Below, in pieces: positions 1 through 64,000 of a stretch of 64,000 nucleotides of DNA. The notes below the pieces were generated by a model. The model was given only the letters and a program-made list of their open reading frames with translations. It did not search any database and was not told where the DNA came from. Both the position numbers and the translations under genes were made by a program. The stretch comes from an uncultured cyanobacterium (lineage in GTDB: Bacteria > Cyanobacteriota > Cyanobacteriia > Leptolyngbyales > Leptolyngbyaceae), in contig CAVYAN010000072.1 of assembly GCA_963766075.1 (NCBI GenBank), forward strand, positions 160,001-224,000, given 5' to 3'. Positions within the stretch are counted from its first letter, which is position 1, and every line of letters starts with the position of its first letter.

Positions 1-1
1 C

Positions 2-64
2 TTGCTCCAGCTTTCGGACGGCACGACCAGTTTTATCGTGACGCTGAACATTAGCTTGACCTAA
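2..64 (+). CDS. 3' end of a gene entering the window (…LLQLSDGTTSFIVTLNISLT*)
   Basis: Open frame from the window edge to TAA at 62-64; too short to assign a product. Confidence 0.3.
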   Translation: MLQLSDGTTSFIVTLNISLT

Positions 65-111
65 GCTCGGGCCGTATGGCCGCCTCTGGCCATGCCAGAA
101 CGGAATTGAAG

Positions 112-205
112 TTTGGACTTTGGACTTTGGATTCTGGATTGAATCCGAAATCCAAGGTCCAATTTTTTTAGCCATTTAGCCAATTTTTTTAGCCAATTTT
201 TTAGC
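112..205. repeat. Short tandem (STRR-like) repeats TTTGGA(C/T) and TTTTAGCCAA
   Basis: tttggactttggactttggattctggatt and ttttagccatttagccaattttttagccaattttttagc. Confidence 0.7.
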
Positions 206-261
206 TCCACGTTCATCGCGCTGCACATCGGGTTGCCTATCCCTGAAAATACAAGGTTGGG

Positions 262-363
262 TATCCTGCGGAAAGCAAACTACGACTGCACTCAACCCGT
301 AATGGCTGAAGGTTGAGCGCAGTCGAAACCGGGTTCGCAGGTTATTTTCATGGAAGTCCCTAA
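262..363. repeat. Degenerate copy of the REP/MITE-like dispersed repeat
   Basis: cctgcggaaagcaaactacgactgcactca and ttgagcgcagtcgaaacc match the copies at 6418 and 17335; end ttttcatggaagtcccta resembles their terminal repeat. Confidence 0.6.
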
Positions 364-368
364 CAGCC

Positions 369-1571
369 TTACTCTGCCTGCAACCAACCCATCGCCTGGA
401 GCCCCGTCCGCAAGCGCTCGGCTTCGGGGGAGCCTGCTTGGCGGTGGAGGTCGATCGCCCGTTGAAAAGCCGCCATACTGTCGCTGATTTGGCCCTGCTT
501 GAGCAACGCCACGCCCAGATTTTGGTACGCCTCCGCATAGGCAGGCGCCAGGGCGATCGCCTGATGGTAGTGGGCGATCGCCTCACCCAAGTTGCCGACG
601 GCCTTTAAAGCCATGCCCAAGTTGTAGTGCCCAGCCGCCAGGGTGGGATCAATGTGCAGCGCTGTGGTGTAGAGATCGGCGGCGGCGATCGCGTCCCCCT
701 GGGCTAGGGCGACATTGCCCCAGTGTAGGTACGCCCCCAATTTCAGCGTGGGCAAAATCGGCTGAGCCAACGCAGCCTGAAAATGCACCGCCGCCTGGGC
801 CAACTCCTGCTGCTCGCCACACAGACTGCCCAGGTGGTAATGCAGTTCGTACAGGACGGGCGGTTCCAGCCCATCCCCCGCCAGACCCTGTTCTAGCAAC
901 TGTCGCGCCCGTCCCCCATCGCCCCCATCCAGGTACAGCGCCCCCAACTTATTACAAATGTAGGCATCCTCCGGATGCTGGGCCAGGTAGCGCTCCATGA
1001 TCCGCTGGGCGCGATCGCCCTTTTGCCGCTGGGCGATCGCCGCCGCCTGATAGCCCGTGTGGGCGATCGCCACCTCCGGCACATCAACGACACGCCAATC
1101 CGGCTCCCGGCGCAAAATTTCCAGGACGCTATCGTCAATCAATTCGTGGTACGGACGGGCAAACCGAATATCGTCCCGCCGCCGAAACAACCGCGAAATC
1201 AGGGAATAGGGCGACTGTTGGGCCCCCACCTCATGACGCAGCAGATTAATCGCCAACACCTCGGGGCGCTGCATGGCCGCGAATAGGGTGGGCATAATGT
1301 CCCCGATGAGCACTTCGTCCGCATCCAAGACCAGGATCCATTCGCCCCGCACGTACTGCAAAGCCTGATTTCGAGCGGCAGCAAAGTCATCGTTCCATGA
1401 AAAAGCATACACCCGGGCAGCGAAAGACTCGGCGATCGCCACCGTCTCATCGGTTGATCCGGTATCGACAACAACAATCTCATCCACATAGGGCGCGGCA
1501 CTGCGCAAACACGTCGGTAACGCCACGGCCTCATTTTTGACAATCATGCACAGGCTGAGCTGGGGTTGCAT
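369..1571 (-). CDS. Family 2 glycosyltransferase with C-terminal TPR repeats
   Basis: LSLCMIVKNE, VDTGSTD, W-DDF-AARN, LDADE motifs followed by TPR repeats (YNLGMAL, YQNLGVAL). Confidence 0.92.
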   Translation of the reverse strand: MQPQLSLCMIVKNEAVALPTCLRSAAPYVDEIVVVDTGSTDETVAIAESFAARVYAFSWNDDFAAARNQALQYVRGEWILVLDADEVLIGDIMPTLFAAMQRPEVLAINLLRHEVGAQQSPYSLISRLFRRRDDIRFARPYHELIDDSVLEILRREPDWRVVDVPEVAIAHTGYQAAAIAQRQKGDRAQRIMERYLAQHPEDAYICNKLGALYLDGGDGGRARQLLEQGLAGDGLEPPVLYELHYHLGSLCGEQQELAQAAVHFQAALAQPILPTLKLGAYLHWGNVALAQGDAIAAADLYTTALHIDPTLAAGHYNLGMALKAVGNLGEAIAHYHQAIALAPAYAEAYQNLGVALLKQGQISDSMAAFQRAIDLHRQAGSPEAERLRTGLQAMGWLQAE

Positions 1572-1767
1572 CGCTTGGAATCCGTTTCACGGGGGTTCGC
1601 TTCCAAACTCTACCGTACACAAAACGCACTTTTTCCCCTTTAGTTTTTTCCGTTTCTCAAAACTTTTCTCCAAAGGGCATTTCCTCCTAAGATCAAAGCA
1701 TGCACTGCCCCCGGCTGCTGTCTGTTGCTTGAAGATTTGTTCTATACACTGCATGCCTGCGTAACCT

Positions 1768-3833
1768 ATGACGTGCTGCCTTAATCCTGATTGTCACCAA
1801 CCGTTTAATGCCGATGATGCGGAGTATTGCGCCAGTTGCGGCTCCCGGTTAATTGTCTTGTTACGCGATCGCTACCGGGTCGAACGCCCCCTCGGGCAGG
1901 GTGGGTTTGGTAAAACCTACCTGGCTGTTAATCGCGATCGGCTCGGAGTCCGCTGTGTGATTAAGCAATTTTCACCCAGCCTCCAAGGTTCCAAAGGCTT
2001 AGAAAAAGCTGTGCAACTGTTTGAACAAGAAGCAGTACGGCTGCATGAACTGGGGGAACATCCCCACATTCCCGCCCTGCTGGCCTACTTTGAGTACGAT
2101 AAGCGTCTGTATCTGGTGCAGCAATACATCGAAGGCCAAGATTTACACCAAGAGATGCACCAGCACGGAGCCTTTAATGAACGCAAAATTCGTGAAGTGC
2201 TGGCCCGCATCCTGCCCGTTCTGAAATACGTCCACGAACATCAGGTCATCCATCGCGACATTACCCCCGCCAATATCATTCGCCGCAGTGCCGACCAGCG
2301 CTTAGTTTTGATTGACTTTGGCGTGGCCAAGCTGCTGTCTGCGGACAACGGCCACACCCATATCGGCACCAAAATCGGCACCGAAGGCTATGCCCCCATG
2401 GAACAGTTGCGCAGCGGCAAAGCCTATCCCGCCAGCGATCTCTACAGTCTGGCCGCCACCTGTCTTTATTTAATGACCCAGATTCGCCCGGACGATCTGT
2501 ATGACCCCCTGGAGGGGCGCTGGATTTGGCGCGATCGCCTCCAGCAACGGGGAGGACAGATCAGTAAGCCCCTAGCGCAGATCCTGGACAAAATGCTGAA
2601 AGACTCTGTGAATGAGCGCTACCAGTCCGCTGCGGACGTGATCCAAGACCTCAAGCCGGTTTTGACCACGGTGGCCCCCACGATCGCCGCCCCCCTCTCC
2701 GGTCCCTTCGCCGCCGCTCCGCGGGGCACAGTCGCCCCCCCCCCTTCGCTAGCGTCTCCCCCTCCAGTCCAACCGCCGCCTATCCTCCAACCGCCGCCCC
2801 CTTTCCCTTCTCTACACCAGAAGCCGAAGGCGTTAGCCGGACGCGGGGCCAAGCTGCGCCCCAGCCCGCTCCTACGCCGCCCTACTCGCGGCCCCCCAGC
2901 ACGGGGATTCCCGATGCGGCGCGCCCCCTTTCTGGCAGCAACCAAGCGCGCCAAAGCCTCTATACCCTGACTGGGCATTCCCGCTGGGTGGTTGCCGTGG
3001 CGCTCAATCCTGCCGGGACCCAGGTGGCCAGTGGGGGCTTAGATGACACGATTCGCCTGTGGAATGCCCAGACAGGTGAGCTCTTGCAGGTGCTGACGGG
3101 ACATCGTAAACCCGTCAATAGTCTGGCCTACAGTCCCAATGGCCAGTGGCTAGTCAGCAGCAGTGACGACAACACCATCCGCATTTGGACGGTCCACAAT
3201 GGCACATTGCTGCGGGAATTGACGGGACACACCCGCGATGTCAATTCCGTCGCGGTGCATGCCGAGGGCAAACTCTTGGCCAGCGGTGGGGAAGATCGTT
3301 CGGTGCGGGTGTGGAATTTACAGACTGGGGAACTGCTGCGGGTGTTTTCGGGCATGGGCATGGGCATGATTCGCTCGATCGCCATCAGTCCCGATGCTCA
3401 GCGGATTGCCAGTGGGGGCTTTGACCATCAAATCAAGCTGTGGGATCTGAATTCGGGGGAGCTGGCCCGTCCCTTTATTAAGGGGCATTTCAACGCGGTC
3501 AATGCGTTAGTCATCAGTCCCAATGGCCGCATGCTGATCAGCGCCAGTAAGGATAAGACGATTAAAGTGTGGGATTTGGCCACGGGTGAAACAACGCGGG
3601 TGTTGGTGGAGCACACCGACGCGGTGAATGCCCTGGCGATCGCCCCCGACGGCGAGTTTCTGGTGAGTGGCAGTAGCGACAAAACCGTGCGGCTCTGGAG
3701 TCTCAGTTCCGGTAAAGTGATCCGCACGTTTAATGAACATGCCAATGCCGTCAACGCCGTGGCCATCAGCTCCGATCGCCGCCTGATTGTCAGCGGCAGT
3801 TCGGACAATGCGGTCAAGATTTGGCAAATCTGA
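1768..3833 (+). CDS. Ser/Thr protein kinase (4-Cys prefix) fused to WD40 repeats; split by a 1-nt frameshift, most simply at the C10 run 2735-2744
   Basis: CLNP-C prefix, GQGGFG, HRDITP-N, DFG, GTEGYAP. The WD40 frame is open from 2745 to 3833 and one extra C joins the two ORFs. Confidence 0.85.
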
Positions 3834-3907
3834 TGATGTTGGCTTTTGGGGGATTGTTATTTGAGATTACTGTTATTTGGAATTATGCAAAGGCAATCCC
3901 AAATCCT

Positions 3908-4630
3908 CTAAGGGGCTAGTCGCGCTTTTTTGGCGCGATTGGCCTCGTACCAGGTGGCTACGGCGGGAACCCAGGCTTGGAAATGGGGCCACAGGACTTC
4001 GCAGAGTTTTTGGGCTTCTAGTTGGGCATCGGCTTTCCAGCGCAGATCCAGCAGGTGCATCAGCGATCGCACATTGGCCGACATCACCCAGTGCTGCCGA
4101 ATATCAAAGGGGATCAGTCCGCGGGCATGCTCCTCGGAAAATCCGGCTTGAATGCGTTGGTGATAGTGTTTACAGGCGTCCAGGCACCAGGCGATATCCG
4201 CTTGGCGGTGGGCCTCGGTATATTCGTATTTTTTACCCTGGCGATCGCTATAAAATCCCAAGGGCCGGAGATAAAACACCTCTTCGACTTCACGGACACC
4301 CTCCACCACATCCAAAATTCGTTGCCCGGTATAACGAAAGGATTGGACATCAAAACTGACCCCGACCCGATGGGTGCGGATTTGCTGCATGGTGCTGTGG
4401 GGAAACCAGCCACAGTTCAGCACAATTTGGGGATGTTCCAACGGCCCATAATGACCCCGATTACCCGACAGCAGATTTTTGACCACCAGTGCGCCCGCTT
4501 CGGTTTCATCGGGCCAGCGATCGCGCTCACTGACGACAAAATTTTCGGCATAGTCCTGGTGCATGGCCGCATAAATTGTTTGCTGCGGATTGGGGGTTTG
4601 GGTGATGACTTCAACCGTAAAGCGGTCCAT
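3908..4630 (-). CDS. thyX: Flavin-dependent thymidylate synthase
   Basis: GHYGPLEH, QQIRTHR-GVSFDVQSFRY ThyX motif, AQLEAQ. Confidence 0.95.
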   Translation of the reverse strand: MDRFTVEVITQTPNPQQTIYAAMHQDYAENFVVSERDRWPDETEAGALVVKNLLSGNRGHYGPLEHPQIVLNCGWFPHSTMQQIRTHRVGVSFDVQSFRYTGQRILDVVEGVREVEEVFYLRPLGFYSDRQGKKYEYTEAHRQADIAWCLDACKHYHQRIQAGFSEEHARGLIPFDIRQHWVMSANVRSLMHLLDLRWKADAQLEAQKLCEVLWPHFQAWVPAVATWYEANRAKKARLAP

Positions 4631-4881
4631 AAATATGCGGCTAGGCCAAAAGTGAGAGGATAGGACATATCAATATACGGGGTCGGCGGCCTCCAACGGG
4701 AGAGTTTTAAGGTTAAGTTTTCATTTCCAGGGGCGGGTTGTAAATCGTCCCTTAAAACAAGCCAATAGGGGGATGGGATCTTCGGGATTTTTGCCCCGAT
4801 CAAAACGGGATCGTTTAAGCTATCTGGAGATACTGCTGCTATCCCTCTGCGGTGGTATCCCGTTGTTACTGAGTTTGCACC

Positions 4882-5766
4882 GTGCCAAATCCCCGTTTTT
4901 CCGTTTTTCCCCTCCTCGTACTCTGTGGTTTGGTGGGCTTTGCGCAGCCCGCCATGTCCCAAGCGTTGGTCCCCCACATTTTGCAAGTTGATAGTGAAAA
5001 GCTGAAACAGCAGGGACTGGGACTGGCACAGGAAGCGGCGCAACTGGCACAATTTCAGCAGTACGAGCTGGCCTTGGCGCGGGCGCAATTGGCGACTCAA
5101 CTGGTGCCCCAAAATGCTGAAATTTGGGCGTTGTTGGGAGGAATCTATTTGCAACTGAACCAGTTAGATCCGGGGATTAATGCTTTGAAGCAAGCCCAAA
5201 AACTGGATGCCAAGAATTCTGCGGTGCTGTTTGCTCTGGGCTCTGCTGCGTTTCAGAAGCAAAACTATGCGGCATCGGTGAGCTACCTCAAGGCTGGCCT
5301 GCAAATTAAGCCCAATATTCCGGGGGCACTGTTTGATTTGGGCAATGCCTATTTGATGCTGCGGCAGTTTTCCGAGGCGATCGCCCAGTACAACGCGGCG
5401 GTGGCCCAGGACAAGGACTTTTGGCCTGCAATGAATAATATTGGCCTGATTAAGTATGAGCAGGGTGATATTCAGGGGGCGTTGAAGCAGTGGAAGACGG
5501 CGGTGGCGGTGGACGCGAAGGCTGCTGAGCCGCGCTTGGCAATTGCGGTGGCGCTGTATCAGACGGGCGATCGCGAGCAGGGTTTGGCCCAGGGCGAGGC
5601 CGCTATCAAATTGGACAGTCGCTATGCTGACCTCAAGTTCCTCAAGGAAAACCTGTGGGGCGATCGCTTGCTCAAGGACACCCAAAATCTCCTAGACACC
5701 CCGCGCCTGCGGGCGACTATCGCCCAGGCATCTCAAAATCAATCGAGTCCTTCAGGCCCGCAATAG
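4882..5766 (+). CDS. Exported TPR-repeat protein
   Basis: Signal-peptide-like N-terminus and multiple TPR repeats. Confidence 0.85.
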   Translation: MPNPRFSVFPLLVLCGLVGFAQPAMSQALVPHILQVDSEKLKQQGLGLAQEAAQLAQFQQYELALARAQLATQLVPQNAEIWALLGGIYLQLNQLDPGINALKQAQKLDAKNSAVLFALGSAAFQKQNYAASVSYLKAGLQIKPNIPGALFDLGNAYLMLRQFSEAIAQYNAAVAQDKDFWPAMNNIGLIKYEQGDIQGALKQWKTAVAVDAKAAEPRLAIAVALYQTGDREQGLAQGEAAIKLDSRYADLKFLKENLWGDRLLKDTQNLLDTPRLRATIAQASQNQSSPSGPQ

Positions 5767-5815
5767 GCTGTGCCCGCAGGGTTTGGTATGCTGTTGGCAA
5801 CGCAGGCGTGAGATT

Positions 5816-6421
5816 ATGGTTCCCCAGGTGCGCTACTCCAGTAAATTGCGGCGATCGCCCCGCCGATCGCGACTGCGGCGATCGCTGGTGCTGTTGGCGC
5901 TGCCGATTGTGGTGCCTTTTCTGTGGTTGAGCTATCGCGAAGTCCGGGCTGCCATTAGTCCCGCCCAGGCGATGTTGGTGCTGGGGGGAAATACCAACCG
6001 CGAAAAGTTTGCGGCTGTCCTGGCCCAGGAGCATCCCACCCTGCCCATTTGGATTTCTAGCGGCAGTAACCCGGAATATACCGAGTGGCTGTTTAGTTCG
6101 GCGGGCATCGATCCGGGTCGGGTCCATATTGACCGCCGTGCCGTTGATACGGTGACCAATTTCACGACGTTGGCCGACCAACTGCAAAACCAGGGCATCC
6201 ATACGGTGTATCTGATTACCTCGGACTATCACATGCCACGGGCGCGGGTGATTGGCGAAATTGTGTTTGCCAGTCGGGGCATTTTTATTAAACCCATGCC
6301 GGTGCCTTCGCGCGAAACGGAGCCTTTTATTAAAACGGTTCGCGATGCGGCGCGGGCGTTGCTGTGGGTGACGACGGGCGATACGGGGGAGCGGTTTAGT
6401 CGCAAGGGAAACGATAATTAG
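5816..6421 (+). CDS. YdcF/DUF218 (ElyC/SanA-like) family protein
   Basis: N-terminal TM, VLGG, DTVTNF, LITSDYHMPRA motifs; ATG at 5816 preferred. Confidence 0.88.
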   Translation: MVPQVRYSSKLRRSPRRSRLRRSLVLLALPIVVPFLWLSYREVRAAISPAQAMLVLGGNTNREKFAAVLAQEHPTLPIWISSGSNPEYTEWLFSSAGIDPGRVHIDRRAVDTVTNFTTLADQLQNQGIHTVYLITSDYHMPRARVIGEIVFASRGIFIKPMPVPSRETEPFIKTVRDAARALLWVTTGDTGERFSRKGNDN

Positions 6422-6587
6422 GCGATTTCCAAGAAAATATGCCCACTGAGAAATAGATTCGCTGGCTGAGCGAAGTCGAAGCCAGTAGAAGCCAGCGGAA
6501 GATTGCTCCCTACCCTGCAGGAAGCGAACTACGACTCCGCTCAGGGAGCAGTCTGGGTCGGTAGATTCTTTTATAGAAATCTCCTTA
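6418..6587. mobile_element. MITE/REP-like element (~170 bp) with imperfect terminal inverted repeats
   Basis: Left TAGGCGATTTCCAAGAAAA vs right TTTTATAGAAATCTCCTTA; internal GCTGAGCGAAGTCGAAGCC and AGATTGCTCCCT…AGGGAGCAGTCT hairpin shared with other copies. Confidence 0.6.
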
Positions 6588-6663
6588 GGGCCTGCGCAAG
6601 CGTCTGGTTAGTTGGTGTGTGATGCTGCTGGTGTATTAGGAGAGTGCCCGAATCAAGCCCGAA

Positions 6664-6954
6664 TCAAGAGAGTGCCTGAATCAAGACATAGGGCTGCACA
6701 ATCAGGGCCTTGAATCGGGCGGTTTGATTGGCATTCCATTCGCTGAGCTGGAGTTGGGAGGGTTTTTGAATGAGGGCTTCTGCAATCCAGCGTTGCACGG
6801 TGGCAGTGGTGTCGTTGGCGATCGCGACGCCGACATCGGCTAGCTCTAGCCGCTCATCGACCCAAATCAGCGCATTCCGCCGTGCATGGGGCATGAGCCA
6901 TTCCCAGGCGGCTTCATCAATGGCTTCTAATAACTCGGCTCGCAGATCACTCAT
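6664..6954 (-). CDS. DUF2288 family protein
   Basis: W-WL-PHA-R-ALI-V, L-DVG-AIA-D, F-ALIVQPYVL pattern. Confidence 0.85.
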   Translation of the reverse strand: MSDLRAELLEAIDEAAWEWLMPHARRNALIWVDERLELADVGVAIANDTTATVQRWIAEALIQKPSQLQLSEWNANQTARFKALIVQPYVLIQALS

Positions 6955-7677
6955 GAATTGATGCTTGGTGTTTGATGTTTCTGAATAGACAATGGGGTCT
7001 GGTGCCCAGATTTGCTTTATCCCAGATTCGCTTTATCTTAATACGCTGACTGACTCCTACACCAGTACGGGGAGCAAGTTGCGGGTGTTCCTAGCCCAAG
7101 TCTGGACATCTGGACTGGGAATGGGGGCAGCTTATGGGGATGACCGACCGTCGGGGGCCGATAGCCTTTGGTCGGGGGCCGATCCGCGCATGCTCCGTGA
7201 GGCCACTCGAATCACAATCGGCGAGTCGCGTAGGGGCACGATCTGGCTCCGCCGGATGCTTGGTCTGGGAGCGCCTGCGCTTTGGGAACTATGGCAACGG
7301 ATCCAAATCTTAGTGAATGAGGCTGAGGAAGCCCGCCGTCAAAGACTATCCACTGAGAGGGTTGGCTGGTTAATTCCCCGGCACTTTTTCAAATCAGCGA
7401 ACCGACAGTCTAATGGCTGGAGACGGATTAGCCTGCCGATTTCTTTTATTCTTAAAGTGGTCTAATGGTCAATCGGCAGCAAAGGGGATAATGCTTACCC
7501 CTAACTGATTTACCCCGTCAAATTTACTCCTCAAATTTACTCCTAAGGACAAACGCCTGCATTCAGCGCTACACCAGTCGCTAGATACAGTTTATTTTTA
7601 ACTCGCGGAGAGAGCAGTTCTTCACTCGTGGGGTGGGCGGAGCCAAACCCCGAACCTAATTGGAGGTTTTGACTGAT

Positions 7678-8673
7678 TTAGGTTTTGAGCGGGCCGTAGA
7701 CGGCATAGCCTTTGGCGGCGATGGGTGGCGGGACGAGGGGCTTAATCCCAGCTAGGTCGAGAATTTGGGGAATCAAATCTTCGCGTTTGACCGCCATCAA
7801 ATGTACACCCTGGCAGAGGTCGCGGGCGGCTTGCACCTGTTCAGCGGCAATTTGGATACCTTCCTGCAAGGGATCGGCAGCGCGCTCGAGGCGAGCAATC
7901 AAGTGCTCGGGAATCTGCACGCCAGGAACGCAGCGATTGATAAATTGGGCATTTTTTGCAGACTTGAGCAGGAAAATTCCCGCTAGAACCGGCTTATCGC
8001 ACCCTGCGGCGATTTGGGTCATAAATTTTTCGAGGCGATCGAAGTCGGTGATTAACTGACTTTGGAAAAATTGAGCGCCTGCTTGCAATTTTCGGTGAAA
8101 GCGGCTTTTGAGCCCGGACCAACTATCACTTTGCGGATCAACAGCCGCTCCAGTAAACAGATCCGTAGCGCCATCGGTGAGCGGTTTGTCATTGAAATCA
8201 TTGCCGCCGTTCATTTTGCGGATCAGGTGGAGGAGGCGAACGGCCTCCAGTTCAAACACGGCCTTCGCATCGGGATGGTCGCCTGCTTTGACAGGATCGC
8301 CCGTTAGGGCCAGGATATTCCGCAGTCCCAGGGCTTGGGCACCCAGTAGATCCGCTTGGATACCGATCGGATTGCGATCGCGGCAGGTGATTTGACAAAT
8401 CGGTTCGATGCCTTGCTGCTTCAGCAGCACACAGGAGGCTAAGGAGGACATCCGCATCACCGCCCGACTGCCATCGGTGACGTTGACCCCATGAACACGT
8501 CCCTTCAATTGGGCCGCCATGGCCAGCATGTGGCTGGGATCAACCCCCTTCGGTGGGGCCACTTCAGCCGTGATCAGAAACGCCCCCGATGCCACAGCAG
8601 AGCTAAAGGCGGGATCAGGGGAGAGGGCAGAAGACAGGGGTACAGAAGACAGGGGTACAGAAGGCATGAACAA
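7678..8673 (-). CDS. metF: Methylenetetrahydrofolate reductase (start uncertain)
   Basis: AEVAPPKG, NVTDGSRA, TCRDRN, LALTGDP, AGAQFFQSQ. Confidence 0.92.
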   Translation of the reverse strand: MFMPSVPLSSVPLSSALSPDPAFSSAVASGAFLITAEVAPPKGVDPSHMLAMAAQLKGRVHGVNVTDGSRAVMRMSSLASCVLLKQQGIEPICQITCRDRNPIGIQADLLGAQALGLRNILALTGDPVKAGDHPDAKAVFELEAVRLLHLIRKMNGGNDFNDKPLTDGATDLFTGAAVDPQSDSWSGLKSRFHRKLQAGAQFFQSQLITDFDRLEKFMTQIAAGCDKPVLAGIFLLKSAKNAQFINRCVPGVQIPEHLIARLERAADPLQEGIQIAAEQVQAARDLCQGVHLMAVKREDLIPQILDLAGIKPLVPPPIAAKGYAVYGPLKT

Positions 8674-8679
8674 GGCCGA

Positions 8680-9690
8680 TTACACAGGGAGGGCATAGCC
8701 GAAGGCAGTTTTGACGCGGGTGAGGGTTTGGTAGGCGATCGCCCCGGCTTTTTCCCGGCCATCCCGGAGAACGGAGTCCAGATAGCCCTTGTCGTCGAGG
8801 ATGGCGTGATACTTTTCCTGAATCGGGGCAAGGTGAGCGATCGCGACCTCTGTCAGCAGGGGTTTGAACTGCCCCCAGCCCATATCCTGACATTCTGCGG
8901 CCACGGTTTCCTTAGATTTCCCTGACATCAGCATGTAGAGTGTCAGCAGATTTTGGCATTCTGGACGCTCGGGATCACCAAAAACCAAGCCCCGCTGGGG
9001 ATCGGTTTTACACTTTTTGATTTTGGTTTGAATCAGTTCCGGCGAATCCAACAGATTGATTCGGCTCAAATCAGATGGGTCAGATTTAGACATTTTGCGG
9101 GTGCCATCCGTCAAACTCATGACGCGCGCCCCGTCAGCTCGGATCAGCGCGCTGGGCACTTTGAGCACAGGAGCCTTGGGCTTGCCGAACTGATGATTAA
9201 TGCGATCGGCAATGTCGCGGGTCAGTTCGATATGTTGCTTTTGATCCTCGCCCACGGGCACTTTATCGGCATCATAGAGCAAAATATCCGCCGCCATCAG
9301 AACGGGATAGTCCAGCAGGCCCATGCTGACGTTTTGCCCTTGCTTGATGGCCTTTTCCTTGAACTGGATCATATCCTCAAGCCAGTTGACCGGGGTAATG
9401 CAGTTCAGCAGCCACGCCAATTCGGCATGGGCGGAAATATGGGACTGCACAAAAATACTGGAACAGGTCAGATCAATGCCACAGGCCAGGTAAAGCGCAG
9501 CGATCGCATGGGTATCGGCGGCCAGGGTCGCAGGATTATGGGGAACCGTGATGGCGTGCAGATCGACGACACAAAAAAAGTTGTCATACTCCTGCTGGGC
9601 CTCCACCCAGGTGCGGATGGCACCCAAATAGTTGCCCAAGTGCAGGTTGCCCGTGGGCTGAACTCCAGAAAGAACACGCTGTTTCGTCAT
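8680..9690 (-). CDS. trpS: Tryptophan--tRNA ligase
   Basis: SGVQPTG-LHLGNY (HIGH-like), VPVGEDQ, KMSKS; ATG at 9690. Confidence 0.97.
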   Translation of the reverse strand: MTKQRVLSGVQPTGNLHLGNYLGAIRTWVEAQQEYDNFFCVVDLHAITVPHNPATLAADTHAIAALYLACGIDLTCSSIFVQSHISAHAELAWLLNCITPVNWLEDMIQFKEKAIKQGQNVSMGLLDYPVLMAADILLYDADKVPVGEDQKQHIELTRDIADRINHQFGKPKAPVLKVPSALIRADGARVMSLTDGTRKMSKSDPSDLSRINLLDSPELIQTKIKKCKTDPQRGLVFGDPERPECQNLLTLYMLMSGKSKETVAAECQDMGWGQFKPLLTEVAIAHLAPIQEKYHAILDDKGYLDSVLRDGREKAGAIAYQTLTRVKTAFGYALPV

Positions 9691-10302
9691 GTGCGATCGC
9701 CATACTGAGATTTGTGATCCTTCCAATTATTACCTACTCCCGTAATCCAAGCACAGATGAATCAAGAAGTGTCGCGGGTCTGCTCCCAGTTAATTCCCCT
9801 AGCCTTTTTCAAACAAGCGGGTTAAAAGTTTTTATTTGCACATAACATTTTCAGGCATTAAGTATAATTACGTAGTTACTCATAGATAATGCGACACGTT
9901 TTCCAGACGAGAATCAGCCCCAAAGCTGATTCTTGCAGACTGTGATCGCAAAAAACCCATCCGGAGCCTACCCTAGAACCCTTACAATCATGGAATTTAG
10001 CATGGCACCCGGACTTTTCAACAGTATTCCGGGCTATCTACCGCAATGAATTCACGCTGAACGACCAGTAAACGACAAGTATTAATGAATTGTCCTGACG
10101 GAACCCCGAACTTTAGGATAGTATTAATTAGAACTTCGGTTTTTACGGGTTGCAAATAATACTTTATACCCTTAGAAGCTGGATTTTGAGGCCGTGGCCA
10201 GCCACGCTTTGATGGTGCTGCTTTCGAGGGCGCAGACCAGCGAGCGCCGACCGATTTAGCACCTGTTTTCCGATCTTCCTATGCGTAGGAGTTTTAGATA
10301 TT

Positions 10303-11589
10303 GTGAGCACTTGGACAGCTCAAAGTCCCCGATACATTGATCACGCAGAGCAGAAGCTATACGACCATCTGCTCCAGCTTGTGCAGTCTGCTCCGCCCAG
10401 TCAACTGATTCGCTGCTTTCAGGCTCTATTTATTGATGGGGTGGGCTATCAAGACACCGAAATTATGGCGGCCTTGGATGCGATCGCCGCCACCAAAGCG
10501 GCTGATCAAGAGTTTCGCTTTGTGCTGAATCGTTGCTGCCATATTTTGATTAACCGTTGGCAGGCACGTCCGCAGTTGCAGCCCAGCATTCCTGAACTGG
10601 TGGCACTTTTCGAGTCCCCGCCCTCCAGACAGGCCATCACCTACAGTCGCTCCCGGGCGGTTCGCCGAATCCGAAGTTTGACCCAGGATTTTACCCGCAG
10701 TGAGCAATACCTGACCCTGCGCCGATTGTCCCAGGTCCTCGTCCCTGCCCCGGCGACGGCCATTCCTGACTCCACCGCGCTGGGCAACTTAATTCGACGG
10801 TATCCGTATTTGTACGAGCATTGCTTACTGGCGGAAGGCTGCACCCAAACCGAAACCGAGACTGTGCACCAATTACAGGAAAAAGCGCAGCGCCAGTACG
10901 AAGTGGATCTATCACACTATGTCACCTATCAAGTGCGGCGATCGCGATCCATCGTTCCAGGCACACCCCCAAGCAATCGCGTGATTGCCCCTGTGGCCAA
11001 TCCCACCTTGCTCACCGAAGATGACCTTTGCGTGGCCCTGAAACATTTTGTCGGCAGATCCCAGGGAAATTACAGCTATCGCGATTTAGCCCAGCGGTTT
11101 TTGCAGGGCAGTCGCACCCAGAAATACGGGTCCTTCAAGGATGATCTGTATCAGTATTTGACGGCATCCGTTGATGCGGGCTACGGCAAACGTCAGTTCA
11201 ACAATCAACTGCATACCCAACTGCGAAACCTGCTGCCCGACAGCCATCAGCAGCCGGTGAACGAGTTTTTGATGATTCGGACCTGTAGCCAACTGCTGAA
11301 TTTTTTGGTGGTCGAAAGTCCCAAAAAGCCAGAACACTTCCTGTTTGTCGATCTGATTTCTAATTTAGGGCCAGTTCTGACTACGGGACTGCTGCTCAAA
11401 CTGGTGCTGATTTGCCGCAAGATCAGACCCTATCTGGGCAAGCGATTTTCAATTTTGTTTAGCCACTACGAAACCTGCACACAGGAAACCGTGATGTGGT
11501 TGGTGTATGCGCTGGAAAACCTGAATATCGCCCTCAGCACGAATTTGAGCACGGGTGATATGTCGTTCATCAATCAATGGATGCCGTAA
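10303..11589 (+). CDS. Hypothetical protein (428 aa)
   Basis: Long ORF with GTG start and AGGAG upstream; no motif recognised. Confidence 0.8.
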   Translation: MSTWTAQSPRYIDHAEQKLYDHLLQLVQSAPPSQLIRCFQALFIDGVGYQDTEIMAALDAIAATKAADQEFRFVLNRCCHILINRWQARPQLQPSIPELVALFESPPSRQAITYSRSRAVRRIRSLTQDFTRSEQYLTLRRLSQVLVPAPATAIPDSTALGNLIRRYPYLYEHCLLAEGCTQTETETVHQLQEKAQRQYEVDLSHYVTYQVRRSRSIVPGTPPSNRVIAPVANPTLLTEDDLCVALKHFVGRSQGNYSYRDLAQRFLQGSRTQKYGSFKDDLYQYLTASVDAGYGKRQFNNQLHTQLRNLLPDSHQQPVNEFLMIRTCSQLLNFLVVESPKKPEHFLFVDLISNLGPVLTTGLLLKLVLICRKIRPYLGKRFSILFSHYETCTQETVMWLVYALENLNIALSTNLSTGDMSFINQWMP

Positions 11590-11705
11590 AGAATGCTCCG
11601 GAAAATCCTGGATAAAGAGCACCGCTCTCTTTACCGATTTTGTGCTAATTTAACTTTTGATATGTCTGCTGTATTCTTGTAATCTTTCAGGAGAGATTAA
11701 TCGGG

Positions 11706-11885
11706 ATGACCCAAGTAGTGCTCGGTGAAAACGAAGGGATCGATTCTGCCTTGCGCCGCTTTAAGCGCCAAGTATCCAAGGCGGGTATTTTGGCAGACTT
11801 AAGATCGCATCGCAATTTTGAAACGCCGATCGAAAAGCGCAAGCGCAAGGCGATCGCGGCGCGTCGGAAGCGGCGTTATAACTAA
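11706..11885 (+). CDS. rpsU: 30S ribosomal protein S21 (59 aa, below the ORF-track cut-off)
   Basis: Manual translation [59 protein letters not shown]. Confidence 0.95.
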
Positions 11886-12026
11886 AAATTTTCCAAGGAA
11901 AATCTGGTACAAACGCGATGGTGTCTAGCATCTTCGCGTTTTTTGATGCGTTTTTCGGGTCTTACGTTTTCGGGCCTTCCGTTTTTGGGCGTCGTGTTTC
12001 CTACCTGCCGCTGGGCGGCTAGCCCA

Positions 12027-12326
12027 CTACGGCATATGGAGCAAAAACTCCACGCGGGGCAGCAGGGGATCGTTGACCAAGCCAACGCCTGTGAACGCCC
12101 ACCGTTTGAGGAGGTTGCCAATCTGGCTACCCAGAATAGATTCAACGGAAAAGCGATCGGCGAGCTCGGCAGCGTGGGTATTCAGATAACTGAGGGCATC
12201 GAAGTGTTCGCGAAATAGCAGGACAAAACTCTCCTGTTCCACGCGATCGGGGTTTTGCCGAGGATGGGCAGCTAGGTAACTGCCATCGGCCTTAGAGCGC
12301 ACCAGATAATAGGTTTCTGAAAGCAT
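12027..12326 (-). CDS. Hypothetical protein (MLSETYYLVRS…)
   Basis: Part of ORF 12027..12413; internal ATG at 12326 avoids overlap with the upstream permease. Confidence 0.7.
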   Translation of the reverse strand: MLSETYYLVRSKADGSYLAAHPRQNPDRVEQESFVLLFREHFDALSYLNTHAAELADRFSVESILGSQIGNLLKRWAFTGVGLVNDPLLPRVEFLLHMP

Positions 12327-12405
12327 AATGGGAGCAAGCGTTGCTAAACGGGCGTGATGGAACAGGGCCTGATTTACCCCAAAACACCGAGGAACGCGGT
12401 TAATA

Positions 12406-13473
12406 TCAACCACCCGCTTGGATTACCCCTCGTCTCCCTAACTTGATTCGGGGATCAACAGCCTTCAGCAGCAAGTCTGCCAGCAGGTTGCCCGCAATCA
12501 GCATTACCGCTCCCATCATGAGGCTGGCCATCACTAGGTAGAGATCCTGTGCCAGCACCGCCTGCAAAATCAGCCGTCCTAAACCGGGCCAGTTAAAGAA
12601 AAACTCGGTGATGAAGGCTCCACTCAGCAAACTGGCAAATTCAAACCCGAGCAGCGTAATCAAGGGATTAATGGCGTTGCGGAGGGCATGGATATAGATG
12701 ACCTGGTTTTCGGGGAGACCCTTGGCACGGGCGGTTTGAATGTAATCCTGCCGTAGCACATCTAACAGTTCACCCCGGGTGATCCGTTGCAGTCCGGCAA
12801 AACTGGCCACACTCAGGGCCAAGGTGGGCAGAATCATGTGCCAGCCGATGTCGATCGCCTTGCCCAACGGCGTGAGGTCGGCATGATCAATGCTGGTCAT
12901 ATCCCCAACGGGAAAGAAGGGCGAGGTATTTTGAGCCAGGATCAGCAGCAGCAGCGCGGTGATAAAGCTGGGAATGCCCTGCCCAATATAGCTAATCACC
13001 CGAAGCAGGCGATCGCTCCATTGATTTTGATGCACCGCCCCAACGATCCCCATCGGAATCGCGATCGCCCAAGTCATCACCAAGGAGGACAGCGCCAGTA
13101 GCATGGTGGCGGGCACCCGCTCCCACAGCAGCGCCGACACCGATCGCTGATAGACAAAGCTGGTACCAAAATTTCCCTGGGTCAATATTTGACGTAACCA
13201 AAGGAAATATTGTTCAGTCCAGGATTTATCCAGGCCAAATTGGCGCTTGAGCTGGTCAAGCCGTTCGGGGGAAATCTTGGGATTTTCCTTGAGGGTGTCT
13301 AAATAGTCCCCCGGAGCCAACTGAATCACAATGAAACAAAGCGCTGACGTCAGCAGCAGGGTCAGCAGGGCTTGCAACACCCGTTTCACGACATAGCCAA
13401 AGGTATCGCTCCTTAACACCGCGATCAGATTCTCGAAACCCGTTTGAAGTTGACTCGGGGGGGAGGTCGTCAT
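12406..13473 (-). CDS. Oligopeptide/dipeptide ABC permease (OppB/DppB family)
   Basis: GLDK, GNFGTSF, DYIQTARAKGL EAA loop, HALRNA, E-FF-WPGLG. Confidence 0.92.
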   Translation of the reverse strand: MTTSPPSQLQTGFENLIAVLRSDTFGYVVKRVLQALLTLLLTSALCFIVIQLAPGDYLDTLKENPKISPERLDQLKRQFGLDKSWTEQYFLWLRQILTQGNFGTSFVYQRSVSALLWERVPATMLLALSSLVMTWAIAIPMGIVGAVHQNQWSDRLLRVISYIGQGIPSFITALLLLILAQNTSPFFPVGDMTSIDHADLTPLGKAIDIGWHMILPTLALSVASFAGLQRITRGELLDVLRQDYIQTARAKGLPENQVIYIHALRNAINPLITLLGFEFASLLSGAFITEFFFNWPGLGRLILQAVLAQDLYLVMASLMMGAVMLIAGNLLADLLLKAVDPRIKLGRRGVIQAGG

Positions 13474-13477
13474 AACT

Positions 13478-13993
13478 TTAGTACTGCACTAGGCTAATGA
13501 TAGGCACCTGGGGTAGTTTTGTCCGCCCGTTCAGATCTTTGAGTTCAATCACGAAGGCAAACCCGACCAGTTCGCAACAGGCTTGTTGAATCAGTTGCGC
13601 AGTGGCGGTGGCGGTGCCGCCCGTGGCGATTAAGTCATCCACAACCAAGACCTTGCTGCCAGAGGGGAGCAGGGCGTCTTGGTGGATTTCCAGGCAATCG
13701 GTGCCATATTCCAGATCATACTCAGCGGAAAAGACCTGGGCGGGCAGCTTGCCCGGTTTGCGGACTGGGACGAACCCAGTGCCCATTTTGTAGGCCAGAG
13801 GCGTGCCAAAGATGAAGCCTCGGGATTCCATGCCCACAATGTAGTCCACGGAGAGGTCGCTGCACTGATCGGCGATCGCATCAATGGTGTAGCGCAACCC
13901 TGCCGGATCGCGCAGCAGGGTTGTAATGTCTTTAAATAAGATCCCCGGTTTGGGAAAATCGGGAATTTCGCGAATAAGGGATTTTATATCCAT
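13478..13993 (-). CDS. apt: Adenine phosphoribosyltransferase
   Basis: [41 protein letters not shown] at 13993. Confidence 0.96.
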
Positions 13994-14414
13994 GAAGGTG
14001 ATGCCGTGAAGAACCGATAGGAAGGAAGGGAATATCGCGCGTTTTCGCCAGATTGAGTGCCCAAGATTGAGCGCCCACCGCAGCGAATCCTTTGAACAAG
14101 ATACCGCTTGCAGGGAATTTACATATAGATTTTTGATACCAATTTGCACTTGGCCCCCGATCTGGTTGGGTCGGGTTAGGGTCAGGTCGGTGAAACAGGT
14201 TGCCCCCTTAAGCAACGAGCGGCTTGGATGGCTACGGGCTGGGCAGGTCTGAAGGCTGGGCTAATCGGGCTGCCTGAATAAACTGGCTACCTAAATAAAC
14301 TGACTGCCTAAATAAACTTGATGCTTGGATAAACTCTTAGGCGTTTGGGTTATGGTCGGACGGGGCGATCGCCTAGAGTGTGGAAAATCGGGAACTAATC
14401 CAAAGTGATGAGGT

Positions 14415-14720
14415 GTGGGTGTGAAGTACTTTTTTCTATCAGAAGGATGGACAGTGGGCCGGGTGTGGGAACTGGGCGGCTTGTGGAATGAAATTGGCTG
14501 GCGGCGTAAACCCGAGATTCAGCGCTTGGATTTGGGCATTTGGGAGCAGGGTGAAAAGCTGTGGCTTTACTGCGTAGAGGATGCTGTATTGATGGTCGAA
14601 GTCCAGCCGGGAAAGACAGCTCAGGCTGCGACGAGCAGCATTGGGCAGGTGGTGTTGAAACGGTTGATGACCGCAGACCAAGCGATCGAACGGTTGTGTA
14701 GTGCCCAAATCACCTCCTAG
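14415..14720 (+). CDS. Hypothetical protein
   Basis: 101-aa ORF with GAGG upstream; no motif. Confidence 0.7.
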   Translation: MGVKYFFLSEGWTVGRVWELGGLWNEIGWRRKPEIQRLDLGIWEQGEKLWLYCVEDAVLMVEVQPGKTAQAATSSIGQVVLKRLMTADQAIERLCSAQITS

Positions 14721-14732
14721 CCCCCCGAGGGC

Positions 14733-15500
14733 TTATGGAGCAAGGCCAACAGCGGGACGGAGAACGAGGACTTGACCGCTATCGACTACCTGCGTAATCA
14801 AACCACGACGGGTCAAATCTTGGGCGAGGGCCGTGGCGGTGGCGGCATCGGCGGTATACATCCCTAAAAGATAGGGGTGTTGACTGTAGGACACCAAGGC
14901 GATCTCCCGTCCGACTAGGGCTTGGAGCTGTCGAGTTAAGTCCAGGGCAACCTCGGGGCGATCGCTAAAGTCCACCAGTACGGCATAGCCCGGACCCAAG
15001 GGCTGCGGCGCATAGGCAGTGGGCGCGGTCACGCTGGGCCGGGGGGCGATCGCCCGCGCCTGAGTCATCACGACCGACAACCCCGTCGCCGCAATGATCC
15101 GCTGTCCTAACGCCTGAGCGGCGGTCACACTGGGTAAGCCTTTCACTTGGATCACCCCCGTATTGGTCACGCCGCCTGTCGGGTCCAGGCTTTGGTAATT
15201 GCAGAGTTGACCGGGGGAGTCCGGGGGCAAAATCTGCCGGACCCGATTTGGGTCTTCGGGACTCTGACTAAGAATCAAGAGGGCGTATTCACCGGGTAGT
15301 GGCGCAACACAGGGGGCATAAAAGCTGGATGGAGCGGGTGAGTCCGGAATGGTGGGAGGCGGGGGCAGTTGCGCTAGGGTGGTCAGGGGAAATGCCAGAA
15401 TAGCCGCCGCAGACATGCCTCCCCAAAGTAGCCGAGGCCGGGGAGAATTTTGGATCTGGCGCGATCGCATACCGCCCACCATAGAATTCACTTCCACCAT
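14733..15500 (-). CDS. Hypothetical exported Pro-rich protein
   Basis: Hydrophobic signal-like segment then Pro-rich linker. Confidence 0.7.
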   Translation of the reverse strand: MVEVNSMVGGMRSRQIQNSPRPRLLWGGMSAAAILAFPLTTLAQLPPPPTIPDSPAPSSFYAPCVAPLPGEYALLILSQSPEDPNRVRQILPPDSPGQLCNYQSLDPTGGVTNTGVIQVKGLPSVTAAQALGQRIIAATGLSVVMTQARAIAPRPSVTAPTAYAPQPLGPGYAVLVDFSDRPEVALDLTRQLQALVGREIALVSYSQHPYLLGMYTADAATATALAQDLTRRGLITQVVDSGQVLVLRPAVGLAP

Positions 15501-15723
15501 AAAATAGATTGCCGGATCATCACGGTTAGGATCATCACTGTCAGTGCGTTAATGTAGCACCGATTGCCGGCAATGACTGAATTTTAGGAAGTGACTCATG
15601 CTGTCCTTTGCATGTTGTCCTCTGGATGAGGAGGCTCCTTTGGGCCGCCGTTAAGCAGAAAGCCGCTCCATGGGAAAGTGACCCGAGAGAAAGTGACCCG
15701 ATTGGGAGAGAAGGCGAACCGAT

Positions 15724-15883
15724 TAAGGCGATTTCTAAGAAATAATACTTCCGCTGGCTTCGACTACGCTCAGGCAGCGGAAGATCGCTCTCTTCTATTC
15801 CGCGCAGCCAGCAGAAGATCGCTCCCTTCGACCCCGCTCAGGGAGCGATCTCAGTGGTCGATTCTTTCATAGAACTCTCCTAG
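15724..15883. mobile_element. MITE/REP-like element (~160 bp), second full copy
   Basis: Left TAAGGCGATTTCTAAGAAA vs right TTTCATAGAACTCTCCTAG; internal GGCTTCGACTACGCTCAG and AGATCGCTCCC…GGGAGCGATCT. Confidence 0.6.
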
Positions 15884-16212
15884 GAAGCCGCTGTGGCCAG
15901 GGATGCCAAGGGCTGAGGAATGCTATCCGAAGGAGCAGAAAACTCGCCGGTAATCACAAACTCCAATCTTAGCTTCAGCCAAGTAATAAATTGGCGGTTC
16001 GTGGAAATAATAGCGCTGGCGGGCTGGGGGCATTTTGCCTTCATCGCTGCAAACTCTGGCGCATCCAAAAAAGCAGGCTGAGACACCAGCCAAAAATCGA
16101 TTTCCTTACCCTTATCGTGATAATCCCGGATCCGCTCGGTGAGAACTTCGTCGGTGGGCTCTTCCACGGTTAAGAATTGCGTGCTTGCCAAAACAAAATA
16201 ATAAGTCTGCAT
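15880..16212 (-). CDS. ycf54: Ycf54 / MgPME-cyclase accessory protein (DUF2488)
   Basis: YYFVLAS-FL-EEP-EVL-ER, DFWLV-QPAFL, FITWLKLRLE. Confidence 0.93.
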   Translation of the reverse strand: MQTYYFVLASTQFLTVEEPTDEVLTERIRDYHDKGKEIDFWLVSQPAFLDAPEFAAMKAKCPQPASAIISTNRQFITWLKLRLEFVITGEFSAPSDSIPQPLASLATAAS

Positions 16213-16426
16213 CGGTATAAGGGGTCGATTGGGTTATGTGCTGGTTTGCCGGCGCTGGTTCGCTAGTGCTAACTTGCTGGTGCGAATTGACCGATGTTGG
16301 CCGCGTTTTTCTGCGACGTGGTGCGCGCTGACCCAGCACCGTATAATTTATCATCAATCTACAGGTGCATAAACGATTGCATCACTGGCTCCACCGCCGC
16401 GTGGGTTACGCAGAAAGGGTTTTGGG

Positions 16427-17146
16427 CTAGATTCCTCGCATGGCCTGCTTCATCTCGCGGACAGCGCGTTCTAGGCCAACGAGGACGGCACGACTGATAA
16501 TGGTGTGCCCAATGTTGAGCTCTTCCATTCCGGGCAGGCAGGCTACGGGATAGACGTTCCAATAGGTGAGGCCATGGCCTGCATTCACGCGCAGGTTAGC
16601 CGCGATCGCCCGTTCACATCCTGCCCGCAGCACCTCCAACTCTTTCTGGCGCAGGGATTCGTCCTGGGCTTCGGCGTAGGTCCCTGTATGCAGTTCAATC
16701 AACTTTGCGCCAATCTGGGCAGAGGCGTCGATTTGGTGGGGAACAGCGTCAATAAACATGCTGACCGGGATATTGGCGTCTTGCAGAGTGGTCACAACTT
16801 GTTGCATGCGGGAAATCTGTCCTGCCACATCGAGTCCACCTTCAGTAGTGACTTCTTCGCGCTTTTCGGGAACCAAAGTCACGTAATCGGGCTGGATGTC
16901 GAGGGCGATCGCCACCATTTCATCCGTTGCGGCCATTTCCAAATTCAGCCGCGTCCGAACCGTCTGACGTAAGATTCGCACGTCGCGATCTTGAATATGC
17001 CGCCGATCTTCGCGCAGGTGCACGGTAATACCATCGGCCCCAGCCAGTTCCACCAGCACAGCAGCGGCAACTGGATCCGGCTCTACGGTACGGCGGGCTT
17101 GTCGAATCGTCGCAATATGATCAATATTTACACCCAGTGTTAGCAA
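16427..17146 (-). CDS. pdxJ: Pyridoxine 5'-phosphate synthase
   Basis: [41 protein letters not shown]. Confidence 0.97.
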
Positions 17147-17334
17147 ACTGCCGCGCTCCCGTTGTGTTCATCAGGTTATTTCCTTAGATCCTAACGGAAA
17201 GCCCTCCGGAATAGAGACGCGATCGCTCACGTCTTTCCGAAAGGCAAATCTTACTCTCTAGGAGACTGTTCTTCTGGGAGACTGTTCTGACGAGTACAGA
17301 TCTGACGAGCACAGAAATCTCTATGAAAAATTTA

Positions 17335-17423
17335 CTGCGGAAGATTGCTCCCTGAGCGGAGTCGTAGTTCGCTTCCCGCAGGGTAGGGAGCAATCTGCGG
17401 CGGGCTTCGGCTCTGCTCAGCCC
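17335..17423. repeat. Inverted copy of the internal part of the MITE/REP-like element
   Basis: Reverse complement reads gattgctccctaccctgcgggaagcgaactacgactccgctcagggagcaatct, nearly identical to 6501-6554. Confidence 0.75.
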
Positions 17424-17457
17424 GCGGGTCTACCTATTCAACGAGTACCGCTCTGAA

Positions 17458-18591
17458 CTATGGTTGCGATGAGCGCCGAAGCCGACGGGCCGCCCCCAGA
17501 CCAGCAGCCGTGACGGCGAGGCCCAGAATCGTGGAGGGTTCAGGGACAGCGGCAGCAGTAATGCCGACGGGGCGTACGAGGCGATTGTCCTCAAACAGTC
17601 TGCCCGTGAAGGTTTTAGCATCGCCCTGGGCTCCATTAAAGGCCAGCAGAGAGCCTACCAGGCTAGTACTGTTAAAGCCCACCGCATAAAGAACATCGGG
17701 CTGATCGCCCCCAAAGGTGAGACCTCCAATAAAATTGCTGCTAGGGATTGTCCCGGTATAGTTGGTAGAAATCGTATCGACCAAGCGGCCATCGGGAGCA
17801 TAGCGGCGGATGCCGCCCGCGAAGTCACTCACCAACAAATCGTTATTGGGGGCTAAGAGCAGGCCCAGCAGGCTAATAAATCCCGGATTTTCGGGCAAAA
17901 GCGCAGGCTGATCCACAAACACTTGGGGATCGATCGTCGATCGCTGCCCCGCAACTTGCTCAGGACTGTAACGCAAAACCTGACTGCTGAAATTAAAGGT
18001 CAGATTTCCGAGGGCATCATTGGCACTCCCCTCCGTCGTCACATAAAGGCTACCATCCGGACCAAACAGCAGACCATTCGGACCATTTAGGCCATTCAGG
18101 CTACCTAAGCCCGAATTATTATCCGACGCAAACACATCTAAAAACTGGCCCGTTTTGCCATCAAAGCGCAGAATTTGGTTGGAGCGAAAACTGCTGACAT
18201 AGAGATTACCATCGGGGCCGAAGGCATTGCCATAAGGGCGAACCAGACCATTGCCCGATGCAGCTACTCCTAAAAACTCGCCCGTCGGGCTAAACCGCAG
18301 CACCGCAGAGTCCTTGGGATAGCTACTATCGAATAAATTGAGGCCACTGTTGCCGCCGCTACTGACATAAAGATTACCGTCGGGACCGAAGGTGAGCGCG
18401 TCCGGCTCCCGCAGTCCTCCTAACCCTGGTGTTGTAAAGTTGCCTTGAAATGTGCCCGTAATTTCGTCGAATATCGTGATGCTATCGCTTCGCGTATTGC
18501 CGATGTACAGAACAGCGTCTGCCCGAGGGCTGGCAAACCCCAAGACCGTCAAAACACTGAAAGCACTGAACAACTGCCGAAAAACTTTCAT
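17458..18591 (-). CDS. PEP-CTERM sorting-domain protein with NHL/beta-propeller repeats
   Basis: Repeated FGPDG-LYV motifs; C-terminal VPEPST-TM-RRLRR; ATG at 18591 gives a signal peptide. Confidence 0.9.
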   Translation of the reverse strand: MKVFRQLFSAFSVLTVLGFASPRADAVLYIGNTRSDSITIFDEITGTFQGNFTTPGLGGLREPDALTFGPDGNLYVSSGGNSGLNLFDSSYPKDSAVLRFSPTGEFLGVAASGNGLVRPYGNAFGPDGNLYVSSFRSNQILRFDGKTGQFLDVFASDNNSGLGSLNGLNGPNGLLFGPDGSLYVTTEGSANDALGNLTFNFSSQVLRYSPEQVAGQRSTIDPQVFVDQPALLPENPGFISLLGLLLAPNNDLLVSDFAGGIRRYAPDGRLVDTISTNYTGTIPSSNFIGGLTFGGDQPDVLYAVGFNSTSLVGSLLAFNGAQGDAKTFTGRLFEDNRLVRPVGITAAAVPEPSTILGLAVTAAGLGAARRLRRSSQP

Positions 18592-18710
18592 GGGGGTAGA
18601 TCCGTAATGACACTTAAAACATCCTCTCGAAGAATTAGAGAATGTCAATGTATTTTTCATTACAAAACTTGACCCACTTCCGTAAATTTATGGTGAAGTT
18701 TTTCGGGGAG

Positions 18711-19424
18711 CTACTTGCGGGTTAGCGTCGTAAACGAGAGTTCAGGTTCTTCCAGCGCCAGGAAATCGATGTGCTTACCGATGGGGGCTTTAGAAGCGGT
18801 GAGGCGAGCCAGGATTTCGGGGTGCATGGCTTCTACGAACCTCTGCCGCTGACTGGTTAAGAAAATAAATTCAGTGCCGCCAATGCGGACCAAATCGCCA
18901 TCCTGTAACAAATGGCGATGCTTGATGCGTACCCAGTTTACATAGGAACCGTTCATACTGTTGAGATCAATTAGATAAAACCCCACTCCGGGAACATGCA
19001 GAATCACGGCATGGCGGCGAGACATTGACTTGTCGCGGATGGGCAAGGCCACTTCCCGATTACGGCCCAGCGTCCAGACCATCTGGGGCTGGATCACCAC
19101 CTGTGACTCACCCCCCAGTAAATTGGTGATGATGTAAACTTGGCCACCTTGGACAATCCCCTGGATATACTTCGGATGGGTTTGGCTGGCGGTGGCAGTC
19201 AGCATTCCTTCTGAGGAATCTGCCGGAGAGTCGATGTTTAAAGTGGGGGTTTTGAAGTGGATTGCATCATCAAACTCATCATCGATTTCTGGCAGGGCGG
19301 ATACAGAGCGGGAAATGGCATAGCCTGATGTATCCGCCCCCGATGGCGAGGGAGCGACATAATCCCTCATGGGTTCGTAGTCTTCTGTTGCTTCTACTGG
19401 GTTGAATTCTAGATTCATTCGCAC
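18711..19424 (-). CDS. FHA-domain protein
   Basis: LGR, SRRHA, DLNSMNGSYVN, L-DGD-V-IG. Confidence 0.9.
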   Translation of the reverse strand: MRMNLEFNPVEATEDYEPMRDYVAPSPSGADTSGYAISRSVSALPEIDDEFDDAIHFKTPTLNIDSPADSSEGMLTATASQTHPKYIQGIVQGGQVYIITNLLGGESQVVIQPQMVWTLGRNREVALPIRDKSMSRRHAVILHVPGVGFYLIDLNSMNGSYVNWVRIKHRHLLQDGDLVRIGGTEFIFLTSQRQRFVEAMHPEILARLTASKAPIGKHIDFLALEEPELSFTTLTRK

Positions 19425-19584
19425 CTTCCAGGGCTGTGTGCAATCGGTGAATTTGAAGTTTCCTATAGCTTAGAGTTCCCGGAAATGTCTAGGTGTCAAC
19501 GGATACTTTGACTAGTCTAGAAAAATTGAGTATGCAGTGCGGCAGGTCAGCTTAGCCCACTAAAAACGGACCAAAAAATGGACC

Positions 19585-19626
19585 AAAAAATCCCTTGGGA
19601 AGCTGCGATCGCAGCTTCCCAAGGGA
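19585..19626 (-). terminator. Probable intrinsic terminator of rfbF; perfect 36-bp palindrome centred on HIP1
   Basis: TCCCTTGGGAAGCTGCGATCGCAGCTTCCCAAGGGA (19591-19626) followed by T6 on the minus strand. Confidence 0.75.
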
Positions 19627-19691
19627 ACAGGCCGTTGAATAGGCCAAGTTAATGCGCCAAGTTAATGGGCTAAACAGTGGACGCCCAGGGA

Positions 19692-20513
19692 CTACAGCAA
19701 TTCGCTGGCCTGTGAACTATTCCACACCTGCCAGACAGCTTTGCCGTCCTCACAGAGGGTGTTTAAATATTCCAGTTCCCGATAGGTATCCATGCACTGC
19801 CAAAAGCCATTGTGCCGGTAAACTCCGAGTTCTCCTAGGGCCGCCAAGGTCTTTAAGGGGGCCGCTTCAAAGGTGGTCTCGTCCCCTTCAATCAGGTCTA
19901 GCACTTTGCGGTGCAGGACAAAATAGCCCCCGTTGATCCAACCTTCACTGGTTTGGGGCTTTTCCTGAAAAGCACTGACAAAGGAATCTTCGATGACCAG
20001 TTCGCCAAATCGCGAGGGCGGGCGCACGGCGGTGATGGTGGCCAGTTTGCCATGGCTGCGATGAAAATCTACCACCGCCTCAATGTTGACGTTGCACACG
20101 CCATCGCCGTAGGTGGCCAGAAAAATATCGGAATCCATTTGCCGCAGGTAAGGAGCCATGCGCTTCAACCGTCCGCCGGTCATGGTTTCGGCTCCGGTAT
20201 CAATCAACCACAATTTCCAATCGGATTCATCATGCCCACACCCTAGTTTTTTGACGGCTTTATTGCCGAGATCCAACAGCACATCGTTGTGATTCCAGTC
20301 GTAGTTAAAAAAGTATTCCCGCACCATTTCGCCCTTGTAGCCCAGGCATAGCATGAAGTCTTTAAAGCCGTAGTGGGAGTAGGTTTTCATGATGTGCCAG
20401 ATGATGGGGCGATCGCCCACGGTAATCATCGGCTTGGGCCGGAACTCCGTTTCTTCACGCAGACGGGTACCCTTGCCCCCACACAAAATCACCACTGGAA
20501 TGGACTGAGTCAT
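19692..20513 (-). CDS. rfbF: Glucose-1-phosphate cytidylyltransferase
   Basis: LCGGKGTRLREET-RPKPM, DTG-TMTGGRLKR, TYGDG, GFWQCMDT. Confidence 0.93.
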   Translation of the reverse strand: MTQSIPVVILCGGKGTRLREETEFRPKPMITVGDRPIIWHIMKTYSHYGFKDFMLCLGYKGEMVREYFFNYDWNHNDVLLDLGNKAVKKLGCGHDESDWKLWLIDTGAETMTGGRLKRMAPYLRQMDSDIFLATYGDGVCNVNIEAVVDFHRSHGKLATITAVRPPSRFGELVIEDSFVSAFQEKPQTSEGWINGGYFVLHRKVLDLIEGDETTFEAAPLKTLAALGELGVYRHNGFWQCMDTYRELEYLNTLCEDGKAVWQVWNSSQASELL

Positions 20514-20774
20514 AGGTTTACTTCCCTTAATATGTTCAAAAAGACCCGTGTTTTCAAACTCGCTTTCAAAAAAGTCTTGCCTCGCAAGACCTCAGTAAAA
20601 GCCTTGATAAAATTTGGTGCGGCTTACCCGAGGGCAAACGACGAGCAGGCCCACGAGCAAACTGTTGATCTTGGCCCTCAGTTTGAATTCCAGGCTAGGA
20701 AAATTCGCGGGGCCGCGATCGCACCAATCACACTTAAACGACTTTCAGGAAAACTTAGAAGGTTTAATCAATTC

Positions 20775-22340
20775 TTAAACTTTAACCGCGCTAGGAGCAT
20801 AGGCGATATCCTGGGCCAAAACCGTCTGCATCTCGGCAATCTCGGTTTGGATGGTGGGCAGAGTGGCCAAAACGCTGAGCAGCGCATCCACCTCTGCCCG
20901 GGCTAAGTGGCTGTTGTCTACCACCTCCAACGTCCAGCGGGGAGCCAGACATTGCACCAGTAATGTGATGATTTCCTGATATCCCTCCAGCTTGAGGTCA
21001 CCGCTGGCGAACTTCTTCGGATCAACTCCCCAGCGCAAAATTTTCAGCAGTTGTGCCGGAGGGGCAAGCAAAAAGTTGGACCGGGCCAGTTCCCGTACCG
21101 CATTGGCCAATCCCTGCTTCAGCTCGGCTTCGGATCGGGTGAGATCTGCGCAGAGCGCTTGAAGACTCGCCATTTGGGTGTCCAGGACCGCAACGTCGAA
21201 GGGCACCATGGCCCCATCAATCATGTCTTGCGAGGTGGGAATGGTGGCGTTATAGCTGGTTTCTAAAGCGTTGATTAACGTGTTGATGTCAATCTGGTCA
21301 TCCCAATTGACCTGACCCAGGAAGAACGATTCTTCATACCCCGGTTGCACGCCCTGGAAGTAAATGGGAATCGGCTGCCCCGACTGCAAAATTTTGTAGA
21401 GAGCCACTTCTAGGCTTTCGGTGGGCCAGCCCAGATTCCGCACCAGCAAGAAGCGCAGGTGATCGGGCGCAGAGAGCACAAGGGCATTTAGCATCAGGGC
21501 CACGGCTTCCCCGACGTTTTGGCCCGCCACATAGCGATCGGGCGCATGGACATTGACCAAAATGCCTTCGTTAACCTTGGCGGTGATTTGCTCATTCATC
21601 AAGCTGTTGTCCAGCATGTGGGTAAAGCGCACCATGCCATAGCGCACCTTGCCCGTCTGGACGGCTTGGGCAAAGAGCCACTCGGCCATCTTTTTCGAGG
21701 CGGCATAAATCTCAGCCGTAAAGTAGCGCGAGGCTTTGCCCGTGGAGGAAAAGATACACTGCTCGACGCCAAAGGCTTCACAAAGCTGGATCACATTTTG
21801 TGTGCCGAAGACATTGCTGGTGATGGTTTCCCGCACTTGTTTTTCGGCGAGTCCAGGTTGGCGTTGGGCGGCAGCATGGAAAACTAGACTAGGCCGCTCT
21901 GCGATAAAAATTGCTTCCAAGGCCGCAAAATCCCGAATGTCCGCGGCGTAAAGCAACACGTTGGGATGCGCCCCGCTCTGGGGCGCGGATGCCTGAGTCC
22001 CACAGCGAACATGATCAACAGAAATAATGCGGGCGGCATCCAACGCCACCAGTTTGTTGATTAGATGCGCCCCGACGCAACCTTCTCCACCGGTAACCAG
22101 GATGGTTTTGCCAGCGACCTGGGGCCGAATTTCCGTTTCGTATAGGTAGACAGGGCGCGTCCAGGCATCGTAAAAGGGATCTTCTGCCAGTCGCCCAGAG
22201 GATTGGTAGGCATGGATCAAGTCTTGGGTGAGGGCAGCAAGCTGGCGCAGGATATCAGGTTCTGTAGGCGCGGGGGAACCGGGCGGCACCAGCCGCTGCA
22301 TTTGCTCGATGATCTGGCCACTGGATAAAGATGTTTGCAT
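20775..22340 (-). CDS. Polysaccharide-biosynthesis NDP-sugar epimerase/dehydratase (CapD-like) with long extensions
   Basis: TGGEGCVG Rossmann motif, VFHAAA, NVFGT-N, YAASK; start uncertain. Confidence 0.8.
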   Translation of the reverse strand: MQTSLSSGQIIEQMQRLVPPGSPAPTEPDILRQLAALTQDLIHAYQSSGRLAEDPFYDAWTRPVYLYETEIRPQVAGKTILVTGGEGCVGAHLINKLVALDAARIISVDHVRCGTQASAPQSGAHPNVLLYAADIRDFAALEAIFIAERPSLVFHAAAQRQPGLAEKQVRETITSNVFGTQNVIQLCEAFGVEQCIFSSTGKASRYFTAEIYAASKKMAEWLFAQAVQTGKVRYGMVRFTHMLDNSLMNEQITAKVNEGILVNVHAPDRYVAGQNVGEAVALMLNALVLSAPDHLRFLLVRNLGWPTESLEVALYKILQSGQPIPIYFQGVQPGYEESFFLGQVNWDDQIDINTLINALETSYNATIPTSQDMIDGAMVPFDVAVLDTQMASLQALCADLTRSEAELKQGLANAVRELARSNFLLAPPAQLLKILRWGVDPKKFASGDLKLEGYQEIITLLVQCLAPRWTLEVVDNSHLARAEVDALLSVLATLPTIQTEIAEMQTVLAQDIAYAPSAVKV

Positions 22341-22920
22341 TGCCAATAATGGGGTGAGTGTCCGGAAGGGTGCAGGGAAACGTAGCGTTAGGCTGTTCCA
22401 CAAATGGGCAGCTCTAGAAATGAGCAGCTCCGGGGATGGATAGCCCTAGATTATCGGTCGTTTGACTCAGTTAATCGGTGGTTAATCGATCGTTAATCAG
22501 TCGTTTTGCGGATTGACTGGTTTCGTTGCCTATGCAGGTTGAGCTCTCCATCTGAGTAATTAGCATCATACGGAGAGTAACGGGCATTTTCATGCTGTGG
22601 GGTTCCGGATCTCGTGAAATCTTTAAAAAGAGCGCGCCGGAAATGGGCTAAAAGTTCATGAGCAAAGATTCTTGGGAAAAGATTAAGAAGTATTGATTTC
22701 AATTCACGATAATTTACATTGCTATACGGGTATGAATGCCTTGGGACCCTATGGAATCTCGGTGATTGCCGAATCTAGGTCTTGATTTGACCCAAGCGCT
22801 CACCGAAATTTCGGTGTTTCTAGGTGTTTAGCAAAGCAGCATGGAAGTGCTAGCGTTTCAGGCTGGGGCTTTCTATGTGCGGTGGTTCTGTTGTTGTTGT
22901 GTCTGGTCGGTAAACTATAC

Positions 22921-23460
22921 ATGCAGCGGTTACGTGGGGAAGATTTGTGCACTCAGTATGCCCAAGGGGAGCGATCGTTTCTCAAGGTGGATTTACGGGA
23001 AGGGGAGCTGTTTGAAGCCGCTTTGCCGGGGGTTGATTTAGCGGGGAGTGATCTCAGTGGGGCGCATTTGCCCTATGCCAACTTGAGTCAGGCGAACCTC
23101 GGCTGTGTTCAACTGGTCAATGCTGAGATGGGGGATGTGCAACTTTGGCAGTCTAATCTGGCAGGGGCCAATCTACAGGGAGCCAATTTGTGTCGCGCTA
23201 ATTTGCGCTTTGCCAATTTACAGGGAGCGGACCTGAGGGGCGCGAATCTAGCCGGGGCGGATTTAACCCATGCCAATCTGACCGGCAGCTTGCTGTGTGC
23301 AGCAGATTTAAGCCGTAGCAATTTAAAGAACGCCCAGTTCCATGGGGCGAATCTGAGCGGGGCCAATTTATTCCGGGCCCTGCATGTTCAGATTGAGCAG
23401 GCACAAACCGATGGACTGACTGTGTTTCCGGATGGGCATCAGCGGGGCAACGGGGCCTAA
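22921..23460 (+). CDS. Pentapeptide-repeat protein
   Basis: Y-QGER-F start and tandem A(N/D)LxG repeats. Confidence 0.9.
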   Translation: MQRLRGEDLCTQYAQGERSFLKVDLREGELFEAALPGVDLAGSDLSGAHLPYANLSQANLGCVQLVNAEMGDVQLWQSNLAGANLQGANLCRANLRFANLQGADLRGANLAGADLTHANLTGSLLCAADLSRSNLKNAQFHGANLSGANLFRALHVQIEQAQTDGLTVFPDGHQRGNGA

Positions 23461-24446
23461 TCCTGCGTAAAGACTTGGCCGAGGGCGGCGGGAGGAGTGC
23501 TCCGGATGGTATGGGCCGCGGCCCGGTTTAGGGCGGGGGGAAGCAGTTTTAAGAGCGTGTCTAAGCCATCGCTGGAGGTGAGCACAAGGAAGAGGATCAT
23601 CAGAATAAAGGGAGCGATGGTGAAAACTTGGGTGGGCACATTGGGGATGGTGCTTTGGGCGACGCTGGCCAGGGATTGGAGGATGCCAAAGAAGTAGCAA
23701 CTGATGGCCACCCGCAGGGGATTCCACCCGCCAAAGATGACGATCGCCAAGGCAATCCAGCCATAGCCTGCGGTATGACGATAGCTCCAGCCGGCTTTGA
23801 AGTCGAGGGCAAAGGCAGCTCCGGCCAGACCAATCAGCGCCCCGCCGACCACAGTGTAGACGTAGCGCATCAAAATCACGTTGGTGCCACGGGCAAAGGC
23901 GGCGGCGGGTTGTTCGCCGATCGCCCGCAGCATTAAGCCCGCCCGCGTGCGGTAAAAGTATAGCCACGCTAGGGCAATCAAGCCATAGCTGATGTAGACC
24001 AACAGATCACTTTGGAAGAACATTGGTCCCAGGATCGGCAGATCTCGCAGCAGCGGCAGGGAAAAACTGGGCACCGTGGGACCAGGAATCCGGACAAAGG
24101 CATTGCCCAGAAAAGCCGAGAGGTCGCCACAGAGCATGGCCAAGACAAACCCGATCGCCACTTGGGATTGTTTGAGCGTTAAGGCTCCAAAGGCAACCAC
24201 CAGCGCAACTAAGGCTCCCACGGCAGCGGCACTGCTAAACCCCAACACTAAGCTGAGGATACCCAGACTTTCAGTGGTTTTGGCGACGGCAAACCCGGTC
24301 ATGGCCGCCAGGAGAATGGTGCCTTCCGCCGATAGATTAATCACGCCAGCGCGCTCGGTAATGGTTTCGCCCAGGCAGGCGAAAATGAGGGGGGTGGAGG
24401 TGGCGATCGCCACTGAAAAGACTGGCAATAGAGAGGGAAGACTCAT
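23457..24446 (-). CDS. Nucleoside/sugar ABC permease (NupC-like)
   Basis: GE-I-ERAGVINL-AEG, GL-LRAIGE-P, GWIALA-VIFG-WNP. Confidence 0.9.
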   Translation of the reverse strand: MSLPSLLPVFSVAIATSTPLIFACLGETITERAGVINLSAEGTILLAAMTGFAVAKTTESLGILSLVLGFSSAAAVGALVALVVAFGALTLKQSQVAIGFVLAMLCGDLSAFLGNAFVRIPGPTVPSFSLPLLRDLPILGPMFFQSDLLVYISYGLIALAWLYFYRTRAGLMLRAIGEQPAAAFARGTNVILMRYVYTVVGGALIGLAGAAFALDFKAGWSYRHTAGYGWIALAIVIFGGWNPLRVAISCYFFGILQSLASVAQSTIPNVPTQVFTIAPFILMILFLVLTSSDGLDTLLKLLPPALNRAAAHTIRSTPPAALGQVFTQD

Positions 24447-25480
24447 GGGGTTTTCTGAAACAGCTTGAGGTGGGGGATACCGCGCCCAAAGATCACGGCA
24501 AGGACAATCAGTCCTTGGATGACTCCGGCGAGGGAGGATTCGAGGTCAAGGCTGAGGGGGAGTTGGAGGCTGCCAATGTTCAGGGCGCTGAAGCCAAAGG
24601 CAATGGGCAGGATGAGCCACGGTTGGGAACCGATGAGCATAGCGACGAGGAGCGCCAGAAAGCCTAGATTGCTGGAGATGCCGGGGATGAGGCGATGGTA
24701 GACGGCTAGAACTTGAAGGGCTCCGGCAAGTCCGGCAAAGCCCCCGCAAATGGCAAAGGCGCTGAGCAGTTGCCGAATGGAGGGAATACCAAGCACATAG
24801 GAGGCCCGCAGGTTTTGGCCGACGGCCCGCAGTTGGAGGCCAAAGTAGGTGCCGCGCATGATGATGATGGTCAGGATGAGGAGGGCGATCGCCAACCCTA
24901 AGGCCACTGGACTCGCCTCGGTATTACCAAAGGTGGGCAACCAGAGGTCGGGATTCAGTTGCTCCGTGCCGCTCATGGAGGCAACACCGGGACGCTTCCA
25001 AGGCCCAAAGATGAGATACAGCCCTAACCCATCAGCGGCAAAATTGAGGCCCAGTCCGGCAAAAATTTCGTTGACCCGGCCATAGACATTGAGCCATCCG
25101 GCCAGCAACCCCCACAGCACCCCGCCCAACCCCCCACAGAGAATCGCCAGGACAATCACCACAGGAGCCGGTAGGACGGACTCAAAAATCCGCAGGGGAA
25201 CCATGGCTGCAATAGCTCCAAACATGATTTGGCCTTCGATCCCCAGATTGTATAGCCCAGCCGTGAAGGTAAACAGCAATCCGCTGGTACATAACGTTAA
25301 CGGGGCTAAGGTGGCAATGACTCTGGCAAATTGATTGGTATTGCTAAAGGCTCCGCCGATCATGCGACTAAATACTTGAATCGGCGATGCGCCTACCCAG
25401 ATAATTAAGAGGACCACAAGGACTAGGGCAAAAATGAGACAGATGACCTGGGAATAGAGCGTTTTCGACATGGCGTGCAA
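24443..25480 (-). CDS. Nucleoside/sugar ABC permease (NupB-like)
   Basis: GLYNLGIEGQ, VNEIF, FGLQLRAVGQN, AGLAGA. Confidence 0.9.
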   Translation of the reverse strand: MHAMSKTLYSQVICLIFALVLVVLLIIWVGASPIQVFSRMIGGAFSNTNQFARVIATLAPLTLCTSGLLFTFTAGLYNLGIEGQIMFGAIAAMVPLRIFESVLPAPVVIVLAILCGGLGGVLWGLLAGWLNVYGRVNEIFAGLGLNFAADGLGLYLIFGPWKRPGVASMSGTEQLNPDLWLPTFGNTEASPVALGLAIALLILTIIIMRGTYFGLQLRAVGQNLRASYVLGIPSIRQLLSAFAICGGFAGLAGALQVLAVYHRLIPGISSNLGFLALLVAMLIGSQPWLILPIAFGFSALNIGSLQLPLSLDLESSLAGVIQGLIVLAVIFGRGIPHLKLFQKTP

Positions 25481-25797
25481 CTAAACCGATGGGGGCGTAG
25501 TGAGTTTGGGGCCGGGGCTGAAGCAGGGGTCTAAAGCGGGGAACTGAGACCTGATTATACGGGGCGTGGGTGGATTTTCAGAGTAATCCGATACGAGGGG
25601 TGACTGGGTGGTCGCTGGATTGGCCGGGAATGACCTGAAGGCGAGATTTTTGTATAATCCCGAGTATAAACAGATACTTTTTCCATAGATGAAATTTGAC
25701 TCGTAGGGAGACTACGGGTCTGGGCACCTTGAGCTGGGCACTATGAAAAAGTGGGGAAAGCCGCCCATTGCGGGTTGATGTGGAGAAGGAAAAGGCT

Positions 25798-28700
25798 ATG
25801 ACTTCGATGGCGTTGACGTTGCGTGATGTTGAATCGGCGATCGCCCCCTGCCCACCCACGGTATCGGCCAATACTCCCCTAATGGCAGCCATTTCGCTGA
25901 TGGGTGGCCAGCATGACTGCATTCTAGTAGTGGCCGATCCGCTGGTGGCTATTCCCCATGCCGAACTAACGGGCGGGGGCCTGCTGGTGGGCATTGTGAC
26001 GGCCCAGGATGTCGTTCGAGGGGTGGCGGCTGGATTGCCTGGATTGGAAAACCCCGTGGCGGCGGCGATGACCCATCCCGTCATCAGTGTGCAACGATCG
26101 GCGATCGCTTCTGGCGACAGGCTCTGGCGGGCATTCCAACAGTGCGGGGTATCCCATTTGCCCATCCTGGATGACGGAGGGCAGATTCTGGGCATCGTCA
26201 CCCAGCAAAGTTTGATCAATGCCGTCCGTTTGCCAGAAGAAACGCTACCCGAAGGAGTGCTGCCGGAAGAACCCTCACCTGCGGGGGCCTTGAATCGCAA
26301 TGAGAGCACTTACCGGACTCTCTTGCAGGCCATGCCGGATTTGCTCCTACGGACCCGATGCAATGGAACTGATATTGAGGTGCTAAGTCCAGGGAATGTA
26401 AAGGAATTTTTAGTGGCAGAGGATGCTGACAATCCTGAGGGGTATAGAACCTTGCCATCGGAGGTTGTGGCCCGTAAACGGCGCTATATCCAGCAGGCCG
26501 TGGAGACTCAGCAACTACAAGTGTTTGAACAGCAGATCGATATTGCTGGAGAACTGCGCCATGAAGAAGTCCGAGTGGCGGCCTTGGAGGACGATGAAGC
26601 ACTCGTCATTATCCGCGATATTACCGATCGCAAATCCCTAGAATTCGCGCTGTGTGAGTCCGAATCCCGGCTCAGTGACATTGTCAACAGCACGGCAGCG
26701 GCGATCTCCCGAGTCCGCTTTTTCGCGAACTACACCTGGGAGTACGAGTTTTGTTCGGCTTCCTATGAGGGCGTTTTTGGCTATAGCGGCTCAGAATTTA
26801 TGGCGGATCCCGAACTGTGGCGATCGCGGCTCTTTGCCGCCGATGGGCCGGAGATTGAAGCCAGTATGGCCGACATCTTAGCGGGGCAGAGCCGCACGGT
26901 AGAATACCGCTTTCACCACAAGGATGGTCGTCTGATCTGGATTTTCGCGAGCTTTACGTCGCGACGAGATGCGGCTACCGATTGCTGGATTGTCACAGCA
27001 ATGAGCCAAGACATCAGTGACCGCAAGGCCACGGAAGCGGCGCTGCGGACGAATGAGGGCAAGAGTCGCGCCATTTTAGCAACGATCCCCGATTTAATGT
27101 TTCGGCTGAGTGCTACCGGGGAGTACCTGGAATACTTTGGAAATCGCCATGAGCTGGATATCGTGTGTAAAGGCCAGAACCCCACCGGGCGCTTGATGAC
27201 GGAGATCTTGTCCCCGGAGCTGGCGCAACGGCAGATGGCCTGTATTCAAGAGGTGTTGGCGACTCGGCAACTCATGGTCTATGAGCAGGAAGTGCAAGTT
27301 GGCGATCGCTGGCAATACGAAGAAGTCCGGGTGGCCCCCAGTGGCGAGCAGGAAGTGCTGTTTATCATTCGGGATATTGGCGAGCGCAAACGGGCCGAGA
27401 TCACTCTGCGCCAGCAGGCCGAACGCGATCGCCTGCTGGCCCGTCTGACCCAACAGATGCGCCAGTCCCTAGAACTAGATCAAATTTTGAGCACCACGGT
27501 TACAGAAGTCCGGCACCTGCTGGAGGCCGACCGAGTATTGATTTATCGCTTTAACGCCGACTGGGGCGGCGAGATGATCGTGGAATCGGTGAGGGATCCC
27601 TGGGTTACAGCGCTGGGCACTAACCTGCGCGATCCCTGTTTTGGGGATGACTTAGTGGATCAATACCGCCAAGGCCGAATTTCCCAGATTGCCGATCTAC
27701 ACCATTCCGGATTAAGCCCGTGTCATGTGGAGCTACTGGCCCAGTTCCAAGTGCAGGCCAGTTTGGCTGTGCCGATTACCTGTGATGGGAAGTTATGGGG
27801 ACTGCTATGCGTGCATCAGTGTCAGGCGACACGGGTATGGCAGCCGGAAGAAGTGGGTTTGCTGATCCAGTTGACCGGTCAGTTGGCGATCGCCCTGCAA
27901 CAGGCGGGATTGTATCAGCAGGTCCAGCGTCTGAACACGGATTTAGAGCGCCAAGTCAACGAACGTACAGCCGCCCTGCAAGTGAGTGAGGCCCGTTTCC
28001 GCAGCATCTTTGAGCAAAGTCCCCTCGGCATTGTGATCACTAATCCCGAGGGCCGGTTGCTGACCCTAAACTCCCAGGCTTGCCAAATTACGGGCTATTC
28101 GGAGGCAGAGCGCCTCGGGGGCCATTATCTAGACCATGTGCATCCGGAGGATCGTCCGGCAGCAACGGCGCTGTTTCAGCAGGTTTTGCAGGGCACCCAG
28201 TCCCAGGGCACCCTGGAAAGCCGCTATCTCACTAAAGCGGGCGCGGTGATTTGGTTAGAGGTCACGCGGGCGGTGATTCGCGATGCGCAGGGTCAGCCGA
28301 GTGCCCTGGTGGGCATGATACAGGACATCACGGAACGGAAGGGCTTGGAGCTGTCGTTGCAACGTTCTGAGGCCAAGCTCAACCATGTGCTGAATACGGT
28401 AATCGCGGCTATTTGCAATTTTCGGGTCTATCCCGATGGCACCTGGGAATACAACTATTACTCTCCGGGCTTTGAAGACCTGTTGGGCTATACGCCAGCG
28501 GACTTGACGGCCCATAAGCACCTGTGGCGATCGCGGGTAGTGGCCGCTGATCGCAAAGCGGTGATCCAGCCCCTCTACGAGAAGATTTTGCAGGGAGAAT
28601 GCACCATCCGCTACGAATATCGGGCCTATCATCGGGATGGCCGATTGCGGTGGATTGCCGCCACGCTGACGTCGGGCTGGGATGCGGCAGCAAATTGCTG

Positions 28701-31700
28701 GATGGTGACCACAGTGGATACCGATATTAGCGATCGCAAACGTCTCGAAGCCGAACGTCTGCAAGCCCAGGAGGAACTCCAGGCCCAAAAGGACTTCCTG
28801 CAACAGGTGATGGAGTCGGTGCCCAGTGGCATCTTTGTCAAAGATGCCGCGCTGCGGATTCAGATGAGCAATCAAGCGATGGCCGAACTGTATGGCCTCC
28901 CGATTCCCGATCTCCTGGGTCGTCGTAGCCTTGAAGTGGATTCCCACCTTGATGCTGGCCAGCGGGTAGCGTTTCACCAAGAAGACCTAGAGGTCATCCA
29001 GACGGGCAAAACCCTGGTTAAACAAGACCGCTTTGTGAGGCCGAATGGGCAAGTTCGCTGGTATCAAACCACCTTGAAACCATTCTTAGATGCACAGGGA
29101 CAACCCCAGGGCCTGATTGGCAATGCGGTGGAGATTACCGATCGCAAACAGGCAGAAATGGCCCTCGCCAAGAGCGAAGCCCGCTACCGGGCGATCGTCG
29201 AAGATCAAACAGAAATCATTTGCCGGTTTTTGCCCGATGGGCGACTGCGTTTTGTTAATGAGGCGTTTTGTCGCTACTTTGGCGTGGAGCGCGAGGATGC
29301 GATCGGCCAGCCCTATCAACCCCGGATTTTTGCAGCCGATCAAGCCTATGTGGCGCAACAGATCCAGTCCATGAGTTCTACCAATCCGGTGATATTGGTG
29401 GAGAATCGGGTGGTCGCGCGGGGGGAGGTCCGTTGGACCCAGTGGAACAATCGCATGCTGTTTGACCCTGAGGGGCAGTTGCTGGAATATCAGGCGGTGG
29501 GGCGCGATATTACGGCGGCGAAGGCGGCGGAGGTGGCGCTCCAGCAGTCACAACAGCAGTATCGCAACTTGGTAAACTCCATTGATGCTGTGGTGTGGGA
29601 AGGCGATCCGCTCACTTGGCAGTTCACCTTTGTCAGTCAGCAGGCCGAGCGACTGCTGGGCTATCCCCTCACGGTCTGGCAATCCCCCAACTTTTGGTAT
29701 GACTATACCCACCCCGACGATCGCGAAAGGGTGCGGGAATTTTGCAGCCGGAATATTCAGCGGCAGCAGGACCACACCCTGGAGTTTCGGATGCTAGCGG
29801 CAGATGGTGGCATCGTCTGGATCCGCAACACGACGAACGTGATTGTGGACAATGGCCAAACCCAAAAGCTCCAAGGCTTAGTCATTGATATTAGCGATCG
29901 CAAAGCCGCTGAACTGGCCCTGAAAGAAAGCGAAATCCGCTTCCGCTGCCTCACCGAAAACGTACCGGGAATGATCTATCGCGATCACTTACGTTTAGAG
30001 GGAGATGACATGATCGAGGCGTTTAGCTACGCCAGCCCACGATGCGAAGAAATTCTGGGGATCACTGTGGAGACGTTGATGCAGGGGGGAGGGACCATCT
30101 GGCATCTGATTCATCCCGAGGATGTGGTGGGATTGCGGGAGGATATGATCCAGTGTGTCCGGCATCGGTGGCCGACCTTTTGGTCGGAATACCGGATTAT
30201 CACCCCCAGTGGGCAGCAGAAATGGCTGCAAGATCGCGCCCAAGCGACCTTTTTGGACAATGGCGATGTGATTTGGGATGGGTTGATCGAAGATATTAGC
30301 GATCGCAAAGCCGTCGAACTGGCCCTCCACCAACGCATGGAACGGGAACAGATCCTGGGGGAAATTACCCGTCACATTCGCGAATCCCTCGATCTGAGCC
30401 AGATTCTAGAAACAGCGGTCACCGAGGCACGGCAAATTTTCCAGGCGGATCGGGCGCTGATCTTTCGCCTGACTCCCAGTGGAGTGGGTGTGGTGATTCA
30501 GGAGTCCGTTTTGCCCGCTTATCCCACAACGGCGGCCATGCACTTTCCTGATGAATGTTTCCCGCCAGCCTGCTATGCCCATTATTGCCAGGGGCAGCCC
30601 CGAATTGTGCCGGATGTAACTCAGGATGAATGGGCCGGCTGTCTCCAGACGTTTATGCAATCCGTCGGCGTGCAATCTAAGCTCGTGGCTCCGATCGTCC
30701 AGCGGGATGAGCACGATCAACCCGTGGTGTGGGGATTACTCATCCTCCATGCCTGTGGCGATCGCCGTCAGTGGCAGCCCGCCGAAGCCGAATTTTTGCA
30801 GCAAATTAGTAATCAAATGGCGATCGCCATCCACCAATCCGAGCTTTACCACCAACTTCAGAACACCAACTCCCATCTGGCCCGCGCCACCCGTCTCAAG
30901 GATGAGTTTTTGGCCAACATGAGCCACGAACTGCGCACCCCCCTCAATGCCATTTTGGGATTGTCCGAGGCTCTGCAAAGCCATGCCTTTGGGCCGATCA
31001 ACCCAAAACAGCAGCAGTTTCTAACCACCATTCAATCCAGTGGCCATCACCTGCTATCCCTGATTAATGACATTTTGGACCTAGCCAAGATGGAAGCAGG
31101 CAAACTCGACTTGATGATGCATCCCGTCGCCATTCAGCACTTGTGCCAGTCCAGCCTCGTCATGGTGGAGCAACAGGCCCTCCAAAAAGGGGTAAGGCTG
31201 ATCGTCAGCCTCGATCCGAGCCTAGGCCACATCGAAGTCGATGAATTGCGCATTCGCCAAGTTTTGGTCAATCTGCTGAACAACGCCGTGAAATTTACAG
31301 CCACTGGTGGCGCAGTCTCCCTGACGGTTAGTCCCCACCCCCCAGTCGGCCCTCCTGGGATCATGCCAGACAATGCTGCCTCCAGCCCCAGCCCTCACAA
31401 CCTTGCTCCCTCGATCTATGCTCCCCTGAGCTATGTTCCCCAAGACCAAACACACTACCTCTACTTTGCCATCGAGGACACAGGCATTGGCATTGCACCG
31501 GAAGATCTGGGCAAATTATTCCAAACCTTTGTCCAATTGGACAGTGGCTTAGCACGCCATTACGAGGGCACAGGGCTAGGACTGGTGCTCGTCCAACGGA
31601 TTGTGCATCTCCATGGGGGACAGGTCACCGTGGCCAGTGTGCTCGGGCAGGGAAGTCGGTTTACGGTGGCACTACCCCGGCGACAGCGGGGAATTGCCCC

Positions 31701-32154
31701 GGATATCCAGGAGCCAGAACGCCAGCAGGGGGAGGCCGCCAAGACTTGGGTTCCCGGCCCCGCTTCTCAGCCGTCGAGTCCATTAATTTTGCTCGCGGAG
31801 GATAATCCAGCCAACGCGCATATGGTGTGCAGCTACCTAGAGGGCCGGGGCTATCGGCTCCTGTTGGCCGCAGATGGGCAGGAGGCGATCGCGCTCACTC
31901 AACGCCATCAGCCAGAACTGATTCTGATGGATATTCAAATGCCTGGAATGGATGGCCTGACAGCCATTCGCCACCTGCGGCAGGATCCCCAGTCGGCAAC
32001 CGTGCCGATCATCGCCATGACGGCCCTCGCCATGTCCGGCGATCGGGAACGGTGTTTAGAGACAGGTGCCAGTGCCTATGTATCCAAGCCCGTCAGCCTG
32101 AAGCAGCTTGTAGAGACAATTCAACGGCTTTTAAATTCAGTTCGCCCGATTTAG
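25798..32154 (+). CDS. Large hybrid sensor histidine kinase: CBS pair, multiple PAS/PAC, two cyanobacteriochrome-type GAF, HisKA, HATPase, receiver
   Basis: CBS motifs, repeated DITDRK PAC ends, GAF DPCF…CH and DECF…CL, FLANMSHELRTPLN, NAVKFT, GTGLGL, LILMDIQMPGMDG. Confidence 0.95.
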   Translation: MTSMALTLRDVESAIAPCPPTVSANTPLMAAISLMGGQHDCILVVADPLVAIPHAELTGGGLLVGIVTAQDVVRGVAAGLPGLENPVAAAMTHPVISVQRSAIASGDRLWRAFQQCGVSHLPILDDGGQILGIVTQQSLINAVRLPEETLPEGVLPEEPSPAGALNRNESTYRTLLQAMPDLLLRTRCNGTDIEVLSPGNVKEFLVAEDADNPEGYRTLPSEVVARKRRYIQQAVETQQLQVFEQQIDIAGELRHEEVRVAALEDDEALVIIRDITDRKSLEFALCESESRLSDIVNSTAAAISRVRFFANYTWEYEFCSASYEGVFGYSGSEFMADPELWRSRLFAADGPEIEASMADILAGQSRTVEYRFHHKDGRLIWIFASFTSRRDAATDCWIVTAMSQDISDRKATEAALRTNEGKSRAILATIPDLMFRLSATGEYLEYFGNRHELDIVCKGQNPTGRLMTEILSPELAQRQMACIQEVLATRQLMVYEQEVQVGDRWQYEEVRVAPSGEQEVLFIIRDIGERKRAEITLRQQAERDRLLARLTQQMRQSLELDQILSTTVTEVRHLLEADRVLIYRFNADWGGEMIVESVRDPWVTALGTNLRDPCFGDDLVDQYRQGRISQIADLHHSGLSPCHVELLAQFQVQASLAVPITCDGKLWGLLCVHQCQATRVWQPEEVGLLIQLTGQLAIALQQAGLYQQVQRLNTDLERQVNERTAALQVSEARFRSIFEQSPLGIVITNPEGRLLTLNSQACQITGYSEAERLGGHYLDHVHPEDRPAATALFQQVLQGTQSQGTLESRYLTKAGAVIWLEVTRAVIRDAQGQPSALVGMIQDITERKGLELSLQRSEAKLNHVLNTVIAAICNFRVYPDGTWEYNYYSPGFEDLLGYTPADLTAHKHLWRSRVVAADRKAVIQPLYEKILQGECTIRYEYRAYHRDGRLRWIAATLTSGWDAAANCWMVTTVDTDISDRKRLEAERLQAQEELQAQKDFLQQVMESVPSGIFVKDAALRIQMSNQAMAELYGLPIPDLLGRRSLEVDSHLDAGQRVAFHQEDLEVIQTGKTLVKQDRFVRPNGQVRWYQTTLKPFLDAQGQPQGLIGNAVEITDRKQAEMALAKSEARYRAIVEDQTEIICRFLPDGRLRFVNEAFCRYFGVEREDAIGQPYQPRIFAADQAYVAQQIQSMSSTNPVILVENRVVARGEVRWTQWNNRMLFDPEGQLLEYQAVGRDITAAKAAEVALQQSQQQYRNLVNSIDAVVWEGDPLTWQFTFVSQQAERLLGYPLTVWQSPNFWYDYTHPDDRERVREFCSRNIQRQQDHTLEFRMLAADGGIVWIRNTTNVIVDNGQTQKLQGLVIDISDRKAAELALKESEIRFRCLTENVPGMIYRDHLRLEGDDMIEAFSYASPRCEEILGITVETLMQGGGTIWHLIHPEDVVGLREDMIQCVRHRWPTFWSEYRIITPSGQQKWLQDRAQATFLDNGDVIWDGLIEDISDRKAVELALHQRMEREQILGEITRHIRESLDLSQILETAVTEARQIFQADRALIFRLTPSGVGVVIQESVLPAYPTTAAMHFPDECFPPACYAHYCQGQPRIVPDVTQDEWAGCLQTFMQSVGVQSKLVAPIVQRDEHDQPVVWGLLILHACGDRRQWQPAEAEFLQQISNQMAIAIHQSELYHQLQNTNSHLARATRLKDEFLANMSHELRTPLNAILGLSEALQSHAFGPINPKQQQFLTTIQSSGHHLLSLINDILDLAKMEAGKLDLMMHPVAIQHLCQSSLVMVEQQALQKGVRLIVSLDPSLGHIEVDELRIRQVLVNLLNNAVKFTATGGAVSLTVSPHPPVGPPGIMPDNAASSPSPHNLAPSIYAPLSYVPQDQTHYLYFAIEDTGIGIAPEDLGKLFQTFVQLDSGLARHYEGTGLGLVLVQRIVHLHGGQVTVASVLGQGSRFTVALPRRQRGIAPDIQEPERQQGEAAKTWVPGPASQPSSPLILLAEDNPANAHMVCSYLEGRGYRLLLAADGQEAIALTQRHQPELILMDIQMPGMDGLTAIRHLRQDPQSATVPIIAMTALAMSGDRERCLETGASAYVSKPVSLKQLVETIQRLLNSVRPI

Positions 32155-32208
32155 AACCCCCTGCCCTTGCTTAGCTTGAAAAAATCAAGTCCCGCTTACT
32201 CCCAACGG

Positions 32209-32270
32209 TGGATTTCGACTGCGCTCAATCCACAGGCCAATGGACGAGGGCTTCGACTGCGCTCAGCCCT
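32209..32270. repeat. Two tandem REP-like units (TTCGACTGCGCTCA) between convergent genes
   Basis: ggatttcgactgcgctcaatcc and gggcttcgactgcgctcagccc; same core as in the MITE-like elements. Confidence 0.65.
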
Positions 32271-32292
32271 CGCTCATTGGCTTCTCGCTGCC

Positions 32293-33765
32293 TCAAAACT
32301 TGCCACCCATCATTTGCCCGAGGCGATCCACCGTCAGATCTGCTGCTGGAATCGGCGCAGAAACCTCGCCGCCGCTGAAGACTAAGACGCGATCGCTGTA
32401 TTGCATAATCTCATCCAAATCTGAAGACATGAACAAAATCGCCGTGCCGCCTTGGCAGCGGGCGACTAACTGTTGCCAAACCCATAGGGACGATTCAATA
32501 TCCAAGCCGCGAGTGGGATGTTCCATTAGCAGCAGATCCAGCGGCACGGGCAAAAGGGCCAGTTGGGTGCGCTGTTGATTCCCACCCGAGAGGCGCTCAA
32601 CTTTAGAATCAGGCTGACCGCGAATATTGAACAGATCGATCGCATGGCGCGTCTTTTGCAGCGTATCGGACCAATCCACAAACAGACCCCGAGGGGGAGT
32701 CCGCAGGGCTACATGGTCGTGAATCGATAACCCCCGCACCAGGCCATCCTGGAGGCGATCAGCGGGCGAGTAGCCAATGCCGGCCTTGAGGTAATCGCGG
32801 TAGGGGCGATGGGTCATGTTCGCGCCGTTAATGTGCAGTTGGCCCTGGGTGGCGCGCAGCAAGCCCGCGCAGAGCAGCAGCAGCAATTGCTGACCACTGC
32901 CCTCCAACCCGGCTAAGCCCAGGACTTCCCCTTTTCGCACGGAGAGCTCTTGAAACTGGATACAGAGGCGATCGCCCTTCAACACAAGCTGATCCAACTG
33001 AACCGCAGGACAGGCGTGGGGGTCTGGCGTGGGGGCATTGGCTTTGAGCGGCAGGGCGAGGGTGCGACCAAACATCAGTTCCACGAATTCCGCATCGGAG
33101 AAAGGGACCGGGCGATGCCCTACCACTTGGCCATGCCGCATAATCGTGACGCGATCGCAGAGCGCATTCACATCCGCCAACTTGTGGGAAACAAAAATAA
33201 TCGACTTACCCGCCGCCGCCAATTTTTGGGCCGCCGCAAACAGCGCATCTTTTTGCAGCGCCGAAATCCCCGTGGTCGGTTCATCCAAAATCAGGGTATT
33301 CACGCCCAGGGCCAACAGCCGCAAAATTTCCACCTGTTGGCGCTCACCCACGGTCAAGTCACTCAGCGGTGCATGAATATCCAACCTGAAATTGAGCAAC
33401 CCCGACCAATAGTCAAAATCGCGCAACACCTGAGAGCGATTTAGCCACAGACCGCCCGGACGGCCCACCATAAAGTTATCCAGGACGGAAAGGGGCGGAA
33501 AATCGAGCGGATCCTGATGTAACATCCCAATGCCTTGACGAATGGCATCAGCAGGGGTCTGCAAGGTCGCGAGCTGGTCATTCAGCAGGATCAGGCCGCG
33601 ATCGCGCCGAATAAACCCACTCAGCATTTTTACGAGGGTACTTTTGCCCGCTCCATTTTCCCCCAACAGTCCGTGGATGCTGCCCGCCTCCACCGTCATA
33701 GAGACATCATCATTGGCTTGGACAGGGCCAAAGCGCTTAGAAATGTTTTGCAGTTCAACTTTCAT
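32293..33765 (-). CDS. Nucleoside/sugar ABC ATP-binding protein (two NBDs)
   Basis: GENGAGKST, LILDEPT, LSGGNQQ, HPTRGLD, SSDLDE. Confidence 0.93.
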   Translation of the reverse strand: MKVELQNISKRFGPVQANDDVSMTVEAGSIHGLLGENGAGKSTLVKMLSGFIRRDRGLILLNDQLATLQTPADAIRQGIGMLHQDPLDFPPLSVLDNFMVGRPGGLWLNRSQVLRDFDYWSGLLNFRLDIHAPLSDLTVGERQQVEILRLLALGVNTLILDEPTTGISALQKDALFAAAQKLAAAGKSIIFVSHKLADVNALCDRVTIMRHGQVVGHRPVPFSDAEFVELMFGRTLALPLKANAPTPDPHACPAVQLDQLVLKGDRLCIQFQELSVRKGEVLGLAGLEGSGQQLLLLLCAGLLRATQGQLHINGANMTHRPYRDYLKAGIGYSPADRLQDGLVRGLSIHDHVALRTPPRGLFVDWSDTLQKTRHAIDLFNIRGQPDSKVERLSGGNQQRTQLALLPVPLDLLLMEHPTRGLDIESSLWVWQQLVARCQGGTAILFMSSDLDEIMQYSDRVLVFSGGEVSAPIPAADLTVDRLGQMMGGKF

Positions 33766-33819
33766 CCAAATTCCATTCCAGAACCGATCCTGGGGGCCAC
33801 AGCCCCCAAGACGAGTGGG

Positions 33820-35087
33820 CTACTTACTCGGTCCTTCCATCCCGGCCACCAACTGCGGCATGTACCAAATTTGCTGCTCTGTAGCAATTTCTCCAGCCTT
33901 CACAAAGGGTGTGCCGTCCTGGAAATTAATCGGTCCCTTATAGGGGTTGATACTGCCGTCTCCTAACCCCTTAATGAACTGATCAATAAATTTCTTTTTC
34001 TCGCCGAGGGCTTTCCCTGGAATAAAGCCCAGCATCGAGTCTGGTGCATTGATGTCCTTCCAGTTCGGGGGCAGCCAAACAAATTCATTAGGCATTTTGC
34101 CATCCTTGGCCTTTTGGACAGCGGCGGCATAGGGCAAGGCCCAGTTGTAATAGGGCACCCCTAGGCAAATGTCTGGAGCCATATCGCAGCCCGTCTTCAG
34201 GTCGTAGTGGACAAACTTAACCGGCTTGCCAGCCGCAGCGGCTTTTTTGCCCTGGGTCGCGACCTCGGGGGTGTCAATGCCCGACATCACCACGTCATAG
34301 CCGCCGTTGTAGTAGTCATCGGCGACCTTGGTGGGATCAAGGGTTTTGCCGGGAATGTTGAACCAGAAGCCAATCCAGGTGACTTTAAACGTCAAATCGG
34401 CAGCGGGCTTTTTGACGTAGTTTTCCCAACAATATTTGGCTCCCAGGTAGGCGGCAGAGGTATAGCGACGAGTTTCATCATTGATTAGGGGGCCGAGGTA
34501 GCCAATTTTGCCCGTCTCTGTGCCAAGGGCCGCCACACAGCCCGCCATCATTTTGCCGTATTCCATCCGGGCCATAATGTTGCCCAGATTGGCCTGGTTT
34601 TTGAAGTTTTTGCCATCTTTCCAAGCGTAGTCACCGGAAGCGTGGATCACCGCCACCTGAGGATATTTTTTGGCCGTCGCCAGGGAATCGTCTTTCAAAT
34701 CATCCGAGTTGAAGATGATCATCTTGGCTCCCTTGCCGATCAGCTCATCGGCCACTTGGGCACCCGTGACGTTAGGGCGATCGCCCGGATTCACCTTATC
34801 CACGTACTCAAACTTCACCCCCGGAATTTGCTTGGCTACGGCTTCCATGCCTTCGTAGTGGGCTTGGTTCCAGCCCGCATCATTTTTTGGCCCGACAATC
34901 ACCATGCCCACGGTAAAGTCGCTGGCAGCGGGACTGCCTGCTGCGCCGGTGGGTGAGGGCGAATTCGTCGCAGAAGGGCTACCACAGGCCCCCACCATCA
35001 AACTGAGGGCAACCAGGCGTCCCAGCGCATGGGGCGGTGCATCCCAGAGCAGATTAAAGAAGCAAGACGGGCGCGATTTTGATTCAT
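33820..35087 (-). CDS. BMP-family substrate-binding lipoprotein, copy 2; 1-nt deletion in the signal peptide near 35021
   Basis: Paralogous to 35514..36782 from the ATG at 35087; TGG GA CGC here vs TGG GTA CGC in the paralog; lipobox VGAC. Confidence 0.85.
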
Positions 35088-35513
35088 AAACTTACGGCTC
35101 ACAACCACACAAAGTTAATACAACAAAACGTGAATCAGGGGGCAACTTTCAAGAGCAACCTTCAAGTTCCGAGGCGGGTCACATCCCTAGGCCACGGCCT
35201 AAACCGATCGCGCCTGGAGCCATCCCCCCAATCTGGCAAGATTATCCTACGCAAAACGGCACAAACTTCGAGTCAAACAGAATATTTTCCTAACCCAGTC
35301 CAGATCAACAGCATTTGCTCTCTGCAATTAAGGCGATCGCTCCATTTATAAATGTATACACTGCCACAATTTACCAGGAATTCGCGGGCTTCATGGTCAA
35401 AGTCATGCTGTGGGCGCTATTTCAGCGCCCGTTACTCCAGAGAAAGGACGGGGCAATCGCCGACGCAATTCATCCTAAATGACGACCAATGATGACCATC
35501 ACTCAAGATGAAG

Positions 35514-36782
35514 CTACTTACTTACTCCTTCCATCCCGGCAATCAACTGCGGCATGTACCAAATTTGCTGTTCCGTTGCGGTTTCTCCCGCCTTCACAAA
35601 GGGTTTGCCATCCTGGAAGTTAATCGGTCCCTTGTAGAGGTTGATGCTGCCATCTCCTAACCCCTTTGCGAACTGTTCAACCAATTTCTTTTTCTCGCCA
35701 CTCAGGGCCTTCCCCGGCAAAAATCCCACCATTGAGTCCGCGGCATTAATATCCTTCCAGTTCGGGGCTAACCAGACAAATTCATTGGGCATTTTGCCAT
35801 CCTTGGCCTTTTGGACAGCGGCGGCATAGGGCAAAGCCCAGTTGTAATAGGGCACCCCTAGGCAAATGTCCGGAGCAAGCTCACAGCCCGTCTTGAGGTC
35901 ATAGTGGACAAACTTGACCGGCTTGCCAGCCGCAGCGGCTTTTTTGCCCTCACTGGCGACTTCAGGGGTATCAATGCCCGACATCACCACGTCAAAGCCC
36001 CCGTTGTAATAGTCATCGGCAACTTTAACCGGGTCGAGGGTCTTGCCAGGAAGGTTGAACCAGAAGCCAATCCAGGTCACTTTAAACGTCAACTCGGCTG
36101 CGGGCTTTTTGACATAGTTTTCCCAGCAGTATTTGGCTCCTAGATAAGCAGCAGCGGTGTAGCGGTGGGTCTCGTCATTCATCAGAGAACTGAGATAGCC
36201 AATTTTTCCCGTTTCTGTGCCGAGGGCCGCCGCGCAGCCCGCCATCATTTTGCCGTATTCCATCCGGGCCATAATGTTGCCCAGGTTGGCCTGGTTTTTG
36301 AAGTTTTTGCCATCTTTCCAGGCGTAGTCACCGGAGGCATGGATCACGGCCACCTGGGGATGTTTCTTGGCTGTCTCCAGGGACTCATCTTTGAAATCGT
36401 CGGAGTTGAAGATGATCATCTTAGCGCCCTTCTCAATTAGCTCATCGGCCACTTGAGAAGCGGTAATGTTGGGGCGAACGCCGGGATTCACCATATCCAC
36501 ATACTCCAGTTTCACCCCCGGAATTTGCTTGACCACGGCTTCCATGCCGTCGTAGTGGGCCTCATTCCACCCACCATCGTTTTTAGAACCGACGATCACC
36601 ATGCCCACGGTAAAGTCGCTGGTGGCAGAACCGCCTGTTGCGCCGTTGGGCGATGGTGAATTGGCGGCAGGACTACCACAGGCTCCCACCATCAGGGTTA
36701 GGGCCACTAGGCGTACCCAGCGCATGGGGTGGTTTATCCCAGAGCGGATTAAAGAAGCAAGACGGGCACGATTTTGATTCAT
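35514..36782 (-). CDS. BMP-family (PnrA-like) substrate-binding lipoprotein, copy 1
   Basis: Lipobox MVGAC, D-GWN-AH, W-GFWF, adjacent to nucleoside-type ABC genes. Confidence 0.9.
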   Translation of the reverse strand: MNQNRARLASLIRSGINHPMRWVRLVALTLMVGACGSPAANSPSPNGATGGSATSDFTVGMVIVGSKNDGGWNEAHYDGMEAVVKQIPGVKLEYVDMVNPGVRPNITASQVADELIEKGAKMIIFNSDDFKDESLETAKKHPQVAVIHASGDYAWKDGKNFKNQANLGNIMARMEYGKMMAGCAAALGTETGKIGYLSSLMNDETHRYTAAAYLGAKYCWENYVKKPAAELTFKVTWIGFWFNLPGKTLDPVKVADDYYNGGFDVVMSGIDTPEVASEGKKAAAAGKPVKFVHYDLKTGCELAPDICLGVPYYNWALPYAAAVQKAKDGKMPNEFVWLAPNWKDINAADSMVGFLPGKALSGEKKKLVEQFAKGLGDGSINLYKGPINFQDGKPFVKAGETATEQQIWYMPQLIAGMEGVSK

Positions 36783-37121
36783 AAACTCTACGACTTACAA
36801 CCACACAAGGTAAATAAAACGCACGTCTGATGTGCGTCAGATAAAAGGACAGGAGGGGCTGAGAAGTGAGGTACCGTCTGATAAACGAGGTGCCCTCTAA
36901 AATAAACCCAAATCTCCCATGACAAGCATAGACTTTTCTAGCAGCAACTCCAAACCAGAATGTATCAGGGAGTACCGACAGATTTAAAATGGTCAGCATT
37001 TTCACAGTCCACACTGAAATCTTGATAAACCGGAAATATGGATGAATTATTTTTGGGATGATATCGCTTGAACTGGAGGGGCCGCTCTCCCAATGAAACA
37101 TTGGCTATCCGATGCCTAGAC

Positions 37122-37155
37122 GAGCATCGTTTTTCAAGTTTGAAAAACGATGCTC
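37122..37155. other. Perfect 16-bp inverted repeat with 2-nt loop in a divergent intergenic region
   Basis: GAGCATCGTTTTTCAA GT TTGAAAAACGATGCTC. Confidence 0.6.
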
Positions 37156-37292
37156 AGGATCACCATTTATTCTGGCCATTTATTCTGGTTAGAGAGTCTG
37201 TGATGCCCAGAGGGGTTGGAATTTGGAATTTGAAATTATGAATCGCCATTACTCCTGATAATAGAACCTGTTGCGTTGTTAGGTACTCCTCT

Positions 37293-38503
37293 TTGATTCT
37301 GCTCTCCATGCTTGGTCTAGGCTGGATTGGCCTAATCCTCTATTCGGTGTATTTGCAGCGGGCCATCGGTGCGATCGCCCAACTAAAGCCCCTGCCCTCC
37401 GCACATTATGAAGATGCACAGGGGGAAAATTTTCCCAGAGTGACGGTGATTATCCCGGCCTACAACGAAGCCGAAAACATTGAAGCGTGCGTGCTATCTG
37501 TGCTGGAGAGTACACACTTAGGGGCTGATCGCCTAGCTATCTGGGTTGTCGATGATCAATCCACGGATGCCACGCCGAAGTTATTACAGAATTTGGCGGA
37601 GCGATCGCTCGATCCCCGCCTCCAGATTTGGGCCGGACAGCCCCGCCCCAGGGACGCCCAATGGCGCGGCAAAAACTGGGCCTGTGTCCAAGCCGCCGAT
37701 CGCACCACCAGCGAATTTATCCTATTCATCGATGCGGATGTGCGGCTGCAACCGGGGCGATCGAGGGGGCGGTGCAGACTGCCCAAGCCCAATCGGTGGA
37801 TCTGTTGAATTGTGTACCGGCCTTGGTCTGTGGCTCGTTGGTCGAATGGTTGGTCCAGCCCCTGATTTTCATGAATCTGCTCATGTCTTTTGATTCAGCG
37901 GCGGTTAAAGATCCCCAAAATGCCACAGCCTTTGCCGCCGGTCCGTTTATGCTGTTTCGACGAACCGCCTATGAGGCCGTCGGCGGACACCGAGCTGTAG
38001 CCGATCAAATCGCCGAAGATGTCGCCCTGGCCCGCCGGATTAAGCACCACGGACTGCGCCTGGGGTATTACCTGGGTGCAAACATCGCCAGCTTGCGGAT
38101 GTATCGCACCTGGAGCACGCTGTGGGAAGGCTGGACCAAGGTTTTGTATGTGGGTGCCCAGCGAAATGCTCTCCTAATGGTATTGCTGGCGGCAATGATG
38201 ATGACACTGTTCTGCATACCCGGATTCAGCTTCGCTATTTTTGTTTTTCAGATCTTAATAAACTCCTGGGGGAGCGGGACGGGTTGGGTTGGGGTAAACC
38301 TGGGGTGTGTCGCGATCGCGCTCCTTTGCGTCGGTTGGCACTATCGCCTGCGGATTCAGATCGCCCAAGCGTTGAACAGCAGCCCCAAGTATTGGTGGTT
38401 GCAAAGTGTGGGTGGGGGGATGGTGGCGGCCTTGGCGATCGCCTCGGTGATCAAAACCGAGACGGGTTGGGGCTGGACCTGGCGAGGGCGATCGTTAAAG
38501 TAG
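37293..38503 (+). CDS. Membrane family 2 glycosyltransferase; 1-nt frameshift at the G4 run 37754-37757
   Basis: IIPAYNE, VDDQSTD, GKNWAC, FIDADV in ORF1; EDVALA, RMY, GWTK in ORF2; one more G fuses them. Confidence 0.85.
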
Positions 38504-41347
38504 GGGCATCTGGGCAAAATGCTCCAACAGCAGCCGATGGATGAAAATATAGCCCCCGCCCACCTTTTGCATGAAAATCAGGGTTGTAGCGTGGTCTAAA
38601 AAGCGGGCATAATTCCACGGCGCATAGCCATTTTTCCAGAGAATGATCCGCAGGAGCGTGTGTTGCAAGAAGGTCAACCCAGAATTGCCGCCCCCCACCA
38701 ACCAATTAATCGCGCCCACCATCGCGCCCACCATTACCCCAAAGACAACACCATCCGGAGGCTGATGGATGTCGCCATAGTTAATCCACCACAGTGTGTT
38801 CGGGTACCGAGCGTGCAGCCACCAAGTAGACGTACTCAGCACCCCGGCTAGCACTCCGCCTAGAACGCTGAGGGTGATCGCGTTGTGCAGCGATCGCCAA
38901 ATGCCTTGGTTCGGCAGACTGCGTCCCTCTACCTCGGAGATGCGCTGGAACCCAAAGATCAAGCTAATCACGGCTCCCACAAATAGTCCCAAGGTCAAAC
39001 AGCCGATCACGCCATCCATCCAGGTAATCCTGTCCTCGCAAAGGATTTTGACAAGCAGCGAATTAATCACAGCCCTACGACTGCTATCGCAGACCTGGGG
39101 AGTGAAGTTTAGTCCGTTCAGAATTGGCTTGGCCAGTAACAAAAACAGTCCAGCACTGATCCCACACCCAAACCCCACCCCAAACGTCGTTCGCGCCTTA
39201 GTCCAAGACCAGCGCACGGTATCGACGGATTCAACCCTGTTTCCTTCTTGGAGAATAAATCCAAATTCAACGGCAAACAGGATGGCATCTAGCTGCTTGA
39301 GGGCATACCCTTTGAATATTTCAAGGTTGAATATTTCAAGCTTTCCCAACAGACTGGTCAGGATGGCAAACAGGAGACCCGCCATAGGAGCCAGAATCAG
39401 CCGGGACCGGATCCGATGCAGAAAGCCCGTCAGCAGTCCGGCGATCGCCCCGGCACTGACGCCCTGGACGAAACGCAACACCACGCCCACCAAAACCGTC
39501 GTGCTAAATCCCAACAGCGTCTTCGGCAGTGCTCTGAACAGCACACTAGACGTCTCCGGATTGGGATTGTAATTAATCACCTCCGACAGCAGCCCCGTAT
39601 AGAGGCCGCAACACAGACCAATCACCAGATAGATGCCCAAGTTATAGCGGCGAATTTGGAACCCGTTCTGGAGCCAGGTGGGCTGGATCTCCTCGATTAA
39701 AAACAGGGTTTGGGAGTGCTGCACGAGGCGCTGGGCCAACCAACTCAGCCAATGCCGTACATCTGCTGGGGTGTAGGTGCTTTTAATCTCCCGCCGTTTA
39801 AACATGCGATCAATATAGGTATTGAACAAATGCTGTCGCCGTTCCTCCAAGCTCAGACTGGGTAAGTTCTCCAGGGAAACGCCCTGATAGGCCAGGGTCA
39901 TAATATTTAGCATCAGGGGCGATTTGGCCAGTTCCTGAAGCGAGGTATCGGTTTCAATCAAAACCCGCAGGGCCGCGAGGTCGGCGGTTGTGTCGTTGAG
40001 CGCGTGGCGGATTTGGTCCGGGGTCAGCGATCGCACATACACCGCCGCCTGAAAATTCAGCCGCTGGGTGAGGGCGTTGTAGTCCTTGATCCGGCTACAC
40101 ACCACCATTTCCGTACCATGGAGTTGCTGAAATAGATTTAACGCAGTAATACAGGGATCCCGTAAGTCGGCTCTGACTTCATCGAGACCATCCAATAACA
40201 ACAACAGGTCCTGGTTCCGTAACCATGCATCACCAATGGTCAGGGGCACCTGGTACTTGGCGTTCAGCTCCGCCACCACCCACTGAGCAATGCTTTGCTT
40301 GCCCCCTTCCCAGGAAGAGAGGTTAAAAACCACTGGAATTCGGTGATCCAGTCCTGCTTCTGCCCGCACCAGCAGATCCCGCGTGAGTTCCAACAGGGTC
40401 GTCGTTTTCCCCGCCCCCGGTTCTCCCAAAATCAGCAGGGTTCGCCCTTCGCCCAGTTGGTCAAACACCCCAACAATTCGGATATCCGCTGCTAAGACCC
40501 GGGGCTGCTGCTCCTGCATCTCCAGGGAAATATTCCAGGGGTGGGCGATCGCCTCAGGCCGCGCTTCCATGCCCAAGGCCATCAACACCCGACCATGCAG
40601 CGAATTTTCCAGTACGCCCTTAATCCAGAAATTACGGACCTTATGCAACAGAGCTTGGCGATTGCGATACTGCTGGGGGCTAATCTGCCGCAGCCGCAAT
40701 TCCGCCGCATGGCGCTCGATTTCCACCTGGCGACTGGCCTGAATGTAGGTCCGCTGTAGGTTGGTGGGCTGAGGCGCTTGGCGCTCGCCCTCTGCCAACC
40801 ACTCCTCTGCCTCGGCCAACCCCCGCCCGCGCAGCAGAAAACTATGATCCCGTTCGCGGCTGTCCCACTCATGGGCCTGTATCACCAAGCGGGTATGCGC
40901 CCGCACATAGTCTAGGTCCGTGGCGATCGCCCGCAGTAATTTCTGCATCGCCTCCTCAAAGGAATCTTCCTCTCGGAAAAAAATCCAGTTGAGCTTGGCA
41001 AGTTCCGAGTGCACCGCTTCATAGCTCACCTCCTGCCAAACAATCGGGATCAGCCGTTTACCGTGCTTGAGGGCGTGCTCTAGTTCCTCTCCGCACACCG
41101 CCGAGGCCGTCGAGTGAGGGCTAATGATGAAAATAAAGTTGTTGGCGGCCTCAATCCCCCGATAAATCTCCTGCCGCCAGTCAGCCACGGGTGGAATATC
41201 ATCCCAATCGACCCAAATATCTTGACCGGTTGCCGCCAAGGCTAGGTGTAGATTTTGGACAAAGGGCTTATCTCGACGGGAGTAAGAAATAAACAGGTCA
41301 TAGTGGGCCTGCGATCGCTCAACAGTAGAGGCATCATACGTAATCAT
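38495..41347 (-). CDS. TIR-NACHT protein with C-terminal multi-TM region
   Basis: FISYSRRD…S-VC-EEL TIR; GEPGAGKTT and LLLLDGLDEV NACHT; Gly-rich TM helices; GGGYIFIH tail. Confidence 0.9.
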   Translation of the reverse strand: MITYDASTVERSQAHYDLFISYSRRDKPFVQNLHLALAATGQDIWVDWDDIPPVADWRQEIYRGIEAANNFIFIISPHSTASAVCGEELEHALKHGKRLIPIVWQEVSYEAVHSELAKLNWIFFREEDSFEEAMQKLLRAIATDLDYVRAHTRLVIQAHEWDSRERDHSFLLRGRGLAEAEEWLAEGERQAPQPTNLQRTYIQASRQVEIERHAAELRLRQISPQQYRNRQALLHKVRNFWIKGVLENSLHGRVLMALGMEARPEAIAHPWNISLEMQEQQPRVLAADIRIVGVFDQLGEGRTLLILGEPGAGKTTTLLELTRDLLVRAEAGLDHRIPVVFNLSSWEGGKQSIAQWVVAELNAKYQVPLTIGDAWLRNQDLLLLLDGLDEVRADLRDPCITALNLFQQLHGTEMVVCSRIKDYNALTQRLNFQAAVYVRSLTPDQIRHALNDTTADLAALRVLIETDTSLQELAKSPLMLNIMTLAYQGVSLENLPSLSLEERRQHLFNTYIDRMFKRREIKSTYTPADVRHWLSWLAQRLVQHSQTLFLIEEIQPTWLQNGFQIRRYNLGIYLVIGLCCGLYTGLLSEVINYNPNPETSSVLFRALPKTLLGFSTTVLVGVVLRFVQGVSAGAIAGLLTGFLHRIRSRLILAPMAGLLFAILTSLLGKLEIFNLEIFKGYALKQLDAILFAVEFGFILQEGNRVESVDTVRWSWTKARTTFGVGFGCGISAGLFLLLAKPILNGLNFTPQVCDSSRRAVINSLLVKILCEDRITWMDGVIGCLTLGLFVGAVISLIFGFQRISEVEGRSLPNQGIWRSLHNAITLSVLGGVLAGVLSTSTWWLHARYPNTLWWINYGDIHQPPDGVVFGVMVGAMVGAINWLVGGGNSGLTFLQHTLLRIILWKNGYAPWNYARFLDHATTLIFMQKVGGGYIFIHRLLLEHFAQMPLL

Positions 41348-41595
41348 GGGATTCCGGCAACAGGGAATACGAGCATAATTTAGGGTCGCAAAGGGATGAG
41401 CCTAGTCATTAAATCTGGTGATATTTTATGGCATCATGCCTTAAATCACCATCTTTCCCAACCTCCAGTAGATCATCCAGGGTCTGGCCTCGAAACCATT
41501 GCTGGTAAGCGATTTTCAGCATGAATGCCCACGAATTTGCCTCACATTTCCCACATCCATTGCCCTATTAATTCCCACGTTAAGAGTTATTGACC

Positions 41596-42510
41596 ATGGT
41601 TAAGCTGGCTGAACAGGTCATAGTCATCACTGGTGCTTCGGCGGGCATCGGTGCCGCCCTCGCCCAACGGTTGGCCGAAAAATCTCCCGGCATCCGCTTA
41701 GTGCTGGCGGCCCGGACGGTAGAAAAACTGGAGGCGATCGCGGCCCACTGCACACAAGCCGGAGCCAAAGTCCTGATCGTACCCACCGATATGGCCCACA
41801 TCGATCAAGCCCAAGCCCTGGCCCAAAAGGCGCTGGACCATTTTGGTCGCGTCGATGCCCTCATCAACAATGCGGGCTATGGCCAGATGGGAGCCCTAGA
41901 ACTGATGCCACCCGCCGCCTGTCAGCGGCAATTTAGCGTCAACCTGCTTGGCCCCTTGGCTCTCACCCAGGCGCTGATTCCAACCATGCGAACCCAAGGC
42001 CGTGGGCGCATTATCAACATTAGCTCTCTGGGCGGGCGCACGGCGTTTCCCCTCGGCGGATTGTATAGTGCCTCTAAATTTGCCCTAGAGTCGATTAGCG
42101 ATGTCCTGCGGATGGAATTAGCCCCCTTCAACATTGCCGTAAGCGTCGTCGAACCCGGCCCCGTGAAAACAGAATTCTTTGCCGTGGTGAAAAATGAGCT
42201 AGCGGGCGCGATCGCCGCCCCAGAGGCCACCCCCTACCAGGCCGCTTTACAAAAACTAGACCAATTGGAGCAGCAAACCGCCGCCACCGCTTGGACCTCG
42301 GAGCGGGTCGCTGATGTAATTATTGATGCCCTCACGAGCGATCGCCCTAAACCCCGCTACGTTGCCGCTACCGGAGGCAAATTCTTATTGTTTTTACTGA
42401 CGAAACTTCTGCCCACCCGGCTCGTTGACCGTTTTTGGCAGCGATTCTATGGCATCCACCTCGTCGAAAAAGAATGGCAAGCGATCCTGAAACAGCACTC
42501 GCGCCCCTGA
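41596..42510 (+). CDS. SDR family oxidoreductase
   Basis: TGASAGIG, NNAG, YSASK. Confidence 0.92.
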   Translation: MVKLAEQVIVITGASAGIGAALAQRLAEKSPGIRLVLAARTVEKLEAIAAHCTQAGAKVLIVPTDMAHIDQAQALAQKALDHFGRVDALINNAGYGQMGALELMPPAACQRQFSVNLLGPLALTQALIPTMRTQGRGRIINISSLGGRTAFPLGGLYSASKFALESISDVLRMELAPFNIAVSVVEPGPVKTEFFAVVKNELAGAIAAPEATPYQAALQKLDQLEQQTAATAWTSERVADVIIDALTSDRPKPRYVAATGGKFLLFLLTKLLPTRLVDRFWQRFYGIHLVEKEWQAILKQHSRP

Positions 42511-42785
42511 AGTGAAGATAAGTCAGTCGATGAAATGACGCTTGTAGTGGGCAAACTATACCTGTACGCAAACCCCAAAGCAAACGTTAACAAATCCCTT
42601 AAAGAGTGGCGGTCTATCAATGTTGCTTTAGTAAAGTGTTGCTGAAGTGATCCCCACTGAAGCCAATTATCCGACAGAATAGCATTGCGTATTTTAACGG
42701 AGCCGAGACCTATAACTTCACCGTAACTTTACCGTTACTGAGAAATATCCCGGAACCGCCAACTCAACTTAATTCCCATAGGCTA

Positions 42786-43784
42786 ATGACTATCGTGCCT
42801 AAATCTGAAGAGCAATGGACCCAAGTCGCTATCTTGAGTCATACCTGTGTCATTCCGCTGCCGCCTAGCTTTACGGTTGTTTATGCCGTCGCCTTTAAGC
42901 AAGATTTTCAAAAAACTTGCCAAGACAATCCGGGCCTAGTCTCGGCAGTGTTGGATTTTCACCAAACCACTTTCATGGACAGCAGCGGTATTGGTGCCCT
43001 GGTTGGCTGTTACAAAATTGCCCAAAAGCACGGTCTTCACCTGGCTTTGCGCAATGTCTCGCCCCAGGTGTTAGCCATTCTCTCTCTGGCGGGTCTAGAA
43101 AACCTGTTCGAGATCGAACCCCAGGCCGCCCCGGTATCCATGGCCTTGGCTCCCCGCGATCGTCCGTTTATTACCCACCCCTCGGTGCGGTCTCGGACGA
43201 AACGCGTGTTGGATATTGTGGGGGCACTCGTGGGATTAGGGATTACGGTGCTGGTGTTTCCGGCGATCGCGATTGCCATCAAACTAGACAGCCCCGGCCC
43301 CATCTTTTTTGGGCAAACGCGCTGCTCCTGGATGGGCAAACGCTTCAAAATGTGGAAGTTCCGTTCCATGGTCACAGATGCTGAAGCCCGTAAGCATCAG
43401 GTGAAAAATGAAGCCAATGGCGCATTGTTCAAAAATGCCAACGATCCTCGGGTCACCCGCGTTGGGCGCTTTCTACGCAAAACCAGCCTAGACGAATTGC
43501 CCCAGTTTTGGTGTGTACTGATTGGTGATATGAGCCTGGTGGGCACCCGTCCACCTACCCCCGATGAAGTCCAGTGTTACGAAATTCCCCAATGGAATCG
43601 TTTAGACATCAAACCCGGCATGACTGGAGAATGGCAAGTCAACGGACGCTCCAAAATTACGGATTTTGATCAGGTGGTGCGTCTCGACATGCGTTATCAA
43701 GAAAACTGGACTCTGCTGTACGATCTTCAGATTATTATTAAGACGGTTTTGGTGCTATTTCGCAAGAACGCAGGTGCTTGTTAA
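42786..43784 (+). CDS. STAS (anti-anti-sigma) domain fused to priming sugar-phosphate transferase
   Basis: [14 protein letters not shown] motif; [33 protein letters not shown]. Confidence 0.92.
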
Positions 43785-43837
43785 GCCTGCCAGCAGTTTG
43801 GGAGCCCCTTGCCCACGCATAATTTGTCCTCTGGGAT

Positions 43838-44227
43838 TTGCCCATGAGTCATCTACCCTTCCCAGAATCCTCCGCCAAATCCCATTCAGAATCTCCCCCC
43901 CAGTCTCACTACGTGTATCTTGCCCGGTGCGCCAATGGTGCCATTTACACGGGGTACAGTAACAACGTGGCCCAGCGGATTGCCACCCATAATGCGGGTA
44001 AAGGCGGGCACTACACGCGCGCCCACCGCCCCGTAGAGCTTTTAGTCTGCTGGTCTTGCCGAACCAAGACCGCAGCCCTGCAAGCAGAATATGCCATTAA
44101 GCAGCTACCCCGCCAGAAAAAGCTGGCTTTGGCCGCTGGGGACCATCCCCCGGAATGGTTGCATCGTTTTCTCTCACTCCCCTCTGGCCTCACCGACTCA
44201 TCGTCTTCCCCTCATCCCGCAGCATGA
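43838..44227 (+). CDS. GIY-YIG nuclease family protein (UPF0213/YhbQ-like)
   Basis: YVY-RC-G-IYTG, R-HN-GKG-YTR-RPV, AE-IK. Confidence 0.88.
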   Translation: MPMSHLPFPESSAKSHSESPPQSHYVYLARCANGAIYTGYSNNVAQRIATHNAGKGGHYTRAHRPVELLVCWSCRTKTAALQAEYAIKQLPRQKKLALAAGDHPPEWLHRFLSLPSGLTDSSSSPHPAA

Positions 44228-44421
44228 AGCCTTAGCTAGAGGCAGACAGGCCGCAATGCCTTGGCCTACTGCCCTTGATCCCCAATTTTTTGCCGTTTCC
44301 TCGATCAACACGCCTTATTTTTTCATCGTAGTATTCTTGGTATACAATTTTCTGGCGTGCGCAGGCAGAAAGTTCATTTATACTAATCAAGCCTAGGCAT
44401 TGATGAGGGGAGAAAAAATCG

Positions 44422-44961
44422 ATGGCAAAAACGAATCTGTCTAAAAACGTGACGATCGCAGAAAACCTGGTGGCAGAAATTGTGCCCCCGGCAGAACTGG
44501 TAGAGGATGCGGGTGCCGAGACCGTGGCCGAAGATGCAGCGGCTTCAACCCCTGATGCTTCTGGGCCTGTGGATGCTCCGATAGAACCGGGTGCCGTTAA
44601 GTCTGGCTCAGGGACAGAGAAGTCTGGCCTAGTGGAGTCTGCTCCAATAGGGTCTGGCCTAGTAGAGTCTAGCCAAGACATTGACGAGCTGATTAATGCC
44701 CTCAAATCCTTGCTCAGTGCAGTCGAAAAGCTCCAAAAAGTCCGGCAGGAAGTGGGGGACATCAAGCCTTTGATTCTGCGGATGCTGGATGGGGAGATTA
44801 TGGCCGGTGAGGAACTAGAGCAATTGAAGACGGGCGTAGCGGGTTTGTTTCGGCTGACTCGGGCCTATACGGATCATCAAATGGCCCTGAGCAAAGCGCA
44901 ACCCGCCCGCACGTTTTTAGACGAAGTGCTGAAGGTGCGGGACACTCAGCGATCCCTGTAG
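44422..44961 (+). CDS. Hypothetical protein (acidic low-complexity N-terminus, helical C-terminus)
   Basis: 179-aa ORF with GGAG RBS; short internal SGLVES repeat. Confidence 0.75.
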   Translation: MAKTNLSKNVTIAENLVAEIVPPAELVEDAGAETVAEDAAASTPDASGPVDAPIEPGAVKSGSGTEKSGLVESAPIGSGLVESSQDIDELINALKSLLSAVEKLQKVRQEVGDIKPLILRMLDGEIMAGEELEQLKTGVAGLFRLTRAYTDHQMALSKAQPARTFLDEVLKVRDTQRSL

Positions 44962-45085
44962 GAGTAGGTGGTTAGGACACCACCCCAGTTAGGACACCAT
45001 TGAGGTCTTGGCGAGAGGGTTCTTGCGCAGAGGAGAGAATTTTCTGCCTGTGGGGCAAGGGGCGATCTGATTCTCACGGCTGCGT

Positions 45086-46237
45086 TTAGCCGACTTGGTT
45101 GCGAAAGCGATAGGTGCTAATGGTCAATAAGACAACTGCAAAACAGGCTAACGCGATCGCATGTACCCACAGGGCTTCCATCCCGACGCCCTTGAGTAAA
45201 ATGCCCCGGACGATCGCAATATAGTGGCGCAGGGGATTCCCCCAGGAAAGGTACTGGAAAAATTTGGGCATGGTTTCGATCGGGGCGATCGCCCCTGACA
45301 ACTGCACCATCGGCAAATTAATAAAGAACGTCGTTAACACCACCTGCTGCTGCGATTGGCAAATGGTCGCCAGCATAATGCCCACGCCAATGCCCACAAA
45401 GACATAGAGTCCAGACAGTCCCATAAATAACAGGAAGCTGCCGCGAAACGGGACATTAAAAATCCCGCGACCAATCGACAGGGCTAACAGGACATCGCCC
45501 ATGAGTAGCGTAAACAGCGGCACAACTTTGGCCAACAAAATTTCCCAGGCTTCAGCCGGCGTCATTAACAGTTGTTCTAGGGTACCTGTGTCCTTCTCCC
45601 GCACAACGGTCACCGACGAAACAATTGAGCCAATCAGCGTCAGCACCAACCCCATTACCCCTGGAACAAAGAACCAACTACTGGTGAGGCCAGGATTGTA
45701 CAGAAAAATGACCTGCGTGTTGATGGGAGTCATCGGATCGGAATTCATCTGGCCTGGATTCATTTGATCCCGGTTCAAATGCTGCTGGCTAAATTGCTGC
45801 ACAATTTGACTGATATAGCCGTTGGCAATACCCGCAGTATTGGCATCAACCCCATCAATCACCACTTGAATATCGGCAGGTTTGCCAGCGGCAAGGTCAC
45901 GGCTAAATTCCGGTGGAATCACAATGCCCACCGTGAGGCTGCCGACTTCCACTTGCTTAGCCAATTCCGATTCGCTAAATAATGTGGCTTCAGCATCAAA
46001 TACCTGATTTTCAGTGACGGCAGCAACCAGTTCCCGACTATCCGCAGTGCGGGCGTAATCTACAATCCCCAGTTTAAGATGATGGACATCCGGATTGAGG
46101 GCAAATCCATAGATTAGCAGTTGCAATGTTGGTGGAATAATTAATAAAAATAATAACTGCTTATTACGTAGGATTTGATTGACTTCTTTGCGAACTAAGG
46201 CCCAAAAGCGACTGGCAAAAAATTGTCTCAAGAACAT
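45086..46237 (-). CDS. ABC-2 type permease (YbhR-like)
   Basis: YNPGL-S-WF-VPG, REKD-GTLEQLL-TP. Confidence 0.9.
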   Translation of the reverse strand: MFLRQFFASRFWALVRKEVNQILRNKQLLFLLIIPPTLQLLIYGFALNPDVHHLKLGIVDYARTADSRELVAAVTENQVFDAEATLFSESELAKQVEVGSLTVGIVIPPEFSRDLAAGKPADIQVVIDGVDANTAGIANGYISQIVQQFSQQHLNRDQMNPGQMNSDPMTPINTQVIFLYNPGLTSSWFFVPGVMGLVLTLIGSIVSSVTVVREKDTGTLEQLLMTPAEAWEILLAKVVPLFTLLMGDVLLALSIGRGIFNVPFRGSFLLFMGLSGLYVFVGIGVGIMLATICQSQQQVVLTTFFINLPMVQLSGAIAPIETMPKFFQYLSWGNPLRHYIAIVRGILLKGVGMEALWVHAIALACFAVVLLTISTYRFRNQVG

Positions 46238-46240
46238 GTC

Positions 46241-47342
46241 TCAATCTCCTAACTGCATGCGACTGAGTGATTTGCGAGCGACGTTAAACAACAGCAGTCC
46301 CAAACCCAAAATCATTACCAAACTGAACCAAACCCCCGGCCAGCCAACACCGCGCACATAGGCATCGCGGGTAATGAGAATGAAGTAGCGAGCAGGAATA
46401 ATGTTCGATACCAGGGAAAGGGGAAAGGGGATATTACTCAGGGGATAGATGAATCCGGAGAGCAGCAGAGCAGTTAAAAAACCGACCAAGGATACGCCCT
46501 GCACGGCGGCATTTTGATTGCTAGCGCGCGCGCCTAGCATCGTGCCAAACATGACGCTGCTGCCAACGTAGAGTGGTGTCCCCAAAAGCAACGGTGTCGG
46601 ATCTCCGGCAAAGCTTAACTGAAAAATCAAAGTCCCCAAGCCGATGATGACGATCGCCATCCCCAACCCCACGATCAAATAGGCCAACACCTTGCCCAAA
46701 ATCAACTCCTCCGCACTCAAATCAGAGGCATAGACTTGCAAAATCGTGCCCTTTTCCTTTTCGCGTACCATGGCGATCGCGGCCAGCAGGGACGGAAAAA
46801 TCCACAGCACCACCGCGTAGACCCCCGGCACAATATAGAGCGACTCCTGCCGTCCCGGGTTGAACCACAGGCGCGTATGGGGCGTGATGAGCGCGGTGTC
46901 AGGAACTAATTTCTCAGCTTGCAAAAAGGACTGGGTCGTGGCTTTAATGCTGTTTTTAATCACGCGGGCATTATTGGCATCGGTGCCATCAACGAGCACC
47001 TGAACATCACTGACCTTATTGGCGGCAATGCGACGGCTAAAGTCCGGCGGCACGATGACCACCGCTTTGGCAAGGCTGTAGATCTAGCGCCTGTTCCGCA
47101 TCCCCATCCCACGGCACTAGCATGAACTGATTTGTAGCGGATAACCGCTCGGTATAGCGCTGACTCAAAGGACTCCGGTCCCAGTCCTGGACGACAAGAG
47201 GAATATCTTTCGCCTCTAGCCGAATTGCAAAGCCAAAGATGAGCAGGGTTAACAGGGGCAGAACAAAAGCCAGGGCCAACGTCAGGCGATCGCGCCGAAA
47301 TTGGGCCAGTTCTTTTGTGCATTGGGAGAGGATACGAAACAT
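46241..47342 (-). CDS. ABC-2 type permease (YbhS-like); 1-nt frameshift near 47078
   Basis: KEL-QF-RDR-TL N-terminus in ORF 47037..47342 continues as SLAKAVVIVPPDF in the frame of 46241..47062. Confidence 0.85.
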
Positions 47343-47403
47343 TGGGATTTTTAGATTTGGGATTTTTAGATTTGGGATTTTAGATTTGGGATTTTAGATT
47401 TGG
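47343..47403. repeat. STRR-type tandem repeat (TGGGATTTT(T)AGATT)x4
   Basis: Directly visible immediately upstream of the permease ATG. Confidence 0.85.
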
Positions 47404-47495
47404 CATAGAAAGAAGCGCGGCGCAACGCTGGGCGAGAGGGTTTTGGATTTTATTCACCGGGCGGTACTCGTTAACACCGGGCGATTTTTAATGGA

Positions 47496-49504
47496 TCACT
47501 GAGCCGAGTGTCCCGTGCCCGCCCGCTGAACAACGCTGATGAAGGCATCTTCGAGGGAAAAGGGCACCGGGCGATGGGATTGCAGTTGGATATGGGCATT
47601 AGACAGGAGCGTTTGAATTGGGGGCATGTCGGTGTCGGGATGGTCGAGGACAACATGGAGGCGATCGCCAAAAATGGCCACCCGCCAACCGTCCAAATGC
47701 GTTTTAAGGACATCGGCGGCCTGCTGGTTGCGATCGACACGCATTTCGATCAGTTGGCCCGGTTGAGCGGCCTTGATTTCGCTGGGCGATCCCTGCATCA
47801 CCAACTCCCCCGCCACCATAAAGCCCATGCGGTTGCATTGTTCCGCTTCCTCTAGATAGTGAGTGGTGACCAGAACCGCCGTTCCGCGCTGGGCAAAATC
47901 ATTAATCAGCCGCCAAAACTGCCGCCGCGCCAAGGGATCCACGCCAGAGGTCGGCTCATCCAGAAATAAAATTTCCGGCTCATGCATCACGGAAGCGCCA
48001 AAGGCCACGCGCTGCTTCCAACCGCCAGGAAGCTGTCCCGTCATCAAATTTTCCTGCCCGACTAGGCCGCAGATGTCCATCACCCAGGCAATTTTTTGCT
48101 GCCGCAACCGGACAGGGACTTCATACACCCCGCAATAAAACTCCAGATTTTCCACGACGCTTAAATCATCATACAGCGTGAATTTTTGGCTCATATAGCC
48201 AATGCGCCGCCGCAGAGCCCCGCTTCTAAGTTCTGGGTTTGGCCCGCCAGGGAAATATCACCTTGGCTCGGAGGCAGCAGCCCACAAAGCATTTTGATCG
48301 TGGTGGTTTTTCCAGCCCCATTAGCTCCCAGCAAGCCAAAAATTTCGCCATAGCGCAATGTCAAATTGATGTTTTTAACCGCATGAAAAGTTGCCAAACG
48401 TCTTGTGCAGATTATGGGCACCAATGGCAATACATTGTTAGCAATTTTGAATTTTGAATTTCGAATTTCCGTCGGTATAGCCGTCGGCAATGGAATAAAC
48501 GGCGGATTCCGGAACCCTGCTGTCGTAGGCGGGTGACAAAAACGTTTTCCAGAGTTGGCTGTCTGGTCAAGGCTGAATCGAGCGGCAGATGATTCAGTTG
48601 CAGCACAGTCCGCACTTGGGCTTCGGCATGGACGGATCGGTGACGAGGACATCGAGGCGATCGCCAAAGGTTTGAATATCCCGAATGTCTGTGGCTGGGG
48701 CTGCGCTGGTGGCTGTCACCAAAGGCATCAGCGCCCGTTCAGCGGCAGCAATGTCTGGCGTGCGAATTTCTAGGCGTTGCAGGCCCAGGTTGGCCCGCAG
48801 TTGCGGCAGGGTGCCGACTTCGTGAATTTGCCCTTCGTACATCAGGGCAATCCGGTTGCAGCGTTCGGCCTCGTCCAGATAGGGCGTGGCGACAACAATG
48901 GTCATGCCTTCGCTGGCCAGGGCGGCCAATACATCCCAAAACTCTCGCCGCGACACGGGATCTACTCCAGTGGTGGGTTCATCCAGCAGCAGGATTTGCG
49001 GTTGAGGAATTAGGGCACAGCAGAGGGCAAGTTTTTGCTTCATGCCGCCGGAGAGTTGGCCAGCAAGGCGATCGCCAATCTGTTCCAGCCCCATCAGGGT
49101 CAGATATTTCTGCCGCCGCTGCTGAAAGTCGGACTCGCTACGCGCCGCAGTCCAGCGGTGTAGCGCAGGTTTTCATCAATGCTAAGGTCGAGATACAGGG
49201 AAAACTGCTGGGTGAGGTAGCCCATGTTCAAGCGGGCGTTGCGGGGCTTTTTTCCCAGCACATCAATCGTGCCGCCGGAGGCTTCCATAATGCCGCCGAG
49301 AATGTGAAAGGTGCTGGTCTTTCCGGCCCCATCGGGGCCAATTAAGCCAAAAATTTCCCCTGCATACACCTCGAAGTCGATGCCTTTGACAGCGAGTAGC
49401 GGCCCATAACGCTTTTGCAGACCCCCGACACGAATAATGGGAACATTCCCAGAGGACGCACTCGTAGTTTCAACAATGGAGGTGGGTAGGGCACTGGCGG
49501 TCAT
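47496..49504 (-). CDS. Double-NBD ABC ATPase (YbhF-like), broken by about six single-base indels
   Basis: [22 protein letters not shown]; second [23 protein letters not shown]. Pieces lie in different frames (indels near 49140, 48635, 48510, 48432, 48388, 48225). Confidence 0.8.
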
Positions 49505-49545
49505 TTGAGTATCTCCGGTGGGGCAGTCGATTTTCAATTAAGTGA

Positions 49546-52500
49546 CTAGAGTTCTTTCTCCCGTAGCGTTTGCAGCACTTTGGGCGTGAAGGGATTTTTC
49601 CCGGCTTGGAGGTCTTTGATCCAGGCTTGGCGTTGGGCTTTGCGATCGTCTTCCTCTGTCCATTCGACAAAGGCTTGGAAGTCGGCGATCGCTCCCTCAA
49701 CATCTCCCGTCATTGCCCTGGCCAGACCGCGACTATCCCGATATTCACCATTGTCTGGATCCGCCGCCACCACTTTTTCGCAAATGGACATCACGGTTTC
49801 GGCCTGATTCCAGACACTGCCACCACCACAGAGAATATTCCAGTTGGTTGTCATACGGTTATCACGTCGTTCATCTGGAAGCAGAGTTTCTGCCTGCTGT
49901 ATGAGGGCGATCGCCTCGGTGATTTTACCTTGGCGGATCAGCGGTGAAGTCTGTTCAATGATCCCCCAGGCAACAAACTGGCGGGCAGACTGCTCTGGTT
50001 CCAACGCTGTGTCTGGATTGAGTTGCAATACCTGGCGAAACTTCTGCACCACAGGCTCTAGCTTCCCTTCCCTTGCCAGGTTATACCCTTCCCAAAATAA
50101 GCGGTCAGACTTACCCCGCGCGGCCCATTGTTGTGCCTCGGTTGCTGGGTTCAGCGATAGTCGCGGTTCAAGTTGTAACGCCTCCTGAAACTTGGCCACG
50201 GCGGTTGGAATACTTTCATCCAAGGCTAGATCCTGACCTTCTTCAACCAGACGTTGGGCTTTTCCCTGGTTGGCAAGCTGTTGCGCTTCCTGTTCAGGAT
50301 CAAATTTTAAATTAGGGTCTTGCTGCAAGGCTTGGCGCAGCAGGTTAACTGCATTGGGAATATCCCCCAGCCTTGCCAGGGTGCGTCCAGCGGGCAGCAG
50401 GGTGGCTGGGTTCTGGCAGGTGTCTAGTTCCAGCAGCCGTTGCGGATGGGAGATCAGGTAATCCTGGAGCAGGGTGCAGCCTTGAGCCATCAAGGTTGGG
50501 GTCGAAGCCAGATCACTAAGACTCCACAGATAAGCCGTACCATTAACGATAAAAGCAAGGCTCTGGCCATCGGGACTAAAGTTCGGAAAATAGGGCAAAC
50601 TGTCGGCTTTCAGGGTGGTGATCAGGGTGCCATCGCGTTTCCAGAGTCTGATGGCGTTATCTTCTCCCGAAGTGGCGATTTGTTGACCATCGCGACTGAT
50701 CGCTACCTCTGTAACGGCGGCAGCTATGTCCCTTCAGGGTAGTGATGAGCTTGCCATCTAATGTCCAGAGTTTTGCCGTTTTGTCGAAGCTGGCAGTGGC
50801 GATTGTTTGTCCATCTGCACTAAATGTGGCATAACTGATCTCACCCTGGTGCCCTTTTAAGACGAGTAATCAACTTGCCATCTCGCTGCCACAGGCTCAC
50901 TTTTGAGCCGGAATCTGAGCCAGCAAGCGTCAATACCATTGTCAAGTCAGGACTGATTCTTGCCCAATTTCCCCAGTTGATGGGTCCCGAAAACGCCTGA
51001 ATGAGTTTACCCTCCAATGTCCAGAGGCTCAGGGTTCTATCTTCGCGACTGAGGGTTGCGAGGGTTTGGCCATCCGCACTGAACTTAAGATTATTAATTG
51101 GGCTTTTTGTTTTAGGAAGCGTTCGGATCAGGGTGCCATCCGTGCGCCACAGTGTCAAGCGATGATCGGTACTGGCAAGGGCAAATATCTCCCCATTAGG
51201 ACTGACGGCGGAGTCATTGATATCAAATTGCCGGGTCAGGGTTTTGACGGCTGTACCATCGAGTTTTGCCAGGGTGATATTTCCGTCTACACCAAAGAGG
51301 AAGACGAACGGACGACCCGGAATAAATCTTAGACTGTCAATGCCCTGGTTATTGCCTTTCATTGAGGTGATTAAGGGGCTATGCAACTGCCAGAATTTAG
51401 CTGTGCCATCGCCACTGGTGGAAAGCAGGGTTTGACCATCTGGACTAAAGCTGAGGCTACTGACCCAACCACTGTGCCCTTTGAGAGTCCGTAGTAAGGT
51501 CCCATCTACTTTCCAGAGCTTGATCGTCTTGTCGTCACTGCCAGAAGCCAGGGTTTGGCCATCGGGGCTAAAACTGACAGTACGAACACTGTCGCTATGC
51601 CCTTTAAGGGTTTTGATTAGGGTGCCGTCTAGCTTCCAGAGCTTGATGGTCTGATCACCACTACCCGAAACCAGGGTTTGCCCATCCGGGCTAAAAGTAA
51701 CGGACAAGACCCGATCGCGATGCCCCTTTAAGGTTTTGATCAAAGAGCCGTCCGGTTTCCAGAGTTTAATAGTGCGGTCATCACTGGCCGTTGCCAGGAT
51801 TTGGCCGTTAGGACTAAAACTAACCTGATTGATCGGCTTAGGGCGTCCTTTCAGAGTGTGCAGCAGGGTGCCATCGCGTTTCCAAATTTTGGTCGTGTTA
51901 TCTGCACTCGCAGAGACAAGCGTTTGTCCATCCGGGCTAAAAGCAACACTGGTCAGCTCATCTTGATGCCCTTTCAGCGTTTTCAACCGCTGACCATCGA
52001 TACTCCAAAGTTGCACGGTGCGATCGGCGTTTGCGGTAGCCAAAGTCTGACCATCCGGACTAAAACTCACGCTAAAGACATAATCAATTGTCCTCAGGGT
52101 TCGGAGCAACGTGCCATCCCGCCGCCACAGTTTGATCGTCTTATCATCACTGGCGGTGGCAATCATGTTGCCATCCGGGCTGAAACTCCCCTGCCGCAGG
52201 TAATCATTGTGTCCTTCCAATCGATTTTGCTCTTTTACCCCATAGATCACCTGCTGCAACGTGCTGATGGCTGCGGCTTGGTTTTCGGTGTCGGGATGGG
52301 TTGACTTTTTGAGTTGTTGGCCCAGTTTGATCGCAGTAATTAACGCCTCAATATCTTGATTGGATGCCAAATAGGCATTAGCCGAAGCACTCAGCGCCAG
52401 GATTTGGCCTTTTTCGGCTTCCAGTTGGCGCTGTTTAGCCTGCTGATATTGGGTAAAAGCGATCGCCGCCAGTCCCATCGCTCCCACCAACCCAACCGTA

Positions 52501-53120
52501 GATACAATCCGGCCCCGTCGCTGCCGCTGAATTTCAGCTTTGCCACTGGCCAAAATGTATTGAGTTTGCAGCGTGGTGGGCTTGGGATCGTTGTCCAGTC
52601 CCCGGCTTAACCAGCGATCGGCGGCTTTTAGATCATTTCCCCGCAGCAAAAAGCTGCCATCTCGTTGACTTTGATCCCACTCGATCGCCCTTACCAACAA
52701 CCGCGTATGGGCGCGCACATACTCCAGATCGGTATCGATCACCGTCAGCAAATCTTGAAAGGCGAGATCGAAATCATCCGCCTCCCGCACAAATAGCCAA
52801 TTATGCTTTTGCAGCGCGGGATGCACCTGCTGAGCATCAAAATCATCCCGGCGAACCACTGGCACCAAGCGCTTATTATGGGTCACGGCATGGTCAATCT
52901 CTTGACCACAGACCTTAGACGCCACCGAATCGGGACTAATCACAAAAACAAACATATCGGCAGCTTCGATCCCACGCTCAATTTCCTGCCACCAGTCAGC
53001 GGAAAGGGGGATATCTTCCCAATCAACCCAGGTTTCGCGATCGCCCTGGATCAATCGACCATGCAACACTTTGACAAAATCCTTGTCTTTGCGTGAGTAG
53101 GAGATAAAAACATCACTCAT
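49546..53120 (-). CDS. TIR - TM - WD40 - TPR protein; two +1 frameshifts near 50862 and 50724
   Basis: [11 protein letters not shown], one TM, many GH…FSPDG…W repeats. WD40 text continues through 50860-50600 in shifted frames ([31 protein letters not shown]) into the TPR ORF 49546..50598. Confidence 0.85.
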
Positions 53121-53216
53121 ACAGATTCCCTCGGGGACGGAAGGATCTTGCTGGATTCAAAAGAATCAAGGCCTTTTCCGGATGAAATCAGCATCACCTG
53201 ACATCGGAACATCCCA

Positions 53217-54530
53217 CTATTTCAAATCGATCTCGGCTTCTGCAGGCATTCCTGGCTTGGCATAATCGTGGTCTTGATCAATGGCTAGCTTGATGCCAAA
53301 GACTTGGCGAACCCGATCCTTCTTAAAGTAGATATTTTCGGGCGTAAATGAGGCTTTGGTATCAATCGCGCTAATTTTTGCGGACAGCGGCGGCTGCGAG
53401 TCCGAATCCAGGATCACCCGTGCTGGTTTGCCAACATAGATTTTACTCAGGTCACCCTCCGGCACATAGGCCCGCAGGTACACCGCCTTCGGATTAATCA
53501 CCGTCAGCAGGGTTTTGCCCGTGGCCACCACGGCTCCCGGTTCCAGAGGACGTGATTGCACCACGCCATCAATCGGCGAGGTGATTTTGAAGGAATCGAG
53601 GCGTTTTTGGAGCTGCTGCTGATTGGCAACAGCACTTTGGACCTTAGCTTGGGCAGCAGCAAATTTGGCGTAGGCCTGCTCCTTTTGCTGCTGATAGGCT
53701 GCCAGTTGGCTGCTGCGAATGGTGGGGTTGAGTTGGGTGGATTGGGTTTGGGTGAGGCTGCCCTGGGAGGCGGTCAGTTGGTCGGCGGCGGTTTTGACAG
53801 CAGCAAGGCGAACGGCGAGCTGGGCCTGGGCGGTGTCGAGGTTGGCCTGGGCCGTTTCCGCTTTGGTTTGGGCTTGGTCGTATTGCTGGCGATTAATCGC
53901 ACCTTCGCCCACGAGTTGCTGGTAGCGATCGCGATCCTTGAGGGCCAATTGCAACTCGGATTGCGCTTGTTTAATTTGGGCCTGGGCTTCTCCCACCTGG
54001 GCTTGGGCCTGGGCCAGTTGAGACTTGACGGCGGAGACCGTAGAACTGGCTTGATCCATTCGTCCTCGGGAGTCTCCCTGGGACTGCTCCAGGTTGGCCG
54101 CTGACTCTTGAATGCGGCTTTCAGCGACCGCGACCTCCAGCTTGGCTTGCGCGGCTTCCTGCTTCGCGGCACTCACTTGGGCCGTAGCTGACCGCAGTTG
54201 TTCATTGACTTCCAAGTCCTCGATTTGGGCGACCACCTGTCCGGCTTTCACCATGTCGCCTTCGTGCACCAGGATGGCGGCAATGCGTCCCCCCGTTTTA
54301 GCGCCAATGTCCGTTTCGTCTGCTTCAATCCGTCCGCTAATTTGCAGACGATTCGCCGCCGCTTGCCCCGCAAAATAGTGCCAGCCGAAATAGCTGGCGA
54401 CCAACCCGGCCCCAATTAGCAGCAGGATGCGCGGGTTAGGAGCGACGCTGACGGCGGGGGCACTGATTCGGGAGCCGTGCGGCGCTACGGGAACAGTCGT
54501 CGATTCGGGAGAAGAAACACTCTGAGTCAT
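53217..54530 (-). CDS. HlyD-family membrane fusion protein (YbhG-like)
   Basis: SGRIEA-E, V-EGD-V-AGQ, long coiled coil, SPIDG, ASFTP-NIY, KPGMPA. Confidence 0.92.
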   Translation of the reverse strand: MTQSVSSPESTTVPVAPHGSRISAPAVSVAPNPRILLLIGAGLVASYFGWHYFAGQAAANRLQISGRIEADETDIGAKTGGRIAAILVHEGDMVKAGQVVAQIEDLEVNEQLRSATAQVSAAKQEAAQAKLEVAVAESRIQESAANLEQSQGDSRGRMDQASSTVSAVKSQLAQAQAQVGEAQAQIKQAQSELQLALKDRDRYQQLVGEGAINRQQYDQAQTKAETAQANLDTAQAQLAVRLAAVKTAADQLTASQGSLTQTQSTQLNPTIRSSQLAAYQQQKEQAYAKFAAAQAKVQSAVANQQQLQKRLDSFKITSPIDGVVQSRPLEPGAVVATGKTLLTVINPKAVYLRAYVPEGDLSKIYVGKPARVILDSDSQPPLSAKISAIDTKASFTPENIYFKKDRVRQVFGIKLAIDQDHDYAKPGMPAEAEIDLK

Positions 54531-54574
54531 ATGCTGCCACCCTTAGCCGTGTAACGTTACTGCCATCATAGGGC

Positions 54575-54603
54575 TTATCATACTAGACAGTCTAGTATGA
54601 TAA
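54575..54603. promoter_or_regulatory. Probable TetR operator (perfect 14-1-14 palindrome)
   Basis: TTATCATACTAGAC-A-GTCTAGTATGATAA between the divergent hlyD-like and tetR genes. Confidence 0.75.
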
Positions 54604-54664
54604 AGGGACTGGGGAAAAGTTAATGTGGTTAACTTGAATTCCCCCCGGTGATTAAACTTGGCCT

Positions 54665-55345
54665 ATGCCTAACCCGAATGCTTCCCCTCAAACTTCTAGT
54701 CTGGTCGCTGGTCTGGCCGCTGGTCCGGCCTCTTGCCTAGAGGACACGACGATTCCCGCCTATACCCCCAAGCAAGAGGCCATTTTGCAGGGGGCAGTGC
54801 GGCTCTTTTTGCGATCGGGCTATGCGGGTACCAGCATGGATCGGGTGGCGGCGGAGGCGGGGGTGTCCAAGCAGACGATCTACAGCCACTTTCAAGATAA
54901 GGAAGGTCTGTTTCAAGCGCTGATGGAACGGATGACGATTCGGCGGTTTCAGGCGGCTTTCCAGATGGCGACGCTCCACGGGGATCCGGAGGTGCTGCTG
55001 CGCCAGTTTGCGGAAGCCTATCTCAATAAAATCGTGGATGACGAATATGTGTCGTTGCTGCGTCTAATTTTAGCCGAGTCCGCGCGGTTTCCCCATTTGG
55101 CCAAGCTCTATAGCCGGACCGTGATCCAGCAAGGACGGCAGTTGGTTGCGGATTACTTTCGAGGTCACCCGGAGTTAGGCTTTACGGATCCGGAAGCGAT
55201 CGCCCAAGTTTTTGTCGGCGCGCTGGTGTCCTATGTGATTGCCCAAGAGATTTTTTATGGGAAAGAAACGATTCCCCTATCCCGCGATCGCTTAATCGAC
55301 AGTTTGATGAGCTTGATGTTGGGCGATCGCAAAACTCCGCTGTAG
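54665..55345 (+). CDS. TetR/AcrR family regulator
   Basis: F-GY-GTSMD-VA-AGVSKQTIYSHF-DKE-LF HTH. Confidence 0.93.
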   Translation: MPNPNASPQTSSLVAGLAAGPASCLEDTTIPAYTPKQEAILQGAVRLFLRSGYAGTSMDRVAAEAGVSKQTIYSHFQDKEGLFQALMERMTIRRFQAAFQMATLHGDPEVLLRQFAEAYLNKIVDDEYVSLLRLILAESARFPHLAKLYSRTVIQQGRQLVADYFRGHPELGFTDPEAIAQVFVGALVSYVIAQEIFYGKETIPLSRDRLIDSLMSLMLGDRKTPL

Positions 55346-55397
55346 GAAATATTTCATTGTAAAAAGAGATAAAATCGAACCCATCCCGCTCGTTCTA

Positions 55398-58300
55398 TTG
55401 GCAAGCTCGCGACAGAACTTGGATAATAGCAAGGAGACAGCGCTAGGGACACCGGGCCAGAGGAGCGACGCCGTGATTGAGCTGGGTGGGTTGGTGAATA
55501 CCCTTCTAGGGTTTGGTACGGCGATCGCCAAGGACCGACTGCAACGCAGTGAGCTGGTGATCACGCTGCTGAAGAGTTTGGGCTTGGACCCGGATCATCC
55601 CCCGGCGGATTTTACGGCGGTGTATCAGTATGCGCTGGTGGAGTATGGGGTGGGCAAGCCTAAACCCGTGCTGGACATTTTTCGGCAGGTGGAAATTCAG
55701 CAGATTTTTCGGCGGGCTTTGGACCAGAACAATCCGGCGCTATTGCTGAAGGAAGGCGAAGCCTTTCTGGCGGAACATACACTGGGGGACGAACTGCAAG
55801 CCCTGGGGCTGAATGCCCAGCGGGAGCTGTATGGGTTTGCGGCGGTGTTTTTGGAGATTGCTAAGCGGACCCGCACTCCGGCGGAGGTGCTGACCAATCA
55901 GCGCTTGGACTCGTTGCATCGGCAGTTGGGCACGATGCAGGAGCGGCTGAATCGGTTGCCGACACTTGAAGGGATTCGCACGGAGATGGCGCGGTTGGCG
56001 GAGCAGGGGGTGCCCGCGGCCTCCGAGTCGAGTGCGGCGCAGCAATGTCGGGCCTTTGCCTTGGCGCAGCAGATGCGGGGCTGGTTCGAGACGCTGGGCT
56101 ATCGGTTTGAGCCGACGGAGGTGTGGGCGGATGATTATTTTGAGTGGATTCTGAATATTCCGGTGCGGCGGAATCGGTTTGATCGCATCCTGGTGCGGGG
56201 GATTGCCGGGGAGGCAGGACTGCGGGATGTGCTGGCGTTGGGGAATTCGGTGGCGACGCAGCGGACGGATGAGGGCTGGCTGGTGACGGCGCGGCGGATT
56301 AGTCGGGCGGCGCGGGATGCGGTGGAGCAGCCGGAAAATCGGCATTTGGACTGTTACACCTTTGATGAATTGGTGGATTTGGATGCGGATTTTAGTGGCT
56401 ATATTGCGTGGTTAGAGGCGGAGATTTTGCGGCGGGGAGTGGCGACGCAGTATGTGCCGTTGGCCTGTGCCAAGGAAGAGTTGGATCCGGTGACGAAGCA
56501 GCGGGTGACGGTGAGTCGCTACGATGAGCGGGACGGCTGGATTGATGGCTACTGCGATCGCTGGCTGGACGATTCCACGAAGGAACATATTTCGGTGCTG
56601 GGGGAGTTTGGCACGGGCAAGACCTGGTTTGCTTTTCACTATGCCCAGGTAGCGTTGCAGCGGTATCAGGAGGCGAAGGAGCGGGGCACGCAGCGGCCAA
56701 GGCTGCCGCTGGTGATTACGCTGCGGGACTATGCCAAGGCGTTGAATGTGGAAAATGTGCTGGCGGGGTTCTTTTTTACCCAGCACAATATTCGGCTGAA
56801 TAGTGAGGTGTTTGATCAGCTCAACCGCATGGGCAAGCTGCTGCTGATTTTTGATGGCTTTGATGAGATGGCGGCCAAGGTCGATCGCCAGCAGATGATT
56901 AACAACTTTTGGGAGTTGGCCAAGGTGGTGGTGCCGGGTGCAAAGGTGATCCTGACTTGCCGGACGGAGCATTTCCCAGAGGCGCAGGATGGGCGGGCGC
57001 TGCTGAATGCGGAGTTGCAGGCTTCGACGGCGAATTTGACCGGGGAAACGCCGCAGTTTGAGGTGTTGGAGCTGGAGAAGTTTACCGATGAGCAGATTCG
57101 GCAGGTGTTGGCGTTTCAGGCGACGGCGGCGACGGTGGAGCAGGTGATGGGGAATCCGCAGTTGCTGGATTTGGCGCGGCGGCCGGTGATGACGGAGTTG
57201 ATTTTGGAGGCGTTGCCGGATATTGAGGCGGGGAAGCCGGTGGATATGTCGCGGGTGTATTTGTATGCGGTGCGGCGCAAGATGGAGCGGGATATTAAGG
57301 CGGAGCGGACGTTTACGTCGTTGGCGGATAAGCTCTACTTTATGTGTGAGTTGTCGTGGGAGATGCTGTCTACGGATCAGATGAGTTTGAATTATCGGGA
57401 GTTTCCGGATCGGATTCGCAAGCTGTTTGGGGCGATGGTGCAGGAGGAGAAAGACCTGGATCACTGGCACTACGACATGATGGGCCAAACAATGCTGATC
57501 CGCAATGCCGATGGGGATTACACGCCCGCCCACCGTTCGCTCTTGGAGTTCTTTGTCGCCTACAAATTTGCAGCAGAATTAGGGGCCTTGGCTCCGGATT
57601 TTCTGGAGTTGGCGCAGATGCAATCGGATGTGGATTCGTCGTTGCCTGCGCGGGAGTATACGTGGTCGGAATATTTTGGACAGAGAGAGGGCGGTATTGC
57701 GCCGCTACAAGGATTTGTTAGTGAGAGTTTGGAAGTGTTGCGATCGGGCTTTGGTAATGCACCAATTACCAAAGCTGTTATAGATTTACTAACACCTATT
57801 ATTTTCAGTAAAATCCCACTAATTTATTTGACTGCCCACCAAAGAATACTAGTTAATATCTTGAAATCAACACAGCAAAAAAATAGAAATGATGTCGGTT
57901 ATGTAGGTGGCAATGTAGCAACGCTTCTTGTAAGTCATGACAAGTACGTACTTATTCGTCAAGATTTGAGTAACACCATAATACAAGCAGCAAATTTTGA
58001 AAACAGCATCTTACGCCTTACTGATTTTACGCAATCAGATTTAACTAATTGTAATTTTACGAAGATATTTGGAAAAGTTTCAACAATAGCCTTTAGTCCT
58101 GATGGTGTTTTTCTAGCTATAGGAGATAGTCATAATATAATTCGTTTGTTGGAAGTGGCCACAGGCCAAGAGGTCGCGACTTTATGTGGCCATGCTAGTT
58201 GGGTTTATTCATTAATTTTCAGCCCAGATGGATTATTACTCGCTAGTGGCAGCTATGACCAAACAGTAAAGATTTGGAATATCGAAATCGGTAAATGTGT

Positions 58301-59936
58301 CAAAACTCTATCTGGCCATACTGACTGGGTTCGTTCGGTTAAATTCAGTCCAAATGGAGAATCCATAGCCAGTGTTAGTTCAGAAATTTTACTTTGGGAC
58401 GTTCATTCGGGTGAGTGCTTACAGAAATTTTTGGGACATGAAAGTTGGATATATTCAGTAGATTTTAGTCCTTGTGGAAAAAACATAGCAAGTGCTAGTT
58501 ATGACCAAACAGTAAGATTATGGGATACCTTAACTGGTGAATGCTACCAGATCTTAAAAGGTCATTCTGGTTCTATACAATCTGTCGCTTTTAGTCAATC
58601 TGGGGAACTGTTGGCGAGTGGAGGTGAAACCATCAGATTATGGGATTTAAATACGGGTAGATGTCTGCATGTTCTAGAGGAGCATACACAGGCGGTGTGG
58701 TCACTCGCCTTTTCTCATACAACAAGATTATTAGCTAGTGCTAGTGCTGATCAAAGCGTCAAGCTCTGGGATATCTCGACTGGGCAATGTCTTCAGACCC
58801 TAAAAGGACACACAGATCGAGTATATGCAGTAGCATTCCATCCCTCTGATGAAATATTTGCTAGTGGTAGTCATGACGGCACAATCCGTTTCTGGAGTAG
58901 TCTAACTGGCGAATGTTTAAAAGTTCTCCAAGGTTACACTGACGGTGTGTGCGAACTTAGCTTTAGCACAGATGGTGCTCACATAGCCCTTGGTGGTACA
59001 AATAAGCTAATTAAAGTATGGCAAGTATGGGTTGATCCGACTCTTAGCAAATGCACATTACGTAAACCGCAGGAATTTTCAGGTTATAAGGGGTGGGTTC
59101 AAGGAGTGGATTTCAGCCCAGATAATACGATGCTTGTAGGCGGGGGGCAGGAGATTAAGATATGGGATCTGAGTAGTGGTAAATGCTTAAAAACATTTCA
59201 AGGGCATAACGACTTAACTCTTTCCACACGGTTTAACTCATTAGGAGATATTCTTGCTACCGGTGGAGATGATTCTCAGGTTAAGCTATGGTCTGTAGAG
59301 ACGGGTGAATGTCTTAAGGTGATGAAAGGACACACCAACCGCGTTTGGAAGGTCATATTTAATTCTAATGATCAAGTATTAGCTAGTTGCAGTTCAGATG
59401 AAACCATCAGAATTTGGGATGTTGCATCTGGTCGATGTCTGTCCATATTTAAAGAACATTTAAGGCACATTTATTCTTTAGCATTTAGCCCCAGAAATGA
59501 CATTTTAGCTAGTGGTGGTGATGACCGAATAGTACGAATTTGGGATGTTAAAAATCAGCGATGTATAGCATCTTTTTCAGGGCATAGTAAGCCTATTTCG
59601 GCATTAAGTTTCTCATTTAGAGATGGAGTTCTTGCTAGTGGTTCGGATGACTCCACTATTAGAATTTGGAACATTCGCACAGGTCAATGTCTCCAGATTT
59701 TAAGCGGACATACCAACTCTGTACATGCACTAGCTTTTAATCCTCGAAATGGCATTCTAGCTAGTGGTAGTTTTGATGGATGCGTCAGATTTTGGAATGT
59801 GAAAACAGGAGAATGTCTATTCAATTTAACGGATCGCCCCTACGAAGGCATGACCATCACCGGAGTCAAAGGCTTAACCGAAGCTGAGAAAGCCACACTC
59901 AGAGCACTGGGAGCGGTGGAGGATCCTAATGTTTGA
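55398..59936 (+). CDS. STAND protein: N-terminal helical + Mrr/REase-like region, NACHT NTPase, pentapeptide-like segment, ~14 WD40 repeats, conserved tail
   Basis: GEFGTGKT Walker A, LLIFDGFDEM Walker B, HRSLLEFF, WD40 repeats, tail DRPYEGMTITGVKGLTEAEKATLRALGAVE; alternative GTG start at 55473 has AGGAG. Confidence 0.92.
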   Translation: MASSRQNLDNSKETALGTPGQRSDAVIELGGLVNTLLGFGTAIAKDRLQRSELVITLLKSLGLDPDHPPADFTAVYQYALVEYGVGKPKPVLDIFRQVEIQQIFRRALDQNNPALLLKEGEAFLAEHTLGDELQALGLNAQRELYGFAAVFLEIAKRTRTPAEVLTNQRLDSLHRQLGTMQERLNRLPTLEGIRTEMARLAEQGVPAASESSAAQQCRAFALAQQMRGWFETLGYRFEPTEVWADDYFEWILNIPVRRNRFDRILVRGIAGEAGLRDVLALGNSVATQRTDEGWLVTARRISRAARDAVEQPENRHLDCYTFDELVDLDADFSGYIAWLEAEILRRGVATQYVPLACAKEELDPVTKQRVTVSRYDERDGWIDGYCDRWLDDSTKEHISVLGEFGTGKTWFAFHYAQVALQRYQEAKERGTQRPRLPLVITLRDYAKALNVENVLAGFFFTQHNIRLNSEVFDQLNRMGKLLLIFDGFDEMAAKVDRQQMINNFWELAKVVVPGAKVILTCRTEHFPEAQDGRALLNAELQASTANLTGETPQFEVLELEKFTDEQIRQVLAFQATAATVEQVMGNPQLLDLARRPVMTELILEALPDIEAGKPVDMSRVYLYAVRRKMERDIKAERTFTSLADKLYFMCELSWEMLSTDQMSLNYREFPDRIRKLFGAMVQEEKDLDHWHYDMMGQTMLIRNADGDYTPAHRSLLEFFVAYKFAAELGALAPDFLELAQMQSDVDSSLPAREYTWSEYFGQREGGIAPLQGFVSESLEVLRSGFGNAPITKAVIDLLTPIIFSKIPLIYLTAHQRILVNILKSTQQKNRNDVGYVGGNVATLLVSHDKYVLIRQDLSNTIIQAANFENSILRLTDFTQSDLTNCNFTKIFGKVSTIAFSPDGVFLAIGDSHNIIRLLEVATGQEVATLCGHASWVYSLIFSPDGLLLASGSYDQTVKIWNIEIGKCVKTLSGHTDWVRSVKFSPNGESIASVSSEILLWDVHSGECLQKFLGHESWIYSVDFSPCGKNIASASYDQTVRLWDTLTGECYQILKGHSGSIQSVAFSQSGELLASGGETIRLWDLNTGRCLHVLEEHTQAVWSLAFSHTTRLLASASADQSVKLWDISTGQCLQTLKGHTDRVYAVAFHPSDEIFASGSHDGTIRFWSSLTGECLKVLQGYTDGVCELSFSTDGAHIALGGTNKLIKVWQVWVDPTLSKCTLRKPQEFSGYKGWVQGVDFSPDNTMLVGGGQEIKIWDLSSGKCLKTFQGHNDLTLSTRFNSLGDILATGGDDSQVKLWSVETGECLKVMKGHTNRVWKVIFNSNDQVLASCSSDETIRIWDVASGRCLSIFKEHLRHIYSLAFSPRNDILASGGDDRIVRIWDVKNQRCIASFSGHSKPISALSFSFRDGVLASGSDDSTIRIWNIRTGQCLQILSGHTNSVHALAFNPRNGILASGSFDGCVRFWNVKTGECLFNLTDRPYEGMTITGVKGLTEAEKATLRALGAVEDPNV
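59832..59924 (+). repeat. Array repeat R1 (coding 3' end of the NACHT-WD40 gene)
   Basis: gatcgcccctacgaaggcatgaccatcaccggagtcaaaggcttaaccgaagctgagaaagccacactcagagcactgggagcggtggaggat. Confidence 0.95.
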
Positions 59937-60228
59937 AATCCTGACTCCCCTACATTTTACGGTCAGAACTTCAGCAACCTACTGGCAAAAACTAATTGTC
60001 AAACATCCTGACATTGCCGAGTTATGCGATCTTGTCCAAGAAACCCTTCGCGACCCTGACGAAATTCGTCGCAGCAGCCATGACCCCAACGTTCTTCTAT
60101 TTTATCGATCGCACCGCGAAAACCGCTGGGTCGTAGCCGTTGCCCGAAAACTCAACGGAGACGGCTTCCTGATCACCGCCTATCAAACCGACGCAATCAA
60201 AGAAGGAGAATCAATATGGCACAGATAA
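59929..60228 (+). CDS. Cassette A gene 1: putative RelE/BrnT-like (DUF4258-type) toxin
   Basis: 99 aa, KHP…L-DPDEIR-S-DP-V-LFY…ITAY pattern; overlaps a DUF2283-like partner. Confidence 0.65.
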   Translation: MFEILTPLHFTVRTSATYWQKLIVKHPDIAELCDLVQETLRDPDEIRRSSHDPNVLLFYRSHRENRWVVAVARKLNGDGFLITAYQTDAIKEGESIWHR

Positions 60229-60449
60229 AAGTCTTTTACGAACCCGAAATGGAACTCCTCACCATCTTTTGGCAAACCCCCAGAACCCATCAAATTTGCA
60301 CCGAACTCGGCGATGGCGTAATTCTGATCAAAGATGCCAACACGGGTGAACCGCTAGGCTTAGAACTACTCTCCTATCATCCAGGGGATAGCCGATTTGA
60401 TACGGTCAGCGTCGAAATTGGCCAGTCATCCAGCCCCGCAATAGTATGA
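60216..60449 (+). CDS. Cassette A gene 2: DUF2283-like putative antitoxin
   Basis: KVFYEPE-E-L-I-W…DGVILIKD-G-P-GLE-L pattern. Confidence 0.7.
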   Translation: MAQIKVFYEPEMELLTIFWQTPRTHQICTELGDGVILIKDANTGEPLGLELLSYHPGDSRFDTVSVEIGQSSSPAIV

Positions 60450-60520
60450 ACAACACGGTCGTCAAAGGCTTAACCGAAGCCGAGAAAACCACCCTCAAAG
60501 CCCTGGGAGCAGTGGAGGAT
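60446..60520 (+). repeat. Array repeat R2 (5'-truncated)
   Basis: atgaacaacacggtcgtcaaaggcttaaccgaagccgagaaaaccaccctcaaagccctgggagcagtggaggat. Confidence 0.93.
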
Positions 60521-60558
60521 AGCAGCAGCATGAATGATTAGATGCAGGAGAATCAATA

Positions 60559-60750
60559 TTGTCAAAGAAATCATTTCGTAAATCAGTTGAAAGCATTCGA
60601 GATCAGATCAATCGCCATTATCAAAAAATCGCCGACGAGCAAACCAAAGAAAACCCTGATGAAAACCTGATTCACTATTGGCACAAAGAAATCGCAGGAT
60701 TAGAAAAAAGTCTCGCAAAAGCTGAAAAAAGATTAAGGAGAGGACAATGA
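60559..60750 (+). CDS. Cassette B gene 1: small basic helical protein
   Basis: 63 aa, TTG start with AGGAG, ATGA overlap with the next gene. Confidence 0.75.
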   Translation: MSKKSFRKSVESIRDQINRHYQKIADEQTKENPDENLIHYWHKEIAGLEKSLAKAEKRLRRGQ

Positions 60751-60995
60751 TTTCCACACTAAAAGCATCATCAGTCAATATCAATCCAACGCTACTCACG
60801 TTACTCGCAGAACTAGAGGAAGAATGTACCCAAGTACAGTCGCTCCTCACCCAGCTCAAACTCTCAACTCTCAGCGATGATCAAAAAGGGGACATCCTAG
60901 CGGCACTCGTCGGCTCCATCTGTCATCTCCATGTTCACACCGAAGACTTGCCCGATCTGATCCAAGATGAAATTGCCACACTTCCAGATGAATAG
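60747..60995 (+). CDS. Cassette B gene 2: small acidic helical protein
   Basis: 82 aa, AGGAGAGG RBS; stop codon overlaps the HIP1 site of R3. Confidence 0.75.
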   Translation: MISTLKASSVNINPTLLTLLAELEEECTQVQSLLTQLKLSTLSDDQKGDILAALVGSICHLHVHTEDLPDLIQDEIATLPDE

Positions 60996-61089
60996 CGATC
61001 GCCCCTACGAAGGCATGAACATCACCGGAGTCAAAGGCTTAACCGAAGCCGAGAAAGCCACCCTCAAAGCCCTGGGAGCCGTGGAGGAT
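60995..61089 (+). repeat. Array repeat R3 (full length, begins with intact HIP1)
   Basis: gcgatcgcccctacgaaggcatgaacatcaccggagtcaaaggcttaaccgaagccgagaaagccaccctcaaagccctgggagccgtggaggat. Confidence 0.95.
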
Positions 61090-61093
61090 CCTA

Positions 61094-61393
61094 ATGTTTG
61101 AAATCTTGACTCCCCTACATTTTACGGTCAGAACTTCAGCAACCTACTGGCAAAAACTAATTGTCAAACATCCTGATATCGCTGAGTTATGTAATCTGGT
61201 CCAAGAAACCCTCCGTGACCCTGACGAAATTCGTCGCAGTAGTCACGACCCCAACGTTCTCCTGTTTTATCGATCGCACCGCGAAAACCGCTGGGTCGTA
61301 GCCGTTGCTCGAAAACTCAACGGAGATGGCTTCCTGATCACCGCCTACCAAACCGACGCAATCAAAGAAGGAGAATCCATATGGCACAGATAA
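61094..61393 (+). CDS. Cassette A' gene 1: diverged copy of the putative toxin
   Basis: 98/99 aa identical to 59929..60228. Confidence 0.65.
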   Translation: MFEILTPLHFTVRTSATYWQKLIVKHPDIAELCNLVQETLRDPDEIRRSSHDPNVLLFYRSHRENRWVVAVARKLNGDGFLITAYQTDAIKEGESIWHR

Positions 61394-61614
61394 AAGTCTT
61401 CTACGAACCCGAAATGGAACTCCTCACCGTCTTTTGGCAAACCCCCAGAACCAATCAAATTTGCACCGAACTTGGTGATGGCGTAATTCTGATCAAAGAT
61501 GCCAATACCGGTGAGCCGCTGGGCTTAGAACTACTCTCCTATCATCCGGGGGATAGCCGATTTGATACAGTCAGTGTCGAAATTGGCCAGTCATCCAGCC
61601 CCGCAATAGTATGA
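61381..61614 (+). CDS. Cassette A' gene 2: DUF2283-like putative antitoxin
   Basis: 75/77 aa identical to 60216..60449. Confidence 0.7.
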   Translation: MAQIKVFYEPEMELLTVFWQTPRTNQICTELGDGVILIKDANTGEPLGLELLSYHPGDSRFDTVSVEIGQSSSPAIV

Positions 61615-61685
61615 ACCTCACCGGAGTCAAAGGCTTAACCGAAGCCGAGAAAGCCACACTCAAAGCCCTGGGCGCGGTGGAGAAT
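61611..61685 (+). repeat. Array repeat R4 (5'-truncated), followed by an A-rich AATTAAAAA tract
   Basis: atgaacctcaccggagtcaaaggcttaaccgaagccgagaaagccacactcaaagccctgggcgcggtggagaat. Confidence 0.93.
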
Positions 61686-61744
61686 GAATAATTAAAAATT
61701 AAAAATGTAAAATTAAAAAATGTGTAGCTAGGAGTTTAGCAAAT

Positions 61745-61972
61745 ATGACGACTCTTGAGAAAATCAAACAGGATCTCAACCAACTAGATGAGTGGCAACT
61801 TCAGCAAGTTGCTGAATTTATTGAATCTGTCCGATCGCAACCAGAACAAATTGCCTGCGATCGCAAGCACATCTTAGAATTCCTCGCCCAGGTCCGGAGT
61901 CGTCATCCGTCACGGGCGATCGCAGAAATTGATCATGATCTCCAGCAGGAGCGCAACTCATGGGACAGTTAG
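61745..61972 (+). CDS. Cassette C gene 1: putative antitoxin
   Basis: 75 aa, L-E-QL-QV-EFIE pattern, ER-SWD tail overlapping the PIN gene start. Confidence 0.7.
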   Translation: MTTLEKIKQDLNQLDEWQLQQVAEFIESVRSQPEQIACDRKHILEFLAQVRSRHPSRAIAEIDHDLQQERNSWDS

Positions 61973-62403
61973 TCTTGCCCCCATCAGCGATCGTCTATAT
62001 CGATACCGCGATCCTCATTTATACAGTCGAAGCAAATCCAACGTACTTCACAGCCCTGCAACCACTGTGGCAACAGTTTCAAGCGGGCAACATAGAAATC
62101 ATCACCAGCGAATTAACCTTGATGGAGACCTTGGTCATGCCACTCAGAAATTCTGACCCCATATTGGCCTCTGATTATGAACAAATCCTAACTTCCTCTG
62201 AAATTCAACTACTCCCAATCACTCCATCAATCCTTAAAGCGGCCGCCCATATCAGAGCCACAAAAAACTTAAAAACACCAGATGCCATCCATGCCAGTAC
62301 TGCTATAAAGCATTCCTGTACTGTTTTTCTAACGAACGATAGAGGTTTTCAAGATACACCAAATCTACCCGTAATGATTCTCAGCGAAATTATCCAATCA
62401 TGA
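61960..62403 (+). CDS. Cassette C gene 2: PIN-domain (VapC-like) toxin
   Basis: YIDT-ILIY, SELT-E, LKTPDAIH-STA, FLTND acidic PIN residues. Confidence 0.9.
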   Translation: MGQLVLPPSAIVYIDTAILIYTVEANPTYFTALQPLWQQFQAGNIEIITSELTLMETLVMPLRNSDPILASDYEQILTSSEIQLLPITPSILKAAAHIRATKNLKTPDAIHASTAIKHSCTVFLTNDRGFQDTPNLPVMILSEIIQS

Positions 62404-62406
62404 AAA

Positions 62407-62473
62407 GCGGTTCGCCTCGGGCTTAACCGAAGCCTAGAAAGCCACCCTCAAAGCCCTGGGAGCGGTAGAGAAT
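62407..62473 (+). repeat. Array repeat R5 (internally deleted, GAG>TAG change)
   Basis: gcggttcgcc…ggcttaaccgaagcctagaaagccaccctcaaagccctgggagcggtagagaat plus A-rich tract. Confidence 0.88.
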
Positions 62474-62518
62474 TAAAAATTAAAAAATGTAAAACTAAAA
62501 ATGGAGTAAGGAGAACAT

Positions 62519-62758
62519 ATGCAATCAGCATTACGGATTACAACAACAGTTCTTTCAGGAGGCAAAATAGAACTTCAACTGCCGCTCGAATCAGTGGGTG
62601 ATGAAGTTGAAGTCTTTGTCGTGTTGCCTGAAAAACCGCAACCGCAGAAACGCTCCATTCTGGAGTTCTTTGCAGACGTTCACCGGCAAGGGCCATTCCG
62701 AACACCCGACGAAATTGATCGGGACATCCAGATGGAGAAAGATGCATGGGACAACTAA
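62519..62758 (+). CDS. Cassette D gene 1: putative antitoxin
   Basis: 79 aa, TAAGGAG RBS; RT-DEID-DIQ-E-D-WD tail like the cassette C antitoxin. Confidence 0.7.
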   Translation: MQSALRITTTVLSGGKIELQLPLESVGDEVEVFVVLPEKPQPQKRSILEFFADVHRQGPFRTPDEIDRDIQMEKDAWDN

Positions 62759-63029
62759 GCATCCCTGACGGCGCAACCCTCTACCTGGATACAGCCCCGA
62801 TCATCTACAGCAGTTTCTATCCTCACGGATTACCCTTTTTCCAGTTCATGATTCTATCCTGAGATTAGCGGCGCAACTCCGAGCCACAAACAGCCTCAAA
62901 ACTCCCGATGCGATTCATGCAGCGACGGCGCTCAATGTCGGTTGTACCCAATTTCTGACCAACGATGCGGGTTTACGAACTATTCCAGGATTATCAGTGG
63001 TGGTTCTGAAGGATGTGTTGAATGCTTAA
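62746..63029 (+). pseudogene. Cassette D gene 2: PIN/VapC toxin remnant with internal deletion and frameshift
   Basis: MGQLSIPDGATLYLDTAPIIYS, then in another frame QFLSSRITLFPVHDSILRLAAQLRATNSLKTPDAIHAATALNVGCTQFLTNDAGL…*; about 50 central codons are missing relative to the cassette C toxin. Confidence 0.85.
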
Positions 63030-63031
63030 AT

Positions 63032-63126
63032 GCGATCGCCCCTAGGTCAGCATGAACAACACGGTCATCAAAGGCTCAAACAAAACAGAGAAAGCCACAC
63101 TCAAAACTCTGGGAGCGGTGGAGAAT
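63032..63126 (+). repeat. Array repeat R6 (most diverged, starts with HIP1)
   Basis: gcgatcgcccctaggtcagcatgaacaacacggtcatcaaaggctcaaacaaaacagagaaagccacactcaaaactctgggagcggtggagaat. Confidence 0.88.
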
Positions 63127-63401
63127 GTAAAATTAAAAATGGAGAATATACCCATGAGTTCGTCAGTTCCAATGGCAAAAGCTCGGGCCCACCAATATCT
63201 CACCCATCACACAGCATTCCAGTTCAATGGATAACCATCCTTACATTTCCCAAGACCCGCGCCGACTGCGTCACCTTTGCAGACTCTGAATAATCCGCCA
63301 ACCATCCAAGCCTTAAATTTTCTAACAGTCCGTGACAAAACCCGACCGATGCCGCCATCACCCGATACGATCGCGGAGACAGACGCAGGGAGCGGCGGGA
63401 T

Positions 63402-64000
63402 ATGGATCGGGATATGGGCAAGATGTGTGCGGACATTCTGGGGCAGTTTGCCCAATTGCAGGCAGCGTTACGCGATCGCTGGCGCACATCCGCCAACTTC
63501 GACGACAGTACCGCCGACATTGTCATTGTGCCCTCCCTCAGCTTGGATCAGCGGGAAATGATGAAGGTGGCGGGGGCCAACCACTACGAGGAACGGCTGC
63601 TGTTTTCATTGATTCGGCTGCGGCATCCACACACGCGCTTGGTGTACATCACCTCCCAGCCCCTGCATCCCAGTGTGATTGATTACTACTTGCAATTGCT
63701 GCCGGGGATTCCCTTCTCCCACGCCCGCGATCGCCTGCTGCTGCTGTCCACCTATGATTCCTCCCTAACGCCCCTCAGTCAAAAGATCCTAGATCGCCCC
63801 CGGTTGATCGAACGGATTCGGCAAGCAGTTCAGCCCCAACGGGCCTATATGATTTGCTACAATTCCACCCCTGCCGAGCGCGAACTGGCCGTGAAGTTGG
63901 ACATTCCCCTATTTGCCCTTGATCCCGCTCTGCTAAGGTGGGGCACGAAAGCAGGCAGTCGCCAAATTTTTGCCGAGGCCAGAATTCCCCATCCCGATGG
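63402..64000 (+). CDS. PGM1-related ATP-grasp peptide ligase-like protein (runs off the window)
   Basis: Manual translation …DIVIVPSLSLDQ…HYEERLLFSLIRLR…IDYYLQLLPGIPFSHARDRL…WGTK-GSR; absent from the ORF track because there is no stop. Confidence 0.75.
   Translation, partial: MDRDMGKMCADILGQFAQLQAALRDRWRTSANFDDSTADIVIVPSLSLDQREMMKVAGANHYEERLLFSLIRLRHPHTRLVYITSQPLHPSVIDYYLQLLPGIPFSHARDRLLLLSTYDSSLTPLSQKILDRPRLIERIRQAVQPQRAYMICYNSTPAERELAVKLDIPLFALDPALLRWGTKAGSRQIFAEARIPHPD

Follow-up and report, generated by a model that had tools for sequence, protein, structure and literature searches.

The window analysed here, a stretch of 64,000 nucleotides from an uncultured filamentous cyanobacterium of the Leptolyngbyaceae, carries on its + strand a gene of 1512 codons (55398..59936) whose protein matches NNH5 (155 bits), NA-iREase1 (153 bits) and NACHT (34.9 bits, cut-off 26.7), together with pentapeptide repeats and WD40 propellers, and closes on a conserved tail. 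A central NACHT NTPase, N-terminal NACHT-associated domains and a C-terminal repeat sensor are the features of bacterial NACHT proteins related to NLRs, and from these matches we describe the host gene as a bacterial NLR-like (NACHT-WD40) putative defence gene. An AF2 model covers its last 340 aa. No toxin domain was found among the domain matches of its protein.

Positions 59832 to 63126 are occupied by six co-oriented copies (R1 to R6, all on the + strand) of the last 75-94 nt of this gene, and each of the five intervals between them holds exactly one two-gene cassette, as a first-pass annotation made from the letters alone had described. The copies start at 59832, 60446, 60997 (HIP1 from 60995), 61611, 62400/62420 and 63032/63034. 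A blastn search of the 5.05-Mb assembly found these six alone (E 3e-43 to 3e-16), the next match being at E 0.22; since all six lie in one array, they do not correspond to a MITE or small dispersed repeat, which would have many dispersed copies, terminal inverted repeats and target duplications. R1 (59832..59936, DRPYEG...GAVEDPNV and stop) is the live gene end, closing the 1512-aa frame, and its stop overlaps the start of the first cassette gene (ATGTTTGA). The other five are orphan tails. R2 (60446..60541) has an open frame of 31 aa and R4 (61611..61691) one of 26 aa, the latter followed by an AT-rich leader up to 61744. R3 (60995..61101) is full length, begins with a perfect HIP1 that overlaps the TAG of the preceding gene, and overlaps the next start with its own stop. 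R5 (62400..62476) and R6 (63032..63126) are decayed: R5 has lost 1 nt, is frameshifted and contains an in-frame TAG, and R6, which begins with a perfect HIP1, carries a TAG and has an orphan-specific TAG-GTC variant that also occurs in the related genomes G047 and G050. The left edge of orphan tails varies (HIP1/DRP, ATG, or further upstream), while the right edge is fixed at the end of the tail. The annotation had also placed a HIP1 site in the tail, which is true of R3 and R6 and not of R1, where no perfect site is present, and had stated that R1-R4 differ largely at third codon positions, a weak claim because these account for 7 of the 14 variable columns.

The first cassette, A, consists of A1 (59929..60228, 99 aa), a putative PBECR2/DUF4258-like toxin with weak Pfam matches and 30% identity to a homologue in G049, and A2 (60216..60449, 77 aa). 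This pair had been called toxin-like plus DUF2283-like. A Pfam search with the A2 protein did not detect DUF2283, and the likeness is instead indirect, because A2 has 29% identity with its second-gene homologue in G049 (L139), and the G048 counterpart of that homologue (L087) does match that family. For cassette B (60559..60750, 63 aa, and B2, 60747..60995, 82 aa) no family was found, and homologues of B2 are present in the arrays of G047 and G044. Cassette A' (61094..61614) is a second copy of A, again with genes of 99 and 77 aa; the segments R3-A'-R4 and R1-A-R2 are 93.3% identical over 689 nt, and the genes differ synonymously at 27 codons and non-synonymously at 3. Cassette C (61745..62403) is an intact VapBC with a 75-aa antitoxin and a 147-aa VapC (61960-62403, PIN match 1.4e-19), of a type also found in the arrays of G014, G044, G047 and G050. 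Cassette D (62519..63029) is a broken VapBC in which a 79-aa antitoxin precedes a frameshifted VapC without about 52 codons, a PIN remnant; its intact counterpart sits behind the orthologue of the host gene in G084. The identification of these last two cassettes as antitoxin with VapC and antitoxin with broken VapC was thus correct. The cargo has the organisation of type II toxin-antitoxin (TA) systems, small two-gene operons with a recognised toxin fold, to which cassette A corresponds weakly and cassette B without any family. Units measure 0.55-0.8 kb and contain no integrase or other mobility gene.

Each cassette ends at the next repeat or at most about 5 nt from it, as first described. At the ends of A2, A2' and VapC the stop codon shares bases with the ATG of the following repeat, as ATGA, and the TAA of the broken VapC lies 2 nt before the HIP1 of R6. 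Codon overlap in the window is limited to these ATGA joints and to the R1-to-A1 and R3-to-A1' junctions, and AT-rich spacers of about 45-55 nt follow R4 and R5.

The search for orphan tails flanking variable cargo behind NACHT-WD40 genes of other cyanobacteria, proposed with the annotation, was carried out and found them. From the top 80 named orthologue loci, 52 could be evaluated, and of these 12 have at least one orphan tail and 40 have none; the array-bearing loci include those of the near-complete genomes of Scytonema sp. HK-05 and Calothrix NIES-4101. Arrays within the same family extend to other genera. The longest is that of G050, where six orphan tails follow the gene tail and the cargo comprises MazEF-like genes, three types of VapBC, HNH with an antitoxin-like gene, and XisHI. 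At least four tails were counted in G047, and arrays also stand behind the orthologues in G014, G041, G042, G044, G045 and G084. About a dozen unrelated cassette families fill the slots, and some tail-tail pairs enclose no cargo. Families recognised in relatives' arrays are PemK, PIN, HNH, XisH/XisI and DUF433/DUF5615, as well as HicAB and MNT/HepT. Toxin genes are decayed in the arrays of G044 and G045. Most orphan frames are open, whereas several in G050 are frameshifted or contain stops, yet are placed before cassettes. A 25-mer specific to orphans was found in 3 of 90 family genomes, which belong to two genera; it lies within arrays only, except for one further site in G050.

Cassette content and order, whose comparison had likewise been suggested, differ between congeners. 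G014 and G041 agree in their host gene, in a MazEF cassette and in the flank downstream, but their homology stops where an orphan tail ends, and beyond it the cargo differs; Scytonema HK-05 and PCC 10023 differ likewise, as do two Calothrix genomes. The tails themselves are both concerted and mosaic: all six orphan tails compared in the window's genome (G000, four), G014 (one) and G084 (one) are nearest to the gene tail of their own genome, while one orphan of G050 (G050_o3) shares 95% identity with the gene tail of a congener and 84% with that of its own genome. These mosaic and concerted tails, with the single breakpoint in G014 and G041, suggest that recombination takes place at the tail. 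Cassettes found in different genera are 50-66% identical, and the host protein is 50-60% identical. As the two divergences are similar, an old array with differential loss would explain much without ongoing capture.

The same layout was also found behind an unrelated gene. Of 80 metagenome relatives of cassette A, 69 are free-standing, with neither kind of tail nearby, and 11 sit behind a type IIG restriction-methyltransferase gene accompanied by orphan copies of its tail (tail2); in G000 the same cassette is docked to the NACHT-WD40 tail. At least two co-oriented copies of tail2 are present in 14 of 401 sampled genomes, one-contig genomes among them, and in one genome (G073) all six orphan frames finish with TGATG or TAATG, overlapping the start codon that follows. 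The idea that cassettes are captured at a STAND gene tail therefore stands as regards the tail-bounded variable cargo, with recombination at the tail as its probable cause, but not as regards STAND genes, since the type IIG gene lends its tail to the same design. As it recurs across many cyanobacteria and also with a restriction enzyme gene as host, the arrangement looks like a general docking of modules onto defence genes. It also looks undescribed: no account of a tail-bounded layout was found by a full-text search of main articles outside subscription journals.

Concerning known systems, the closest comparison, already drawn in the annotation, is with the orphan arrays of Rhs, CDI and MafB loci. 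There too, small modules of one orientation stand behind a large conflict gene, each after a conserved fragment of that main gene, and orphan fragments of varying length share a fixed end point, as the variable left and constant right edges of the repeats do here. Module swapping in those loci is thought to proceed by homologous recombination at the conserved fragment, without a dedicated recombinase. The difference is that their fragment continues in frame into a toxin domain, which becomes the C-terminus of the main protein, whereas here the tail ends the host frame and the cargo consists of separate TA operons of intracellular RNase, PIN, MazF or HEPN type. A polymorphic toxin with a variable tip was rejected, since the stop of the host frame comes 3-4 codons beyond the tail, and each cassette is read from a start codon of its own. 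The analogy with integrons and CALINs, also proposed in the annotation, extends to compact cassettes of one orientation that leave promoters little or no room, a repeat just past the stop codon, frequent TA cargo and arrays that vary between relatives; it breaks down on attC structure and on a linked integrase, and here, in addition, the repeat is a coding gene end and a cassette has two genes. Integron attC sites are imperfect inverted repeats that fold as single strands and carry RYYYAAC and GTTRRRY cores. Three window repeats, folded as DNA for either strand, did not exceed shuffled sequences (z -1.3 to +0.9) and give no attC-type hairpin, and no GTTRRRY core was seen by eye on their 3' side. 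No integrase, transposase or reverse transcriptase was matched in the 42 scanned of 53 window ORFs of at least 110 aa, in agreement with what had first been noticed, and a complete integron is also rejected, as intI with attI is not adjacent: the TIGR02249-family (integron-integrase-family) gene of this genome lies on another contig. Integrative islands at the 3' ends of tRNA or protein genes likewise have direct repeats that copy the gene end, leave the target intact and pile up in tandem; they differ from the present units, which are small, lack mobility genes and have repeats that drift with the resident gene. Finally, TA islands, where closely spaced TA pairs from different classes are in excess, resemble this array, and their preferential incorporation at particular chromosome regions has been proposed (Makarova, Wolf and Koonin 2009, PMC2701414); in the available text of that study they are given without a boundary element or host gene, while here the boundary is the tail of the adjacent defence gene.

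We consider it probable, at roughly 60%, that the locus is a gene-tail-bounded cassette array in which the conserved tail serves as a landing pad for homologous recombination. Each two-gene TA-type module is delimited by a copy of the last 25-31 codons of the host gene, in some genomes with a short sequence after the stop, and the tail copies would supply homology for adding, swapping, duplicating and deleting modules. This would happen through gene conversion and recombination of the RecA type, either between copies of the chromosome or with DNA acquired from relatives, and the HIP1/CGATCG sites that edge the repeats may assist it. The tail copies would often double as short, translationally coupled leader frames; since their stop and start codons overlap neighbouring cassette genes, the stack reads as one tightly coupled operon. 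Co-expression is predicted as well, and there may be a benefit such as addiction of the defence gene or back-up abortive infection. It should be noted, however, that homology alone explains neither the trimming of unrelated gene pairs to start and stop codon nor the tail-tail pairs without cargo, and that the 40 evaluable loci without orphan tails and the few codon overlaps in the window speak against the landing pad. A broader version, which we regard as possible but tentative, is a general cyanobacterial 'tail-homing' system, in which modules carry a copy of a defence gene's 3' end (NLR-like NACHT-WD40 or type IIG) as a HIP1-boosted homology arm and translated leader and act as swappable outputs or addiction units. 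HIP1 would behave like Chi and as an uptake signal, docking would occur after natural transformation or between chromosome copies with no recombinase of the system's own, and the leader would couple module expression to the defence gene. A preprint reports that HIP1 within homology arms raises integration up to 7-fold, in a Chi-like manner (bioRxiv 10.1101/2024.09.10.611283).

A different proposal, which we find doubtful, is that an enzyme acting on CGATCG/HIP1, or a tyrosine recombinase encoded at another locus, joins HIP1-flanked modules; the tail would be copied only because 75-95 nt separate the host's last HIP1 from its stop. In its favour, a C before GATCGCC, giving CGATCG, is found in 11 of 11 full-length orphan tails against 0 of 4 gene copies; in the unrelated host gene, too, a CGATCG lies no more than a few nt from where tail2 orphans begin on the left; tail pairs without cargo exist; all 11 family genomes tested (G000 and 10 of 10 relatives) encode integron-integrase-family genes; and in genus g20 the module of tail plus heptamers finishes in an inverted half, GGGGCGATCG, that pairs with the left edge in folds. 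Folding of the G050, G047 and G084 modules (z -0.9 to -3.4) comes solely from the pairing of HIP1 halves, while the window repeats fold like shuffles. HIP1 is moreover common in this genome (1.38 per kb) and not enriched in the array, the DRP codons by themselves hold 6 of its 8 bases, and several orphans begin at ATG or further upstream instead. The integrase-family genes, for their part, occur with or without arrays, and in G084 the gene is more than 900 kb from the array. Rather unlikely too is the view of the tail copies as expression adaptors, kept mainly as translated leaders passing ribosomes on to the next cassette from the defence gene or the cassette before, with recombination as a side effect. 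The overlaps at R1/A1, A2/R2, R3/A1', A2'/R4 and VapC/R5, those of all the G073 tail2 orphans, the mostly open orphan frames and the + strand spacers, where no sigma-70-like promoter was found and terminators are not in excess, agree with it, but R5, R6 and the interrupted G050 orphans still precede cassettes, heptamers and leader put about 100 nt between tail and next start in g20 arrays, and gene conversion from the functional gene tail could hold frames open without selection.

Two further explanations would deny ongoing capture or part of the array itself. It is improbable that the array is a relic that an ancestor built a single time, duplicating the gene end and its downstream pair in series, and that it has since then only decayed and lost units: the similar divergence of cassettes and host between genera, the broken units (R5, R6 and VapC here, toxins in G044 and G045) and the many orthologues without arrays would be expected from it, while the dozen unrelated families in the slots, cassette A free-standing or on either of two gene tails, the congener's tail type inside the G050 array and the replacement of cargo between fixed flanks would not. 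Slimmer still is the chance that the 93%-identical R3-A'-R4 block came from a second strain and was joined in assembly through the shared repeat. The source assembly has 126 contigs and is 84.9% complete, exact runs common to the repeats are long enough to mislead an assembler, and the highest share of sampled words in any public run is 0.41; against this, the B2 stop codon, HIP1 and R3 form a continuous joint, one-contig genomes also show duplicated and mixed units, and such an error would shorten the array, not remove it.

For annotation, the layout accounts for dozens of mini-ORFs labelled 'WD40 fragment' or 'methylase fragment', which are array boundaries and not random pseudogenes. A tail-marker-tail design could allow simple gene insertion at defined sites in filamentous cyanobacteria. 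The arrays would also be a natural setting in which to test whether HIP1 acts, as proposed, in recombination and in the uptake of DNA. More generally, toxin-antitoxin islands would gain a concrete boundary element and a docking rule, and TA modules would acquire a physical link, and perhaps one in expression, to defence genes of the NLR-like and restriction kinds.

The host gene of the array lies at positions 55398-59936 of the window (plus strand) and encodes a 1512-aa protein with NNH5, NA-iREase1 and NACHT domains, a pentapeptide stretch and two WD40 propeller regions; the NACHT match scores 34.9 bits against a cut-off of 26.7, and PADLOC returned only a repeat-region match for this protein. 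Its last 31 codons (DRPYEG...LGAVE, the tail, R1) are followed downstream by five further copies on the same strand (R2-R6, the whole at 59832-63126). Exactly six copies were found by blastn in the 5.05-Mb assembly, a metagenome in 126 contigs that is 84.9% complete (E from 3e-43 to 3e-16; next match E 0.22), and at the protein level this genome has one extra tail, which terminates a different long STAND frame, on contig C101. The tail peptide is present in 34 of 41 related genomes and in 87 of the 90 genomes of the same family. Across these genomes it mostly closes frames of 1100-1540 aa, and the tail is therefore the conserved end of a protein, as opposed to a repeat that codes by chance. 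The tail itself has no model in Pfam or NCBIfam, and AF2 modelling of the C-terminal 340 residues, uninformative on the function of the tail, gives a confident propeller and then only a short helix of moderate confidence (pLDDT 65-75). The window also contains other conflict-type genes, namely TIR-NACHT (38498-41347, minus), TIR-WD40 (50844-53120, minus), a Ser/Thr kinase adjoining a WD40 gene (1768-3830, plus) and a GIY-YIG nuclease (43838-44224, plus), none of which ends with the tail. At 47499-49537 (minus strand) ABC_tran matches run across three adjoining ORFs of 232, 158 and 145 aa, perhaps because an ABC ATPase gene is broken up here or because the assembly has frameshifts.

The first-pass annotation proposed that each interval between successive tail copies holds one two-gene module, and we indeed found five such modules, all on the plus strand. 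Cassette A, in the first interval, encodes a 99-aa protein with weak PBECR2/DUF4258 matches and a 77-aa protein; it shares 29-30% identity with the homologous pair behind the orthologue tail in genome G049, whose counterpart in G048 has a weak PBECR2 match and a Pfam DUF2283 match. Cassette B (second interval) is a pair of 63 and 82 aa for which no family was found, cassette A' (third) is a second copy of A, cassette C (fourth) encodes a 75-aa antitoxin and an intact PIN/VapC, and cassette D (fifth) a 79-aa antitoxin and a frameshifted VapC with ~52 codons missing. PADLOC gave no matches for the cassette proteins of the window, and tblastn (E up to 0.01) did not confirm an apparent likeness between the frame after R6 and the end of the antitoxin of the HNH cassette.

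The joints between tails and cassettes are tight. The host stop codon overlaps the start of A1, the first gene of cassette A, and the stop of the R3 frame overlaps that of A1'; A2, A2' and VapC each end in an ATGA joint, in which the stop codon shares bases with the ATG of the tail copy that follows. R3 begins with a perfect HIP1 site, overlapped by the TAG of B2, and R6 also begins with HIP1, the TAA of the broken VapC lying 2 nt upstream. AT-rich stretches of ~45-55 nt follow R4 and R5 up to the next start codon. A simple scan of the spacers found no sigma-70-like promoter and no terminator excess, and a comparison with Rfam up to E 0.1 gave no match. Decay is evident in R5 and R6, which contain stop codons and a frameshift. 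The differences among the repeats had been described as falling largely at third codon positions, a claim that proved weak (7 of 14 variable columns). For A against A' the argument is strong, since 27 codons differ synonymously and 3 non-synonymously, and the segments R1-A-R2 and R3-A'-R4 are 93.3% identical in nucleotide sequence; the order of the units in the window, above all the place of this 93%-identical A' block, is given as it appears in an incomplete metagenome assembly. When public sequencing runs were searched for sampled words, none contained more than 0.41 of them.

Orthologues of the host gene, a group defined by its N-terminal part, occur in 28 of the 90 family genomes, and in other genera too, as had been suspected, orphan tails flank varied cargo behind orthologous NACHT-WD40 genes. 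In G050 the gene tail is accompanied by six orphan tails, with MazEF-like cargo, three different VapBC types, an antitoxin-like gene with HNH, and XisH/XisI; in G047 a 3.4-kb contig carries four tails, the cargo being VapBC type C, DUF433/DUF5615, XisHI and the B-type pair. One to three cassettes each are found in G014, G041, G042, G044 and G045, and in G084 the counterpart of the broken cassette D is intact and has a full orphan tail behind it. Among genomes of named species we found 274 relatives and examined the best 80 loci, 52 of which were evaluable (gene tail present and 1 kb or more of sequence beyond it); 12 of these 52 have at least one orphan tail and 40 have none, kin genomes being non-independent samples in these counts. 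The positive loci include Scytonema sp. HK-05 (genome recorded as 'nearly complete') and Calothrix sp. NIES-4101 ('complete'), and further positive ones are records of Brunnivagina, Brasilonema, Symploca and Stigonema. In array-less orthologues of five genera (L071, L072, L073, L078, L086) a conserved convergent gene of ~195 aa ends ~10 nt past the tail, which looks like the plain, cargo-free and probably ancestral state of the locus. In Calothrix sp. NIES-4101 (L195, 14312-14640) and Brunnivagina (L196, 14189-14480) a second tail follows ~100 nt after the gene tail, with no cargo and a HIP1-rich spacer.

At L087 (G048:C189:1-7000, minus) a full orphan NACHT-WD40 tail lies directly 3' of an AIPR (abortive infection) gene and is followed by a three-gene PBECR2-like/DUF2283 cassette, with no STAND gene within view. 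At L065 (G015:C22:75000-87000, minus) a XisI gene and then an orphan tail come after a 292-aa N-terminal piece of the host orthologue; this is apparently an array whose host gene was mostly deleted.

A second, independent host gene emerged from the metagenome relatives of cassette A. The NACHT-WD40 tail was near none of 80 such loci, and 11 of the 80 lie directly 3' of a type IIG restriction-methyltransferase gene of a 1095-aa class (PADLOC PDLC03628 at 1187 bits; Pfam Eco57I), and orphan copies of the last ~34 codons of that gene (tail2) come after them. Loci of this second array type are L231-L234, L244 and L277 on metagenome contigs, L306 (G073:C1:4940000-4956000) and L307-L309. Tail2 is present in 38 of the 401 genomes sampled from the taxonomic class and was not found in the genome of the window; by the tabulated count, 14 of the 401 have two to six co-oriented copies with a spacing of up to ~2 kb, among them the one-contig genomes G073 (six copies) and G017 (four). 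The cargo consists of MNT/HepT, XisHI, HicAB, DUF2283 pairs and cassette A, and a copy of the restriction-gene tail precedes each cassette. Orphan frames of this array type overlap with their stop the start codon of the gene behind them; each of the six in G073 ends in TGATG or TAATG. As with the NACHT-WD40 tail, the left edges of tail2 orphans are at or near a CGATCG of the host gene. The cassette A family thus exists in three states: free-standing in 69 of the 80 metagenome loci (neither tail found nearby), docked to the restriction tail in 11, and docked to the NACHT-WD40 tail in the window.

Comparison of congeners confirmed that cassette content and order vary. G014 and G041, of one genus, have in common the host gene, a MazEF cassette and a downstream flank with gluconokinase and isoleucyl-tRNA synthetase genes; their DNA homology (88%) breaks off where an orphan tail ends and returns only at the flank, and in between one has VapBC type C with tails and the other a DUF433 pair. 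Identity between Scytonema HK-05 and PCC 10023 is 96% up to the end of the first cassette, after which an orphan tail and a VapC are present in one and absent in the other. Two Calothrix genomes have the first 1.2 kb in common and diverge thereafter, and in the genus g20 cargo and order differ in all five species. Cassettes common to different genera are 50-66% identical and the host proteins of those genera 50-60% overall (65-74% in the N-terminal part), so that cassette versus host divergence gives no sign of recent transfer between genera. A metagenome scan for a near-identical strain found none (best match 79%).

Over 75 nt, orphan tails are closest to the gene tail of their own genome in the genome of the window (four), G014 (one) and G084 (one), and this likeness persists even beside cassettes orthologous between genomes; one orphan of G050 (G050_o3) is 95% identical to the gene tail of a congener and 84% to its own. 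A variant of the opening codons that is specific to orphans and has a stop in place of the Tyr codon was seen in only 3 of the 90 family genomes; these belong to two genera with host proteins 50% identical to each other. A C precedes GATCGCC, giving CGATCG, in 11 of 11 full-length orphans versus none of four gene copies. The common module of g20 runs from a CGATCG site through the tail and a heptamer run to a second HIP1, and in some units it continues into a leader that has a -10-like box and a Shine-Dalgarno sequence. In several genomes, CGATCG sites within orphan tails or at their edges are interrupted by a mini-insert of 24-26 nt that contains a small hairpin (NACHT-WD40 tails at L056, L077, L090 and L122, tail2 at L244 and L306); this is perhaps a very small mobile repeat targeting HIP1.

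Orphan tails could be ordinary ends of WD40 pseudogenes. In other STAND families they are mostly ordinary gene fragments that retain WD40 sequence, often beside IS elements (L057, L058, L060, L061, L064, L079-L084), and in loci L027-L055 no second tail lies within 1.5 kb of the tail, except at the orthologue locus L040; for the orthologue group considered here this origin was rejected, its orphans having no upstream WD40 sequence. The first-pass annotation compared the array to an integron without a recombinase nearby. This absence holds: the window has 53 ORFs of 110 aa or more, and the 42 of them that were scanned gave no match to an integrase, transposase or reverse transcriptase. Genes of the integron-integrase family do occur in this genome and in 10 of 10 relatives tested; they are far from the arrays and present with or without them, and a linked integrase was therefore rejected. 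Repeats of attC type were rejected as well, because single-strand folds of the window repeats are no better than shuffles; those of the g20 module are modestly better, solely through pairing of HIP1 halves. The integrase-family gene of this genome (G000:C41:95203-96141, near a contig end; 464.6 bits, cut-off 265) has itself five orphan copies of its last ~40 codons (C31:37075, C31:99451, C17:164563, C65:49078, C8:67806), and ahead of three of the five stand the same ~60 nt, part of which forms an inverted repeat with the gene fragment.

Integrons, Rhs/CDI orphan arrays and islands stacked at gene 3' ends each have some features in common with the tail-bounded array, but it lacks a defining feature of each. 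For TA islands, Makarova and colleagues suggested preferential incorporation at certain regions (PMC2701414); no boundary element was found in the passages concerned, whereas the tail-bounded array has one. A full-text search of the literature outside subscription journals gave no description of such arrays.

Because the tail repeats recur, are concerted and mosaic, and have breakpoints at their edges, the simplest account, judged from sequence comparison, would be homologous recombination and gene conversion between tail copies. This account leaves unexplained the exact trimming of unrelated pairs at start and stop codons, the cargo-free tail-tail pairs of Calothrix and Brunnivagina, and the use of these two host genes. 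HIP1 might aid recombination at the tails: in a preprint (10.1101/2024.09.10.611283), homologous HIP1 in the arms is described as raising integration up to 7-fold, with Chi-like behaviour, and a 2026 paper (PMC13756078) contains the proposal that HIP1 is an uptake signal. In polyploid and often competent cyanobacteria, recombination between tail copies could take the form of unequal exchange, of deletion or of replacement by tail-cassette-tail DNA, and a circle might enter in a Campbell-type event.
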